Notes under the pieces: generated by a model
Database searches by the model: none
What the model was told of the DNA's origin: nothing
What the model saw: only the letters and a program-made list of their open reading frames with translations
Translations under genes and position numbers: made by a program
In this document: positions 1 to 49,971 of the stretch, piece after piece
How positions within the stretch are numbered: position 1 is the stretch's first letter
Layout: each line of letters starts with the position of its first letter
NCBI GenBank assembly: GCA_018693795.1
Contig: JABHMJ010000043.1
Span: forward strand, 1-49,971
Length of the DNA: 49,971 bases
Direction: 5' to 3'
DNA from: Candidatus Woesearchaeota archaeon
GTDB taxonomy: Archaea > Nanobdellota > Nanobdellia > SCGC-AAA011-G17 > PNOQ01

Positions 1-2
1 AT

Positions 3-2360
3 AAAAATTATTTTTTCTTAGAAGAAAATTTAGAGAACTTCTCAACTGAATTAAACAAAATAAATGATACATTCGTTAATCTAAATGATATTCTTCTTGT
101 TAGAGAGGAATATGAAGCTCTCAATGATGAAATAAAGAAAATTGTAATAAAATATTCAGGATTAGAAAAAAAAGACAGATTAATGGACACTTTCAAAAAA
201 TTATATTGGAGTAAAGTTTTAGAAAACATATTGAAAAAGGGAAACATTATTCCACCAAAAGATTTAGTTGAAAAATATCGATTAAATGCATTCGAAGTTA
301 GTGATAACTGGAGATTTAAAATAATGGGTGCTGCAAATATGAAAAAACCTTCTTTAGCTATAACCAGCTCTGGATCTAGCGAAGTTTCAATACTCAGAAG
401 GGAAGGAAAAAAGAAGAGAAGATTAAAACCCATAAGAGATTTATTATCTGAAACATCTGATTTATCTTTTAGCTTAAAACCTTGTTTTATGATGAGTCCA
501 CTGAGTGTAAGCCAATATATTGATCCAAATAAAATAAAATTTGATGTAGTAATCTTTGATGAAGCTTCTCAGATTATGCCCCAGGATGCGGTTCCCTGTC
601 TAATGAGGTCCAAACAAGCAATAATTATGGGAGATACTCAACAACTACCTCCCACTACATTTTTTAGTTCACAGGATGAAGAAGAAGTAGAAGAAGAGAT
701 TGAGGATTTAGAAAGTTTTTTGAGTGAAGCTAGCATAAAATTTAGAGAAAAAAGTTTAGATTGGCATTATAGGAGCAATGATGAATCTCTTATTGCATTT
801 TCAAACCATTTTTTCTATGATGGAAGATTAATAACATTTCCAAATTCTTCTAATTCAAATGGTTTAGAACATATCTATGTAAAAGAAGGAGTTTATGATA
901 GAGGAAAATCAAGAAAGAATAGAAAAGAAGCAAAAGCAATTGTTGAAAGCTATGTTTCTCTAAAAAAGAAGTATCCCACTAAATCATTCGGCATAATAGC
1001 TTTTAGTATAGCTCAAGAAAATGCAATAAGAGAGGAATTCCAACTAAAAAAAATAGATTTAGATGCAAGTATAGGATCTGAAAAAGAAGACCTTTTTGTA
1101 AAGAATTTAGAAACTGTTCAAGGAGATGAAAGAGACATAATCATTATCTCAGTTGGTTACGGGAAAAGTTCAGATGGTAAATTAAGTTATAACTTTGGTC
1201 CAATAAATAAAGAGGGAGGATTTAAAAGATTAAACGTAGCGATAACTCGTTCTAGATTTAAAACCCTAATCTTTTCAAGTATTTTACCAACTATGTTGGA
1301 TGAGGACAAAATAAATTCTCAGGGTCTAAGGAACCTTAAACAATATATGACCTATGCAAGGAAGAAAAATATTGGCGGTTTGATTAGTTCGACCGAACAC
1401 TTAAATTTTGATTCTGGTTTTGAGGAATCCGTTTATGATAGTTTAATTAATGAAGGTTACGATGTAAGTTGCCAAGTTGGTTGTTCAGGTTATAAGGTAG
1501 ACCTAGCAATAAAACACCCCAAAAACAAAGGAGAATATATTTTGGGAGTTGAATGTGATGGTGCCCAGTATCATTCATCAAGATATGCGAGAGATCGGGA
1601 TAAAGTCAGACAAGATGTTCTAGAAAGGCTGGGGTGGAAAATTCACAGGATTTGGTCTGATGACTGGTTAAATAATCGAGAACACGAATTGGAAAAAATA
1701 AAAAACAAAATAAATTCTCTATTGAAAAGTAAAAAAAAATTTGAAAAGAAGCAGGATAATCAATTTTTAGATGCAGATGAAGAACATTTAGAAGAAAAAG
1801 AAATAGAGGATTTATTTGAAAGTTATGAATTTGCAGATATTCCTACAAGGAGAAGAAAGCTCGAATATGATTCATATGGAGACTTATATGATGAAGAGTA
1901 TATAAAAAGATTAATCAGAGAAGTTTTAAGTATAGAGGAACCAATAGAAAAATCCCTACTATATAAGAGGGTGGCAAATTCATTTGGGATAAGAAAGGTT
2001 GGAGCAAGAATTAAAAGAAATTTTGATGGTTTAATTAATGAAATGGGTATACAAAAGAATGGAGAAACCCTATCCTGGAAAAGAATAACAGGTATCTTTC
2101 CCCCTAGAATTTCAAATGAAGAGGTTAGGCCTTTTATATACATACCAAAAGAAGAATTGGCAGGCGCACTTATTGAAATATTAAAAAATAATTTTTCAAC
2201 AGATAGAAAATCAATAATGAAGGATGTCACTAAAATTTATAATATAAATCGTTTGGGTAATAAAGTTCATAAAAAAGTGGAAGAAGCTATCAAATATTTA
2301 AAAAGGAAGAAATTAATTGAGGAATTCGATGGAAAAATACGGAAAACTAAGGAAAAATGA
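3..2360 (+). CDS. SF1 (Upf1/DNA2-like) helicase C-terminal half fused to a Vsr/DUF559-type endonuclease domain and a DUF3320-like tail; 5'-truncated by the window edge
   Basis: The frame is open from nt 3, with no stop before the Met at 183, so the gene begins upstream of the window. Helicase motifs: VVIFDEASQI (II), IIMGDTQQLPPT (III), VQGDERDIIIIS (V), LNVAITRSR (VI). These are followed by GYKVDLAI...LGVECDGAQYH...RDRDKVRQDVLERLGWKIHRIW (REase-fold Vsr/DUF559 signature) and a ~230-aa C-terminal tail. Confidence 0.85.
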   Translation, partial: KNYFFLEENLENFSTELNKINDTFVNLNDILLVREEYEALNDEIKKIVIKYSGLEKKDRLMDTFKKLYWSKVLENILKKGNIIPPKDLVEKYRLNAFEVSDNWRFKIMGAANMKKPSLAITSSGSSEVSILRREGKKKRRLKPIRDLLSETSDLSFSLKPCFMMSPLSVSQYIDPNKIKFDVVIFDEASQIMPQDAVPCLMRSKQAIIMGDTQQLPPTTFFSSQDEEEVEEEIEDLESFLSEASIKFREKSLDWHYRSNDESLIAFSNHFFYDGRLITFPNSSNSNGLEHIYVKEGVYDRGKSRKNRKEAKAIVESYVSLKKKYPTKSFGIIAFSIAQENAIREEFQLKKIDLDASIGSEKEDLFVKNLETVQGDERDIIIISVGYGKSSDGKLSYNFGPINKEGGFKRLNVAITRSRFKTLIFSSILPTMLDEDKINSQGLRNLKQYMTYARKKNIGGLISSTEHLNFDSGFEESVYDSLINEGYDVSCQVGCSGYKVDLAIKHPKNKGEYILGVECDGAQYHSSRYARDRDKVRQDVLERLGWKIHRIWSDDWLNNREHELEKIKNKINSLLKSKKKFEKKQDNQFLDADEEHLEEKEIEDLFESYEFADIPTRRRKLEYDSYGDLYDEEYIKRLIREVLSIEEPIEKSLLYKRVANSFGIRKVGARIKRNFDGLINEMGIQKNGETLSWKRITGIFPPRISNEEVRPFIYIPKEELAGALIEILKNNFSTDRKSIMKDVTKIYNINRLGNKVHKKVEEAIKYLKRKKLIEEFDGKIRKTKEK

Positions 2361-3820
2361 AAACGCTAACTAAATCTAAATATTTACTGGGATTACAATG
2401 CCCTAGACAGGTTTGGGTACATTTTCATGAACCAGATAAGGTTCCAGAAGTTGATGCGGCAACTCAAAAAATATTCGATGAGGGAAATGAAGTTGGCGAA
2501 CTAGTAAAAGAACTATTCCCTGGCGGAATTGATCTGCCAACTAAAGACTTTTTGGGCAACATTCAATTAACTAAAGGTTCCCTAAATGAAGGAAAACCTT
2601 TATTTGAGCCAGGATTTTTAACAGAAGATGGATTGTTTTCTAGAGGAGATATTTTACTTCCAACAGAAAATGGATGGGACATAATCGAAGTCAAAAGCGG
2701 TTCTAAAGTTAAAGATATTAACGTTGAAGATGTAGCATTTCAAAAATATTGTTATCAGAAATGCGGATTAAAAATAAATAAATGTTATTTAATGCATCTA
2801 AATAATGAATATGTTAGGGATGGAGATTTGGATGTCCAAGAACTATTCATACAAGAGGATATTACAGAAAGAGTAGAAGAAATATTGCCACAAGTTCCTG
2901 AGAAAATTCAATTAATAAAGGAAACAGTGGATGATCCAATAAGTCCAGAAAATAAAATTGGGTCCCATTGTAGTAAACCATATAATTGTCCATTTCAAGA
3001 GGAATGTTGGAGTTTTTTACCAGAAAATCATGTTGCTCACTTATATAGGGGGGGTGCCAAAGCTTTTGAATTAATTGATGGGAATATTCATGCTCTAAAA
3101 GATATTCCAGATGAATATAAACTAAATGATAAACAGCAAATTCAAAAAGAATGTGCTAAAACAGGAAAACCACATATACATAAAGAATCTCTGAAGCATT
3201 TTCTTTCAGGTTTAAAATATCCATTGTATTACTTGGATTTTGAAACATTTTCTACTGCAGTTCCAAAATTTGATGGATTAAAACCTTACCAACAAGTTCC
3301 TTTTCAATATAGTTTACATGTTGTTGACTCCCCTGGTGCAGAACCAAAACATTATTCTTTTTTGTATAAAGGAAAGGAAGATCCTCGTAAGGAGTTTATT
3401 TCTTCTTTAAAGAAAGTTTTAGGAGAAGCAGGAGATATAATTGTTTATAATCAAAGTTTTGAAATTTCTCGTTTAAGAGAAACTGCTGCTTTTCTTCCAG
3501 AGTATAATGATTGGGTAGAAAGTGTTGTAGGTCGTGTTGTTGATTTATTGATTCCATTTAGAAATTTTAGTTATTATAATCCAAAACAAGAGGGTTCAGC
3601 TTCTTTGAAATATGTTTTACCTGCTTTAACTGGCAAAGATTATTCACATTTGGGGATAAATAATGGTTCTGATGCTCTTTTACAATTTTATAATGCTACT
3701 TATGGAAATGCTTCAGAGGAAGAAAGAGAGAAAGTTTTCAAAGATTTAGAAGAATATTGTGAATTAGATACTTTGGGTATGGTTTGGATTGTTGATGCTT
3801 TGGGGGAATTGATAGGATAA
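2357..3820 (+). CDS. DUF2779-like protein: N-terminal Cas4/RecB-type PD-(D/E)XK nuclease with four Cys, C-terminal DEDDy-like exonuclease-like half
   Basis: Its ATG overlaps the upstream stop (ATGA at 2357-2360). N-terminal half: GDIL...DIIEVKSG...VAFQKYCY (D / ExK / QxxxY), plus Cys in LQCPRQ and HCSKPYNCPFQEEC. C-terminal half: YYLDFETF (DxE), IVYNQSFEISRL, EYCELDTLG (YxxxD). Confidence 0.7.
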   Translation: MKTLTKSKYLLGLQCPRQVWVHFHEPDKVPEVDAATQKIFDEGNEVGELVKELFPGGIDLPTKDFLGNIQLTKGSLNEGKPLFEPGFLTEDGLFSRGDILLPTENGWDIIEVKSGSKVKDINVEDVAFQKYCYQKCGLKINKCYLMHLNNEYVRDGDLDVQELFIQEDITERVEEILPQVPEKIQLIKETVDDPISPENKIGSHCSKPYNCPFQEECWSFLPENHVAHLYRGGAKAFELIDGNIHALKDIPDEYKLNDKQQIQKECAKTGKPHIHKESLKHFLSGLKYPLYYLDFETFSTAVPKFDGLKPYQQVPFQYSLHVVDSPGAEPKHYSFLYKGKEDPRKEFISSLKKVLGEAGDIIVYNQSFEISRLRETAAFLPEYNDWVESVVGRVVDLLIPFRNFSYYNPKQEGSASLKYVLPALTGKDYSHLGINNGSDALLQFYNATYGNASEEEREKVFKDLEEYCELDTLGMVWIVDALGELIG

Positions 3821-3822
3821 GA

Positions 3823-3833
3823 CTTATAAATTT
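3823..3833 (+). promoter_or_regulatory. TATA-like box upstream of mod
   Basis: CTTATAAATTT is centred ~31 nt upstream of the ATG at 3859. A second copy, CTTTATAAATT, lies at 3837-3847. Confidence 0.35.
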
Positions 3834-3858
3834 AAACTTTATAAATTATTTAATTAAA

Positions 3859-5847
3859 ATGTCAATTAAAATGAAAAAACAACAAACAACAAACAACATT
3901 GCAATTCCCAATAAAGATTTAGAAATTCTCAAAAAACATTTTTCTAATTGCTTTGATAAAGGAGGAAATTTTGATATTGAAAAGTTTAAAAAAGAACTAT
4001 CTAAAAATGAAATAGATTTTTCTAAAGAGGGTTATGGGATTGATTGGTTAGGGAAAAATTACGCTAGATTAATTGCAAGTGATAATGCTACAACCCTTCT
4101 AAAAGGAAATAAAGATTGGAATAAAAAAGATGAAAATAAAGATTCCAAAAACTTGCTTATAAAAGGGGATAATCTAGAAGTATTAAAACATCTTTCAAAC
4201 AATTACTATGAAAAAATAAAAATTATATATATTGATCCTCCTTATAACACTGGAAGTGATGGATTTGTATATCAAGATGATAGAAAATTTACAGTAAAAG
4301 AATTATCAAAACTCGCAGGGATAGATGAAGAAAAAGCAAAAAGAATTTTAGAGTTTACTCAAAGTAAAAGCAATTCTCACAGTGCGTGGCTTACTTTTAT
4401 GTATCCAAGGTTGTATATTGCAAAACAACTTTTAAAAGATGAAGGGGTTATTTTTATTTCAATTGATGATAATGAGGTTGCGCAATTAAGACTTTTAATG
4501 GATGAAATTTTTGGAGAAGAAAATTCTCTCGATAGGGGAACTTTGATATGGGTCAACAAGGGCAGTACAAAGGGGTTTAATAAAATTGTAAAAAACCACG
4601 AATATATTCTGGCTTATGGAAAAAACGCAAGTTTGGTTAAAAGTTTTTATGGTAAAAACCATATAGATGAATTAGATATTATTAATGAAAGACTCCAAAT
4701 TAAAAGAACTCTAAAAAATCCTACATCTCAAGTTTTATTTCCAAAGGGCATAAAAATAGAAGAAGTAGACAACACTCTTTTTGAAAATTCTGTGGGAGGG
4801 AAAACAGGCAGAATTGACATTATTAATAATAATAGAAAAATGATTTTTGAAAATGGACGCCTAAAACATGACATAATCCTAGAGGCCGCATTTCCGTATA
4901 AAAATCAAATGATTAAATTTTTTAAAAATGATGGTGAAGTTTATGATTTTAAAGGTCAAAAATGGCTTGAAGTATATTTCAAAAAAACAGGAATACCCTA
5001 TTTTAAAAAAGAGAGAAATACAAAAATTATAAGCTCCATTTTGGATGACTGTGGCAATTCCGGTTTAAAAGATGTTGAAAAATTGAATATTCCTTTTAAT
5101 AATCCAAAACCAGTGAATTTAATTGAGAAAATTATTGACTATTTTTCCTCAAATGAAGATGTCATCCTCGATTTCTTCGCTGGATCTGGAACAACAGGAG
5201 AAGCAGTAATGCAGTTAAATTCTGATACAAAGGGGAATAGAAAATATATTCTAGTTCAACTTCCTGAAGAAATAAATCCTCAGAAAGACAAAATCTCATA
5301 TGATTTTGTTAAAAAAGAATTAAAAATAAAAAACCCCACAATTTTTGATATAACAAAAGAAAGATTATATAGGTCAGCCAAAAAGATAAAAGAAGATAAA
5401 GAAAAAACAACAGACATAGATTTTGGATTTAAAATATTTGAAACAATACCTATTTGGGAAGATTATAATTTTGATACGGAAGAGTTTAGTTCACAAACAA
5501 AACTTTTCAATGAAAGTAATTTAAGAAAAGAGGACTTACAAATTCTTCTAACAACTTGGAAAACTTATGATGGAATTCCGCTTACACAAGATTTAAAAGA
5601 AATAAATTTAGATGGATATACTGGATATTACTTTGACAATAAATTATACTTGATAGATAAAGGATTTAAAACAAAAAATCTTAAAAAATTATTAACTGAA
5701 ATTGATGAAAACAAAGAGTTTAATCCTGCAATTGTTATTGTATTTGGTTATAATTTTGAAAGTAAAGTTTTAAGAGAAATTGCAGAAAATATAAAAAACT
5801 ATTCTAATAAAAAAAATATGGGAGTTGATTTTGTAACAAGATATTAA
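3859..5847 (+). CDS. mod: Type III restriction-modification system methyltransferase (Mod), N6-adenine, beta-class motif order
   Basis: IYIDPPYNTGSD (motif IV, DPPY) precedes DFFAGSGTTGEA (motif I, FxGxG), with a long variable region between them. The gene lies immediately upstream of a Res-type gene. Confidence 0.9.
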   Translation: MSIKMKKQQTTNNIAIPNKDLEILKKHFSNCFDKGGNFDIEKFKKELSKNEIDFSKEGYGIDWLGKNYARLIASDNATTLLKGNKDWNKKDENKDSKNLLIKGDNLEVLKHLSNNYYEKIKIIYIDPPYNTGSDGFVYQDDRKFTVKELSKLAGIDEEKAKRILEFTQSKSNSHSAWLTFMYPRLYIAKQLLKDEGVIFISIDDNEVAQLRLLMDEIFGEENSLDRGTLIWVNKGSTKGFNKIVKNHEYILAYGKNASLVKSFYGKNHIDELDIINERLQIKRTLKNPTSQVLFPKGIKIEEVDNTLFENSVGGKTGRIDIINNNRKMIFENGRLKHDIILEAAFPYKNQMIKFFKNDGEVYDFKGQKWLEVYFKKTGIPYFKKERNTKIISSILDDCGNSGLKDVEKLNIPFNNPKPVNLIEKIIDYFSSNEDVILDFFAGSGTTGEAVMQLNSDTKGNRKYILVQLPEEINPQKDKISYDFVKKELKIKNPTIFDITKERLYRSAKKIKEDKEKTTDIDFGFKIFETIPIWEDYNFDTEEFSSQTKLFNESNLRKEDLQILLTTWKTYDGIPLTQDLKEINLDGYTGYYFDNKLYLIDKGFKTKNLKKLLTEIDENKEFNPAIVIVFGYNFESKVLREIAENIKNYSNKKNMGVDFVTRY

Positions 5848-5848
5848 A

Positions 5849-8713
5849 ATGGCGGGATTTAATTTTGAAAAAAACTTAGAACATCAAAGTCAGGCAGTAA
5901 ACTCTACGGTGGGTGTTTTTGATAGTGTAGAAATAACAAAACCAAAAGGGATAGAAAAAGAATTCACCAATCCCTTCTTGATTAAAGATACAAGTTTTAA
6001 ATATGTGAAAAATATAGGGAATATTCAAGAACAAAATAGTATCGAAAGAAGTGTAAAAGGTAGGAGCAATATTCTTGATATTATGATGGAAACCGGAACA
6101 GGAAAAACTTATGCTTACACCAAAACTATTTTTGAACTCAATAAATTATATGGAATCTTTAAGTTTGTAATTGTGGTGCCCACATTACCCATTAAAGCAG
6201 GGACAATTGATTTTTTAAATTCAGATAGCGCGAGAGAACATTTTAAGGAACAATACGGTAAAACAATAAAAATCCATATTGTAGAAAGTAAAAATGGTAG
6301 GAAAAATAAAAAATCTTATATGCCTCCTGCCATAAATAGTTTTGTCAATGCGGGAAGTTTTGAAAAAAATAAAATTCAAGTATTAATAATAAATGCGGGG
6401 ATGGTTAATTCCAAAACCATGCAAGAAAAGTTTGATAGAACTTTATTAGATAAACATACAATCCCTTTTGAAGCTATCTCTGCAACAAAACCTTTTATGA
6501 TTATTGATGAGCCCCATAAGTTTACTAAAGAAAATACAACATGGCAAAATATTCAGAAAATGGATCCCCAATTTATTCTTAGATATGGTGCAACCTTTAA
6601 AGAAAATGAAAATCTAATTTATAACTTAACTGCTGTTGATTCCTTTAATAGAAATCTAGTAAAGGGAGTTATTGGCCACATTACAGAATTTGAAACTGGG
6701 AAAAATGCAATAATAAAATTTGTAAATTCTGATGGCAAAGAAGCAAGTTTAGATTTAATAGAAAATGATAAAAAGAAATCATTTAAGATTATTGCAAAAG
6801 AAAGTTTAGAAAAAATGCATAATGCAATGGCAGATTTGTATATTGAAAATTTAAACAAAACCACAATTATTTTGTCTAATGGATTAGAATTAAAAAAAGG
6901 AGATAAAATAAATCCATATTCTTATGCAGAAACATTGCAAGAAACAATGATTCAAAAAGCGATTAAACATCATTTTGAACAAGAAAAGAAATATCTTACA
7001 AGGGTAGTCAAAATAAAGCCACTAACTCTGTTTTTTATTGATAATATTGAAGAATATAGAAATAAAGAAGGGTATCTAAAAAAAACTGTTGAAAAATATA
7101 TAAAAGTAGAAGTTAAGAAATTGTTAAAAACAGAAAAAGATAAATTCTATAAAGAATACTTAGAAAAAACTTTGCAAGATATTTCAAAAACTCACGGAGG
7201 TTATTTTTCTAAAGATAATAGTGAAAAAGATGAGGCAATTGAAAAAGAAGTAAATGAAATTTTGCACGATAAACAAGAAATACTAGATTTAGAAAATCCA
7301 AGAAGATTTATTTTTTCTAAATGGACATTAAGGGAAGGGTGGGACAATCCAAATATTTTTCAGATTTGTAAATTAAGAAGTAGTGGATCAGAGATTTCAA
7401 AATTACAAGAGGTAGGTCGTGGGCTTCGTTTGCCAGTAAATCAATATGGAAATCGTGTAAAAAATGAACAATTTTTCTTAAATTATTTTGTAGATTTTAC
7501 TGAGAATGATTTTGTAGAACAATTGGTAAATGAAATAAACGAAAAATCAGGGGCAATTTCAATAGAAGATACCCCCAAAAAACTTACAGGTGAAATAATT
7601 AAACAAATAGTTGAAAAATATAATATCCAGGAAGAAAAATTGTTAGAAAAGCTAGATGGTGCAAGTGTTATCAAAAGGAATAATGATTTTAAAACAGATG
7701 GATTTGAGTATATAAAAACAAATTATCCGCTTATTTTTGAAGGGATAAATTCAAACAAAGTTAGAAGAGTCGCAGATACCAAAAAGAAACTGGGGATAAG
7801 GGTTAAAAAATACGCAGAATTAAAAGATTTGTGGGAAAAACTTAATGAAAAAGTTGTATTAGAATATAAAATAGAAAATGAAAACAAATTTAAAGAACTT
7901 TTTATAGATTTTTTAAAAAACAACCCTTCTTTTTCAATTGAAGGGGTAAAAGAGAAAATAGCAAAAATAACCTTTGAAAAAAAACAAGCTACCTTAAAAG
8001 AAGAAGTTGCAATCTATGGAAATAAAATAAAACCTATCTCAACAATGAGATATGATGAATTTTTGAAACAACTATCTAAAATTTTACATATTAATTTAAA
8101 AACTTTGCATCAGTGTTTTGTTGAAACAAAAATAGAAATAGATAAATATCAAAATCAATCTACTATTAGATTTTTCCAAAAAAAATTTAATGATTACTTG
8201 ATGTATGAGGCTTTGAACAAATTTACAATTGAATATAAAAAAGTAACAGGTTCCATTCATCCAACAAAATTTACAAATGTTGATGGCAAAGTTAAAGATG
8301 AAATTGACGCTTCTGATGTAGGGTTACTTTATTCGGATGACCTTGTAGCAAACAATTATTTTTTTGAGGAATTATTTTATGATTCAGAATTAGAAAAAGA
8401 AAATATAAAAACAAAAGTAAGTGAAGTGATTGTTTTTACTAAGATACCTAAAAATTCAATTAGGATACCTGTTGCAGGAGGTAAAAGCTATTCTCCCGAT
8501 TTTGCTTATGTCTTAAATTTTGAGGATGGCAAAAAGAAATTGTATTTTATTGTTGAAACAAAAAATACTGATGAAGAAAGCCTAAGAAAAGAAGAAATAC
8601 AAAAGATTAAACATGCAGAAAAATTCTTTGGGGATACTATAAAAATAAAATTCAAAACACAATTTAGTGATAGGAAAATAGCAACTTTAATTCAAGAGAT
8701 ATATAATAAATAA
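5849..8713 (+). CDS. res: Type III restriction enzyme Res subunit (SF2 helicase plus C-terminal PD-(D/E)XK nuclease)
   Basis: Starts 1 nt after the mod stop. Motifs: METGTGKTY (Walker A/motif I), MIIDEPHK (motif II), QEVGRGLRLPV (motif VI), and C-terminal SPDFAYVL...YFIVETKNT (D...ExK). Confidence 0.9.
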   Translation: MAGFNFEKNLEHQSQAVNSTVGVFDSVEITKPKGIEKEFTNPFLIKDTSFKYVKNIGNIQEQNSIERSVKGRSNILDIMMETGTGKTYAYTKTIFELNKLYGIFKFVIVVPTLPIKAGTIDFLNSDSAREHFKEQYGKTIKIHIVESKNGRKNKKSYMPPAINSFVNAGSFEKNKIQVLIINAGMVNSKTMQEKFDRTLLDKHTIPFEAISATKPFMIIDEPHKFTKENTTWQNIQKMDPQFILRYGATFKENENLIYNLTAVDSFNRNLVKGVIGHITEFETGKNAIIKFVNSDGKEASLDLIENDKKKSFKIIAKESLEKMHNAMADLYIENLNKTTIILSNGLELKKGDKINPYSYAETLQETMIQKAIKHHFEQEKKYLTRVVKIKPLTLFFIDNIEEYRNKEGYLKKTVEKYIKVEVKKLLKTEKDKFYKEYLEKTLQDISKTHGGYFSKDNSEKDEAIEKEVNEILHDKQEILDLENPRRFIFSKWTLREGWDNPNIFQICKLRSSGSEISKLQEVGRGLRLPVNQYGNRVKNEQFFLNYFVDFTENDFVEQLVNEINEKSGAISIEDTPKKLTGEIIKQIVEKYNIQEEKLLEKLDGASVIKRNNDFKTDGFEYIKTNYPLIFEGINSNKVRRVADTKKKLGIRVKKYAELKDLWEKLNEKVVLEYKIENENKFKELFIDFLKNNPSFSIEGVKEKIAKITFEKKQATLKEEVAIYGNKIKPISTMRYDEFLKQLSKILHINLKTLHQCFVETKIEIDKYQNQSTIRFFQKKFNDYLMYEALNKFTIEYKKVTGSIHPTKFTNVDGKVKDEIDASDVGLLYSDDLVANNYFFEELFYDSELEKENIKTKVSEVIVFTKIPKNSIRIPVAGGKSYSPDFAYVLNFEDGKKKLYFIVETKNTDEESLRKEEIQKIKHAEKFFGDTIKIKFKTQFSDRKIATLIQEIYNK

Positions 8714-8717
8714 TATT

Positions 8718-9386
8718 TTAGTTATTCTCCTTCCAACTCCAATAATCACACTTCCCAACAATAACATGATCCAAAACAGAAATACCCAATAATTCTCCCG
8801 CTTCTCTAAAAATTTCAGTAACTCTCTCATCCTCAGAACTAGGACTACAATCACCTGAAGGATGATTATGAACTAATATTATGGAATTTGCACTCTCTTT
8901 AATAGCACTCTTAAAAACCTCACGTGGATGAACCAGAGAACTATTTAAGGTACCAACAGAAACAACAGAATCTTTAATAATAAAATTTTTAGTATCTAAA
9001 TACAAACAAAGAAAATACTCTTTTTTACGTTTACCATAAGAATCAACAAAATAATCATAAACATCTTTGGCAGAAGTAATCTTTCGTTTATAACCATGAT
9101 TAACCAATTTATTATATCTTTTACTCAACTCAATTAAAGCTTGTATTCTAAATGCTTTTCCAATATCATTATTACATTCTTTCAACAACTCAGTAAAACC
9201 AAGTTCTTCAAATTTGTGTAAATTATATTTTTTTAATAATCTGTTACTTATTTCTAAAGCACTCTCTTTTTTATCCCCTTTCCCAAATATTATTGATAAT
9301 AACTCTGCAGTATCTAATGAAGAAGCACCCTGTTTTAGTAATTTAGAAGAAGGTTTGTTAAATGAAGGCAAATCTTTTATTTTCAT
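8718..9386 (-). CDS. radC: RadC-like JAB/MPN domain protein
   Basis: JAMM-type motif ILVHNHPSGDCSPSSED. The N-terminal HhH-like segment ELLSIIFGKGDKKESALEISNRLL is typical of the RadC family. Confidence 0.85.
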   Translation of the reverse strand: MKIKDLPSFNKPSSKLLKQGASSLDTAELLSIIFGKGDKKESALEISNRLLKKYNLHKFEELGFTELLKECNNDIGKAFRIQALIELSKRYNKLVNHGYKRKITSAKDVYDYFVDSYGKRKKEYFLCLYLDTKNFIIKDSVVSVGTLNSSLVHPREVFKSAIKESANSIILVHNHPSGDCSPSSEDERVTEIFREAGELLGISVLDHVIVGKCDYWSWKENN

Positions 9387-9426
9387 AAAAAAACTAACTA
9401 AAATCTCTTTAAAAGGTTTTATTTAG

Positions 9427-9501
9427 TTAACTACTAACAAAAGTGTCTCCCATCTCTTCATACCTTTCCACCAATTCCAAAAATATTTCATTTATTTCCA
9501 T
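9427..9501 (-). CDS. Possible 24-aa micro-ORF (MEINEIFLELVERYEEMGDTFVSS) with a strong Shine-Dalgarno
   Basis: On the minus strand, GGAGGTCTAAATG places GGAGG 5 nt upstream of the ATG at 9499-9501, with the TAA at 9427-9429. It lies in the integrase-radC intergenic gap and is below the ORF-track size cut-off. Confidence 0.25.
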   Translation of the reverse strand: MEINEIFLELVERYEEMGDTFVSS

Positions 9502-9555
9502 TTAGACCTCCAATTATTTCAAAGGCCTATTGCTTAACATGTCTAAAGACTCGGT

Positions 9556-10905
9556 TTATTGCTTGACCATTTTCCTAAATTCTGAATACAATTCAAAAAA
9601 CTTACTTTTCAAAGCAGGAGTATTCATAACAGTTTCAAAATTTAAATCATAAGTATTACCAGAAGCGCAAGAAACAACAGGAGCTTTCTGTACATCTAAA
9701 CAAAAGGAATCAATCTCTTTACTTAACCTCTCAACTTTCAATAACTCCTTTTCATTTAAAATCATTCCGCAATTACAATGCATTGCATCAATTGGATTCT
9801 TTCTATCACACCTGGGGCAAGTAATTAACTGCATAACCTTTTCATTACTCCCTTCAGAACTAACAATTCCATACATTTCAGCATATTTGTTATTAACATG
9901 GTCTTCAGAGTAATGCAAATAAATCTTCGCCATTTGAGATCCTTCACTCCATCCCGCCCTAACAGACAAATCCCTCTCAGACCAACCTAATCTACCCAAT
10001 TTATCCAAAGCAGCATGTCTAAAAGCATGCGGATTAACTCTTTTAGTTATTCCAGAACGTTTAGCATATTTAACCAACAATCCACGAATTCCAGCTAAAG
10101 TAAGTCTTTTTCCATAATCACGAGTACCAAGACAATAAAATAAAGGAGCTTCAGAATTTTTCTTGTATACATGTTGGTTCTTATAACGCCTCAAATAAGG
10201 TTCACTAATAATCAATCTAATCTTTCTTTTTTTAGTCTTACTCTCTTGTATATCAATAAAAGCACCATAACTATCAAAACTAATATTTCCAACATTCAAA
10301 TCAATTAATTCTCCAACTCTACACCCACTTTCTGCTAGAATAGATATCAATGCTTTATCTCTAGCCAAATCTGCTGAATTAATTAGTTTCAAAATATCAG
10401 AATCATCCAACAACTTATTTTGATCCAATCTCTCAATCATGCACTTATCAAATTTCATATTCTCCAAAGTTTCAACAATTTCATTAAAATCCAATTTTTC
10501 ACGTTTTGCTAGCCAAGCATAAAAACATTTCAGAGTTTTTGCAATAGAATTCAACACTGATTGACTACAAGAAGAATATCGCTCAATAAATCCTTCTGCA
10601 TCAGATAAATTGGCCTCTAAATACTCTTTGTTAATATACACGCCAAATCTCCGTAAATGCCTTATATACTCATAAAAAGTTGCATAGCTTCTAGCCTTCT
10701 TACTAGACTTAGTCACTGTATTGCCTGTCCTAAGGGCCATGTAATAGGTTCTCAATAACTTTTGTTGATCTAAACTCAAGTTTCCCTTCACAATAACCTT
10801 AGAACTACTATCTCTGCTTTGATCTACCTGATCAGTTAAACACCTTTCAATTCTTTCAATATACTGTTCTTCTCGTTCTTTTCTCATTTTATAACAAATA
10901 GCCAA
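9556..10905 (-). CDS. Tyrosine recombinase/integrase (XerC/D-like) with a ~100-aa C-terminal extension carrying a zinc ribbon
   Basis: ESGCRVGELIDL (catalytic Arg box), HAFRHAALDKL (HxxR), KIYLHYS (catalytic Tyr), then CPRCDRKNPIDAMHCNCG. The track start at 10905 is a TTG; the first ATG is at 10887. Confidence 0.85.
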   Translation of the reverse strand: MAICYKMRKEREEQYIERIERCLTDQVDQSRDSSSKVIVKGNLSLDQQKLLRTYYMALRTGNTVTKSSKKARSYATFYEYIRHLRRFGVYINKEYLEANLSDAEGFIERYSSCSQSVLNSIAKTLKCFYAWLAKREKLDFNEIVETLENMKFDKCMIERLDQNKLLDDSDILKLINSADLARDKALISILAESGCRVGELIDLNVGNISFDSYGAFIDIQESKTKKRKIRLIISEPYLRRYKNQHVYKKNSEAPLFYCLGTRDYGKRLTLAGIRGLLVKYAKRSGITKRVNPHAFRHAALDKLGRLGWSERDLSVRAGWSEGSQMAKIYLHYSEDHVNNKYAEMYGIVSSEGSNEKVMQLITCPRCDRKNPIDAMHCNCGMILNEKELLKVERLSKEIDSFCLDVQKAPVVSCASGNTYDLNFETVMNTPALKSKFFELYSEFRKMVKQ

Positions 10906-10988
10906 ATTTCCTTTTTTTTAAAATTATTTATTCATCCTAGAAGAAAGATGAATTTTGTTAATCAACTCCAAGAAAACCAATAATTTTT

Positions 10989-12017
10989 TTATTTTAATAT
11001 TGTTAATTTCTTTGGTTTTTGTTTTATATCCAATTCTTTAAAATTTATATTGACAAAATATGCTCCAGAAGGTAAATTCCTACCTGAGCTATCTTTTTGA
11101 TTCCAAAAATAGGAATTGCTTTCCCCAATTTCTGCAAAAATATCTTCTGTTCTTAACATTCTTCCTTTTAAATCAGATATAGTTATTCTTGCCTGGCCAT
11201 ATCCTGAATAATCTATGGTAGTCCCAGACTGAGGATTTGATGGGTTGGGATATAAATTAGTTATACCATAATTAACTTGTATTATTTCTCCAGGATTATT
11301 TGGGTCTTCAATGTCTTCAATGGAAACTTGATTATATGCATCAAAGAATTCAGATGGAGGACTTCTAGGGCCTTCATCTCCGTCAAAATCAACACCAGAA
11401 ACATAAATTCTAAACCAATAATTAACTCCGGAGGTAAAACTAACAAAAGCAGATTCACCTGTAGCTTCCTTTATTTTAAATATTTCCCCATAATCTCCAC
11501 TTTCAGGATTATAGTATTCGATATAAACATTATAATATTCAACTTCAGGTCCAGTTTCAGGAGGTCCCCACACATATTGTACTTCATCTTCATCCATCCC
11601 ACTAGGATCAATATAATTCATAGGATTATTAGAAACATAATTGTAAGCATGATTATCTTTTATTGGATCAACAGAAGTAAATCTTCCTAATGAAGAATCA
11701 TAATATCTTGCATTAAAATAATATAAATCAGAATCTAATTCTTTTCCAGTAAAACTAAATCTTTTACCAATTTTCAACGATTGACCAAAGGGTAATGATT
11801 TAGACTCAACATCTGATCCTAAACGATCTTGATAATGATAAGTAATAGTGTCATCATTTTTAGAAGCAACTAACTTAGAACCAGCATAAAAGTAAGTAGT
11901 CTCTCCACCGGGAATAACTTTATCTTTAGTTTCAAAAACTTCAGGTATAGAAATATCTTTTGAATTAACTAAAGGGATAACTAATAAAATTACAAATATC
12001 ACCAAACTTAATTTCAT
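10989..12017 (-). CDS. Secreted RHS-core family protein, paralogue 1: signal peptide, minimal RHS repeat-associated core, FN3-like domain, FlgD-Ig/T9SS-CTD-like domain
   Basis: N-terminal hydrophobic signal. YYFNARYYDSSLGRFTSVDP...NNPMNYIDPSGM is the RHS repeat-associated core signature ending in DPxG. The C-terminus, LYPNPSNPQSGTTIDY...ITISDLKGRML...WNQKDSSGRNLPSGAYFV, resembles the FlgD-Ig/Por-type sorting-domain pattern. Confidence 0.75.
   Translation of the reverse strand: MKLSLVIFVILLVIPLVNSKDISIPEVFETKDKVIPGGETTYFYAGSKLVASKNDDTITYHYQDRLGSDVESKSLPFGQSLKIGKRFSFTGKELDSDLYYFNARYYDSSLGRFTSVDPIKDNHAYNYVSNNPMNYIDPSGMDEDEVQYVWGPPETGPEVEYYNVYIEYYNPESGDYGEIFKIKEATGESAFVSFTSGVNYWFRIYVSGVDFDGDEGPRSPPSEFFDAYNQVSIEDIEDPNNPGEIIQVNYGITNLYPNPSNPQSGTTIDYSGYGQARITISDLKGRMLRTEDIFAEIGESNSYFWNQKDSSGRNLPSGAYFVNINFKELDIKQKPKKLTILK
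11595..12017 (-). repeat. Conserved N-terminal module (signal peptide + RHS core to DPSGM), copy 1 of 3
   Basis: Protein- and nucleotide-level similarity to 29526-29942 and 47914-48327. For example, 11828-11910 aligns to 29749-29831 with only scattered mismatches. Confidence 0.85.
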
Positions 12018-12110
12018 AATAAATTATATTTCAAATTTAAACTTTTTAAGTATTTCTAATTAAGTCAATAACCAATAATCTTTTAAATAATTAAATTAAA
12101 ATTCTAAACA

Positions 12111-12953
12111 ATGGTAAAGAAAAAAACAGTAAAAAAGAAAGTAATTAAGAAAAAAATTTCTAAACAAAAAACAGATCAAGATATAGCAATGGATTTTGCT
12201 ACTAAAGCTTATAAAAAATTTCAAGAAGCAATTAAATCAATAGTTCTGTTTGGAAGTGTTTCTAAAAAAAGTACAACAAAAGGAAGTGATATAGATATTT
12301 TAGTAATTGTAGATGATTGTTCAATTCAATGGGATCAAGAATTAATTGCTTGGTATAGGGAAGAAATGGGAAAAATAGTTGAAAAACATTCAGAAAGACT
12401 TCACATAAATACCGTTACTCTATCAACATTCTGGGAAGATGTAAGAGAAGGAGAACCGGCAGCAATAAACATAATTAGATACGGACAAACATTAATTGAT
12501 TTTGGAGGATTTTTTGATCCATTAAAATCATTATTAGCAAAAGGAAGAATACGCCCAACTCCAGAAGCAATATTTACGACATTAAGAAGAGCACCGTTAC
12601 ACATTTCTAGAGCAAAATTTGATATCATAAATTCAATAGAACATTTATATTGGGCAATGGTAGATTCTGCACACTCTGCGCTAATGGCTAAAAATCAAAT
12701 TCCGCCATCTCCTGAACATGTGGGAGAAATGTTAGATGAAGTGTTCAATAAAACACTAGATAAAAAATACATTAAATGGTATAACGAAATGTATGCTCTG
12801 GCACATGATATTATTCATGGAAATGTAAAACATTTAACAGGAAAAGACATTGATGTATTAATGGCTAGAACAGTTGAATTTGAAAAGAAATTTAGAGATA
12901 TAACAGCCCAATTAATTCATAAAGAAAAAATAATAAAAGAAGAAATAAATTAA
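12111..12953 (+). CDS. Minimal nucleotidyltransferase (Pol-beta superfamily) with a Lys-rich N-terminus and a helical HEPN-like C-terminal domain
   Basis: GSVSKKSTTKGSDIDILVIVDD (GS...DxD NTase motif). The helical C-terminal half is a clear paralogue of the core of 17909-19678. Confidence 0.7.
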   Translation: MVKKKTVKKKVIKKKISKQKTDQDIAMDFATKAYKKFQEAIKSIVLFGSVSKKSTTKGSDIDILVIVDDCSIQWDQELIAWYREEMGKIVEKHSERLHINTVTLSTFWEDVREGEPAAINIIRYGQTLIDFGGFFDPLKSLLAKGRIRPTPEAIFTTLRRAPLHISRAKFDIINSIEHLYWAMVDSAHSALMAKNQIPPSPEHVGEMLDEVFNKTLDKKYIKWYNEMYALAHDIIHGNVKHLTGKDIDVLMARTVEFEKKFRDITAQLIHKEKIIKEEIN

Positions 12954-12955
12954 AA

Positions 12956-13696
12956 TTAATTATTTGCTTGTAAAGCACTATAAGCTACTGCCTTTGCTGC
13001 TTTAGATACATTCTGTAGATTTGTATAACTTCCTTCGCCATCTACTTCATAAGCATTTTCGACTAAGTTCCATGCATAATGTTTTGTTTTATCCACATCT
13101 AACTTATCTTTCTTTTCGCCTGTAGCAATTTCTTGAACAAATGAAAATTGTCTTGCAGGTATAACGGTTTCATCATATAATCTTGCAATTTCTTCAGAAC
13201 TTAAAACGCCCTGAACACTTACCATATAATCATTTGCAATGTCACCAACTAAAGCACCAATATTTTGTGTTGATAAATTAGTTTGAGCTTGTGCATAAGA
13301 TAAATGTGCTTTGTTCACTGATTCATATTTATCAGTTTCAATAGCAGGCATGTTCATTAAAAAACCAAATCCTGCTTCTAAACTAGAGCCCCACGAAGGT
13401 GCGATAGTTCCATTTAAAAGATCATCTAAATTATCAAAAGTATTATCTACAAAAGGGACTATTTCTTCATCAGGATTACCTGTGAATAATATTGTGTTTT
13501 CTTTATCGGATAACAAATGTCCAACTTTTGGTGCATTCCAATTATAAACTTCTTGTGTTGGTCTATTAAACAAAGCAACACTAGCCATATCTCTTGTTTC
13601 TTGAGTATCTGGATTTTCTGCAAATCTTCGAGATGCTTCATCTAAATATCGCAGTTTTCCTGCTTCTTCCTTATATTTTTCGAAATTAAATGTCAT
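12956..13696 (-). CDS. Hypothetical protein (246 aa, acidic)
   Basis: Long ORF preceded by GGGGT 8 nt upstream of the ATG. No motif recognised. Confidence 0.55.
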   Translation of the reverse strand: MTFNFEKYKEEAGKLRYLDEASRRFAENPDTQETRDMASVALFNRPTQEVYNWNAPKVGHLLSDKENTILFTGNPDEEIVPFVDNTFDNLDDLLNGTIAPSWGSSLEAGFGFLMNMPAIETDKYESVNKAHLSYAQAQTNLSTQNIGALVGDIANDYMVSVQGVLSSEEIARLYDETVIPARQFSFVQEIATGEKKDKLDVDKTKHYAWNLVENAYEVDGEGSYTNLQNVSKAAKAVAYSALQANN

Positions 13697-13753
13697 ATTA
13701 TTTACCCCATAATTTTATTACTTTACAAGAGTAACACCCATATATAAAGCTTT

Positions 13754-14038
13754 CTATTCAGGTTTATTTATTAAATAATCCTGTTCCCTTCTATCTAGTT
13801 CACAAACAATTTCCTGGATATAAGTGCCGACTATAGAATATCTATCTGTGTCTATAAATTGGGCAAGCGGATAATCCCTTGGAAAAGGAGAATTTTTGTT
13901 TAATGTACCATCATTGATATCTGTATGAACAATACACATAGCCTTAACTAACCCGCCCAGGCCCATATCTTTAATATTTTTCTCTATATCCATTTTAATT
14001 AAATAAGCGACCCAATAATAGTATTTAAAATTAATCAT
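13754..14038 (-). CDS. Hypothetical protein (94 aa)
   Basis: ORF whose ATG (14036-14038) overlaps the stop of the upstream micro-ORF (ATGA). Confidence 0.5.
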   Translation of the reverse strand: MINFKYYYWVAYLIKMDIEKNIKDMGLGGLVKAMCIVHTDINDGTLNKNSPFPRDYPLAQFIDTDRYSIVGTYIQEIVCELDRREQDYLINKPE

Positions 14039-14163
14039 TCAGGTTTTTCAGCACGAAAACCACATTTTTTACAATATTTTACTAGAAATAATCCATCCTC
14101 AAACCTATGTTGTCCTTCATGCAATGCATCTCCACATTCTGGGCAATTATGTTTTTCTTTCAT
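14035..14163 (-). CDS. 42-aa zinc-ribbon protein (MKEKHNCPECGDALHEGQHRFEDGLFLVKYCKKCGFRAEKPE)
   Basis: Hand translation. Two CxxC pairs (CPEC...CKKC). ATGA overlaps at both ends, with the ppsA stop at 14160-14163 and with the next ORF's start at 14035-14038. Below the ORF-track size cut-off. Confidence 0.6.
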   Translation of the reverse strand: MKEKHNCPECGDALHEGQHRFEDGLFLVKYCKKCGFRAEKPE

Positions 14164-16481
14164 CCTCTGGCCACATCCAACAACATTTTTTTCTCTTTCT
14201 CTGCAACAGCATGTCTCACTTTCCCAACAGCATCAATATTAACCGCTATAGAATCGATCCCCTTTTCAACTAAAAATCTAGCCATATCAGGATCAGATCC
14301 TGCTTGACCACACAAACTAGATTCAACTTTATATCTTTTACAAATTTTAATAACTTGGGAAATTTCTTTCAAAACAGCAGGATGCATCGCATTATATAAT
14401 TTTTGAATTTTAGCATTATTTCTGTCAACAGCTAAAGTAAATTGAGTTAAATCATTTGAACCAATTGAAGCAAAATTTATGCCTTCTTGACAAAATTCTT
14501 CAATCATTTGAACAGATGCAGGAGTTTCAACCATTATTCCAAATTCGATATCTTCCATCTCTAATTCTTTTAATACTGCTTTAACCAATTTTATTTGTTC
14601 AACATGGCTAACTAATGGGATCATCAATCCTAACTTATCGAAACCTTTTGAACGCACTTTTTTTATGGCCTCTAATTGTGCCCTAAGTAATTCGGGCTGA
14701 TCTAAATCTCTCCTTATAGATCTCCAGCCCATCATGGGATTATCCTCTTTAGGTTCATCTTCTCCCCCAGACAAATGTCTAAATTCATCTGTAGGAGCAT
14801 CTAAAGTTCTATACCAAACTCTTTTTTCTTTAAATGGTGTAACTATTTTTGTTAAATCTTCTTCTAATCTATTAACTAATTCTTCTTTTCTTCCCTCATT
14901 AATTAATTTAACAGGATGTTCCTTTTGGCCCAAAATCATAAACTCTGCCCTTAATAATCCAATTCCATCCGCATCAGTATTTGCTGCCTTTTCAGCCAAA
15001 TCTGGCATATCTACAATAACTTTTATTTCAGTAGCAGTATGTTCATGTTGGTATTTAACAATCTCTTCAGAGCTAACATCATCTTTGGAAGCTTCAATTT
15101 TTTTATCTCCAGAATAAATTTTTCCATTAGTCCCATCAACAGTAATTTCTTGTCCTTCTTTCAAAACTTCAGTTGCTTTCTGAGTTCCAACAACAGAAGG
15201 AATTCCCATTTCTCTAGAAACAATTGCAGCATGACAAGTAGCTCCCCCCTCATCAGTAACAATTGCACTAGCTTTTTGCATAGCAGAAACATAATCAGGG
15301 TTAGTCATTTTAGCAACTAACACATCTCCTTCAGTAATTTTACTTAATTCATCTGCATTATTAATTATCTTAACTTTTCCTTTTCCAACACCTGGAGAGG
15401 CAGAAATTCCATTTAAAATTTCTTTTCCATCAATTTCTTCAACTTTTTTAGAAACAGCTTCAGAAACTTTAGCTTGTGTTGTTATAGCTCTTGTTTGAAC
15501 CATAAAAACTTTATTTCCAGCAATAGCAAATTCCATATCTTGAGGATTATTATAATAGTCTTCTGATTTTTTAGCTAACTTTGCAATTTGTATAATTTCA
15601 CTTTCATTCAAAACTTGCATATTAGCTTTTTCATGACACAAAATTCTTTTATTTGTTCTTCCAGTATTGGGATCTCTATAAAACATAAATTCTTTATTAT
15701 TGATAGTTTTATTTTTTATTTCAAAAGTATGTTTATCAACAACATAATTATCTGGAGAAATAGCACCAGAAACTACAGAATCACCAAATCCAAATCCAGC
15801 TTCAATTATAATCTCATCTTCATTGTTTGTAGCCGGATTAATACTAAACATTACTCCAGCTTTTTCAGAATCCACCATTCTTTGAACGACAACAGCAATG
15901 AAAACTTTATTATGATCAAAATTATTTTTTTCTCTATAATAAATTGCTCTTGCAGTATATAACGAAGCCCAACATTGATGAACTGCTTGAGAAACATGAT
16001 CAGATTTTTTCACATTCAAATAAGTTGCTTGTTGTCCAGCAAAAGAAAATTCTGGTAAATCCTCTGCAGTTGCACTTGAACGGACAGCCACAAAAGGATT
16101 ATCTCTTCCAGTTTGAATAAAATCTAAAGCTTGTTTAGAAACATTTGCTAAATCTAAACTAACATTCATATTTTCATAAGCTTTTTTTATATCACTCGCA
16201 ATTTCAGCAGACATTTCTGTTTTTAAAATCAAATCTTGAATTTTTTTTGAGGCACTTTGTAATTGATCATTATTTTCTACATCCGTATTTCTTAATATTT
16301 CTCCAATGTGAGATTGAATTCCAGTTTGTTCTAAAAATAATTTATATGCTTGTGCTGTTACAACAAATCCATTTGGAATAGGAAACTGAGCATTAAACAT
16401 CTCTCCTAAATTAGCGCCTTTTCCACCAACTTTTCCCACATCTTCTTTAGAAATATCTTTAAACCAAATAATATTAGTCAT
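14160..16481 (-). CDS. ppsA: Phosphoenolpyruvate synthase (pyruvate, water dikinase)
   Basis: GGKGANLGEM (ATP-grasp N-terminus), GGATCHAAIVSREMGIP (phospho-His domain), IGSNDLTQFTLAVDR (PEP-utilising C-terminal domain). The 773-aa length fits PpsA rather than PPDK. Confidence 0.95.
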   Translation of the reverse strand: MTNIIWFKDISKEDVGKVGGKGANLGEMFNAQFPIPNGFVVTAQAYKLFLEQTGIQSHIGEILRNTDVENNDQLQSASKKIQDLILKTEMSAEIASDIKKAYENMNVSLDLANVSKQALDFIQTGRDNPFVAVRSSATAEDLPEFSFAGQQATYLNVKKSDHVSQAVHQCWASLYTARAIYYREKNNFDHNKVFIAVVVQRMVDSEKAGVMFSINPATNNEDEIIIEAGFGFGDSVVSGAISPDNYVVDKHTFEIKNKTINNKEFMFYRDPNTGRTNKRILCHEKANMQVLNESEIIQIAKLAKKSEDYYNNPQDMEFAIAGNKVFMVQTRAITTQAKVSEAVSKKVEEIDGKEILNGISASPGVGKGKVKIINNADELSKITEGDVLVAKMTNPDYVSAMQKASAIVTDEGGATCHAAIVSREMGIPSVVGTQKATEVLKEGQEITVDGTNGKIYSGDKKIEASKDDVSSEEIVKYQHEHTATEIKVIVDMPDLAEKAANTDADGIGLLRAEFMILGQKEHPVKLINEGRKEELVNRLEEDLTKIVTPFKEKRVWYRTLDAPTDEFRHLSGGEDEPKEDNPMMGWRSIRRDLDQPELLRAQLEAIKKVRSKGFDKLGLMIPLVSHVEQIKLVKAVLKELEMEDIEFGIMVETPASVQMIEEFCQEGINFASIGSNDLTQFTLAVDRNNAKIQKLYNAMHPAVLKEISQVIKICKRYKVESSLCGQAGSDPDMARFLVEKGIDSIAVNIDAVGKVRHAVAEKEKKMLLDVARG

Positions 16482-16538
16482 ATCATAAACACCTCTTAAT
16501 AAGAATATAACTGTAATAGTTTTATAAACTTTTTGTTG

Positions 16539-17021
16539 TTATAAAGTTCCTCTTTTTAACAATTCAGTAATAGTTTCTGGGGCATGCATAACTCCAATCT
16601 TTCTATCAGCAACTTTCAACCCTTTTCCATCCCTACATGGGACATTATACAATGTTGGAAATTCATCACTAGGATTTTTAAAAACTTGCAAAGCCTGCTT
16701 TAAAATATCTCTAACTGTAAATGTATATACATGAGTTAAATTTTCGGCAGTTCCTCTTAATGGCATTTGAACTTCTAATGAATCTGAAAAAAATATGTTT
16801 GGCATATCACTTCTTCCAACAATATATGAATTTCTTTTTTCTTCATCACTTTTTCCAATAAGGTTTGCAGCACTAGAAAAATCAAAATATCCATATTGAT
16901 TTATAGACATATACGCCATAGGCTCCACAGGTGTAATAAATCCAGTTTTTTCTATTTCTGCAGCCTCATTACTAGTAACAATATGATACAATGTTTTATT
17001 AGTTAATATTTGATTTCCCAT
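16539..17021 (-). CDS. Hypothetical protein (160 aa)
   Basis: ORF only; no motif recognised. Confidence 0.5.
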   Translation of the reverse strand: MGNQILTNKTLYHIVTSNEAAEIEKTGFITPVEPMAYMSINQYGYFDFSSAANLIGKSDEEKRNSYIVGRSDMPNIFFSDSLEVQMPLRGTAENLTHVYTFTVRDILKQALQVFKNPSDEFPTLYNVPCRDGKGLKVADRKIGVMHAPETITELLKRGTL

Positions 17022-17091
17022 TTTTCAATAATTTATCAAAAATAAAGTAATTTATAAGTCTTTCTATTAAGTAACTACTTGCAAAAAGTAA

Positions 17092-17607
17092 CTAAATTAT
17101 CTCAATTGTTGTTCTACCAGGAATTCTAGTCTTAGTTTTCATTAACATTTCCCTAGCAAAATTGGCACCATCTTCTGAAACCTCGGCAGTAAAAATAGTA
17201 GTTCCATTCTTTACTTGGGCTGCCATGCCTTCGACTTTACCGAAAGATTGTTTCATACCTGTCTGCATTCTATCAGCCCCAGCACCCGAAAGCATTTTAT
17301 TGTTTCTCAAAATATGATGTGGATAAATATTAATATAAAAATGATAACCTTTATTTCCAAATTTGTTTTGTAATTGTCTATTAACCAAAATTCTACATGA
17401 TTCTAAGGCGTTATGTCTAATTTGAAATTTTTCTGTAGCAATAAGTTTTACAGTTTTAGGAAAATCTTTCTTTAAATCTCCCATATGAAATCTAACAATT
17501 TTAGAAGTTGGGATTGCTTTAATAAAACCCTTTCTCTTATATTTTGACTTTCTAGTATAAGCTCTTACAACTTTTCTATATGCACATGCTTTTCTTAATG
17601 TTGCCAT
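17092..17607 (-). CDS. rpl10e: Ribosomal protein L10e (uL16, archaeal/eukaryal type)
   Basis: NKMLSGAGADRMQTGM and overall colinearity with eukaryotic RPL10. Confidence 0.95.
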   Translation of the reverse strand: MATLRKACAYRKVVRAYTRKSKYKRKGFIKAIPTSKIVRFHMGDLKKDFPKTVKLIATEKFQIRHNALESCRILVNRQLQNKFGNKGYHFYINIYPHHILRNNKMLSGAGADRMQTGMKQSFGKVEGMAAQVKNGTTIFTAEVSEDGANFAREMLMKTKTRIPGRTTIEII

Positions 17608-17609
17608 TT

Positions 17610-17867
17610 TTATTCAATTTTTACCTTAGTTCCAATAGCTTGGCCAGGTAATCCTCTTTCAAATTTAACTCTTAAAGCCCCATTATTGCCATGTTCAGCC
17701 AAAACAGTACCTTTTATCTCTTTTCCAGTTTGTGTAACCCATGTTAAAGATTTGTTCAATAATTCAGAAGCTTTTTCTCTATTATCAACGCCATCTACCT
17801 TTATAATCATTTGATTGGTATTTTGGGTTTTATGGCTTCCCCGATAATTCATAATTATGCCTTCCAT
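17610..17867 (-). CDS. rpl35ae: Ribosomal protein L35Ae (eL33)
   Basis: GTVLAEHGNNGALRVKFERGLPGQAIGTKVKI matches the G.V...HGN.G..RAKF...LP..A.G pattern of L35A. It lies 2 nt downstream of rpl10e. Confidence 0.85.
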   Translation of the reverse strand: MEGIIMNYRGSHKTQNTNQMIIKVDGVDNREKASELLNKSLTWVTQTGKEIKGTVLAEHGNNGALRVKFERGLPGQAIGTKVKIE

Positions 17868-17908
17868 AGTTATATCTGCACTAAATGTTGGTTTATAAAC
17901 TTTTCGGC

Positions 17909-19678
17909 CTAAAAAACTATCTCTATATTCTTTCCAATTATTTTCTTAAGATCTTCAAACAAAATTTCTTTTACTGATAAAACTTTAGGAATTTCAGTAT
18001 TAACCAAAACTTTATCCATTTCAATCAAATCACTATTTTGAACATTAACTAAATGTCCTTTTTTATTGATATCAACTTTAACTATTTTTTTAGCTTTCGC
18101 TTGAACATCTTTAACAATAAACGCAACATCTTTCAATAATAATATTTCTCCAAACTTGCCACCATGTTTGAATTTAACTTTGGCTCTCTCAACGCCCATA
18201 AATTTCTTACGTTGAATATGGTCTTCTAAAACTCTCATAAATGTTCTAACTTCTCTCTTAATTTTATCAGACTCAGCTTTAGTCAATTTTTTAGCTTTAA
18301 AATCTTTATATGATTTATTGAAAGATTTTAATTCACTAACCAATTTTTCAGGAATTCCTTCTTTCATACAATATTTCTTAAATCCTAATTCTAATGAAGT
18401 AGATTTAATTCCAGAATCAACCAATAAATCTTGAATCATAGCTGTTATTTCTTTATTTACTTGATCAAAACTCTCTTTTTCTTTTTTACCAACAATTTGA
18501 ACAAATAATTTATTAATTCTCTTCAAAAAATCTTCACTATCTGCGATTAATTTATCAACTTCAGCACCAGTAACTTCTTTTACTTTACCATGTTCAATTT
18601 TTTTAAAGAAAATTCTCACTCTTTCTAAAGTATCCACATATTTTTGCTCTAAAATCTTCTCTTTTTTAACAAAAACTTCTTCTAATAATCTTGAAGTTTC
18701 TTTAGGAGTTGGTGGGCTTAATCCATATAACATTAAAGCTGCCTGGGCAGGATTTATCACAGCATAAAAAATATCTTGTCCAGCAATCATTAACATTTTT
18801 CTCTTAGCAGCATCTAATAATCTATGTCCAGTATCCATAAACATATCAATTGCTTCTGGAGAAGGTTTTATTCTCCCCATTTTTAATAATAATCTCCAAG
18901 GGTTAAAAACTCCTTTATCATAAAGGGGAACTCCATCTCTTAACAAAGTGAATATAACTGGATGTGCATCTTTTATAGACTCCCAAAAATCAGTTAAAAT
19001 ATAAACTTGTACATGGAACTGTTTTTTTATTCCAGTAATTTGTTCAGCATGAAAACCTTGTTCAACAATCAATCCACGTAATTTATCTCTTAATTCTGCT
19101 CGAGACATTCTTTTTACATCAGTGTCATCAATAATAACATAAACATCAATATCATGAGAAGGTTCTCCTCTAAAAATAGAACCTGCAGCAACATAACTTA
19201 CAACATATTTCTCAAATTTCTTAATAGTCATAGATTTATGAACTTCAGAAATTTTCAATGCACCTAAAAAGTCCATGGGATCATATATAATGGCAGACAT
19301 AGCAATTAATTGTAATAATTCATATTTAGCATCATACATAGATTCTTTTATCTCTGAAACCAACATAGCTTCAATAACTATTTTTTCATCAGTTTTCTTA
19401 GCTAATTCAATCAACTCAGGAAAAACTTTATCCTTCATTTTGTAATCCGGAATAATTTTTGATTTTGAATCATCTAAAGCAACAAAAACATTAAATTTAT
19501 CTTTTTCATCTTTCTTTGGAGGCAATAAACACATCCCCAAAATATGTTTTTTATTTTCTTTCAAAGCCTTTTTTTGAAATTTGTCTAGAATTAACTTTAT
19601 TTCTTCTTGCTTTTTCTCCATTTCTTTTATTTGTTCTGGAGTAAAACTAGGCATCTGAGGAGTAATTGGTTGTTCCAT
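17909..19678 (-). CDS. Large nucleotidyltransferase-domain protein (589 aa), paralogue of 12111-12953 with N- and C-terminal extensions
   Basis: GSIFRGEPSHDIDVYVIIDD (NTase motif). FWESIKDAHPVIFTLLRDGVPLYDKGVFNPWRLLLKMGRIKPSPEAI aligns to FWEDVREGEPAAINIIRYGQTLIDFGGFFDPLKSLLAKGRIRPTPEAI in the smaller paralogue. Confidence 0.7.
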   Translation of the reverse strand: MEQPITPQMPSFTPEQIKEMEKKQEEIKLILDKFQKKALKENKKHILGMCLLPPKKDEKDKFNVFVALDDSKSKIIPDYKMKDKVFPELIELAKKTDEKIVIEAMLVSEIKESMYDAKYELLQLIAMSAIIYDPMDFLGALKISEVHKSMTIKKFEKYVVSYVAAGSIFRGEPSHDIDVYVIIDDTDVKRMSRAELRDKLRGLIVEQGFHAEQITGIKKQFHVQVYILTDFWESIKDAHPVIFTLLRDGVPLYDKGVFNPWRLLLKMGRIKPSPEAIDMFMDTGHRLLDAAKRKMLMIAGQDIFYAVINPAQAALMLYGLSPPTPKETSRLLEEVFVKKEKILEQKYVDTLERVRIFFKKIEHGKVKEVTGAEVDKLIADSEDFLKRINKLFVQIVGKKEKESFDQVNKEITAMIQDLLVDSGIKSTSLELGFKKYCMKEGIPEKLVSELKSFNKSYKDFKAKKLTKAESDKIKREVRTFMRVLEDHIQRKKFMGVERAKVKFKHGGKFGEILLLKDVAFIVKDVQAKAKKIVKVDINKKGHLVNVQNSDLIEMDKVLVNTEIPKVLSVKEILFEDLKKIIGKNIEIVF

Positions 19679-19770
19679 ATTTCTTTTAAATGCCTTTATT
19701 ATTTTTATAAAGCTTTCGTTTACTTAAATCAAAACCTTTTTAAAACAAAATCAAACCTAAATTGTTATAT

Positions 19771-19844
19771 GGGCTCGTGGCGTAGTCTGGTAGCGCAACT
19801 CGTTTACACCGAGTAGGTCCCCAGTTCAAATCTGGGCGGGCCCA
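19771..19844 (+). tRNA. tRNA-Val (anticodon UAC), no intron, CCA not encoded
   Basis: Hand-folded cloverleaf: acceptor GGGCTCG/CGGGCCC (one G.U), D stem GCGT/GCGC, anticodon stem ACTCG/CGAGT with loop TTTACAC, T arm CCCAG-TTCAAAT-CTGGG, discriminator A. Confidence 0.9.
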
Positions 19845-19854
19845 TTATCTCAAA

Positions 19855-20058
19855 ATGGCAGAAATAAGAATAATAGATGCAAGTGAAATTGTAAAACCTT
19901 CTACTAGACCAAACAATCTAAGATTAACATATTACAAATTATATGGGACAACAGATGTACATTATTCTCCTTATGGCACAAATAGATCAAGACCTTCTCC
20001 AGCAGAAATAGGTAAACTAGAATCAAAACTAGTAATGGAAGAATTCGATAATCTTTAA
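19855..20058 (+). CDS. Hypothetical protein (67 aa)
   Basis: ORF starting 10 nt after tRNA-Val. Its 3' end overlaps the convergent E1-like gene by 4 nt. No motif recognised. Confidence 0.35.
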   Translation: MAEIRIIDASEIVKPSTRPNNLRLTYYKLYGTTDVHYSPYGTNRSRPSPAEIGKLESKLVMEEFDNL

Positions 20059-20714
20059 ACTTTTATTTTCATAAATTCATTCTTAGCTAAATTAAATCTT
20101 AATAAATTCTTTTCAAACTTTTCACCAGTTAAAATTTTTATAGCTTCGTTTGCTTGTACAGAAGCTATCAAAGAAGTAATAGTATTCAAAACTCCAACAA
20201 CTTTACATCTTTCAAAAGTTGGGGCATTATTAAATATATCTCTAACTGTTTTTCCTTTTGGAACTTGATTAAACACATATCCTTCTAATCTAATAGCAGA
20301 ACCAAAAACTAAAGGAATTTTTTTACAATAATCACTAACAGGATAGCTTGCTTCAAAATTATCAGCACAATCTAAAACCAAATCAGATTTTAAAAGATCT
20401 AAATTAGTTTCATCTATGGCATCTTTAATATCAATTATTTCAACTTCAGAATTAACTTTTTCAAGATATTTTTTAGCAACTTTTACTTTATATTTTCCCA
20501 CATCTTTTTCAGTATAGATATGTTGTCTTTGTAAATTATCTAAGTTTACAGTATCATAATCAATAATTTTTATTTTACCAACACCAGATCTTGTTAAAAG
20601 ATCAGCACATAAACTCCCTAATGCTCCCACTCCAACTATAGTAACAAAAGAATTTTCTAACTTTTTTTGAGATTTTTTTCCAATGGTTATTATTTGCCTA
20701 TTGTATCTATCCAT
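20055..20714 (-). CDS. ThiF/MoeB/UbaA-type E1-like adenylyltransferase
   Basis: IVGVGALGSLCADLLTRSGVG (nucleotide-binding loop), NLQRQ, LDCADNF, CKVVGVLNTITSLIASVQANEAIKILTG (family signature including the conserved Cys). Confidence 0.85.
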   Translation of the reverse strand: MDRYNRQIITIGKKSQKKLENSFVTIVGVGALGSLCADLLTRSGVGKIKIIDYDTVNLDNLQRQHIYTEKDVGKYKVKVAKKYLEKVNSEVEIIDIKDAIDETNLDLLKSDLVLDCADNFEASYPVSDYCKKIPLVFGSAIRLEGYVFNQVPKGKTVRDIFNNAPTFERCKVVGVLNTITSLIASVQANEAIKILTGEKFEKNLLRFNLAKNEFMKIKV

Positions 20715-21039
20715 CGTAATTAGAAAGACTCTTCAATTCTTCTATACTTCTTGTACCTGGATATAATTGTCCATCTGGGAAAACCCATGTTGGATAACCT
20801 TGAACACCATGATCTACACACCAACTCTGTTCATTATCACAATTTTTAAAATCTACATATTGGAAAGAATCTCCAAACAATGCTTTTTGATCTTTACAAT
20901 GGCTACACCAATCTGTTCCTGCCATTGCAATACCTTCAGAAGTTAAATATTGTGCAAAATCATCATGCTCACTAGGTCCACTAGTTGTTGCGCACCCAGA
21001 AATTAACAACATTAATCCAAATAAAATTAATATTTTCAT
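20707..21039 (-). CDS. Thioredoxin-like lipoprotein resembling the Trx-like domain fused to bacterial VKOR
   Basis: Lipobox LLISGC after a hydrophobic N-terminus. WCSHCKDQKALFG...FKNC...WC...GVQGYPTWVF matches the WCxHCxxQKxxFG...yPTW pattern. The 3' end overlaps the E1-like gene start by 8 nt. Confidence 0.7.
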   Translation of the reverse strand: MKILILFGLMLLISGCATTSGPSEHDDFAQYLTSEGIAMAGTDWCSHCKDQKALFGDSFQYVDFKNCDNEQSWCVDHGVQGYPTWVFPDGQLYPGTRSIEELKSLSNYDG

Positions 21040-21111
21040 ATCTTTAAAATAAATTAATCAATTAAAAAGCTTTTGGTAACATTTATAAATGGAACATATA
21101 TGCTGTAGAAT

Positions 21112-21498
21112 ATGGATGGACCAGGAATTATAATTGGAGTCTCATTAGTTGGAGCATCAATAGGCATAGCTGCCTTTGTAGATTATGCAAGATCAGTTGG
21201 TGAGCAAGAAAAAGCACATGATCTTAGATCAAGGATACATGGAAATCTTGAAGCATATTTAAATGGAAAAACAATTAGACAGTATAAAATAATTCGATTA
21301 GAAACTTCACAATCATCTATAGATAAACACCGTGCTGAAAATAGATGCATAATTGATATTTGTAAACAAATGGATTCCCGAGGGGTAGAATTTATAGTCA
21401 GCCCACATTACGATAATTCTATTGTAAAATCATATGTGCAAAAAAAATACAAATGTGAATTATCTGGAATTGGTTTAAAACCTAAATCAACCTCCTGA
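21112..21498 (+). CDS. Hypothetical protein with an N-terminal transmembrane segment (128 aa)
   Basis: ORF with ATTTATAAAT (21081-21090) ~26 nt upstream of the ATG. Convergent 12-nt overlap with the ThiS-like gene. Confidence 0.45.
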   Translation: MDGPGIIIGVSLVGASIGIAAFVDYARSVGEQEKAHDLRSRIHGNLEAYLNGKTIRQYKIIRLETSQSSIDKHRAENRCIIDICKQMDSRGVEFIVSPHYDNSIVKSYVQKKYKCELSGIGLKPKSTS

Positions 21499-21681
21499 AA
21501 CAACACTTAAAAATTTAACTTCATCACTAGATTCAAAACCAACATCTTGATTAACTAATTCACCATTCTTAACAATAATATATTCTTCTAAATTAATACC
21601 AAGTAAGTCAACTAATTCTTTAACACTCTTAACATCAATATTTCCTTTATCTCCAATTCTATCTACATAAACTTTAACCAT
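21487..21681 (-). CDS. ThiS/MoaD/SAMP-type ubiquitin-fold sulfur-carrier protein with a C-terminal Gly-Gly
   Basis: 64 aa, ending ...VKFLSVVSGG followed by the stop. Its start overlaps the upstream TtuA/NcsA-like gene by 8 nt. Confidence 0.75.
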   Translation of the reverse strand: MVKVYVDRIGDKGNIDVKSVKELVDLLGINLEEYIIVKNGELVNQDVGFESSDEVKFLSVVSGG

Positions 21682-22588
21682 TTTTTAACCTCTTAACATA
21701 TTCACATGCCTGACAAGTTTCATTTGAAGCGGGCTCACCACATTTACAGATTTTAATGCTAGATCCTGCATATTTTTCTTTCAAAGAAGGCAATATCTCT
21801 AAAAAAGAATTTACAATTGAATATTTAGTGGATGGATATTTTTTATCAAAGTCATTAATCATAGTTCTAACCTCACTTCTTAAAGATCCTTTTGCGTATG
21901 GGCATTCATTGAAATTATCAGTTAAACCCTTAATAAATGCATAAGTCATAATTTCTTTTTCAGTTAAAAAATATAATGGTTTTATTCTTTTAATAAATTT
22001 CTTATCATCCTGTATTCCAGTAATTGGCCCTAATCTAGCAGAAGTTTCCATAGTATTCCTAAAAGTATTCATAACAATTGATTGTGATTCATCATCTAAA
22101 TTATGTCCAGTAGCAATTCTATCAACTTTTAACTCTCTAGCAGCTTTATTCATTAAATATCTTCTAAAAACCCCACAAATACTACAAGAATTGATATCTA
22201 AAATTTTCAAAGCTTTACCTAATTTATATCCAAATTCATCTTCGAAACTATAAATATGTAATTTAATATTATTTTCATCACAATATTTTTGAGCAGTTTT
22301 TATTGATTCATCTCTATATCCATGAATTCCTTCATCAATTAATATCCCAATAATTTTTGTAGTTCTTTGTTTGCTAATAATATCATTCAAAACATGTAAT
22401 GTAGTTAAAGAATCTTTTCCACCGGAAACTCCTACAGCAATACTCTCGCCCTTCTCAAATAAATTATATTGTCTAACTGTTTTTCTAACTTTTGCTTCAA
22501 AGTATTTAATAAAACAACTTTTACACAAAGAAATATTATTATTTGGAAGTGTAATTACCGGTTTTTCTTTACATTTTTTGCATGCCAT
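21674..22588 (-). CDS. TtuA/NcsA (Ncs6/Ctu1)-family tRNA 2-thiolation PP-loop ATPase
   Basis: PP-loop AVGVSGGKDSLT. N-terminal CKKC...CKSC and C-terminal CKCG...CQAC zinc fingers. CSICGVFRR and NECPYA supply the Fe-S ligand cysteines typical of the family. Confidence 0.85.
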   Translation of the reverse strand: MACKKCKEKPVITLPNNNISLCKSCFIKYFEAKVRKTVRQYNLFEKGESIAVGVSGGKDSLTTLHVLNDIISKQRTTKIIGILIDEGIHGYRDESIKTAQKYCDENNIKLHIYSFEDEFGYKLGKALKILDINSCSICGVFRRYLMNKAARELKVDRIATGHNLDDESQSIVMNTFRNTMETSARLGPITGIQDDKKFIKRIKPLYFLTEKEIMTYAFIKGLTDNFNECPYAKGSLRSEVRTMINDFDKKYPSTKYSIVNSFLEILPSLKEKYAGSSIKICKCGEPASNETCQACEYVKRLKNG

Positions 22589-22616
22589 ACTAAATTTCTA
22601 AGAAAAAAGTTTGTTT

Positions 22617-23192
22617 TTAAGCGTTTCTAATTGCATTTTGATAAGCAGCATAACCTTGTAATCCTTCAAATTTTTTCCCATTAATAAAAACAACAGGTAA
22701 ATAAGAAACTTCTAATTTTTCTCCTAATCCAAAATCTTTTTCAATTTCAATTTCAAATATATTTGTTTCAACACATTGTTTAAATTCTTCAATTCTTAAT
22801 CCAATTATTTCATCAGCCATTTCATATAAACTATTTTTCCCAAAATTTCCATTAAATGAATAAAGTCTGTTGTGCATTTCTTCAAAATATTTTTGATTAT
22901 TTGCACATTCAGATCCAATTGCTGCCAATTTTGATTGGTTAGATTTAACAAAATGCTTGTAAATAAACTTAACATCATAATCCATTCTTAATCTCTTCAT
23001 ACTATTTTCACTTTGTCTAGAAACCGGATCTAAATAATCTCCAAATTCAACAATTATTATACTTGCATTATCTTCGCCAAGGAAATCATCATCTCTTAAA
23101 ACCCTAGAATAAGGATCATTTGAGATAGAATAAGCAACAATAAAGAATACAATAATCAGAAAAACCCACAAAAATGTAACCCAATGCTTCAT
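22617..23192 (-). CDS. DsbA-like thioredoxin-fold protein with a degenerate active site; membrane-anchored
   Basis: IIVEFGDYLDPVSRQS stands where DsbA-family proteins carry DYxCPxC, so CxxC is replaced by DPVS. The cis-Pro region YLPVVFINGKKFEG is retained. Confidence 0.6.
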   Translation of the reverse strand: MKHWVTFLWVFLIIVFFIVAYSISNDPYSRVLRDDDFLGEDNASIIIVEFGDYLDPVSRQSENSMKRLRMDYDVKFIYKHFVKSNQSKLAAIGSECANNQKYFEEMHNRLYSFNGNFGKNSLYEMADEIIGLRIEEFKQCVETNIFEIEIEKDFGLGEKLEVSYLPVVFINGKKFEGLQGYAAYQNAIRNA

Positions 23193-23269
23193 AAACTAAT
23201 TTTAATTATATTATTATTTAAATCTACCGTAATAAAAAGATTTATAAAAAATTAAAATAAATAAACAAT

Positions 23270-23575
23270 ATGAGAAAAAAGATTGATATATTATTTGGAG
23301 TATTAACATTAGTTATTTTAGCAACATTATTCACCAGTGTACAAGATGAACCAAGATTATCTCCGGCAATACAAGAAAATGCCCCAAAATTAAGTTCTAA
23401 CACTGGATTAATTCATGCTCCTTGTAGTGAAGTTTGTTGGGCAGGAGATAAATGTAAACAAGCAGAATCTTTCAAAGGGTCAAACAACTATCTATGCATT
23501 TGCAACTCATGTGAAAATATAGATAAATGTAATTTAAAATCAGATAATCCTTCAGAATTTAATTGGAATTGTTAA
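23270..23575 (+). CDS. Small secreted Cys-rich protein (101 aa)
   Basis: N-terminal hydrophobic segment. Eight Cys in the mature part. TTTATAAAAA lies ~25 nt upstream of the ATG. Confidence 0.5.
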   Translation: MRKKIDILFGVLTLVILATLFTSVQDEPRLSPAIQENAPKLSSNTGLIHAPCSEVCWAGDKCKQAESFKGSNNYLCICNSCENIDKCNLKSDNPSEFNWNC

Positions 23576-23577
23576 AA

Positions 23578-24066
23578 TTATTTCTTTTTCTTAATTACTT
23601 TCTTTTTAGTAGATTTCTTCTTTACAACTTTCTTTTTAGCAGTTTTCTTTCTAGCGGCCTTTTTTGCTTCTTTTTCTTTTAATTCTTTAGCTTTTTTTCT
23701 TGCATCAGCAAATAATCCCCAAATCGGATATGTTTTTTTGCTATATGGAGAATCTTTTACCATTTTTACAATTTTTCCATCTAAAATTTCAACTCTAACT
23801 AATGTATAATAAGCTGGTTGATTCATGAATCCGCCCTCTTTTATAACAAATTGAACATCATACGGTCCAGAAGACCAATTTCCAGTAAACTGGTGCATAA
23901 ATTTCTTAAAAGTTGGTGCAGACTTACAATCTGCTATATTAACTCTCAAATATTTATTTTTATGATACGGTGCCTTATACGTTTCTCTAATCTTTAAAAC
24001 CAACATTGGCCTCATAAAATTTACTTTTATAACTTCATCCATCTGATACCTATAATTTCTAAGCAT
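23578..24066 (-). CDS. Hypothetical protein with a Lys-rich (histone H1-like) C-terminal tail
   Basis: The ORF ends ...KKAKELKEKEAKKAARKKTAKKKVVKKKSTKKKVIKKKK. It lies 4 nt downstream of the Rpp30 gene. Confidence 0.5.
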   Translation of the reverse strand: MLRNYRYQMDEVIKVNFMRPMLVLKIRETYKAPYHKNKYLRVNIADCKSAPTFKKFMHQFTGNWSSGPYDVQFVIKEGGFMNQPAYYTLVRVEILDGKIVKMVKDSPYSKKTYPIWGLFADARKKAKELKEKEAKKAARKKTAKKKVVKKKSTKKKVIKKKK

Positions 24067-24070
24067 CTAT

Positions 24071-24565
24071 TTAAAACTTTCCCAAGATTCTAGCAAAAAC
24101 TTTCAAAAAATCCTCACTTCTTAATTCATACTTGTTCTTGGCAAAAGAAGAGAATACCATTTTCACTTTATATTTTTTACAAAACTTTACATTTTGTTTC
24201 ATTCTACCCAAAATTCTGGCCCTTTGTTTATCAGAAGAATGCAATAAATATGAAAAATCAAAACCAATTGCTACCCCATTTTTAGCAGCTAACTTACATA
24301 AAACTTGATTCAATCCAGATCTTCTAGAAAACATTAAATCTTTCCTGGTATTTTTCTCAGGACTTAATAAAATATCAACTTGTTTATTTTCAACAGCAAA
24401 TCTATTAATATCTAAGTCTCCACCCTGAACAATAACTAATCCTTTTTTATTCATAATTTCTTTTCTTAATTCTTTTAAAGGAACATCAATAACTCTAATT
24501 AATTCAGTTTTAATTCCCAAATATTTCTCAATTTCTTTATCCTGAACAAAACTTAACTGTTCCAT
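24071..24565 (-). CDS. rnp3: RNase P protein component 3 (Rpp30/Rnp3)
   Basis: Pattern VDILLSPE...GLNQVLCKLAAKNGVAIGFDFSYLL...KYKVKMVFSSFAKNKYELRS matches the Rpp30 TIM-barrel family by recall. The track start at 24583 is a TTG; the first ATG is at 24565. Confidence 0.65.
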   Translation of the reverse strand: MEQLSFVQDKEIEKYLGIKTELIRVIDVPLKELRKEIMNKKGLVIVQGGDLDINRFAVENKQVDILLSPEKNTRKDLMFSRRSGLNQVLCKLAAKNGVAIGFDFSYLLHSSDKQRARILGRMKQNVKFCKKYKVKMVFSSFAKNKYELRSEDFLKVFARILGKF

Positions 24566-24599
24566 AACAAATAAATAGTACAAACCATTTAAAAATCTA

Positions 24600-25457
24600 A
24601 TGAAAATTGACTTAAAATCAATAATTCTTGCAACATTAATAATTGGAGGGTGCGGGCAATCAATAACTAGAAATCCAGAACCAATCCCAGATACAGGAAT
24701 ACAAGAACTAGTTTATGGAACTCCAGAAACATTAGAAGTTTTAACTTGGAATCTACAAACTTTCCCAAAACATGAAGATACAATTCCTTATTTATCCCAA
24801 ATAATTCCTAATTTAGATATAGACATAATTGCTTTACAAGAAATGCAATCATCTTTTCAAACATTATTAGACAATCTTCCCGGGTATGAAGGAATAAAAC
24901 CAAATTCTGCAAGTTATAGTTTAGATTTAGCTTTTTTATACAACCCAGAAATAATAACTATAAACAATACTTATGAAATTTTTCAAAGTAATTGGTATGC
25001 ATTCCCACGTTCACCATTAATAATAGAGGCAGAATATAATTCAATCCCAATAACAATAATCAATAATCACTTTAAATGTTGTGGAGGAGAAGAAAATGAA
25101 AATAGAAGAACCCAAGCAAGTGAGTTATTAGAAGATTACATCCAAGAAAATTTATCAGATAAAAATGTGATTGTATTGGGAGATTTGAACGATGATTTAG
25201 AATTCTTTCAAAATTTCATAAATTCTCCAGAAGAGTATAAATTTGCAGATTATGAAATTTCTCTAGATCAATCCCAATGGTCATACCCAAGATATCCAAG
25301 TCATATTGACCACATATTAATAACAAATGAATTATTTCAAAATGAACAAGAAACTAAAACACTAAAAATTGAAGATCTTTTAGAAGATTCTTGGTCAGAA
25401 TATTACACAATACTTTCAGATCATCGCCCTGTTGTTATTAAACTTGATTTTGAATAA
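24600..25457 (+). CDS. Endonuclease/exonuclease/phosphatase (EEP) family lipoprotein, probably a secreted nuclease or phosphodiesterase
   Basis: Lipobox LIIGGC. EEP motifs LTWNLQTF, DIIALQEM, NNHFK, GDLND, SDHRPV. Confidence 0.8.
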   Translation: MKIDLKSIILATLIIGGCGQSITRNPEPIPDTGIQELVYGTPETLEVLTWNLQTFPKHEDTIPYLSQIIPNLDIDIIALQEMQSSFQTLLDNLPGYEGIKPNSASYSLDLAFLYNPEIITINNTYEIFQSNWYAFPRSPLIIEAEYNSIPITIINNHFKCCGGEENENRRTQASELLEDYIQENLSDKNVIVLGDLNDDLEFFQNFINSPEEYKFADYEISLDQSQWSYPRYPSHIDHILITNELFQNEQETKTLKIEDLLEDSWSEYYTILSDHRPVVIKLDFE

Positions 25458-25459
25458 AA

Positions 25460-25693
25460 TTAGTTTCTTTGAAAAGGTCTTATTATTCCATCATACTTGC
25501 TTAAAATTTCTCTTTTTTGAATTATAGAGAATCTCAAATCATCTTTTTCAATTTTAGTTTTAGTAAATATTAGCCCTTCTAAGTTTTGTAATTCTTCTGA
25601 ACAATAATGAAATGAGGTTTCGGGATATAGTATAACTTCTCTAGAATTAGAAGAAGTATATTTGAATGCGTACATATGAATAAGTTCAACCAT
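25460..25693 (-). CDS. Hypothetical protein (77 aa)
   Basis: ORF only. Confidence 0.35.
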   Translation of the reverse strand: MVELIHMYAFKYTSSNSREVILYPETSFHYCSEELQNLEGLIFTKTKIEKDDLRFSIIQKREILSKYDGIIRPFQRN

Positions 25694-25704
25694 AATAAAA
25701 GGAG

Positions 25705-26181
25705 TTAACTTTCATTAATAAAATTAACTATATCTTTTATTTTATAACCGTGCGTAGTACTAAGAACAAATAAATGATGTTTTTTTTCTTTTGCTTCAAT
25801 AACAATTGTATCAAATATTTCTGCCTCAACATTATCTCTTATTTTTTTAGCATTATATTTTCTTTTTTTCAATCTATCTTTTAAAATATTAATATCACAT
25901 GTTGTCACAATACATAGATCAACATATTTTTTGGGTAAATAATGACTTAAATGAGAATCAATAATTAAATTTTTCTTTCCAATTAAAGAAATCAAAAACT
26001 TGTTTAATTTTTTTACATCAATAATTTCACACTCATTTTCTTTATCATAACCAGAAGATAATTTATTTTTTTTAATTAATTTAGAAACATCCACATATTC
26101 ATAATTTAAAGCCTTACTTAATTTCTTAGATAAAATAGTTTTTCCACTTCCAACTGATCCACTAACAACTATTGTTTTCAT
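25705..26181 (-). CDS. Adenylate kinase-like P-loop NTPase (Fap7/AK6-like)
   Basis: VVSGSVGSGKTILSKKLS Walker A at the N-terminus. The 158-aa size is typical of archaeal Fap7-type kinases. Confidence 0.6.
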   Translation of the reverse strand: MKTIVVSGSVGSGKTILSKKLSKALNYEYVDVSKLIKKNKLSSGYDKENECEIIDVKKLNKFLISLIGKKNLIIDSHLSHYLPKKYVDLCIVTTCDINILKDRLKKRKYNAKKIRDNVEAEIFDTIVIEAKEKKHHLFVLSTTHGYKIKDIVNFINES

Positions 26182-26203
26182 AAACTAAAAAAATAAAAGA
26201 AGT

Positions 26204-27859
26204 TTAAAAAATTAACTCTTTCAAAAAATCATAGATAGTTAACCATACTGGTTTATCAATAGATCTTAAAGGCATTCCAATTTCTCTTGGAAAATAATTT
26301 TGAGGAACTTTAACACCACAAATACCAGTATTTCTATCACAAGAAGGTTTTTCAACAGTACACCCACATCTAGGACAATCTCTAATCAATTCACTATCTC
26401 CATTACAAAACCATGGTTTTCCATATTCAACACTATTTGAGCACGAGTTAGGAAGGGAACCATCCAAACAAAATGAAACGTCTTCAACACAATCTCCTGC
26501 ATCACAAATAAATCCTACATTACAATCAGCTTGCAAATTATCACAATCTAAGGCACAATTGGCACAAGTTTCTCCACCAACAACATCACAAACGCCATCT
26601 CCGCAAAGATCAACTGCAGGAACAATATCTAATCTTTCAGACCAAACTTTATGTGCATAGGAGCTAGTTTTATGAGTCCAAATAACTGGAATAAAATCTG
26701 AACCTAAATTAACATTCATCAATGTATTTGTATTAAAATCTCTTCCAACATCCCAACTTAAATGATGTTGATTAGGATTGTGTTCCCAATTCCAACCATT
26801 TACAGAATCCCATTTATTATAATATATTTCATTGATTCCAGCAGAAGAAGTATGACTATTAATAGCGCCACCAACTGCATAAACAACATAAACATCATCA
26901 CCATGACTAGTTAATGTTGGAGTAAAATACCAAGCTGTATCTCCACCACTATACCCATTAATTAAATCATTATAATTCCAACTATCTCCAGGAATGCTTA
27001 AATCCAACCACGCATGTTTAACATTATCAATATCACAAGACCAAGTAACATGAAGTAAATCTCCAGCAACTACTGCAGAATATTCTCTAGTTCTATCACT
27101 TGAGGTACTAACAACACAACCAAAATCACCATAATTCCATATTGCAGAATTAGATCTTTGTTCAAAACTTCCAGAATTCCAAATAAAATATTCTAATTTT
27201 GCTTGCCCAGCATTTCTATCATTTGTATCATGGACAACAACTATTGGGTTCCCTTGATATTCAGTAGAACCAATTCTAACAATAGAATCAGTTTGATGAA
27301 CAAGATTGAAACTAGAATCAACTGGGTTCAAATTTTTATCATATCTTCTGTACATTACATTATCGCTACTTGATTCATCCCTTAGAAAAACCCAAACATA
27401 ATCATCAGTAACTTGAATATTTGTTCTTCTTTTATTTCCATCTACTGGAAAAACTTGAACTGGAGTTCCAATATCTCCCGTACTTGTTCCCGGAAAAGAA
27501 ACTTTATTCACATAAATTCCTCCATTTCCTTCATCAGCATAATATGTTGGATAAGTATAATATAATCCATCTGAATCTCCATCTAGAGAAACATGTTGAT
27601 CTAACATTGTAGTACTTGAACCATGAACATCAAATCCTCCGTACCAATTTAAACCACCATTAGTAGAATAATACCAATTATCATCATCACCAGCAACAAT
27701 AGACCATAAATTATCACTATTACTATCATCCATAAAAACTTTCCATCTTGGATAAGCTAATGTACTTCTTTCTGTAGCGCTTCCCGGAAATTCAACAATA
27801 GCACTAACACTAGAAACAAATAAAACCAACATAACTAAAAATAATATTCCTCTTTTCAT
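26204..27859 (-). CDS. Large secreted protein: possible beta-propeller (Asp-box-like STNGGLNW) plus a Cys-rich C-terminal module
   Basis: Signal peptide MKRGILFLVMLVLFVSSVSA. Aromatic/Gly/Asp-rich repeats. C-terminal CGDGVCDVVGGETCANCALDCD followed by further Cys clusters. Confidence 0.55.
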   Translation of the reverse strand: MKRGILFLVMLVLFVSSVSAIVEFPGSATERSTLAYPRWKVFMDDSNSDNLWSIVAGDDDNWYYSTNGGLNWYGGFDVHGSSTTMLDQHVSLDGDSDGLYYTYPTYYADEGNGGIYVNKVSFPGTSTGDIGTPVQVFPVDGNKRRTNIQVTDDYVWVFLRDESSSDNVMYRRYDKNLNPVDSSFNLVHQTDSIVRIGSTEYQGNPIVVVHDTNDRNAGQAKLEYFIWNSGSFEQRSNSAIWNYGDFGCVVSTSSDRTREYSAVVAGDLLHVTWSCDIDNVKHAWLDLSIPGDSWNYNDLINGYSGGDTAWYFTPTLTSHGDDVYVVYAVGGAINSHTSSAGINEIYYNKWDSVNGWNWEHNPNQHHLSWDVGRDFNTNTLMNVNLGSDFIPVIWTHKTSSYAHKVWSERLDIVPAVDLCGDGVCDVVGGETCANCALDCDNLQADCNVGFICDAGDCVEDVSFCLDGSLPNSCSNSVEYGKPWFCNGDSELIRDCPRCGCTVEKPSCDRNTGICGVKVPQNYFPREIGMPLRSIDKPVWLTIYDFLKELIF

Positions 27860-27889
27860 AGTAAAATCAATAAAAACTAATATTTAAAT

Positions 27890-28099
27890 TTATTCTTTTA
27901 ATTTTTTTAATAATCCAGTAAGAGATTCATCTTTTTTTGGCCCAATTACTCTTGGATCAGGATGAGGGCCAGGACCAATATTAATTAAAGGAATATCTTC
28001 TCCAGGGCCATAAACTCTTTCATACCAAAAATTATCTCCTTCTAACTTATAGTGCGTTCCAGTATCGTCCGCAATTTTTTTATCTTTATACATCCCCAA
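27890..28099 (-). CDS. Hypothetical protein (69 aa)
   Basis: ORF overlapping the 3' end of pyrH by 14 nt. No motif recognised. Confidence 0.35.
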   Translation of the reverse strand: MGMYKDKKIADDTGTHYKLEGDNFWYERVYGPGEDIPLINIGPGPHPDPRVIGPKKDESLTGLLKKLKE

Positions 28100-28769
28100 T
28101 CACAGTTCCAACAAATTTTTTCTCATTCAACAATTTATTTAAATTTTTCAAATCATTATTTACAATACAAGTTTTAATTTTACTTCTACTAATTATTTTA
28201 GCTGCACTTTGATCTAAAACAAAATGTTGTCCAGCCTTAAATTTAATTTTATTAATTCTAGTCATAAAATCTTTGAAAGAAATTTCAGGAATAAATTTAG
28301 CACTTTTATTTGTTTTAGGATTTTTATCATATAATCCTTTCACATTAGTCATATTAATCAAATAATCTGCTTTAATCAATTCAGCAACCTCAGCAGCATT
28401 TCCATCAGAGGTCATATTCTTTTGCATGCCCAAGGCACCACAAATAACTAAATTCCTTTTTCTTAGAAACTTTTTAACATCTAATAATTTTTCAGGAATT
28501 TCATCTTTAATATCAAAAACTCCAGAAACTAATCTAGCATTTAATCTAGTAGAAGCAATACCCACAATACTTAACATATCTGGATTAGAATTAATATGTT
28601 TCATTCCATCAATATATTTTCTTGCAGTACTTCCACCGCCAGTAACAATAACTACTTTATTTTTCTTAGAGAATTTCTTGATAAACTTAGAAAATTTCTT
28701 TAAATATCCATAATCAACTTTATCAGGAATAATAATCGAACCACCTAATGAAATCACAACTTTTTTCAT
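28086..28769 (-). CDS. pyrH: UMP kinase, archaeal type
   Basis: VISLGGSII and VVIVTGGGSTARKYI amino-acid-kinase-fold motifs. 227 aa. Confidence 0.85.
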   Translation of the reverse strand: MKKVVISLGGSIIIPDKVDYGYLKKFSKFIKKFSKKNKVVIVTGGGSTARKYIDGMKHINSNPDMLSIVGIASTRLNARLVSGVFDIKDEIPEKLLDVKKFLRKRNLVICGALGMQKNMTSDGNAAEVAELIKADYLINMTNVKGLYDKNPKTNKSAKFIPEISFKDFMTRINKIKFKAGQHFVLDQSAAKIISRSKIKTCIVNNDLKNLNKLLNEKKFVGTVIGDV

Positions 28770-28808
28770 AATAGTTAATTTAAAAATAACATTATTTAAA
28801 AGTTGTGT

Positions 28809-29942
28809 TTAATAATCAGAAAATAAATTTGAATCGTAAACGTCTTGAACTTTTTTTCCAAATGAATCTCCTTTGATATGTTTTCCATTTAATACATACG
28901 GAAAGGTAGTGCCTCCGGCCCTTGGTTGTCTATTTGGATCTGGGAATACATTTCTTATTCCTATATTGTACACAGTCCCAAGTAAATTAGGAGAATCTGA
29001 AATATCGTGGCCAACATGAGAATAAATATTTTCCAATACTTTCAAAATAACAGCGGTTTCACCAATACTAACTATATTTTGTTGATCTTGTTTTTCCCAT
29101 CTTTCCCAACCAGTAGATTCAAAAAATTCATCAGCAGCAACATTATATACTAAATCTGAATTCCTTTCCATTCCTGCAGTAATAGTTCTAGTTGTATCAG
29201 GATATAATGCATTAGAAGTAGAAGTAACTTCGATAGGGTGGCCAGAGGCCAAGTCCTTAGAATTTGATCTTGCACTATATTTTAAATGTGTAAAGCCAAC
29301 AGAAAGATCAACTTCTGTCATAAACCATTTTATAACATCTATTTTTGCCAAATCAGCCTTCAATTTTCTCATTGTATCAAATTCATATTGTACCCTTTCA
29401 ACATAAATTATTGAAGCCATTACTTTGGGATCTACCTCATACCTATCTGAAATATACTTTATTGCATCTTCATATCTATTAATGTCACCTACAACCATAT
29501 TTTGAACTTTAACATATCTTTCATCCATACCAGTAGGATCAATAAAATTCATAGGATTATTATTAACATATACATAAGGTAAATTATCTTTAACAGGATC
29601 TACAGAAGTAAACCTCCCTAAATTTGGATCATAATATCTTGCATTAAAATAATACAACTCTTCATCCAATTCTTTCCCAGTAAAAGAAAATCTTTCTAGA
29701 ACTTTCAACGATTGGCCAAATGGCAAAGATTTAGAATTTATATCCGAACCTAAACGATCTTGATAGTGATAAGTTACAATGTCATCATTTTTAGATGCAA
29801 GTAATTTAGAACCAGCATAAAAATAAGTAGTTTCACCAGAAATAACTTTATCTGGAGTTTCAAAAACTTCTTGGATAACAACATCTTTAGAATTAACTAA
29901 AGGAATAATTAACAAAATTATAAATATCACCCAAACTTTCAT
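28809..29942 (-). CDS. Secreted RHS-core family protein, paralogue 2, with a unique ~235-aa C-terminal domain
   Basis: Same N-terminal module as paralogue 1 (YYFNARYYDPNLGRFTSVDP...NNPMNFIDPTGM), after which the sequence is unrelated. The track start at 29954 is a TTG; the first ATG is at 29942. Confidence 0.75.
   Translation of the reverse strand: MKVWVIFIILLIIPLVNSKDVVIQEVFETPDKVISGETTYFYAGSKLLASKNDDIVTYHYQDRLGSDINSKSLPFGQSLKVLERFSFTGKELDEELYYFNARYYDPNLGRFTSVDPVKDNLPYVYVNNNPMNFIDPTGMDERYVKVQNMVVGDINRYEDAIKYISDRYEVDPKVMASIIYVERVQYEFDTMRKLKADLAKIDVIKWFMTEVDLSVGFTHLKYSARSNSKDLASGHPIEVTSTSNALYPDTTRTITAGMERNSDLVYNVAADEFFESTGWERWEKQDQQNIVSIGETAVILKVLENIYSHVGHDISDSPNLLGTVYNIGIRNVFPDPNRQPRAGGTTFPYVLNGKHIKGDSFGKKVQDVYDSNLFSDY
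29526..29942 (-). repeat. Conserved N-terminal module (signal peptide + RHS core to DPTGM), copy 2 of 3
   Basis: See 11595-12017. Confidence 0.85.
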
Positions 29943-30002
29943 AATGAAAAACAATCTAAAAACTATATAAATATTTTTAAAATATATAATGTATAAAACG
30001 TT

Positions 30003-30551
30003 ATGATTTTTGGAATTACTGGTTATTATGGATCTGGAAAAGATGCAGTTGCAAAATATCTAGAATCAAAAGGATTTATACACCACTCTCTTTCTGATGA
30101 AATAAGGTTTGAATTAAATAAAAGAGGAATGGAAATAACAAGAGAGAATTTAATTTATTTAGGGAATGAACTTAGAAAGGAACATGGCCCTAGTGTAATT
30201 GCTAAAATCTTATCAAATAAACTAGAACAAGATAAAAATTATATTCTAACCTCAATAAGAAATCCATCTGAAGCATTAGAACTAAAAAAATTAGAAAATT
30301 TCAAATTAATTAGCTTAGACGGCCCAATTGAGCAAAGATTTGAGAGAGTAAAAACAAGAAATCGTGAAGAAGACCCAAAAACAATAGAAGAATTAAAAGA
30401 AAAAGAAAAAATAGAAGAATCAAATGATGAAACAAAACAACAATTACACAAAGTAAGAGATTTATCAGATATAAAAATAAACAATAATTCAACTTTAGAA
30501 GCATTATATGATCAAATTAATTCTATACTACCGGGCAATAGTTACAAATAG
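30003..30551 (+). CDS. P-loop nucleotide/nucleoside kinase-like protein (CoaE/dNMP-kinase-like)
   Basis: FGITGYYGSGKDAVAKYLE Walker A at the extreme N-terminus. 182 aa. Specificity cannot be assigned by eye. Confidence 0.55.
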   Translation: MIFGITGYYGSGKDAVAKYLESKGFIHHSLSDEIRFELNKRGMEITRENLIYLGNELRKEHGPSVIAKILSNKLEQDKNYILTSIRNPSEALELKKLENFKLISLDGPIEQRFERVKTRNREEDPKTIEELKEKEKIEESNDETKQQLHKVRDLSDIKINNNSTLEALYDQINSILPGNSYK

Positions 30552-30592
30552 AAAGATTTATAAACTAATTATTGAGAATTTATATTAGAAAA

Positions 30593-31297
30593 ATGACAAT
30601 AATGGCTACTAAAAGGAATACTAGAAGAAATAAAAGAGGGGCAATGGCGGCTTTATCTTTAATAGCATTAGTTACAATGCCCCCTCATATGCAACCTCAA
30701 GAACAAACAATTCCTTATCCAGAAATACAATATGAAATTCCAGAAGAACCATTAATTTTCTCTGAGAATGAACAGAAAGTAATACAATTTCCATTAATTC
30801 CAACTATTGAAGTAAATCCAAAATTAGAAATTTATAGAGATTTAATAAAAGAAAAATCTGAGAAATATGGTTTTGAAGCAGATTACGTTGCAAGAATTAT
30901 ATGGCAAGAATCAAGAGGAGATTCAACTGCAGTTTCAAAAGCAGGAGCAATAGGGTTAGTACAATTAATGCCAAAAAACATAGATAGATACAAGGTTAAT
31001 AATCCAAATAATCCTGAAGAAAATTTAGAAGCAGGATTACAACATTTAAGATGGTTAACAGATAAATTTGGTGGAGACCATGAACAAGGTTTAGCAGCAT
31101 ATAATGTTGGTCAAAGACATGTAATAAAGGCATTAAAACCAAAATCTGGAAAATTAGAAAAAATACCATTATATGGGGGAAAACCTGTTAATGGAAAAAC
31201 TCATTACAATTGGACTTGGCATAATTATGAATTAAGAACAGAAAGATTACCTAAAGAAACAAGAAAATACATCGATACAATAATGGAAAATGAATAA
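30593..31297 (+). CDS. Lytic transglycosylase (SLT/GH23 lysozyme-like domain), membrane-anchored or secreted
   Basis: ARIIWQESRGDSTAVSKAGAIGLVQLMP...LAAYNVGQ gives the three SLT motifs: catalytic E-S, GLxQ and AYNxG. There is an N-terminal hydrophobic segment. The track start at 30572 is a TTG; the first ATG is at 30593. Confidence 0.8.
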   Translation: MTIMATKRNTRRNKRGAMAALSLIALVTMPPHMQPQEQTIPYPEIQYEIPEEPLIFSENEQKVIQFPLIPTIEVNPKLEIYRDLIKEKSEKYGFEADYVARIIWQESRGDSTAVSKAGAIGLVQLMPKNIDRYKVNNPNNPEENLEAGLQHLRWLTDKFGGDHEQGLAAYNVGQRHVIKALKPKSGKLEKIPLYGGKPVNGKTHYNWTWHNYELRTERLPKETRKYIDTIMENE

Positions 31298-31628
31298 AGT
31301 AGGAAAAACATTATGGGCATTGTTAGGAACAGCTTATGTTGCTGGAACAATTGTAAAAAATGTAGAATTATACAAAGAAAAAATAAATCCTTTAGAAAAT
31401 GAATTTAGGCAAATTTGTGAAGAAGTTGTTGAAGAATATGGAATTCCAATTCCAACCGAAGTTTTAAATTCAAAAAATGGGCCACTAAATGATCTTGTAG
31501 CTCAAAGAGAACAACTTATTAAAGAATACAATGCAAAAGATCGGGGTTCATCTTGGTTTTTAAAATATTATGGTGCCGATTTAGAAACAGGAATTTATTT
31601 GTGGCATCCATTTCATAAAATTGATTAA
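31290..31628 (+). CDS. Hypothetical membrane-anchored protein (112 aa) coupled to the SLT gene
   Basis: Its ATG at 31290 overlaps the SLT gene's 3' end by 8 nt. Confidence 0.5.
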   Translation: MNKVGKTLWALLGTAYVAGTIVKNVELYKEKINPLENEFRQICEEVVEEYGIPIPTEVLNSKNGPLNDLVAQREQLIKEYNAKDRGSSWFLKYYGADLETGIYLWHPFHKID

Positions 31629-31903
31629 TCATCAACAGTAAATAATCTACTATCATGAACATCAAAAACATTACTTCTCGCACCAGCATCCAACCAACCA
31701 TGTGCATAATTTAAAGCAGCAAATGCATTCACAAAATCTTTCTTTTCATAAAAATGCTTAGCATCACTAATATATCTAGAAATCATATCAATAAAATCAT
31801 TAAAATATTCATAATTAGAACCTTTATTATCTTTAGCTAATTTTAAAGCCTCTTCACTAACAGAGAAATATTTCAAAAGTTTTTCTTCAGTTATATTATT
31901 CAT
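31625..31903 (-). CDS. Small archaeal helical protein, DUF357-like
   Basis: FAALNYAHGWLDAGAR resembles the conserved YAhGWLDAG motif recalled for DUF357. Recall-based only. Confidence 0.45.
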   Translation of the reverse strand: MNNITEEKLLKYFSVSEEALKLAKDNKGSNYEYFNDFIDMISRYISDAKHFYEKKDFVNAFAALNYAHGWLDAGARSNVFDVHDSRLFTVDD

Positions 31904-31924
31904 AATAAAAAAAATAAGAAGAAA

Positions 31925-32383
31925 TTATTCTTCTTTTTCTTCCTCAGCAGCTTTTTCAGCTGGTTCTTCAGTTGCTTCTTCTTCAGGAGCCTCTTTAGTT
32001 TCTTCAGCCGGTTCTTCAGTTTCTTCAGTTGCTTCTTCTTCAGAAGTTTCTTCTTCTTTAGCTGGTTTTTCTTCAGCATCTTCAGAAGTTTCTTCTTCAT
32101 TAGGAGCATCTTCTTCTCCACCGAATTCTTCTACTTTAGTTTCAGCAACTTCTTCGTTTGCTTCTTCTAAATCAGTTCTTTCACTGCCTTTTTTAAGTAA
32201 TTGTACATTTACGGCTTGTTTTCCTTTGTCTGTTTCTGTTGCCTCAAATGAAACTTGATCATTTTCTCTCAAAAATACTCTTTTGTCTAGAGCTGTATGA
32301 TGTAAGAAATAATCTTCTCCGTCTTCGCCTTTTACGAATCCGTACCCTTTCCTGATGTTATACCATTTTACTGTTCCTTCCAT
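31925..32383 (-). CDS. Cold-shock domain (CspA-like) protein with an ~85-aa acidic low-complexity C-terminal tail
   Basis: GTVKWYNIRKGYGFVKGEDGEDYFLHHTAL contains RNP1-like KGYGFV and an RNP2-like motif. GGAGG lies 5 nt upstream of the ATG. The tail is rich in E/T/A repeats (EEATEE, EETSE). Confidence 0.85.
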   Translation of the reverse strand: MEGTVKWYNIRKGYGFVKGEDGEDYFLHHTALDKRVFLRENDQVSFEATETDKGKQAVNVQLLKKGSERTDLEEANEEVAETKVEEFGGEEDAPNEEETSEDAEEKPAKEEETSEEEATEETEEPAEETKEAPEEEATEEPAEKAAEEEKEE

Positions 32384-32524
32384 TTTTGCCTCCTAATGTC
32401 GGTATTGTTATGCTTTTTTAACAATTAATCCATTTATAAATGTTTGGATGGATAACTACTGAAAATGCAAACTATATTTTTTCTTAGGTAAATGATTATA
32501 AAGTGAGATAGAATCAAAAAACTA

Positions 32525-33421
32525 ATGAGTCAAAATTATGAAAAAGTAGAAAGAGTGACAGTTCCAGCATTAGAAGAAATTTTAGGGAAAAAATTCAACA
32601 TTTTAAATGATGGATTTATTCGAGTAGTAGATTATATGGGTGGAGACTCTTCAATTGTACAAGCTGCAAGAGTAAGTTATGGGGCTGGAACGAAAAAAGT
32701 ATCAGAAGATAGAGGATTAATAAGGTATTTGCTAAAACATAGACACACCACTCCATTTGAAATGGCAGATTTAAAACTACATGTAAGAGTTCCAATGGAT
32801 GCTTGGAGACAATGGATAAGGCATAGGACTGCATCAGTTAATGAAACGTCATCAAGGTATTCCATAGTAACAGATTCTACTCAAACAACAAATCCAAATG
32901 AATGGAGATCACAAGCAAAAGATAACAAACAAGGAAGTGGAGATTATCTCCCAGAAGATTTAGGGAAAAAATTTTCAGCCGAAGAAGAAGATATACATAA
33001 AATTCTTTTTGATTCTTATAACGAAAAAATAGATGCTGGAGTAGCTAAAGAGCAAGCAAGAAAAGATTTACCCCTTTGCACTTACACAGAAGCATATTGG
33101 AAAATGGATTTACACAATTTATTAAATTTTCTTAGATTAAGAATGGATTCTCACGCTCAAAAAGAAATTAGAGAATATGCCACAGTAATTGGTGAAGAAA
33201 TTGTTAGCAAATGGGTTCCACATACTTGGGAAGCTTTTAATGATTATTCTTTAAATTCAATGCACTTATCTAGAATGGATAAAGAAGCATTAAATCTTAT
33301 TGTAACTGGAAATTATGATAAAAATAGCCCAGAAGTTAGGGAAGTATTTGGAGTAAAACCTGGGAAAAAAAGTAGAGAACATAACGAATTCATATCAAAA
33401 TTAGAAACATTATTTGATTAA
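32525..33421 (+). CDS. thyX: Flavin-dependent thymidylate synthase ThyX
   Basis: ThyX signature RHRTASVNETSSRY (RHRxxSxxxxSxR). Confidence 0.9.
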   Translation: MSQNYEKVERVTVPALEEILGKKFNILNDGFIRVVDYMGGDSSIVQAARVSYGAGTKKVSEDRGLIRYLLKHRHTTPFEMADLKLHVRVPMDAWRQWIRHRTASVNETSSRYSIVTDSTQTTNPNEWRSQAKDNKQGSGDYLPEDLGKKFSAEEEDIHKILFDSYNEKIDAGVAKEQARKDLPLCTYTEAYWKMDLHNLLNFLRLRMDSHAQKEIREYATVIGEEIVSKWVPHTWEAFNDYSLNSMHLSRMDKEALNLIVTGNYDKNSPEVREVFGVKPGKKSREHNEFISKLETLFD

Positions 33422-34120
33422 AGCACTAACAATACTATAAACCTCATCAGAAATATTTTCAGGAGTTCTAAGACTATCAATTGTTCCATCTGGTGCACAA
33501 TCAATTCTATGCCATCCTTCTGGATATGATTCTAACATATGTAAATAAGATAATTCTGCACGTTCCATATGTCCCAAATTACTTTCATGTCCATCTAGTT
33601 TTTCTCCATTTGCATTAGCCCTAAGATCTCTAAGTTGCATAGAAACTCCCATTGGCATATATAAAAATAATTTTATATTTGGTTTTGGCAAATTTAGCAT
33701 TTCATATTCTAAATTACTAATCCAATCAAACATTTCATATCTTTCAGCAGAATCCCAAATTTTTCCACCCTGGTGCCCCATATTCGATTCAACCCATCTA
33801 TCCAATATAGGAATTTTTCCTTCTTCGACCATATTTTCAATTCTAGAGGCAGAAGCAAATCTATCTGCAGCATAATATAAACAAGCTAATTTAGGATCTA
33901 CTTTATCTGCGTCTCCTAATATTGCCGTAGCATTTTCTCCAAGACCTAAATCTTTTCCTAAATAACACTGGCCAACAATTTTTCCAGTAGGAGTATCATA
34001 AGCAGGAATATTTATTCTTTCAGCAGGGATTCTAGCAAAATTAAGTCTACTTTCTAATAATTTAGATTGCGTTTCTTTTCCTGATCCATCTGTACCTTCA
34101 ACAAGAATAATATTTGACAT
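33410..34120 (-). CDS. tmk: Thymidylate kinase
   Basis: ILVEGTDGSGKETQSKLL P-loop. Convergent with thyX and overlapping it by 12 nt. Confidence 0.8.
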   Translation of the reverse strand: MSNIILVEGTDGSGKETQSKLLESRLNFARIPAERINIPAYDTPTGKIVGQCYLGKDLGLGENATAILGDADKVDPKLACLYYAADRFASASRIENMVEEGKIPILDRWVESNMGHQGGKIWDSAERYEMFDWISNLEYEMLNLPKPNIKLFLYMPMGVSMQLRDLRANANGEKLDGHESNLGHMERAELSYLHMLESYPEGWHRIDCAPDGTIDSLRTPENISDEVYSIVSALIK

Positions 34121-34198
34121 CTAAATCTAAACAACTAAAGAATATAAAAACATTAACAAGATAAAAAATAAATTTCATAAAATATATATTTGAAAATT

Positions 34199-34308
34199 AA
34201 AGTGCCAACGCCATAGAAAAATCCCGAAAGATGAATCAAAAGCGCTGACACAACACACAATCCACAAAGAAGTTACTCCGAAGAGCAAAATCAATGAAAA
34301 AAGTGCAT
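34199..34308 (-). ncRNA. Candidate structured small RNA A; family not recognised
   Basis: BRE/TATA lies ~22 nt upstream. UUCG-loop hairpins have loops at 34279-34282 (UGCUC[UUCG]GAGUA) and 34225-34228. A 10-bp helix pairs 34242-34251 with 34202-34211 and has two G.U pairs in the minus sense only. T-runs lie downstream. Confidence 0.45.
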
Positions 34309-34328
34309 ACCCAACATAAAAAAATGAA

Positions 34329-34342
34329 TATATAAGTTTTTC
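34329..34342 (-). promoter_or_regulatory. BRE/TATA for candidate sRNA A
   Basis: The minus strand reads GAAAAACTTATATA. Confidence 0.45.
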
Positions 34343-34383
34343 TTTTTACATAATAATTTGTCATTTCTTAATTTCATTAGAAA

Positions 34384-34487
34384 TATTAGGTGTACGAACA
34401 CAAGGAAAAACCCGAAAGCTTAACCAAGTGAAAGTACGTGCACAAGACAAGAGAAATCCCGAAAGACAACTCAAATCAAGTACACAC
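34384..34487 (-). ncRNA. Candidate structured small RNA B, related in layout to A
   Basis: BRE/TATA lies ~22 nt upstream. A terminal helix pairs GUGUAC (34480-34485) with GUACAC (34390-34395). Two UUCG hairpins share the same architecture: GAG-UU-GUCU[UUCG]GGAU-UU-CUC and GG-UU-AAGCU[UUCG]GGUUU-UU-CC. Confidence 0.45.
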
Positions 34488-34504
34488 TTATCATATATCT
34501 CGCA

Positions 34505-34518
34505 TATATAAACTTTTC
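34505..34518 (-). promoter_or_regulatory. BRE/TATA for candidate sRNA B
   Basis: The minus strand reads GAAAAGTTTATATA. Confidence 0.45.
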
Positions 34519-34541
34519 TATTCTCGAAAATCACTAATAAA

Positions 34542-36440
34542 TTATGCCAAATTTTCTTTAATTTTTTTAACAGAATCAGGATTAACTAATGTACTAACAT
34601 TTTTTATTTCTTTTCCAGATAACAAACCTTTCAAAATTCTTCTCATTATTTTTCCAGATCTAGTTTTTGGCAAATCTTCAACAAAATAAATTTCTTTCAA
34701 GGTAGCAATTGGTCCAATTCTTTTTCTAACATCTTGAATTAAATTCTTTTTTAGTTCATCACTAGGTTTTCCTTTTTCCAAAACAACAAAAGCAACCGGA
34801 ACTTCCCCACGAATTTTATCTGGAACTGGAACCACAGCAGCTTCATTTACATATTCATCATCATCCAATGCATTTTCCATTTCAGCTGTACTTAATCTAT
34901 GTCCAGCAACTTTAATCACATCATCAACTCTTCCAACTAATCTAATATTCCCATCTTTATCCATAAATGCACCATCACTAGTATCATATTTATCTTTAAA
35001 TTTAGACCAATAAGTTTCTTTGTATCTTTTTTCGTTTCTAAAAACTCCCCTTAACATTCCAGGAGCAAAAGGAGATAATTGAACTAAATGTCCAGTTTTT
35101 CCAGTTTTTACTTTATTACCTTTATCATTAACAATAGCCATATTTATCCCAGGAAAAGCTTTTCCAGCATAACTTGGAATAAATGGTCCAACTCCAGGCA
35201 GAGCATTAATTACATTTGCTCCCGTTTCAGTTTGCCACCAAGTATCTATTATTGGTAGTTTTGATTTCCCAATATTTTTAAAATACCAATTCCACGCATC
35301 TTCATCAATTGGTTCACCAACAGTACCTAAAATTTCTAATGAATCTAAATTATATTTCTTAACATATTTATCTCCATATTTCATAAACAATCTAATTGCA
35401 GTTGGAGCGGTGTAAAAAACATTTACTTTATTATCTTGAATAATTTCCCACCATCTCCCAAAATTAGGATAATCTGGGGAACCTTCATAAATTAATAGTG
35501 TGTTCCCTAAAGATAAAGGACCATAACATGAATAAGTATGTCCTGTAATCCAACCAACATCAGCTGTACACCACATTAAATCATTTTCGTGTAAATTAAA
35601 ATTAAATTTGCTTGTTGTATAAGCTTGTGTTAGATATCCTCCAGTATCATGAATAATACCTTTTGGTTTTCCTGTAGTTCCACTCGTGTATAAAATAAAT
35701 AAAGGATCTTCAGAATTCATCACTTCTGGTTTACATTCTGAGCTTTCTTTTCTTATTTCTTTTTTGTAATTAATAAAATCACTTGGTATTCTTTTTGCTA
35801 ATCTAGGTATTACAATAACTTTCTTTAATTTAGTTCCTTCAATTGCAATTTTTACTTTATCTAATAAATAAACTTCCTCTCCTTTCCTATAATGTCCATT
35901 TGCAGTGATTAATACTTTTGATTTCCCATCAATTATTCTTGATTTCAAAGCCTCTTCTGAAAAAGCTGAAAAAACAATAGAATGTATTGCTCCAATTCTT
36001 GCACAAGCTAACATTGCAAAAATAACTTCTGGAATCATTGGAAGGTAAATAGTTACAACATCACCTTTCTTAACTTTTAATTTTTTTAGTAGGTTGGCGA
36101 ATCTTGAAACTTCTTCTTGTAGTTCTTTGTAAGAAATTTCTACTTTCTTTTGATTATGAGGTTCTGGAATCCATACTATCGCTGTTTTGTTTTTATTTAC
36201 ATGCCTATCAATACAATTTACTGAAGCATTTATTTTCCCTTCTTTAAACCATTTAAAATAAGGAAGTTTTTCTTCGTACGCTGTTTTCCAAGGTTTTATC
36301 CATTGGAGGTTCTTAGCTTGTTCTTCCCAGAATTTAATTTTATCTTTTTTGTAGATTTTGTCGTCTTTAATCCAAGCTATACTTTTCATTTCTTGACTTG
36401 GCCAATACTTATTTCCTTTTTTTGTTACGAAATTTTTCAA
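34542..36440 (-). CDS. acs: Acetyl-CoA synthetase (AMP-forming)
   Basis: YTSGTTGKPKGI (AMP-binding motif), WWQTETG, TRSGKIMRR. 632 aa. The track start is a TTG, and the conserved N-terminal region lies upstream of the first internal ATG. Confidence 0.9.
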   Translation of the reverse strand: MKNFVTKKGNKYWPSQEMKSIAWIKDDKIYKKDKIKFWEEQAKNLQWIKPWKTAYEEKLPYFKWFKEGKINASVNCIDRHVNKNKTAIVWIPEPHNQKKVEISYKELQEEVSRFANLLKKLKVKKGDVVTIYLPMIPEVIFAMLACARIGAIHSIVFSAFSEEALKSRIIDGKSKVLITANGHYRKGEEVYLLDKVKIAIEGTKLKKVIVIPRLAKRIPSDFINYKKEIRKESSECKPEVMNSEDPLFILYTSGTTGKPKGIIHDTGGYLTQAYTTSKFNFNLHENDLMWCTADVGWITGHTYSCYGPLSLGNTLLIYEGSPDYPNFGRWWEIIQDNKVNVFYTAPTAIRLFMKYGDKYVKKYNLDSLEILGTVGEPIDEDAWNWYFKNIGKSKLPIIDTWWQTETGANVINALPGVGPFIPSYAGKAFPGINMAIVNDKGNKVKTGKTGHLVQLSPFAPGMLRGVFRNEKRYKETYWSKFKDKYDTSDGAFMDKDGNIRLVGRVDDVIKVAGHRLSTAEMENALDDDEYVNEAAVVPVPDKIRGEVPVAFVVLEKGKPSDELKKNLIQDVRKRIGPIATLKEIYFVEDLPKTRSGKIMRRILKGLLSGKEIKNVSTLVNPDSVKKIKENLA

Positions 36441-36504
36441 TTAATTTACTTTTGTTTTGTATGTTTAAATATGTTTTGCAAACATTTTTGTAATTTAACA
36501 ATAT

Positions 36505-38367
36505 TCAACCAAAAATAACAAACAAAAGAGAAATTATAGCAATCAACTTAATCAAAATATTCAAAGCAGGACCAGAACAATCTTTCAAAGGATCTCCCAC
36601 TCCATCACCAACAACCGAATTCTTATGAACCTTAGTACCATAACGATCAACCTCAACCAATTTCTTAGCATTATCCAAAGAACCACCAGCATTAGCCATA
36701 AAGATAGAAAGTAAAAAAGACGAAACAACAGCACCAGCAATCAAACTACCTAAAACACTAACACCCAATAACAACCCAACTAAAACAACCAATACAACAA
36801 CAAAAGATACAGAAATCATCATATAATAAATAGAACTTTTAGTTGCAATTCTAACCGGAGTTAAATAATCTAACTTCTTAGAACGAAACTGAGAACGAAC
36901 ATTAGTAACAATCTTAGAAGAAGTCTTACCAACTGCACTAATAACTAAAGACGAAAAGAAAAACGGAATAAATCCACCAACAAACAATGCAGCCATATTC
37001 TTAACATTCAATAAATCAATAACATCAACTTCCGCGATTAAAATAAAACTAGCTAATAATGTTAAAACTGTCAAAGCAGCAGAAGATATAGTAAATCCTT
37101 TTCCAATAGCAGCAGTTGTATTACCTAATGAATCCAACTTAGAACAATTAACTTTAGATTTCTTAGACAATTCAGCAATACCAGAAGCATTATCAGTTAT
37201 TGAACCAAATATGGTAGATGCTAAAACAACACCCATAATACTTAACATACTAACAGCAGATATAGCAATCCCCAATAATTCTAAGGAAGAATAAGATAAA
37301 ACCATAACTAAACTAATAACAATAATAGGGATAACAGTAGATAATAATCCATTAGATAATCCTGCCAAAACATTCAATGCAGCCCCACTCTCAGCAGCTT
37401 TAGCTATATTTCTAGTAGGAGAAAACTTAGAAGAAGTAAAATAAAATACACTAAACCCGATTAATATCCCTCCAACTAAACCATACAAAATAGGTAAAAT
37501 ATATGAAAACAATAACAAATAAGATAAACCTAAAATAAACACTCCAGAAACTAATAAAGAACCTAAAATTGCAACATTAGAATTTTTATGTTGAACAACT
37601 AAAATAGAAACTAAACAAGAAATAATCCCAATACTAACTAATATTAATGGAACATTTAAATCCAAACCTAAAGCAAACAACATAACCATTGTTGCAATAA
37701 TAGAAGCAACATAACTCTCAAATAAATCAGAAGACATTCCAGCAACATCACCAACATTATCTCCAACTAAATCTGCAATAACTGCAGGATTTTTAGGAGA
37801 ATCTTCTGGCAAACCTTTCTCTATTTTCCCAGTTAAATCAGCACTCAAATCAGCAGACTTAGTAAATATCCCTCCACCAACTCTCATAAACAATGCAACC
37901 AAAGAAGCTCCAAATGCAAATCCATACAATATTTTAGGATCACCAAATACACTTTGTAAAACAATAATAGCAAATAAACCTAAAACCATTGCAAAAATAC
38001 TTGCTTTCAATCCAGATAAATAAGCAATCTTTAATCCAGAATTAACACTTTTCTTACATGCTTCAGTTGTAAAAACATTTGCTTTGGTAGCAGCATTCAT
38101 TCCAACTCTTCCAGCAATCAATGAAAAAAACGCACCACTAAAAAAAGTAATAGCAAAAGCAGAACTAAAATATAAAATAACTAAAGTTAAAACTAAAATC
38201 AAAACAAACAAAATTTTGTATTCTTCTCTCAAAAAAGCCTTAGAACCCTCTCTAATTTTCAAAGAAAAGTCTTTCATAGCTTTACTTCCTGAACTTTTCT
38301 TAGAAATCCAAAAATTAAAAACTACTAAAAACAATATAGAAACAACAAAAGCTATTGATATTATCAT
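36505..38367 (-). CDS. hppA: Membrane-integral H+/Na+-translocating pyrophosphatase
   Basis: Polytopic protein carrying GDNVGDVAGMSSDLFESY and GDGVGDPLKD signatures. Confidence 0.9.
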   Translation of the reverse strand: MIISIAFVVSILFLVVFNFWISKKSSGSKAMKDFSLKIREGSKAFLREEYKILFVLILVLTLVILYFSSAFAITFFSGAFFSLIAGRVGMNAATKANVFTTEACKKSVNSGLKIAYLSGLKASIFAMVLGLFAIIVLQSVFGDPKILYGFAFGASLVALFMRVGGGIFTKSADLSADLTGKIEKGLPEDSPKNPAVIADLVGDNVGDVAGMSSDLFESYVASIIATMVMLFALGLDLNVPLILVSIGIISCLVSILVVQHKNSNVAILGSLLVSGVFILGLSYLLLFSYILPILYGLVGGILIGFSVFYFTSSKFSPTRNIAKAAESGAALNVLAGLSNGLLSTVIPIIVISLVMVLSYSSLELLGIAISAVSMLSIMGVVLASTIFGSITDNASGIAELSKKSKVNCSKLDSLGNTTAAIGKGFTISSAALTVLTLLASFILIAEVDVIDLLNVKNMAALFVGGFIPFFFSSLVISAVGKTSSKIVTNVRSQFRSKKLDYLTPVRIATKSSIYYMMISVSFVVVLVVLVGLLLGVSVLGSLIAGAVVSSFLLSIFMANAGGSLDNAKKLVEVDRYGTKVHKNSVVGDGVGDPLKDCSGPALNILIKLIAIISLLFVIFG

Positions 38368-38416
38368 TAACTTAAATTTTAGATTTTGAGTTTAAATAAG
38401 TTTTGAAAAAGAAAAA

Positions 38417-38707
38417 TTATTCTCTTTCCTTTTTAATCAATCTTTCTATGCTTGCTTTTTCAACAGCTCTATCTTCCTTATCTACAGAATTATCCAAATA
38501 CCATTGAAGAGATGTATATTTTCCATCTGGGTTTTGCACAAGTGCTTGGTCTCTCCCCCATACAACATCCACATACTTTATATTCGGTCCATTCGGTGAT
38601 TCATAAAAACTAACATCATTAATCACAGGGCCATAACATGTATGCACTGCAAAACTAAATCCTAATCCTAAGAGTAAGCCGGCACCAAAATTTTTTACTT
38701 CACTCAT
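38417..38707 (-). CDS. Hypothetical membrane-anchored protein (96 aa)
   Basis: GGGAGG lies 8 nt upstream of the ATG. One N-terminal hydrophobic segment. Confidence 0.5.
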   Translation of the reverse strand: MSEVKNFGAGLLLGLGFSFAVHTCYGPVINDVSFYESPNGPNIKYVDVVWGRDQALVQNPDGKYTSLQWYLDNSVDKEDRAVEKASIERLIKKERE

Positions 38708-38809
38708 CTTAATTTCCTCCCATTAACATATAAATCAGCAATAATAACCAATTTAAATAATTTCCTATGCGTAAAACTTATATAGAAGAATTCCCGAATT
38801 TAACTAAAA

Positions 38810-40318
38810 ATGAGGTTGAGTGTTCTAATTGGTGGTAAAGCAGGTCAAGGTATTAATAAAATTTCTCAAATAATCTCCAAAATAATGACAAAGAGAGGTT
38901 ACTACACTTTCAATTACAGAGATTATCCTTCAATAATAAGGGGAGGACATAATTTCAACGTTCTAACAATTTCAGATAAAAGAATTGGAAGTCACGAAAG
39001 TAAAATTGATTTCATAATAGCAATGGATAATAATACAATAAAACTACATAAAAAAGAACTAAGAAAAGGTGGAATAATAATATCAAATGAACAATTTAAA
39101 GACTTAGGAATAAATATTAACGTAGCACTAGCTGGTGCATTCATAAAAATTTTAGGAATAAATAAAACAACCTTAATAACTGAAATTAAAAGAACTTTAA
39201 ATTTTAAAGAATCAATAAAAGCTGCAGAACAAGGTTTTAACTCACAAAAAACAAAATTAAATCTAAAACAATTAAAAAATAAAATTACAATAATGAGTGG
39301 CTCACAAGCTATTGCTAAAGGAGCAATCAATTCTAAAATAGATAAATATTTTGCATACCCAATGACTCCAGCAACAGGAGTAATGCATGAATTAGCAAAA
39401 AATAAGAATCTAGTATTCCAACCAGAAAATGAAATAGCAGTAGTAAATGCAGCATTGGGAGCATCATTTGCAGGTGCAAAAACTATGATAGGTACTTCTG
39501 GTGGAGGATTTGATTTAATGTCGGAAGGATTAAGTCTACAAGGAATAACAGAACTTCCACTAGTAACATATTTAGCTTCAAGACCCGGACCTGGAACTGG
39601 CGTTCCAACATATTCAACTCAAGGAGATTTAAATATTGCCTTAAGAGCAGGACATGGCGAATTTCCAAGAGTTGTAATTGCACCTGGAGATCCAAAAGAG
39701 GCCATTGAAAAAACAAATGAAGCATTCTATTTAGCAAATAAATTCAATTGTCTAAGCATACTATTAGGAGATAAACATTTAGCAGAATCAGAATTTAGTA
39801 CAAACAAAAAACCACACAAACCCCTAAAAATAACTAGAAAAGGGAAACTTCCTGGGAAATCAATAGTAAAAGTATCTAGTTATGAACATGATAAATATGG
39901 AAACACTACAGAAGATCCAAAAATAGTAAAACAAAATCAAGAAAATAGATTAAAGAAATACAACAACATAAAAAAAGAATCTAAAAAATTCGAAATGATT
40001 AAAATTTATGGTAAGAAAAATTCTAAAAAATTAATAATTGGTTGGGGTTCAACAAAAGGAGTAATTCTAGATGCAATAAAAGATACTGATTACAAATTCT
40101 TACAAGTATTATATATGAAACCAATGTCAGATCAAATAAAAAAAGAAATACAAAAAGCAAACAAAGTAGTTTTAGTTGAAAATAATCTTACTGGACAATT
40201 AGGAAGAATAATTAGAGAAAAAACTGGAATTGAAATTAAAAATAGAATATTACGTTACGATTCAAGACCATTTTTATGTGATGAACTAAGAAAAGAAATA
40301 AGGAAAAAACTAAAATGA
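38810..40318 (+). CDS. 2-oxoacid:ferredoxin oxidoreductase, fused gamma-alpha subunit
   Basis: The N-terminus GGKAGQGINKISQII...IRGGHNF is the gamma-type domain. MSGSQAIAKGAI...AYPMTPATG marks the start of the alpha subunit. Confidence 0.8.
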   Translation: MRLSVLIGGKAGQGINKISQIISKIMTKRGYYTFNYRDYPSIIRGGHNFNVLTISDKRIGSHESKIDFIIAMDNNTIKLHKKELRKGGIIISNEQFKDLGININVALAGAFIKILGINKTTLITEIKRTLNFKESIKAAEQGFNSQKTKLNLKQLKNKITIMSGSQAIAKGAINSKIDKYFAYPMTPATGVMHELAKNKNLVFQPENEIAVVNAALGASFAGAKTMIGTSGGGFDLMSEGLSLQGITELPLVTYLASRPGPGTGVPTYSTQGDLNIALRAGHGEFPRVVIAPGDPKEAIEKTNEAFYLANKFNCLSILLGDKHLAESEFSTNKKPHKPLKITRKGKLPGKSIVKVSSYEHDKYGNTTEDPKIVKQNQENRLKKYNNIKKESKKFEMIKIYGKKNSKKLIIGWGSTKGVILDAIKDTDYKFLQVLYMKPMSDQIKKEIQKANKVVLVENNLTGQLGRIIREKTGIEIKNRILRYDSRPFLCDELRKEIRKKLK

Positions 40319-41070
40319 AAATAGAAACAAAATGTGAAAACACTTGGTGTCCTGGTTGTTATAATTTCATGATTCTAAATTCAATAAAAAAAACAATAAA
40401 AAAATTCAATCAAAAAGATTTTGCAATGGTCACAGGAATAGGTTGCCACGCAAAAATATTTGACTATCTTAATCTTTCAGGATTCTATGGATTACACGGA
40501 AGAGTTCTCCCAACAATGCTAGGAATAAAACTTGGAAATCCAAAACTAAATGTAATTGGTTTCGCCGGAGATGGAGATACATATTCAGAAGGTCTTTCAC
40601 ATTTCATAAGTGCAGGAAGATACAATTCAAACATAACACTATTTGTACATGATAATCAATCTTTTTCATTAACAACAGGACAAGTTACTCCAACTTCACA
40701 ACAAGGGTTTAAATCTAAAGCAGAACCTTTAGGAAACATAAACAAACCCCTAGATCCATTAAAACTAGCTTTAGCATCAGGTGCAACATTCGTAGCAAGA
40801 TGCAATTCTAAAGATATAAATCACACTGCAAAAATAATGGAACAAGCAATAAAACATGAAGGATTCTCATTTGTAGAAATAATTCAAACTTGTGTAATAT
40901 TCAATAAAGAAATGGATAATCTAACTAAATACACATACAAAGTAAATAATAAAACAAATATGAAAAAAGCATTACAATTAGCAAACAAATGGGATTACAA
41001 TTCTGCTAAAGGAAAAATTCCAGTTGGTATAATCTACAAAGAAAAAAGAAAAACACTAGAATCTACTTAA
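40315..41070 (+). CDS. 2-oxoacid:ferredoxin oxidoreductase beta (TPP-binding) subunit
   Basis: WCPGCYNF and GFAGDGDTYSEG motifs. The start overlaps the alpha stop (ATGA). Confidence 0.85.
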   Translation: MKIETKCENTWCPGCYNFMILNSIKKTIKKFNQKDFAMVTGIGCHAKIFDYLNLSGFYGLHGRVLPTMLGIKLGNPKLNVIGFAGDGDTYSEGLSHFISAGRYNSNITLFVHDNQSFSLTTGQVTPTSQQGFKSKAEPLGNINKPLDPLKLALASGATFVARCNSKDINHTAKIMEQAIKHEGFSFVEIIQTCVIFNKEMDNLTKYTYKVNNKTNMKKALQLANKWDYNSAKGKIPVGIIYKEKRKTLEST

Positions 41071-41248
41071 CTGTTATAGCAGAAGTAGGACATTCTTTAG
41101 CAGCTTTTTCATTACAACCAACTTCTTTAGGATTCTTATCAATTGGTTCAGACTTATCTCCAACCATCTTAAAATTATCACATACTTCAACACATGCCTT
41201 ACAACCAATACATTTCTTTTTACTAACTGAAACTTTAACCATAATCAA
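41063..41248 (-). CDS. Small 4Fe-4S ferredoxin (61 aa)
   Basis: CIGCKACVEVC plus a distal C...ECP. Convergent with the OFOR beta gene and overlapping it by 8 nt. Confidence 0.8.
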   Translation of the reverse strand: MIMVKVSVSKKKCIGCKACVEVCDNFKMVGDKSEPIDKNPKEVGCNEKAAKECPTSAITVK

Positions 41249-41287
41249 TTTTTAACAAAATACATTTAAATAGGTTTCTAAGAAATT

Positions 41288-41620
41288 TTATTTAGGATTG
41301 CCAATAATCCAAGAAAGCATACCCAATTTACTATTTATATTGTGTTCTTGAACAAAAAGTATATCTAGTTCGTCCCCATCTTTCAATTTATCTTTCAATT
41401 TTTCAAGTCCATAAACAAATGAAGGACTATGCATTTTTACTGAAGGTGGCATTTCCCTTTCATTTTCTATTTGAATAGTTTCTATTCTAGATATAACACT
41501 TTCAAGTTCAGATAAAGCCAAATGATAATTTCCATCTTCAATTAAAGGCACAATTTCTTGTTTATATTGTTCTAAACACTTGCCATAATCTTTTAACCAA
41601 GTCATAAATATGGTAAACAA
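41288..41620 (-). CDS. Hypothetical protein (110 aa)
   Basis: ORF only. Confidence 0.45.
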   Translation of the reverse strand: MFTIFMTWLKDYGKCLEQYKQEIVPLIEDGNYHLALSELESVISRIETIQIENEREMPPSVKMHSPSFVYGLEKLKDKLKDGDELDILFVQEHNINSKLGMLSWIIGNPK

Positions 41621-41655
41621 AATACATTTAAATACATTTCCTAAAATAAATAACT

Positions 41656-42144
41656 ATGAAAAACATCTTAATAACAATACTAATCATTCTAACAATTCTA
41701 AACCTAACTTTTTTAACAGAAATTTCAAAAAATGAAGATTTAAACAATTTTTACTACAATAACCAAGAACTTTCAGAAGATTACTCAAATAAAGAAAAAA
41801 CACATATGCAAGATGTAAAAGATTTAATCAATACATCAATAACAATAAACGCACTACTATTCTTAACATTCCTAATAAAAAAAACTACAAACTACAAAAA
41901 AGTAGGCAAATATCTAATAATAACTTCATTATTCCTTTACGTAGCAGCAATATTTTTCCAACAATTCTTCCATAACTTCCATTTGCTTTTCTTCAACAAC
42001 AACAATTGGCTTTTACCATCAACATCAAAACTAATACAAACTTATCCATTAACTTACTTCAGAAATATTTTTTTAATAATAAATACTATTTATTTGATTT
42101 TAGGAGCATTTTTAAATAAACTAAGATTATCAAATTTATGTTAG
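41656..42144 (+). CDS. Hypothetical integral membrane protein (162 aa)
   Basis: Several hydrophobic segments; no motif recognised. Confidence 0.5.
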   Translation: MKNILITILIILTILNLTFLTEISKNEDLNNFYYNNQELSEDYSNKEKTHMQDVKDLINTSITINALLFLTFLIKKTTNYKKVGKYLIITSLFLYVAAIFFQQFFHNFHLLFFNNNNWLLPSTSKLIQTYPLTYFRNIFLIINTIYLILGAFLNKLRLSNLC

Positions 42145-42614
42145 AATCATATTTAATTCAAAGGTTAAGAGACCCAACGAAGGATATTAGAGAATCAAAT
42201 TTTAAAAATGGATCAAATGGTGGCATATCTTATGGTATATTTGGAAATTTAAGCTCAATCTGCACATTTGATTTTATGAATAATGACGAATTTAGATATA
42301 GTGTAATAAACAGAGGAATAGAAAAAATAATAAAATACTCTTCAGAAGGAAAAGGATCTTCTGGAATAATAGAATTATCTAGCCCAATTCATTATATTTG
42401 TGAAAAAGATCAAAAAAGAAAAGTTAAAGGTTTAATCCAAAGATTGAATAATAATGAAGATAAATTAAAATTAAAAGAGCCAACATTATTACAAGAATCC
42501 TTAGAAAATCCAGAAGAAGCAAGAATAAAAGGTTGGTTTGAATTAAATAAAGGATTTATGTTCTTTCTAGATCAAGAAATGTATAAAAGAACTGTAGATC
42601 TTTTTAGAATATAG
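42138..42614 (+). CDS. Hypothetical protein (158 aa)
   Basis: ORF overlapping the upstream gene by 7 nt. Confidence 0.45.
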   Translation: MLESYLIQRLRDPTKDIRESNFKNGSNGGISYGIFGNLSSICTFDFMNNDEFRYSVINRGIEKIIKYSSEGKGSSGIIELSSPIHYICEKDQKRKVKGLIQRLNNNEDKLKLKEPTLLQESLENPEEARIKGWFELNKGFMFFLDQEMYKRTVDLFRI

Positions 42615-42616
42615 AT

Positions 42617-43756
42617 TCACCCTAACTTCTTCAATTTATTCAAAGCTTCATTAAGAACTTTAATTTCATCCATACTATTATACAAATAAAAACTAGCTCT
42701 AGCTGAACCCTCAATATTATTTGCATTAAACCAAGAATGCATGCAATGTTGACCACTTCTAATCATAATATTATCAGAAGTATCTAAAATAGTAGCAACC
42801 TCATGGAAATTTACTCCAGGAACATTAAAATTAACAATTCCACCAGAATTTTTACCAATTAATTTCAAACCAGAAACATCAACAGCTCTTCTCAACCTAA
42901 TTTCATGGTCTTTAATCTCACTTAAACCAATTTTACTTAAATATTTAACAGCAGCACCAAGACCAATAATCCCAGCATAATTTTGTAAGCCACCTTCAAA
43001 TTTATGTGGGGATTTTTCCATAACAAAATCATTATATGTACTATTAATTACAGTTTCACCACCAATAATAAATTGCTTCATACCTTTCAACAATTCTTCT
43101 TTTGCATAAAACACTCCAGTTCCAGTTGGACCTAACATTTTATGTCCAGAAAAAGATAAATAATCTAAATCTAATTTTTTTACATTAATTTCATTATGTG
43201 GAACAAACTGCGCCCCATCTAAATGAACTTTAACATTATTTTCATGTGCAATTTTTATTATTTCTTTTATTGGTAATGTGTATCCATCCAAATTTGAAGT
43301 TGCAACAAAACTAATCAACTCATAATTTTTAACAATTTCAGAAAATCTCTCTAAATTAAAAGTAAAATCTAAATTTGACCTAAGAATTCCTTGTTTAAAT
43401 CTTTGCCAAGGGATTAAATTGGAATTATGTTCTCTATCTGTTAATAAAACTCTTTCTCCATTAAAAGAATTAGCTAATAAATTAATACTTTCAGTGGTAT
43501 TTTTAGTAAATATAATTTCACTCTCTTTTTTTGCTCCAATAAAATCTTTAACTAACTTTCTAGCACTATTTACTTCATCATTTACTTTATTTCCAAAACT
43601 ATGTATGCTCCTTCCAGCACAAGCAGGATACTCATTATAATATTCAACAACCTTATCAACAACTTGTTTTGGTCTTAATGTCATACAAGCATTATCAAAA
43701 TAAATTGCTTTCTTCTTCAATACCGGAAAATCCTCCCGAATCTTTTCAACATTCAT
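42617..43756 (-). CDS. Cysteine desulfurase (class V aminotransferase, SufS/NifS-like)
   Basis: SFSGHKMLGPTGTGVFY (PLP-Lys) and RSGQHCMHS (active-site Cys loop). The track start at 43774 is a TTG; the first ATG is at 43756. Confidence 0.85.
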   Translation of the reverse strand: MNVEKIREDFPVLKKKAIYFDNACMTLRPKQVVDKVVEYYNEYPACAGRSIHSFGNKVNDEVNSARKLVKDFIGAKKESEIIFTKNTTESINLLANSFNGERVLLTDREHNSNLIPWQRFKQGILRSNLDFTFNLERFSEIVKNYELISFVATSNLDGYTLPIKEIIKIAHENNVKVHLDGAQFVPHNEINVKKLDLDYLSFSGHKMLGPTGTGVFYAKEELLKGMKQFIIGGETVINSTYNDFVMEKSPHKFEGGLQNYAGIIGLGAAVKYLSKIGLSEIKDHEIRLRRAVDVSGLKLIGKNSGGIVNFNVPGVNFHEVATILDTSDNIMIRSGQHCMHSWFNANNIEGSARASFYLYNSMDEIKVLNEALNKLKKLG

Positions 43757-43798
43757 CTCAAGAACAAACAACAATTCATTAATAAAAGTTTTGTATAA

Positions 43799-44101
43799 TT
43801 AATTTTCAAAAGTAATATTTATTGTTGGAACTGATTTCCATCTCCATTCATAACCTTCAAATGGATTTTCATATCCGTCCAAATTTATTCCATCTATGGG
43901 ATTCCCCTCAATATATCCTAATTCATCCATTCTTCTACAGGCTTCAATAACTTTAATCGGCTCATTTATAAGCAAATCAGCACATAATTGAGTAGTACTA
44001 GCTTGAGTTTCTCCCAATCTATTTCTAATTTTTATTTCTAAATCATTAAAATGTGGCTTTTTAATACGTTCAAACCTTGGAATATATTTCCTTAAATTCA
44101 T
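43799..44101 (-). CDS. Hypothetical protein (100 aa)
   Basis: ORF only. Confidence 0.4.
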   Translation of the reverse strand: MNLRKYIPRFERIKKPHFNDLEIKIRNRLGETQASTTQLCADLLINEPIKVIEACRRMDELGYIEGNPIDGINLDGYENPFEGYEWRWKSVPTINITFEN

Positions 44102-44132
44102 AAAAAAAGGAATTAAAAATTATTTATAAAAC

Positions 44133-44603
44133 TTACCCTTCACACGAACCACATTCACAAGACGAACCACAAGTTTCACACTGTCCATCTTCACATAATG
44201 GGTCTCCGCAATCTAAAACTTCTTGTTCAACAACATCTCCGCCCTCACCAGTTAAAATACAAAAAGGATTCTCTCCATCTTCACCAATAGGGCCATTACA
44301 ATTATCATAAACTATAGTATTATACAAAGCTTGTCCACTAAAAAATAAACTAACAAAAAACAATACAACAAATAACCAAGATACAACTTCAAAATATTTG
44401 TGTACCCCTCTAGCTAATTTAGTAGATTTGCCCATTAATTTACCAACAATTTTACTTTTTACCTTAACATCTAATCCAGATTGACATTTCCTTAAAGTAA
44501 CTCTTCTAAAAACACAATCAAATGCTTCCTTAACTAATGGCCTATAACTAGCTGAAAAAATAGCCAATACTCCAAACACTATCAAACTTAGTAAACATAT
44601 CAT
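44133..44603 (-). CDS. Membrane protein with a Cys-rich C-terminus (156 aa)
   Basis: Two hydrophobic segments. The C-terminus reads CGDPLCEDGQCETCGSSCECGSCEG. Confidence 0.5.
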   Translation of the reverse strand: MICLLSLIVFGVLAIFSASYRPLVKEAFDCVFRRVTLRKCQSGLDVKVKSKIVGKLMGKSTKLARGVHKYFEVVSWLFVVLFFVSLFFSGQALYNTIVYDNCNGPIGEDGENPFCILTGEGGDVVEQEVLDCGDPLCEDGQCETCGSSCECGSCEG

Positions 44604-44659
44604 ACTTACAAAACAAAAAAACTTTAGTTTAAAAAGATTTCTGTAGGTTTAATCTTTTT

Positions 44660-45046
44660 TTACACTCTTTCTTTTGTTTCTTCAATAGATAAAAATCTTG
44701 ATTCATCCAAAATTAAATCAGAAATTTCTCCACTAATATTAATTTCAAATATTGGTTTTCCAGAGTCCTCTAAAAATTCAGCCTCCCTATAAACTCCAGC
44801 TCCAAACATCCCATCTTGGAAAGCTAAAAAAACACCAACATCCATTGATGGCAAAACTTCTTCAAAAAAATATAACATTCCGATTCCTTTTTCAAATTTA
44901 TATCTTTGGTAACCCATATAATGTGTAGAAGTATTAGGATTTTCAATGTGGCAACCAGGAAATTCTTTTTCTATTTCATAAACTAAACGTTCTTCCGCAA
45001 CAGTACCATACAAACTTACTGGATGTCCAAAATAAACATTATTCAT
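44660..45046 (-). CDS. Hypothetical protein (128 aa); weak resemblance to the nucleoside 2-deoxyribosyltransferase-like fold
   Basis: VYFGHPV near the N-terminus and FQDGMFGAGVYREAEFLEDSGKPIF resemble the iYlAGP... and D.G..fE.G.A...GKPv patterns. Weak, by eye only. Confidence 0.35.
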   Translation of the reverse strand: MNNVYFGHPVSLYGTVAEERLVYEIEKEFPGCHIENPNTSTHYMGYQRYKFEKGIGMLYFFEEVLPSMDVGVFLAFQDGMFGAGVYREAEFLEDSGKPIFEINISGEISDLILDESRFLSIEETKERV

Positions 45047-45076
45047 AAAAATAATACTTGAAAAGAATATATAAAT

Positions 45077-45388
45077 CTATTTACTTGTATGTTCATCAAA
45101 ATAAACAAGTCTCATTCCAGGATGAATTAAATCTGGATTTTCTAAATCATTTTGTTCAGCAATCTCATAAGGGGAGATTTTATGGCCATAATATTTTTCT
45201 AATTTATTGGCAATCTTAGTTAAATTATCTCCCTCTCTAATAAGACTATGAGACCTAATATTGATTTTATTTCCATCATATGAATATTTTAAAAAAAGTT
45301 CTCCATCTCTGCCAAGATTACCTGCCAAAGAAGAAGAAGACAAAACCAAATTGCCTGCAATCAAAAGGGAGGTTAATATTTTTTTCAT
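45077..45388 (-). CDS. Secreted LysM-domain protein (103 aa)
   Basis: Signal peptide. HSLIREGDNLTKIANKL...ISPYEIAEQNDLENPDLIHPGMRLV matches the LysM pattern (v..GDtL..IA......eL...N.l....l..Gq.L). Confidence 0.7.
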   Translation of the reverse strand: MKKILTSLLIAGNLVLSSSSLAGNLGRDGELFLKYSYDGNKINIRSHSLIREGDNLTKIANKLEKYYGHKISPYEIAEQNDLENPDLIHPGMRLVYFDEHTSK

Positions 45389-45418
45389 AAGAATTAAAAA
45401 TTAAAAAACTATATAAAA

Positions 45419-45688
45419 TTATCTCATCTCAAACCCATATTTAATTTCATTTATTTCAGGATGCCCTTCTAAATACAAATCACATAATTTTTCAATATAA
45501 TGCCCAAAAGGAATTGGACTATTAACTGTATGTGTCCCCACACCATCAAAAGTTAAAACACTTTCAATTCCACCAGTAGTAATAATACTATCTCTCTCAA
45601 TAATACAAGGTTTCAATCTATATCCATATGGCAATCCAGGATTAATTATCCTTTTTACATATTCATCAAATTCTTTCTTTCTATTCAT
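45419..45688 (-). CDS. Hypothetical protein (89 aa)
   Basis: ORF only. Confidence 0.4.
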   Translation of the reverse strand: MNRKKEFDEYVKRIINPGLPYGYRLKPCIIERDSIITTGGIESVLTFDGVGTHTVNSPIPFGHYIEKLCDLYLEGHPEINEIKYGFEMR

Positions 45689-45777
45689 TTTAAAACCGAA
45701 AAATTAGCTAAAATATCCCATATATAAATTATTCTATTTCCATAATAATTAAATACTAATAATAAATCTAAAAATCT

Positions 45778-46512
45778 ATGATAGATCCAGTAGCTATAAC
45801 ATTAGGAACAATTCAAATACGTTGGTATGGAATAATAATGGCATTTGGATTTTTATTAGCTTATTTCATTTCTCAAAAACTAGCAAAATACAGAAACATA
45901 TCAAAACAAGATATGTCTGATTATTTTATGTACTTTATAATTTCTTCAATAATTGGGGCAAGACTCTGGGCAGTAATATTAAACTACCAAAATTACATAA
46001 GTAATCCTTTAGAAATTTTTGCAGTTTGGCATGGAGGAATGGCAGTTCATGGGGGAATAGCTGGAGCAGTTATAGCAACACATTATTTTGCAAAAAAAAG
46101 AAATTTAAATTTTTATGATCTTGCAGATATAATAGTAATTCCTACAGCACTAGGACTTGCATTGGGAAGAATTGGTAATTTTATAAATCAAGAATTTTAC
46201 GGCAAACCAACTTCATTACCTTGGGGAGTTTTCTTCGACAATATAGAACAAAAAAGACATCCTTCACAAATTTATGAATCACTAAAAAATTTACTAATCT
46301 TCGGAATAACATTAAAACTATTCATATTTAAAAAATTAAAAAGAGGAACAATATTCTGGTTATTTATTTTATTTTACTCAATACTAAGATTTTCGGTAGA
46401 ATTCTTAAAAGACATGCCAACATTATTTAACTTAACTTATGGACAAATAATTTCAATACCATTAATAATACTATCAATAATTATGTTAAGAAAAATAGCA
46501 AATCCTACGTAA
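45778..46512 (+). CDS. lgt: Prolipoprotein diacylglyceryl transferase (bacterial-type Lgt)
   Basis: IRWYGIIMAFGFLLAY, WHGGMAVHGGIAG, GRIGNFINQEFYGKPTSLPWGV and RHPSQIYES are canonical Lgt signatures. Confidence 0.9.
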   Translation: MIDPVAITLGTIQIRWYGIIMAFGFLLAYFISQKLAKYRNISKQDMSDYFMYFIISSIIGARLWAVILNYQNYISNPLEIFAVWHGGMAVHGGIAGAVIATHYFAKKRNLNFYDLADIIVIPTALGLALGRIGNFINQEFYGKPTSLPWGVFFDNIEQKRHPSQIYESLKNLLIFGITLKLFIFKKLKRGTIFWLFILFYSILRFSVEFLKDMPTLFNLTYGQIISIPLIILSIIMLRKIANPT

Positions 46513-46569
46513 CATTTAAATAGCATTTAACAATATCTAAAATATTCTAATTATACGGAGGGATAAAAT

Positions 46570-47619
46570 TTGGAAGAAAATATGAACATCGAAAATAAAC
46601 AAGAAGAAAACACTCCAGTTGTAAAACAAACTAAAAAAAACAATTGGAAAATAGCTAGTTTCGTACTAGGAATTCTACTTGTAGTTAGCATCATTTCTAG
46701 CACAGGATTATTATCAATTTCTGGAAATGCTGCGGCAATAGATGCTGTTGATTTCATAAATAATGAAATGTTACAAGGACAAACAACAGCAACATTAGAA
46801 GACGTAACTAAAGAAAATGGATTAATTAAAGCAACAATTAACGTTGAAGGACAAGCAACTCCAATCTATATTTCAAATGATGGAAAATTAATGTTTTTGC
46901 AAGCAGTTCCAATAACTGGGGCGGCAACAGCAGCAACAACAACACCAACACAAAATTCTCCAACTACTCAACCACCAGTAGATGTTCCAAAATCTGATAA
47001 ACCAGTTGTAGACTTATTCATAATGTCTCACTGCCCATACGGAACTCAAATGGAAAAAGGATTGTTACCGGTAGTAAAAGTCTTAGAAGATGATATTGAC
47101 TTTAATTTGAAATTTGTTTATTATGCAATGCATCCAACTCAAGGTGAAGTTGAAGAACAATTAAACCAATACTGTATTAGAGAAGAACAAGAAGATAAAT
47201 TATTAGATTATCTATATTGTTTCCTTGAAGATGGTGATGGAGAAAGATGTTTAGCAGAAACAAACATTGATACTACAAAATTAGAAACTTGTGTAACAAC
47301 AGCAGACGCAGAATTCGGAATAACTAGTAGCCTAGAAGATAAAGCTTCATGGTTGAGCGGAAAATTCCCACTATTTAATACTGATAAAGCAGATAATGAA
47401 AAATATGGTGTAGGTGGATCTCCAACGTTAGTTATTAACGGAAAAACTGCAAGTTCTGGAAGAGATTCAATATCTTTGCTAAAAACAGTTTGTGGTGCAT
47501 TTAACAATGAACCAGAAGCATGTACAACAACAGAATTTGAAGCTGGATCGCCAACCCCTGGATTTGGTTGGGATACAACAGCACAAGCAAATAGCGCAGC
47601 CGCAGGTTGTGGTTATTAA
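46570..47619 (+). CDS. Membrane-anchored thioredoxin-fold (DsbA-like) protein with a single-Cys CPYG site and a Thr/Pro-rich linker
   Basis: DLFIMSHCPYGTQ stands where relatives carry CPYC. YGVGGSPTLVINGK is the cis-Pro region. The TTG start at 46570 has GGAGGG 7 nt upstream; the first ATG is at 46582. Confidence 0.6.
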   Translation: MEENMNIENKQEENTPVVKQTKKNNWKIASFVLGILLVVSIISSTGLLSISGNAAAIDAVDFINNEMLQGQTTATLEDVTKENGLIKATINVEGQATPIYISNDGKLMFLQAVPITGAATAATTTPTQNSPTTQPPVDVPKSDKPVVDLFIMSHCPYGTQMEKGLLPVVKVLEDDIDFNLKFVYYAMHPTQGEVEEQLNQYCIREEQEDKLLDYLYCFLEDGDGERCLAETNIDTTKLETCVTTADAEFGITSSLEDKASWLSGKFPLFNTDKADNEKYGVGGSPTLVINGKTASSGRDSISLLKTVCGAFNNEPEACTTTEFEAGSPTPGFGWDTTAQANSAAAGCGY

Positions 47620-47657
47620 TTTTTTTTCTTTTTTTAATTAATTTTATAAACTAAACA

Positions 47658-47879
47658 TTGTCTACATTCTTTATGATAAATACATTAGAATACACAGTTA
47701 ATGAAAAAATGCCAGAGGATATTCTTGAAGCAATTCAAAATAGTAAATGGAAACCAAGAATCCCTACACCAAGAGAAATAGAAAGAGCAGCACGTACAGA
47801 AAGAACAAGATTATACAGAAAACCAATTAATTTTGGATATTTGCTAAAAAGTATATCAAGATATTTCAATAGTTTTTAG
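47658..47879 (+). CDS. Hypothetical small protein (up to 73 aa)
   Basis: The track start is a TTG; the first ATG is at 47674. No motif recognised. Confidence 0.3.
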   Translation: MSTFFMINTLEYTVNEKMPEDILEAIQNSKWKPRIPTPREIERAARTERTRLYRKPINFGYLLKSISRYFNSF

Positions 47880-47913
47880 TTAACTTTTTAAATTTCATTT
47901 CTTTTTTATTATA

Positions 47914-48327
47914 ATGAAAATTTGGGTGGCATTAGTAATTCTATTAATTATTCCTGTTTCTATAGCAAAAGATGTTGATATTCCTAAAGTTTTTGAAACT
48001 GAAAAAGGTTTAACAGAAGAAACTACTTATTTTTACACAGGAGATAAATTACTTGCATCTAAAGATTCTTCAGGAATAACTTATCATTATCAAAATAGAT
48101 TAAATTCAGACATTAATTCTAAATCACTTCCATTCGGACAAGAAATAAATAATCAAAAAAGATTTTCATTTACTGGAAAAGAACTAGATGAGAGCCTTTA
48201 TTATTTTGGAGCAAGATATTACGATCCAAAGATTGGCAGATTTACTTCAGTAGATCCAGTAAAATCAGAACCCCCTTATCAATATGTAAAAAATAATCCA
48301 ATGAATCTAATAGACCCTGACGGCAGA
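47914..48327 (+). repeat. Conserved N-terminal module (signal peptide + RHS core to DPDGR), copy 3 of 3
   Basis: See 11595-12017. This is the most diverged of the three copies. Confidence 0.8.
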
Positions 48328-48969
48328 CAAACTGTAGAAACCTCATTTGATGAATTTAAATCATATCTAAAAAAATATTTCAAACCAGAAATAAGAAGAC
48401 ATGCAGATAAAATAGTAAATATGGCCTATGGAGAAGTATCATTTGAAACCACAAGTGGAGAAAGAAGTTTTTCAGTTTACCCTGGATTTGCATCTAATAC
48501 AGAATTCAGGAATACTGCATTTGAATTAGCTAAAGATTACTATGTAAATTCATATATGGATGGCGGGGCAACTAGAATAGAAGCCTTACGTGGTTATTGG
48601 ACTGAAATGACATTAGTAAGAATGAATGAAGAAGTGCCAGGAGGAATAGAAGAAAAATATTATCATGTTGATGTTGGTTTTGACAATGTTAAATGGTACA
48701 GAGGGATATTTAGGTTAGAAAAAGTTGAAAGAAATATTCCAATAAGTTTGAGATTAGATATAGCTTTAGATCTATTTGCAGAAGGAACAGTAGAAAGAGC
48801 TGCTGTAGAATTAAGAATGGATCAAGATAATAAAAGAAAACAAAAACAATTAGATAGATTAATATTTAAAAGAGAAACAGGAAAAGAAATGCCAAAATCA
48901 AGTTGGACAGATAATATAAAAATTAAAAGAAATTTCTTAAATGACATATATGACTTTGTCCATAGATAG
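47914..48969 (+). CDS. Secreted RHS-core family protein, paralogue 3, with a unique ~210-aa C-terminal domain
   Basis: Same N-terminal module (YYFGARYYDPKIGRFTSVDP...NNPMNLIDPDGR), after which the sequence is unrelated to paralogues 1 and 2. Confidence 0.75.
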   Translation: MKIWVALVILLIIPVSIAKDVDIPKVFETEKGLTEETTYFYTGDKLLASKDSSGITYHYQNRLNSDINSKSLPFGQEINNQKRFSFTGKELDESLYYFGARYYDPKIGRFTSVDPVKSEPPYQYVKNNPMNLIDPDGRQTVETSFDEFKSYLKKYFKPEIRRHADKIVNMAYGEVSFETTSGERSFSVYPGFASNTEFRNTAFELAKDYYVNSYMDGGATRIEALRGYWTEMTLVRMNEEVPGGIEEKYYHVDVGFDNVKWYRGIFRLEKVERNIPISLRLDIALDLFAEGTVERAAVELRMDQDNKRKQKQLDRLIFKRETGKEMPKSSWTDNIKIKRNFLNDIYDFVHR

Positions 48970-48972
48970 TTA

Positions 48973-48983
48973 ATTTTATAAAT
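48973..48983 (+). promoter_or_regulatory. TATA-like box upstream of tRNA-Tyr
   Basis: ATTTTATAAAT is centred ~30 nt upstream of the tRNA 5' end. Confidence 0.4.
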
Positions 48984-49007
48984 AATATAAAGTTCTAATT
49001 TCTATGT

Positions 49008-49130
49008 CCCGTCATAGCTCAGCGGTAGAGCGTGTGGCTGTAGATACTATTAGACTATGTCGTAAAGACTAGGTATGAAAAATAGTCAGCTGAACCCGCA
49101 AGGTCCCCGGTTCAAATCCGGGTGACGGGA
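49008..49130 (+). tRNA. tRNA-Tyr (anticodon GUA) with a ~51-nt intron at or next to the canonical 37/38 site
   Basis: Hand fold: acceptor CCCGTCA/TGACGGG (C1:G72), D arm GCTC-AGCGGTA-GAGC, anticodon stem TGTGG/CCGCA, loop start CTGTAG(A), variable AGGTC, T arm CCCGG-TTCAAAT-CCGGG, discriminator A. The intron spans roughly 49044/49045 to 49094/49095 and contains an internal helix, GACTAT (49053-49058) with ATAGTC (49082-49087). Confidence 0.85.
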
Positions 49131-49192
49131 TAACTTTTCTTAAGTGGTAACAATTAGAAAGATTTATAAATAACTTAAAAATTATCCTTTAT

Positions 49193-49627
49193 ATGAAAGA
49201 TTCCAATATAGACTATGGATTTGAAAAAATATTAAACGATATTTCAAAAGGTATAAAAAAAGCATATAGTTTCGGTTATGCTGCTCCAACTTATTTCAGA
49301 AAAAACGATGAAAAGCAAAAAAGAACCAACAACCCAAATCTATTTTATTCAAAAAATGATATAGGGGAAGTGGGTGCAGCTAGTCTTGCTGGATCATTTG
49401 CTGGATTTATGGTTAATGGATTAACAATTGTCCCTTCATTAGGCTTAATATTAAATTCTTCTAAACTTCCAGATAATGTCTTATTTCCTGCATTATTCAT
49501 TCCATTCATTACCAACTCAATTTCAGGAATATATGAGCATTATTTCGTTCAACCATACTTAAAACAACAAGAAACAAACAACACAATTGAAAATTTAATT
49601 GAAGATTCAAAAGGAGATAATAATTAA
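49193..49627 (+). CDS. Hypothetical membrane protein (144 aa)
   Basis: ATTTATAAAT lies ~27 nt upstream of the ATG. Two hydrophobic segments in the centre. Confidence 0.5.
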   Translation: MKDSNIDYGFEKILNDISKGIKKAYSFGYAAPTYFRKNDEKQKRTNNPNLFYSKNDIGEVGAASLAGSFAGFMVNGLTIVPSLGLILNSSKLPDNVLFPALFIPFITNSISGIYEHYFVQPYLKQQETNNTIENLIEDSKGDNN

Positions 49628-49629
49628 AA

Positions 49630-49971
49630 ATGGACGAATATCAGGAAATTAATGAAAGAAAACATATGCTTATTAGGCCCAGACATAGGGCAGATAGCAT
49701 TATAAGAAATTTAGATAGAGATTTGAAATCAAATTTCCCTCATCTCGAAATTCAAACTGATCACACACATATATCAAATGGCAGGATACTTGAGGTTGGA
49801 TTCTCTAGCAAAGGAAATATTTTGGAAGGGAAAATGAAATATAAATATTATTTTGGTCATGCAGGCGATTCAGATGGTGGAAATCATACTCTTGAATCAT
49901 CTTTTACCTATTGTCCTCCAATAGAAAATTCCCAAGAATATGAACAATTAAAAAAATTGATAAATAAAAAA
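49630..49971 (+). CDS. Hypothetical protein, 3'-truncated by the window edge
   Basis: Hand translation from the ATG at 49630 (MDEYQEINERKHMLIRPRHRADSI...) stays open for 114 codons to the end of the window. It is absent from the ORF track because no stop codon is reached. Confidence 0.45.
   Translation, partial: MDEYQEINERKHMLIRPRHRADSIIRNLDRDLKSNFPHLEIQTDHTHISNGRILEVGFSSKGNILEGKMKYKYYFGHAGDSDGGNHTLESSFTYCPPIENSQEYEQLKKLINKK

Follow-up and report, generated by a model that had tools for sequence, protein, structure and literature searches.

The first 8713 positions of the window (the whole stretch of 49,971 nucleotides that we analyzed) quite probably represent a variable part of a defense island, in which independent modules have accreted around a resident DUF2779 gene, and not one machine. 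The host is a low-GC archaeon, probably belonging to the DPANN, as judged from the names given to homologues and from archaeal ribosomal proteins; the DNA of the window's DUF2779 gene has no exact match in species-representative genomes. Four co-directional genes with spacers of at most 38 nt occupy this part of the window (Table 1), and an earlier note had proposed them as a candidate composite defense system. Our reading draws on the integrity of the genes, their family membership, a gene pairing that is not conserved, the turnover of both flanks and an insertion relative to a syntenic genome. The analysis upholds the defense island and the gene and domain calls of the earlier note, but neither the composite system nor the two-gene module that it offered alongside.

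Table 1. Features of the four-gene block and of the adjoining inserted segment (window positions).
Feature	Position	Strand	Description
SF1B helicase-nuclease (gene 1)	1..2360	+	C-terminal 785 aa of a 1502-aa protein; PADLOC candidate family PDC-S37
DUF2779 protein, 487 aa (gene 2)	2357..3820	+	Predicted Cas4-like PD-(D/E)XK N-terminal half and DEDDy 3'-5' exonuclease C-terminal half
Direct repeat, left copy	3828..3858		AAATTTAAACTTTATAA plus ~15 further similar bases; directly 3' of the DUF2779 stop; candidate attL or promoter element
Mod, type III R-M methyltransferase, 662 aa (gene 3)	3859..5847	+	N6_N4_Mtase and T3RM_EcoP15I_C
Res, type III R-M restriction subunit, 954 aa (gene 4)	5849..8713	+	ResIII and RE_endonuc; SF2 helicase, C-terminal PD-(D/E)XK
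RadC-like JAB-domain protein	8718..9386	-	RadC (E 3e-44) and UPF0758_N; in inserted segment
Tyrosine recombinase (integrase)	9556..10905	-	Phage_integrase (E 3.9e-20); zinc-ribbon-like C-terminal tail; in inserted segment
Secreted 342-aa protein	10989..12017	-	RHS/YD-core-like motif; last gene of the segment missing from L086
Direct repeat, right copy	12033..12066		Candidate attR; L086 homology resumes at ~12070

The helicase-nuclease

Gene 1 had been read as an SF1 helicase with a Vsr/DUF559 domain and a DUF3320 tail, its N-terminus lying outside the window, and the Pfam scan agrees. No stop codon interrupts the reading frame between base 3 and its end at 2360, and the frame contains AAA_11, AAA_12, MTES_1575/DUF559 (a Vsr-like nuclease) and DUF3320. 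We recovered the missing 5' end from an identical contig (L001, about positions 670-5178), whose full-length protein ends in exactly the window peptide. The complete domain order is DUF4011, SF1B (AAA_11 and AAA_12, Upf1-like), MTES_1575 and DUF3320, the N-terminal DUF4011 being the part that was added. The Walker A (GPPGTGKS) and DEAS motifs are invariant in the alignment, and the closest solved structures are those of Upf1, IGHMBP2, Sen1 and DNA2.

The protein matches the PADLOC profile PDC-S37 from end to end (E 0, 1119 bits; residues 9-1497 of 1502 aligned to profile positions 7-1545 of 1550) and shares its domain order. Like PDC-S37 it has no conserved partner here. It is only ~53% identical to its nearest database homologue. 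The score is more than twice that for Hhe, a relative of PDC-S37 whose profile aligns only to residues 840-1290 (profile positions 1324-1783 of 1911); this falls short of a full-length match, and the two proteins have only the helicase-nuclease core in common. PDCs are PADLOC phage defense candidates that were proposed by guilt-by-embedding and have candidate status only. We found little or nothing in the literature on PDC-S37 and DUF3320, and neither PDC-S37 nor DUF4011 nor DUF2779 is listed in the supplements of the PDC paper. Deletion of hhe in E. coli gave no phenotype in the single assay that we found in the literature. We also considered a 122-aa gene, located upstream of the helicase, as a conserved partner and rejected it; no homologue of it lies near other helicases.

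We read the helicase-nuclease as a self-contained, single-gene candidate defense protein of the PDC-S37/Hhe type. Its SF1B motor would translocate on nucleic acid and its fused Vsr-like nuclease would cut DNA, and the DUF4011 and DUF3320 (winged-helix) ends would supply recognition.

The DUF2779 nuclease

Gene 2 matches DUF2779 in Pfam (PF11074, E 1.4e-42, 145 bits, gathering cut-off 23.3), as had been noted, and Cas4 models of PADLOC match it as well (E 7.6e-8). In an alignment of homologues, the nuclease residues D98, E111, K113 and Q129 are invariant, as are four cysteines equivalent to the Cas4-type Fe-S set (C15, C205, C211 and C217) and the DEDDy residues D294, E296, D396, Y467 and D471. 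Searching the PDB by sequence profile gave no significant match to this protein, so a structure model was required. Using the model (pLDDT 92), Foldseek relates the N-terminal half to Cas4 (8d3l, E 2.6e-5), Exo5 and MGME1, and the C-terminal half to RNase T, the HSV polymerase exonuclease and ERI2. The DEDD-like exonuclease fold, raised earlier as a possibility, is real, going by the invariant DEDDy residues and these model-based matches.

A fusion of a Cas4-like nuclease with a DEDD exonuclease has been predicted for DUF2779 by Majorek et al. (2014) and in a 2026 mSphere paper, the latter reporting quasi-essentiality of a DUF2779 gene for a minimal Mycoplasma. MMSYN1_0389 of JCVI-syn3.0 is an example with the same predicted fusion, and the catalytic D/E/K and DEDDy residues are conserved here. 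Of the four Cas4-type cysteines, the Mycoplasma protein has only two and this archaeal DUF2779 clade the full set, and the gene described here lies at a defense hotspot, unlike MMSYN1_0389. The protein also resembles Cas4 in its PD-(D/E)XK core and four Fe-S cysteines, but has no association with cas1/cas2 or CRISPR: neither cas gene is present among the genes within ~10 kb either side of the locus, and the Rfam scan of the window returned no CRISPR families. We ruled out a viral origin of DUF2779, which has only 11 matches in 2.9 million viral contigs. The protein would be a two-headed nuclease, with a predicted role in DNA-end resection or degradation.

The type III restriction-modification genes

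Genes 3 and 4, already recognized as Mod and Res, have full-length matches to type III models. Mod carries PF01555 (E 2.4e-35) and PF18273, the EcoP15I-type C-terminal domain (E 1.6e-34), and aligns with the PADLOC model MTase_III (E 3.6e-178; residues 5-662, profile positions 3-657 of 657). Res aligns with REase_III (1086 bits; residues 1-951, profile positions 2-970 of 973). The translations contain DPPY and FAGSGTTG (Mod) and TGTGKT, DEPH and D...ETK (Res). EcoP15I-like systems have the same domains, mod-res order and 1-nt spacer, with no structural difference; the genes in the window differ in their archaeal host and in being carried beside RadC and an integrase. By sequence, this is an ordinary, canonical type III system. 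If it works like characterized type III enzymes, an asymmetric site would be hemimethylated by Mod, whereas cleavage by the Res-Mod complex would fall near one of two unmethylated, inversely oriented sites after ATP-driven communication between them.

The domain assignments bear out the two motors and three or four nuclease folds counted previously. The view that the set as a whole corresponds to no named multi-gene system, Hachiman, Gabija, DISARM, Druantia, Zorya, BREX and Mokosh included, also holds: with the PADLOC models, the four proteins gave only partial helicase-domain matches to MkoA, MkoC and DpdJ, and none to the signature proteins HamA, GajA, Drm, Dru, Zor and Brx.

Gene spacing

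The stop of the helicase gene and the start of the DUF2779 gene overlap in an ATGA at 2357-2360, mod starts 38 nt after the DUF2779 stop, and res starts 1 nt after mod, all as first described. An A/T-rich, TATA-like stretch does precede mod and is a putative promoter element. With such an overlap and tight packing, the genes could be co-transcribed in this strain and might even cooperate. The same 4-nt overlap links DUF2779 to GmrSD, to a 247-aa gene and to a 190-aa gene in other genomes, so it is not specific to the helicase.

Conservation of the pairing and turnover of the flanks

Each comparative scan covered the best 80 loci. The helicase was found within 10 kb of DUF2779 in none of the best 80 DUF2779 loci of other species. 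Conversely, in the best 80 helicase loci of other species, DUF2779 never occurred within 8 kb of the helicase, and the type III genes were likewise absent. No other locus in the two sets combined the helicase, DUF2779 and type III families. Among 65 metagenome loci the pair occurred only in a 100%-identical copy, and nine closer relatives, whose DUF2779 is 61-88% identical, lack it. All contigs with the exact DUF2779 that reach far enough upstream carry the pair (NCBI, ENA and JGI samples). The pairing is thus unconserved, being found in this strain only among the loci compared. The earlier note had itself named two outcomes that would refute its proposal, an assignment of the genes to an already described system and an adjacency not conserved beyond this genome in genes not enriched in defense islands; in essence, both the assignment and the missing conservation were observed. 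Relatives of DUF2779 reach 88% identity against 53% for the nearest helicase homologue, so the two genes are of different ages.

Across the best 80 species, most DUF2779 genes have non-defense neighbors and no recurrent partner. The immediately adjacent genes are heterogeneous and include TPR proteins, ABC transporters and a few methyltransferases. A defense panel (nine proteins, phmmer), which is insensitive, gave a match within 5 kb in 6 of 80 DUF2779 loci and 5 of 80 helicase loci.

Close relatives of the locus keep DUF2779 while both of its flanks turn over. In relatives with 77-88% identical DUF2779, the helicase is replaced by GmrSD, HNH, MNT-HEPN or unrelated genes. For instance, one relative has GmrSD, DUF2779, a 383-aa gene and then BREX; GmrSD there lies directly on DUF2779, which implies an insertion of the 122-aa gene and the helicase between them. 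HNH precedes DUF2779 in two others, followed by SNF2-DUF4391-Mod-Res in one and by HsdM in the other. Another relative has MNT-HEPN and DUF2779 beside a type I R-M system, and type IIG genes lie near DUF2779 in further relatives. In L010 and the P0001 contig the start of DUF2779 is overlapped by GmrSD, which lies 12 nt upstream in L173. L049 and L071 have co-directional type III Mod-Res genes directly downstream of DUF2779, and in L030 a single gene intervenes; the DUF2779 proteins of these three are not mutually closest relatives. In five contexts the first gene of the block encodes a CARF/Csa3-like HTH regulator. No restriction gene lies near the DUF2779 gene that L086 retains. On these sequence comparisons, DUF2779 is the conserved resident gene of the locus.

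As a separate observation, DUF2779 repeatedly adjoins GmrSD or type III genes in DPANN archaea.

An inserted segment

The relative L086 is collinear with window positions 2356-3811 and 12070-19716 at 80-82% DNA identity. It lacks the helicase and positions 3821-12069, which hold Mod, Res, RadC and the integrase. This ~8.2 kb segment is an insertion relative to the syntenic genome, and the RadC and integrase genes close the island as the earlier note had it. At its own junction L086 has 0.8 kb of filler with an integrase fragment and thus offers no clean empty site. The secreted protein that ends the segment has no counterpart in L086 and only a sub-threshold match to Por_Secre_tail.

A 17-nt direct repeat brackets the segment (two matches against 0.08 expected). 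Going by its sequence and position, the repeat could be a pair of att sites or, alternatively, a duplicated promoter. The 17-mer was not found as an empty att site at the L086 locus, and as a general promoter motif it showed no excess at 3 mismatches. The same RadC/integrase element is not present behind the DUF2779-type III loci of L049 or L030. Mod and Res probably arrived on or beside the segment, together with RadC, the tyrosine integrase and the secreted protein.

Alternative explanations

The close packing of the four genes would suit one obligate composite, in which a second motor and extra nucleases are added to a type III system. We consider this extremely unlikely, since Mod and Res are complete by themselves, their segment is missing from the syntenic L086, and none of the best 80 DUF2779 and best 80 helicase loci combines these families. 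Existing PADLOC entries also account for three of the genes (PDC-S37 and type III Mod and Res). A lineage-specific, translationally coupled two-gene defense module of helicase-nuclease and DUF2779 is very unlikely as well. The ATGA overlap and the presence of the pair on all sufficiently long contigs with the exact DUF2779 argue for it, but unrelated upstream genes share the overlap, no other lineage compared has the pair, and the helicase family is modeled as single-gene and lacks DUF2779 in all of its best 80 loci. The BREX-bearing relative also points to an insertion of the helicase and the 122-aa gene.

It is less improbable, though still doubtful, that DUF2779 serves the restriction-type modules of DPANN archaea as a general accessory, at the center of a platform with exchangeable sensor and cutter cassettes. 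GmrSD, the type III enzyme or the helicase-nuclease would break foreign DNA, and DUF2779 would degrade the ends, as a stand-in for RecBCD/AddAB or as a feeder of fragments. The constancy of DUF2779 between varying restriction-type genes fits this, as do the GmrSD genes of L010, the P0001 contig and L173, the Mod-Res genes behind DUF2779 proteins that are not mutually closest relatives (L049, L071 and L030), and the CARF/Csa3-like regulator in five contexts; DUF2779 adjoins defense genes more than expected of a housekeeping gene. However, among the best 80 species its neighbors are mostly non-defense genes with no recurrent partner, the insensitive panel matched in only 6 of 80 loci, L086 has no restriction gene near it, and its quasi-essentiality in a minimal Mycoplasma argues for a housekeeping role. 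A hotspot beside a core gene would also give the same pattern with no functional link. We accordingly give only a small chance to the corresponding picture of DPANN DUF2779, often with the upstream CARF/Csa3-like HTH regulator, as the fixed part of a cassette-exchanging defense platform. There, GmrSD, HNH, the PDC-S37 helicase-nuclease, type III, type I and BREX would be the exchangeable cutters, and the Cas4-like/DEDDy double exonuclease would finish or process the broken DNA, replacing RecBCD/AddAB after restriction.

We therefore favor accretion of modules around DUF2779; that these act independently in vivo is, like their biochemical activities, a prediction from sequence. Integration hotspots of defense islands that are flanked by conserved core genes are known from E. 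coli, Pseudomonas and Vibrio. They have in common with the locus the conserved flanking gene, the rapidly exchanged defense cargo and the integrase genes and remnants. The locus differs in its archaeal, probably DPANN, host, in an anchor gene that is itself a nuclease, and in the CARF-like regulator that often delimits the upstream cassette at its far end.

A new multi-motor, multi-nuclease system would have followed had the original proposal been true. The evidence points instead to a mosaic of known or catalogued parts, and the locus should therefore not be pursued as a new system. Its value lies in a complete PDC-S37 candidate helicase-nuclease from an archaeon and in a testable lead on DUF2779, a very widespread and uncharacterized family, and it documents a DPANN-like defense hotspot anchored by the predicted DUF2779 double nuclease.

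A defence island of three units

The four genes at 1-8713 form a defence island of three units: a PDC-S37-type helicase-nuclease, already catalogued and by its sequence a candidate defence protein; a resident DUF2779 double nuclease; and a standard type III restriction-modification (R-M) module, located in an integrase-bearing segment that is missing from a syntenic relative. The earlier note had proposed a composite defence system or a two-gene helicase/DUF2779 module. This reading is unsupported because the pair is not conserved, the flanks change and the type III genes are on an insertion. Its description of the locus stands: the four co-directional ORFs are present exactly as described, the ATGA overlap (2357-2360) and the gaps of 38 nt before mod and 1 nt before res were confirmed in the sequence, and Pfam returned the same domain calls for the four genes, RadC and the integrase. 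GC content is low (~29%) across the whole window. On a 19-kb JGI contig the wider order is a CARF/Csa3-like HTH regulator, GmrSD, a 122-aa orphan, helicase, DUF2779, Mod, Res, RadC(-) and integrase(-).

Features of the window and of related loci (L-handles are fetched loci; other positions refer to the window)
Feature	Position	Strand	Basis or remark
Helicase (gene 1)	open frame from base 3, stop at 2360	+	ORF reading, co-directional with the other three; Pfam AAA_11, AAA_12, MTES_1575/DUF559, DUF3320 within the window
DUF2779 (gene 2)	2357-3820	+	Pfam DUF2779
Mod	3859-5847	+	Pfam N6_N4_Mtase, T3RM_EcoP15I_C
Res	5849-8713	+	Pfam ResIII, RE_endonuc
RadC and tyrosine integrase	behind Res	-	Pfam
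342-aa secreted protein	10989-12017	-	
Segment missing from L086	3821-12069		Mod, Res, RadC, integrase, 342-aa protein
17-mer copies	3828 and 12033		
Collinear with L086	2356-3811 (DUF2779); 12070-19716		80-82% DNA identity
Nucleotidyltransferase-domain protein	12111-12953	+	adjoins the insertion
Longer paralogue of the preceding	17909-19678	-	29% identity, 5 kb off
tRNA, 123 nt	49008-49130	+	Rfam, missed by ARAGORN; probably an intron-containing archaeal tRNA
122-aa gene	L001:288-656		between GmrSD and helicase
Recombinase fragment	L086:12000-12200		between DUF2779 and nucleotidyltransferase gene
CARF/Csa3-like regulator	upstream of the window; L170:6296-6946; L010:7021-7626		first site on the 19-kb JGI contig
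DUF2779 with co-directional Mod-Res directly 3'	L049:5643-11757; L071:1-2959		
DUF2779 with co-directional Mod-Res one SNF2-like gene away	L030:9893-19279		

The helicase-nuclease

The earlier note had also proposed recovering the missing 5' end of the helicase gene. We searched for contigs with the exact DUF2779 protein, of which eight were found (NCBI, ENA and JGI), and the whole gene was obtained from locus L001 (GCA_018670755.1), whose copy has a C-terminus identical to the window peptide. The full protein has 1502 aa, with the domain order DUF4011, AAA_11, AAA_12, MTES_1575 and DUF3320. MTES_1575 is a Vsr-fold REase, and DUF3320 overlaps a winged-helix domain (Anantharaman et al. 2013). 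The PADLOC model PDC-S37 matches from end to end (1119 bits; protein 9-1497 against profile 7-1545 of 1550), whereas the Hhe model aligns to the helicase-nuclease core only. The PDC set comprises 145 candidates that 'guilt-by-embedding' picked out of loci for BREX, DISARM and type I R-M. Among solved structures, those of the SF1B helicases Upf1, IGHMBP2, Sen1 and DNA2 come nearest. The 15 aligned homologues show no variation in the Walker A motif, the DEAS motif or the Vsr-like residues.

The best database homologue is only 53% identical; DUF2779, by contrast, has relatives at 88%. This difference would be consistent with a recent arrival of the helicase at its present locus. The 122-aa gene has no Pfam or PADLOC match, and none of the 225 DUF2779 or helicase loci that were fetched contains a homologue.

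The helicase and DUF2779 are not a conserved pair

For DUF2779 we sampled the best 80 loci, all from different species, at 45-59% identity (DPANN archaea, Chloroflexota, Verrucomicrobiota and others). None had a helicase of this type within 10 kb (full helicase against all ORFs). Conversely, the best 80 helicase loci contained no DUF2779 (profile search, E 1e-3 or better) and no type III genes nearby. Among 65 metagenomic loci, the helicase was present in a single fragment, which was 100% identical. No recurrent family emerged among the immediate DUF2779 neighbours of the 80 best loci: the biggest cluster comprised six loci, which according to their record titles are all Chloroflexota and mostly Dehalococcoidia. 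TPR proteins and ABC transporters were the commonest Pfam families, while C5 methylase and GmrSD occurred only twice each.

The gene contexts of nine close relatives show that DUF2779 is the constant of the locus, with turnover on both flanks. The 4-nt overlap at its start also joins unrelated upstream genes, including GmrSD in L010, and the ATGA overlap is no evidence for a specific helicase-DUF2779 partnership.

Gene context of nine close DUF2779 relatives (P-handles are contigs)
Contig or locus	DUF2779 identity	Context
P0001	88%	regulator, GmrSD, DUF2779 (4-nt overlap), 383-aa gene, BREX
P0002	87%	regulator, HNH, DUF2779, two small genes, SNF2-DUF4391-Mod-Res
P0003 / L086	82%	DUF2779 without adjacent defence genes
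L170	77%	regulator, MNT, HEPN, DUF2779, then type I R-M on the opposite strand
P0005	74%	HNH(-), DUF2779, HsdM
P0006	71%	247-aa gene (same 4-nt overlap), DUF2779, methyltransferases
P0008, P0011, P0015	69%, 67%, 61%	type IIG, C5 methylase, GmrSD and type I genes at most a few kb away

The type III module lies on an insertion

Mod (E 3.6e-178) and Res (1086 bits) each align from end to end with a PADLOC type III model, and the expected motifs are visible in both translations. Comparison with L086 shows that the module sits on an insertion. L086 has no helicase upstream of DUF2779, and its collinearity resumes beyond the missing segment, through the genes for the nucleotidyltransferase, a 246-aa protein, PPDK and ribosomal proteins L10e and L35Ae. 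The window contains just two copies of the 17-mer AAATTTAAACTTT[A/T]TAA (0.08 expected by chance), one at each junction of the missing segment, with similarity reaching ~35 nt. An att duplication is plausible, and a duplicated promoter is the other candidate explanation. L086 has its own 0.8-kb filler at the site with a tyrosine-recombinase N-terminal (SAM-like) fragment, which points to repeated strikes at the same site, by another integrative element in L086.

The N-terminus of the 342-aa protein resembles a signal peptide. The protein also carries an RHS/YD-core-like motif (YYFNARYYDSSLGRFTSVDP) and matches Por_Secre_tail below threshold; these features are odd to find together in an archaeon.

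DUF2779 and its restriction neighbours

PADLOC has no dedicated DUF2779 model, giving only weak Cas4 matches to the N-terminal half. Across 18 aligned homologues, the Cas4-type residues D98, E111, K113 and Q129, cysteines C15, C205, C211 and C217, and the DEDDy set D294, E296, D396, Y467 and D471 are invariant. In the AlphaFold model (mean pLDDT 92, pTM 0.85), the N-terminal half resembles Cas4 (8d3l, E 2.6e-5), Exo5 and MGME1, and the C-terminal half resembles RNase T, HSV polymerase exonuclease, ERI2 and the DinG exonuclease domain, in agreement with published predictions. On this evidence the earlier count of at least three nuclease folds in the block was right, and the DEDD-like exonuclease raised there as a possibility is a real domain of DUF2779.

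DUF2779 is scarce in viral contigs (11 matches). Proteins of this clade share 45-60% identity across DPANN archaea, Chloroflexota, Verrucomicrobiota, Actinomycetota and Omnitrophota. Such unusually high cross-domain conservation suggests horizontal transfer or strong constraint.

Of the archaeal loci, 25 extend far enough past DUF2779 to be read, and in 3 of these (L049, L071 and L030) Mod-Res lies downstream of it. GmrSD is directly upstream in L010, L173 and the P0001 contig, and nearby in L180, L181 and L210. These associations could mean that DUF2779 serves restriction-type modules as an accessory nuclease that processes ends, a reading we consider unlikely. The Mod-Res genes of the three loci, all from DPANN genomes, are distantly related to those of the window, and their DUF2779 proteins are not one another's nearest relatives. 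No RadC or integrase follows Mod-Res in L049 or L030, and L071 stops inside Mod. In five contexts, with DUF2779 57-100% identical, a CARF/Csa3-like (HFX_2341_N) and HTH regulator heads a block in which a variable cassette (GmrSD; HNH; MNT-HEPN; or GmrSD, the 122-aa gene and the helicase) precedes DUF2779. Restriction genes adjoin DUF2779 in DPANN archaea often enough to note, which fits a hotspot beside a resident gene.

Follow-up and report, generated by a model that had tools for sequence, protein, structure and literature searches.

What three genes that begin alike and end in unrelated domains might do in the genome of a DPANN archaeon is the question raised by this locus. The genes are dispersed over the window, by which is meant the whole stretch of 49,971 nucleotides analysed here (Candidatus Woesearchaeota archaeon, contig JABHMJ010000043.1), and a preliminary description had taken them for shell-less mini-RHS effectors with the architecture of polymorphic toxins. 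RHS toxins are thought to be cocoon-dependent, the toxin being enclosed by a shell, and to our knowledge the weapons of DPANN archaea against their neighbours are largely uncharacterised. Polymorphic toxin systems have been regarded as rare in archaea (Zhang 2012, PMC3482391). No description of such a family was found in the literature on DPANN and RHS, or on an RHS core with a signal peptide in archaea. The reading developed below, which we hold with a little better than even confidence, is that the three genes encode Sec-exported polymorphic effectors specific to Woesearchaeota and Nanoarchaeota, a proposal that comprises gene fission, self-cleavage, tail swapping and antibacterial payloads.

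The shared module and its archaeal setting

All three open reading frames were recovered where they had been placed, namely copy 1 at 10989..12017 on the minus strand (342 aa), copy 2 at 28809..29942 on the minus strand (377 aa) and copy 3 at 47914..48969 on the plus strand (351 aa). For copy 2, alignment with its paralogues favours the ATG at 29942 over an upstream TTG at 29954 as the start. A tblastn comparison found exactly three copies in the window, related with E values of 1e-61 to 1e-72, and no orphan fragments of the module. Over the approximately 140 N-terminal residues copies 1 and 2 are 80% identical, and either is 64–69% identical to copy 3. Each protein begins with a predicted signal peptide. 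That of copy 1, read from the sequence (aa 1–19; 11961..12017, minus strand), has an n-region Lys, a hydrophobic stretch of 14 aa and, at -3 to -1, V-N-S, with Sec cleavage predicted between MKLSLVIFVILLVIPLVNS and KD, and a similar pattern is kept in all family members. The signal peptides of copies 2 and 3 lie at 29889-29942 (minus strand) and 47914-47967 (plus strand).

The signal peptide is followed by a module that lies at 11598..11960 (minus strand) in copy 1, where it spans aa 20–140 and ends in IDPSG, at 29529-29888 (minus strand) in copy 2 and at 47968-48324 (plus strand) in copy 3. Its identity as an RHS-associated core, proposed in the preliminary description, is borne out by the TIGR03696 model, on which this stretch of about 120 aa scores 71.3, 72.3 and 72.8 bits in copies 1, 2 and 3 against a cutoff of 32.5; failure to score on RHS-core models had been named as a ground for abandoning the idea, and that ground therefore falls away. 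All 10 relatives tested on the same model score 64–71 bits. The alignment of the module with TccC3, YenC2 and T6SS Rhs proteins covers their C-terminal aspartyl-protease plug and ends at the cleavage motif. The aspartyl-autoprotease motif is defined by a conserved Arg, a first Asp-Pro and a second DPxG directly before the variable region (PMC8636562), and R101, D114 and D134-x-x-G137 are invariant across 28 modules. In Rhs1 the catalytic Asp sits in the second DPxG motif, and the D1338N change abolishes cleavage (PMC8636562). Self-cleavage is proposed here because these catalytic residues are invariant: after export the plug would cut the chain past DPxG and so free the payload. In this reading each protein consists of a signal peptide, one YD hairpin, an RHS C-terminal plug of the aspartyl-autoprotease type and a payload of about 200–300 aa.

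Only about 55 aa separate the signal peptide from the core in the short proteins. The window copies give no match to the Pfam RHS_repeat family, and a YD-repeat beta-cocoon within the same polypeptide is missing from them. Known RHS proteases act within the cocoon, which makes autonomous cleavage by the plug uncertain. When modelled alone with AF2, the plug module gives no confident fold (pLDDT 32–62).

Nucleotide identity between the copies runs from the start codon and drops to background after the DPxG(-MDE) codons, as had been noticed at the outset. Within the module it amounts to 81.8% between copies 1 and 2, 73.6% between copies 2 and 3 and 69.0% between copies 1 and 3. The pairing of 11828-11910 with 29749-29831 given earlier is out of register, with only 20 of 83 positions identical when compared one by one; the correct pairing is 11828-11900 with 29759-29831, which is 89% identical over 73 nt. 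The resemblance of copies 1 and 2 had been ascribed to recent duplication or recombination. The idea of recent duplication was rejected, as a dS of about 0.54 together with a dN/dS of 0.27 points to old, constrained paralogy. Recombination is supported by an allelic variant from another strain that is described below, and not by the comparison of copies 1 and 2.

An archaeal host, assumed from the beginning, is supported by an intron-containing tRNA in the window (Rfam match at 49008-49130, 123 nt), by the Woesearchaeota labels of the homologues and by the genes for Ribosomal_L35Ae, TBP and split RpoB carried on the same contigs. Orphan cassettes, short RHS-core ORFs that lack a signal peptide, are present on bacterial contigs in the same scans (e.g. 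L070, L071 and L026), and the three genes could be remnants, assembly artefacts or bacterial contamination, either orphan rhs-CT cassettes or RHS genes decaying at their 3' ends. This explanation is largely refuted and we consider it highly improbable. All three ORFs are intact and start with an ATG followed by a signal-peptide sequence, and they are embedded among archaeal housekeeping genes on contigs of 45–123 kb, with a GC content equal to that of the remaining window. Moreover, identical proteins recur on independent public contigs (19 for copy 1 and 5 for copy 3), and the module is under purifying selection (dN/dS 0.27–0.36) with its catalytic residues unchanged.

The C-terminal domains and their replacement

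The three C-termini had been called completely different. No blastn match is found between the C-terminal regions and none is significant at the protein level, the closest being a non-significant 45-aa resemblance between those of copies 1 and 2 (E 0.7). The C-terminus of copy 1 (CT1, 202 aa; 10992..11597, minus strand) is a beta-sandwich resembling FN3 and FlgD-Ig/Por_Secre_tail domains. The second part of this earlier assignment is borderline but real, at 26.1 bits on TIGR04183 (cutoff 23) and 24.7–26 on PF18962 (gathering threshold 27), whereas the fn3 part is weak (E 0.05–0.1). Related tails occur at loci L013, which scores 33.7 bits on FlgD_ig (gathering threshold 27), and L081. As the T9SS is of no use to an archaeon that has no outer membrane, the Por_Secre_tail match is taken as a resemblance of fold only. 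The role of CT1 may lie in binding and not in catalysis.

The C-terminus of copy 2 (CT2, 239 aa; 28812..29528, minus strand) is probably a divergent lysozyme-like or lytic-transglycosylase-like domain. An exhaustive HMMER search found 32 relatives among 1.84e9 representatives, and the tail of L010 belongs to the same family (hhalign 94.6%). Collinear matches to DUF1402, on which no literature was found, fall below the gathering threshold (17–24 bits against 27). When the family profile was compared with the PDB, the top five matches were g-type lysozymes or a lytic transglycosylase (E 0.2–1), and a nearly invariant Glu of the family aligns on the Glu of their '...IISRE' motif, which we take to be the catalytic Glu of those structures. 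The AF2 model has a pLDDT of 87.9, and its top Foldseek matches are Tse3, MltC, MltE and Slt35 (E ≥ 0.2, TM 0.35–0.44). Each of these lines is non-significant singly (E 0.003–1; TM ≤ 0.44), though they converge. Among the other genes of the window are those for a LysM protein and a canonical SLT transglycosylase; no kinship of CT2 with the latter could be detected (hhalign probability 4%).

The C-terminus of copy 3 (CT3, 214 aa; 48325..48966, plus strand) is an orphan domain, for which a word-index search and an exhaustive HMMER search of 1.84 billion proteins returned nothing but itself and comparison with Pfam, PHROG and the PDB gave no match. The AF2 model of full-length copy 3, built on an alignment that spans the N-terminal module only, is unusable (pLDDT 47, pTM 0.27).

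A survey of related bins for further cassettes had been suggested, and the family is multi-copy in six Woesearchaeota/Nanoarchaeota MAGs, with 21 loci in these and about 30 more in metagenomes, where it is common on contigs of low GC. The 60 C-termini fall into 49 unrelated clusters, in keeping with the variability first seen in the three copies. Pfam matches were obtained for 8 of the 60 tails and none for the other 52, and no classical nuclease, deaminase or ART toxin domain was found by Pfam among them. Two matches above the gathering threshold are to YkuD in L004 (43.7 bits) and to the PT-TG pre-toxin domain in L016 (28.7 bits). Positional orthologues carry unrelated tails in the sets L005/L016/L022, L006/L007 and L015/L018/L020.

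Replacement of a tail is seen directly at the locus of copy 1. Another strain (L028) is 100% identical to the window from 12149 to 11697 (453 nt), about 72% identical to 11597 and unrelated beyond, which places the breakpoint at 11696..11697 (minus strand), directly after the ARYYD codons. An assembly chimera is ruled out, since an independent contig from another metagenome (L088) has the same tail junction. Tails are thus exchanged between strains and orthologous loci by recombination in the core. Payload swapping in the family would proceed by homologous recombination that starts in YYFNARYYD, the best-conserved part of the core, as is shown at the locus of copy 1.

Some of the tails invite another explanation, in which the genes form an ordinary secreted or surface family rather than a weapon, with the plug serving as a conserved leader or pro-domain and the tails as adhesins, binding modules or scavenging exoenzymes connected with episymbiosis. 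CT1 and its relatives are indeed FN3/Ig-like beta-sandwiches, and some members (L015, L018 and L020) contain repeats rich in N-glycosylation sequons, a usual trait of surface proteins in archaea. That immunity genes and classical toxin domains are lacking would also suit it. We nevertheless regard this explanation as unlikely, as PT-TG, YkuD and the lysozyme-like family of CT2 are domain types of antibacterial effectors, and 49 clusters among 60 tails, together with replacement at orthologous loci, typify conflict systems and not housekeeping surface proteins. The effector reading has its own difficulties, since the fold of CT1 looks structural or suited to binding and CT3 resists assignment.

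The earlier remark that no immunity gene lies directly downstream also holds, the next features after the copies being an integrase, a UMP kinase and a tRNA. Across the family, 4 of 45 short genes have a co-oriented ORF no more than 30 nt past their stop codon, as against 15 of 17 bacterial RHS controls (p = 4.8e-9). A 144-aa membrane ORF after copy 3 was considered as an immunity gene and rejected, because a strain whose copy 3 is identical lacks it; it lies inside an insertion of about 1 kb flanked by a 45-bp repeat. For the effectors proposed here, immunity genes may be dispensable because the archaeal producer has no murein. At least some payloads would target bacterial peptidoglycan, as suggested by YkuD in a relative and by the probable lysozyme-like domain of copy 2, and the role would be antagonism against bacteria or feeding on them and not competition among kin. 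Secretion of bactericidal peptidoglycan hydrolases by archaea has been described, as have GH23 enzymes in Woesearchaeota (PMC12352652, PMC9723730). The driver of tail diversification is left unaccounted for by this reading, given that there is no immunity arms race.

On this reading the missing immunity genes would be the sign of a polymorphic toxin system directed across domains and not at kin, and the rapidly swapping plug-payload proteins may equip these tiny archaea against the cell walls of bacteria. The family provides a tangible link to the bacteriolytic or 'vampiristic' lifestyle proposed for Woesearchaeota. It also yields some 50 mutually unrelated candidates for effector domains, very few of which have a known fold.

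A separate shell gene in related genomes

The label of shell-less mini-RHS is correct for these polypeptides and incomplete as a picture of the whole, for related Woesearchaeota encode a separate YD-shell without a core. Such ORFs, of 1980–2224 aa and with a signal peptide, occur in three of the six family MAGs and on two metagenome contigs, and their PDB matches are Rhs shells (e.g. 7q97 at E 6.5e-12). A scan with a single shell protein matched its own contig alone. The gap between a shell gene and the co-oriented short gene downstream of it is 37 nt in L033 and 10 nt in L051. When both are mapped on canonical RHS proteins, the alignment of the shell ends at about residue 800–832 and that of the short protein begins at about 808–834; the two halves abut, which indicates that an RHS gene was split. 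This collinearity and the adjacency in related genomes show that the family arose when a canonical RHS gene broke up immediately before its core. The tails of the shells match dockerin modules (best E 0.019).

The coexistence of a plug-payload family and a plug-less shell implies either that the plug is an autonomous self-cleaving export module or that a cocoon is assembled and loaded from separate subunits. In the latter case the two would form an obligate two-component RHS machine, in which a giant core-less YD cocoon, Sec-exported and tethered to the surface by its dockerin-like tail, is completed outside the cell by separate, likewise Sec-exported plug-payload subunits, among them the three encoded in the window. 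We entertain this possibility tentatively. It would agree with the distribution, adjacency and collinearity of the shell genes, with the dockerin matches and with the poor AF2 prediction for the plug on its own. There is also a parallel in the Tc toxins, which have a two-chain cocoon and orphan TcC genes that share one TcB (PMC7861908). By analogy with the several TcC served by one TcB, a single shell would be loaded by many interchangeable subunits, and with many separate subunits per cocoon it would be armed with dozens of payloads, most of them novel. These would be aimed at bacteria or host cells, with immunity genes again unneeded.

A number of observations speak against such a machine. 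No shell gene is present in the window or within 10 kb past either edge. Most of the short genes are dispersed, each with its own upstream region, and housekeeping genes come after the shell gene in JAIOSD. No PDB sequence, of TcB or of any other protein, matches the first 895 aa of the shell at E ≤ 0.01, and the idea of an SpvB/TcB-like N-terminus was dropped for lack of such a match. There is also no precedent for a cocoon closing around a payload whose own subunit contributes almost no shell. Finally, the fission may reflect the origin of the family only and not its present function.

Comparison with known systems

On the sequence evidence, these RHS plug-and-payload proteins are a variant of the known RHS toxins in which toxicity, self-cleavage and assembly with a shell are putative. 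Like the Rhs, WapA and TcC toxins (P. laumondii Rhs1, TccC3, YenC2), they have a TIGR03696 core with two Asp-Pro motifs, the second being the DPxG that directly precedes the hypervariable C-terminus, and their tails are exchanged via recombination within the core. Unlike them, the short proteins are without a YD cocoon, having approximately one hairpin and the plug, and use a plain Sec signal in place of PAAR/VgrG, LXG or TcB-binding regions. The short genes also have no downstream immunity gene and belong to a DPANN archaeon. Relative to TccC3, the spacing between the two Asp residues is shorter by 3 residues.

The closest parallel to the split arrangement is the TcB and TcC pair of the Tc toxins, a two-gene cocoon whose second gene encodes the plug with the cleavage site as well as a hypervariable payload, further payload genes being found at other places in the genome (PMC7861908). 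The two differ in that the Tc split lies mid-shell whereas here it falls just before the core, so that the 'TcC-like' half has about 120 aa compared with about 680 aa. Moreover, TcA and TcB signature domains were not detected in the PDB comparison of the shell, the shell ends in a dockerin-like module, and assembly of the halves is putative. Orphan rhs-CT cassettes are likewise short ORFs that keep the end of the core and a variable tail and serve as substrates for recombination. Those cassettes have no start codon or secretion signal of their own, have immunity-gene partners and lie downstream of rhs genes, whereas the short genes are complete, with an ATG and a signal, dispersed and without immunity partners.

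Among archaea, the stalked RHS toxins of Methanosarcina acetivorans are also an RHS-type polymorphic system, although they are full-length and have cassettes and immunity genes as in bacteria (Zhang et al. 2012, PMC3482391), unlike the short genes. The secreted archaeal peptidoglycan hydrolases Woldo/Danwoldo and the GH23 transglycosylases of 'predatory' Woesearchaeota have no RHS core or polymorphic tails and pair a catalytic domain with a PG-binding domain. They resemble the family described here in being exported by Sec or Tat, in an attack on murein that is predicted or shown, and in belonging to wall-less or murein-less archaea for which self-immunity is unneeded (PMC12352652, PMC9723730).

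Gene copies and their archaeal host

The three paralogous genes belong to a family of Sec-exported, immunity-less, plug-only putative RHS effectors of DPANN archaea that derive from a split RHS gene; these short plug-and-payload proteins may be toxic, self-cleaving and independent of a shell. The three ORFs were confirmed where they had been placed in the preliminary description, at 10989-12017 (-, copy 1, 342 aa), 28809-29942 (-, copy 2, 377 aa) and 47914-48969 (+, copy 3, 351 aa). Their common N-terminal region of ~140 aa is 80% identical between copies 1 and 2 and 64-69% identical to that of copy 3, and tblastn across the window returned exactly three module copies and no orphan module fragments. 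At the nucleotide level the module is 81.8%, 73.6% and 69.0% identical in the three pairs. This likeness runs from the start codon to the DPxG(-MDE) codons, directly past which it drops to background level, and the C-terminal regions have no nucleotide similarity to one another. The example pairing of copies 1 and 2 in the preliminary description (11828-11910 with 29749-29831) was ~10 nt off register, the correct one being 11828-11900 with 29759-29831 (89%), and of the recent duplication or recombination suggested there, the duplication is not recent, since dS between the two copies is 0.54. Module dN/dS among the window paralogues is 0.27-0.36, so the module is under constraint.

The host organism is an archaeon, as had been proposed. 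The tRNA at 49008-49130, found with Rfam and missed by ARAGORN, spans 123 nt and must therefore contain an intron. Genes for Ribosomal_L35Ae, TBP and split RpoB lie on the same contigs, and the nearest homologues are in MAGs labelled Woesearchaeota or Nanoarchaeota. The GC content is ~29%.

Directly downstream of copy 1 is an integrase-associated defence island (183-10905) containing DUF4011/MTES_1575 helicase-nuclease and DUF2779 genes, type III R-M Mod (3859-5847) and Res (5849-8713), RadC (8718-9386) and a tyrosine integrase (9556-10905). GmrSD is found further left of the island in other contigs, and one JGI contig has no integrase and carries DUF5320/DUF134 genes after copy 1, so the island differs between strains. 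The region past the tRNA appears to be a small insertion made at the tRNA gene. A 45-bp sequence following the tRNA (49133-49177) is repeated ~1 kb downstream, past the end of the window, in contig L029 (6187-6231), and another contig, L030, lacks the 144-aa and 131-aa ORFs onward that trail the tRNA in the window and runs on into TBP and RNA polymerase genes.

The plug module and a separate shell

The claim of a common RHS-core module with unrelated C-termini was right: TIGR03696 (Rhs_assc_core; cutoff 32.5) matches all three copies at 71-73 bits over ~aa 74-141, and the three tails are unrelated. Against solved structures, the module matches the far C-terminal end of the shells of TccC3, YenC2 and T6SS Rhs; this alignment stops at DPxG, which is also the end of the structure constructs. 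In P. laumondii Rhs1, the corresponding residues 1263-1357 serve as both C-terminal plug and aspartyl protease. Two DPLGL motifs precede the cut, the second of them holding the catalytic Asp, and the D1338N change prevents cleavage (PMC8636562). Across 28 aligned modules, the corresponding Arg, the two Asp residues and the Gly do not vary. Judged by eye from the sequence, the N-termini resemble cleavable Sec signal peptides, as in MKVWVIFIILLIIPLVNS ahead of KD.

In related genomes a YD-repeat shell is encoded separately. Beside the family locus L006 lies a 2224-aa secreted YD-repeat protein (L112, 3679-10353) that resembles Rhs shells of solved structure (7q97, E 6.5e-12) and has no RHS core. 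Homologous core-less giant secreted shells are present in the MAGs JAGWAE (L116, 163-6105) and JAIOSD (L115, 2-2224) and in two metagenome contigs (L033, 1-2442; L051, 1-2289), where a short gene begins 37 nt and 10 nt further on in the same orientation, respectively. Mapped onto canonical single-chain RHS proteins, shell ORFs reach ~800-832 and short proteins begin at ~808-834, and this meeting point shows that the ancestral RHS gene was split just ahead of its core. Neither the window nor the 10 kb past each of its edges holds a shell gene. Every core-less shell ORF stops past a last YD hairpin, with a tail of 80-135 aa; the best PDB matches of the JAIOSD tail are dockerin modules (E 0.019). 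Shell tails are dockerin-like or Cys-rich, which would imply a cohesin-like anchoring partner in the shell-bearing archaea.

Family members, payloads and immunity

In a GTDB scan, six Woesearchaeota/Nanoarchaeota MAGs, each with 3-6 loci, contributed 21 loci in all, some of them in tandem arrays (four members at L012). A metagenome scan added ~30 further members in low-GC contigs, and the long bacterial RHS proteins of classical type and the orphan cassettes lacking a signal that it also returned served as controls. One subfamily (L015 5635-6966, L018 5176-6510, L020 5557-7002, L038 and L043), made up of positional orthologues adjoining a TrmB-like regulator, carries ~110 aa extra between signal peptide and plug; these are repeats rich in N-x-T/S sequons (NITDNISIINITDN...) and suggest a heavily N-glycosylated stalk. 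A second short subtype, in six low-GC metagenome contigs (L076, L078, L079, L086, L089 and L106), has an N-terminal region of ~265-270 aa ahead of the core, a conserved 'SLFP' after the signal peptide and diverse tails. In the JBDRET MAG, one locus (L024, 1693-7086) holds three members with lipobox-like signal peptides (…LVSGC) and a longer, canonical core form, with two secreted ORFs between them on the opposite strand; this contig may be of another lineage or misbinned.

Only eight of 60 tails have Pfam matches at E <= 1e-3. The L004 tail contains a YkuD L,D-transpeptidase domain (43.7 bits; gathering threshold 23.4) and that of L016 a PT-TG pre-toxin domain (28.7 bits; threshold 23.5). FlgD-Ig/Por-tail-like beta-sandwiches occur in the tails of copy 1, L013 and L081, and one tail of the L012 array matches the TIGR02594 family model under its cutoff. 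A search of 1.84 billion representatives gave 32 relatives for the tail of copy 2 (CT2). Besides another RHS-core protein (P0022), they comprise the C-terminal ends of further long secreted proteins and numerous stand-alone proteins of 200-260 aa, those inspected having a hydrophobic signal-like N-terminus; the L010 tail is also a member (hhalign 94.6%). DUF1402 matches to the CT2 family are collinear and all sub-threshold. Goose-type lysozymes and one lytic transglycosylase make up the top five PDB matches of its profile (E 0.2-1); a nearly invariant Glu of the family falls on the Glu in the '...IISRE' motif, the catalytic residue of g-type lysozymes. The AF2 model of CT2 is confident (pLDDT 87.9), and its Foldseek leaders are the T6SS muramidase Tse3, then MltC, MltE, Slt35 and g-type lysozymes, none significant (E >= 0.2, TM <= 0.44). 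Together these lines make it probable, without proving it, that CT2 is a divergent lysozyme-like enzyme. Copy 3's tail (CT3) had no relatives among the same 1.84 billion representatives, and structure prediction gave no usable model. The tails of copies 1 and 2 resemble each other weakly over 45 aa (11193-11318 and 28881-29009; 38% identity, E 0.7), centred on 'N-[LV]-[YF]-P-[ND]-P', the motif opening Por_Secre_tail domains; this may be chance, or CT2 may retain part of an older tail.

An immunity-type neighbour, defined as a co-oriented ORF of >= 60 aa starting <= 30 nt past the stop codon, is present at 15 of the 17 control loci with bacterial RHS genes but at no more than 4 of the 45 short archaeal-type genes (p = 5e-9). 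The absence of an immunity gene directly downstream, noted earlier for copies 1 and 2, was borne out and extends to copy 3, the next features being the integrase, a UMP kinase and the tRNA, respectively. The 144-aa ORF beyond the tRNA is rejected as an immunity gene for copy 3, as it is missing from a strain encoding an identical copy 3. An archaeal host should be without murein, and such a producer would not have to be shielded from payloads that degrade cell walls. About 630 bp from copy 2, the window encodes a canonical SLT lytic transglycosylase (30572-31297, +; PF01464, 89 bits), which has a hydrophobic anchor or signal at its N-terminus. Near copy 3 are a small secreted LysM protein (45077-45388, -) and LGT, a bacterial-type prolipoprotein diacylglyceryl transferase (45778-46512, +; 254 bits), and a related contig carries a Peptidase_A8 (signal peptidase II) gene. 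Published work has shown the secretion of bactericidal peptidoglycan hydrolases by archaea and the presence of GH23 enzymes in Woesearchaeota (PMC12352652, PMC9723730); neither paper mentions RHS.

Exchange of C-termini

The architecture holds beyond the window and reaches a sizeable archaeal family, the 60 C-termini falling into 49 unrelated clusters. Unrelated tails also occupy orthologous positions, as judged by flanking genes that are 41-91% identical, in three sets of loci (L005/L016/L022, L006/L007 and L015/L018/L020). At the copy 1 locus, contig L028 (protein P0001), which comes from a different sample, matches the window at 100% identity over 453 nt, made up of the intergenic stretch upstream and codons 1-107. 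Beyond this, identity falls to ~72% across the remaining core, with none after the DPxG site. The breakpoint (11696/11697) lies directly after the ARYYD codons, which, read from the alignment, fall within the longest exact nucleotide match of copies 1 and 2 (27 nt). An assembly chimera is excluded as the origin of this junction because an independent metagenome contig (L088) has the identical junction. The copy 1 locus has undergone C-terminal displacement, the same process as is found in polymorphic toxins.
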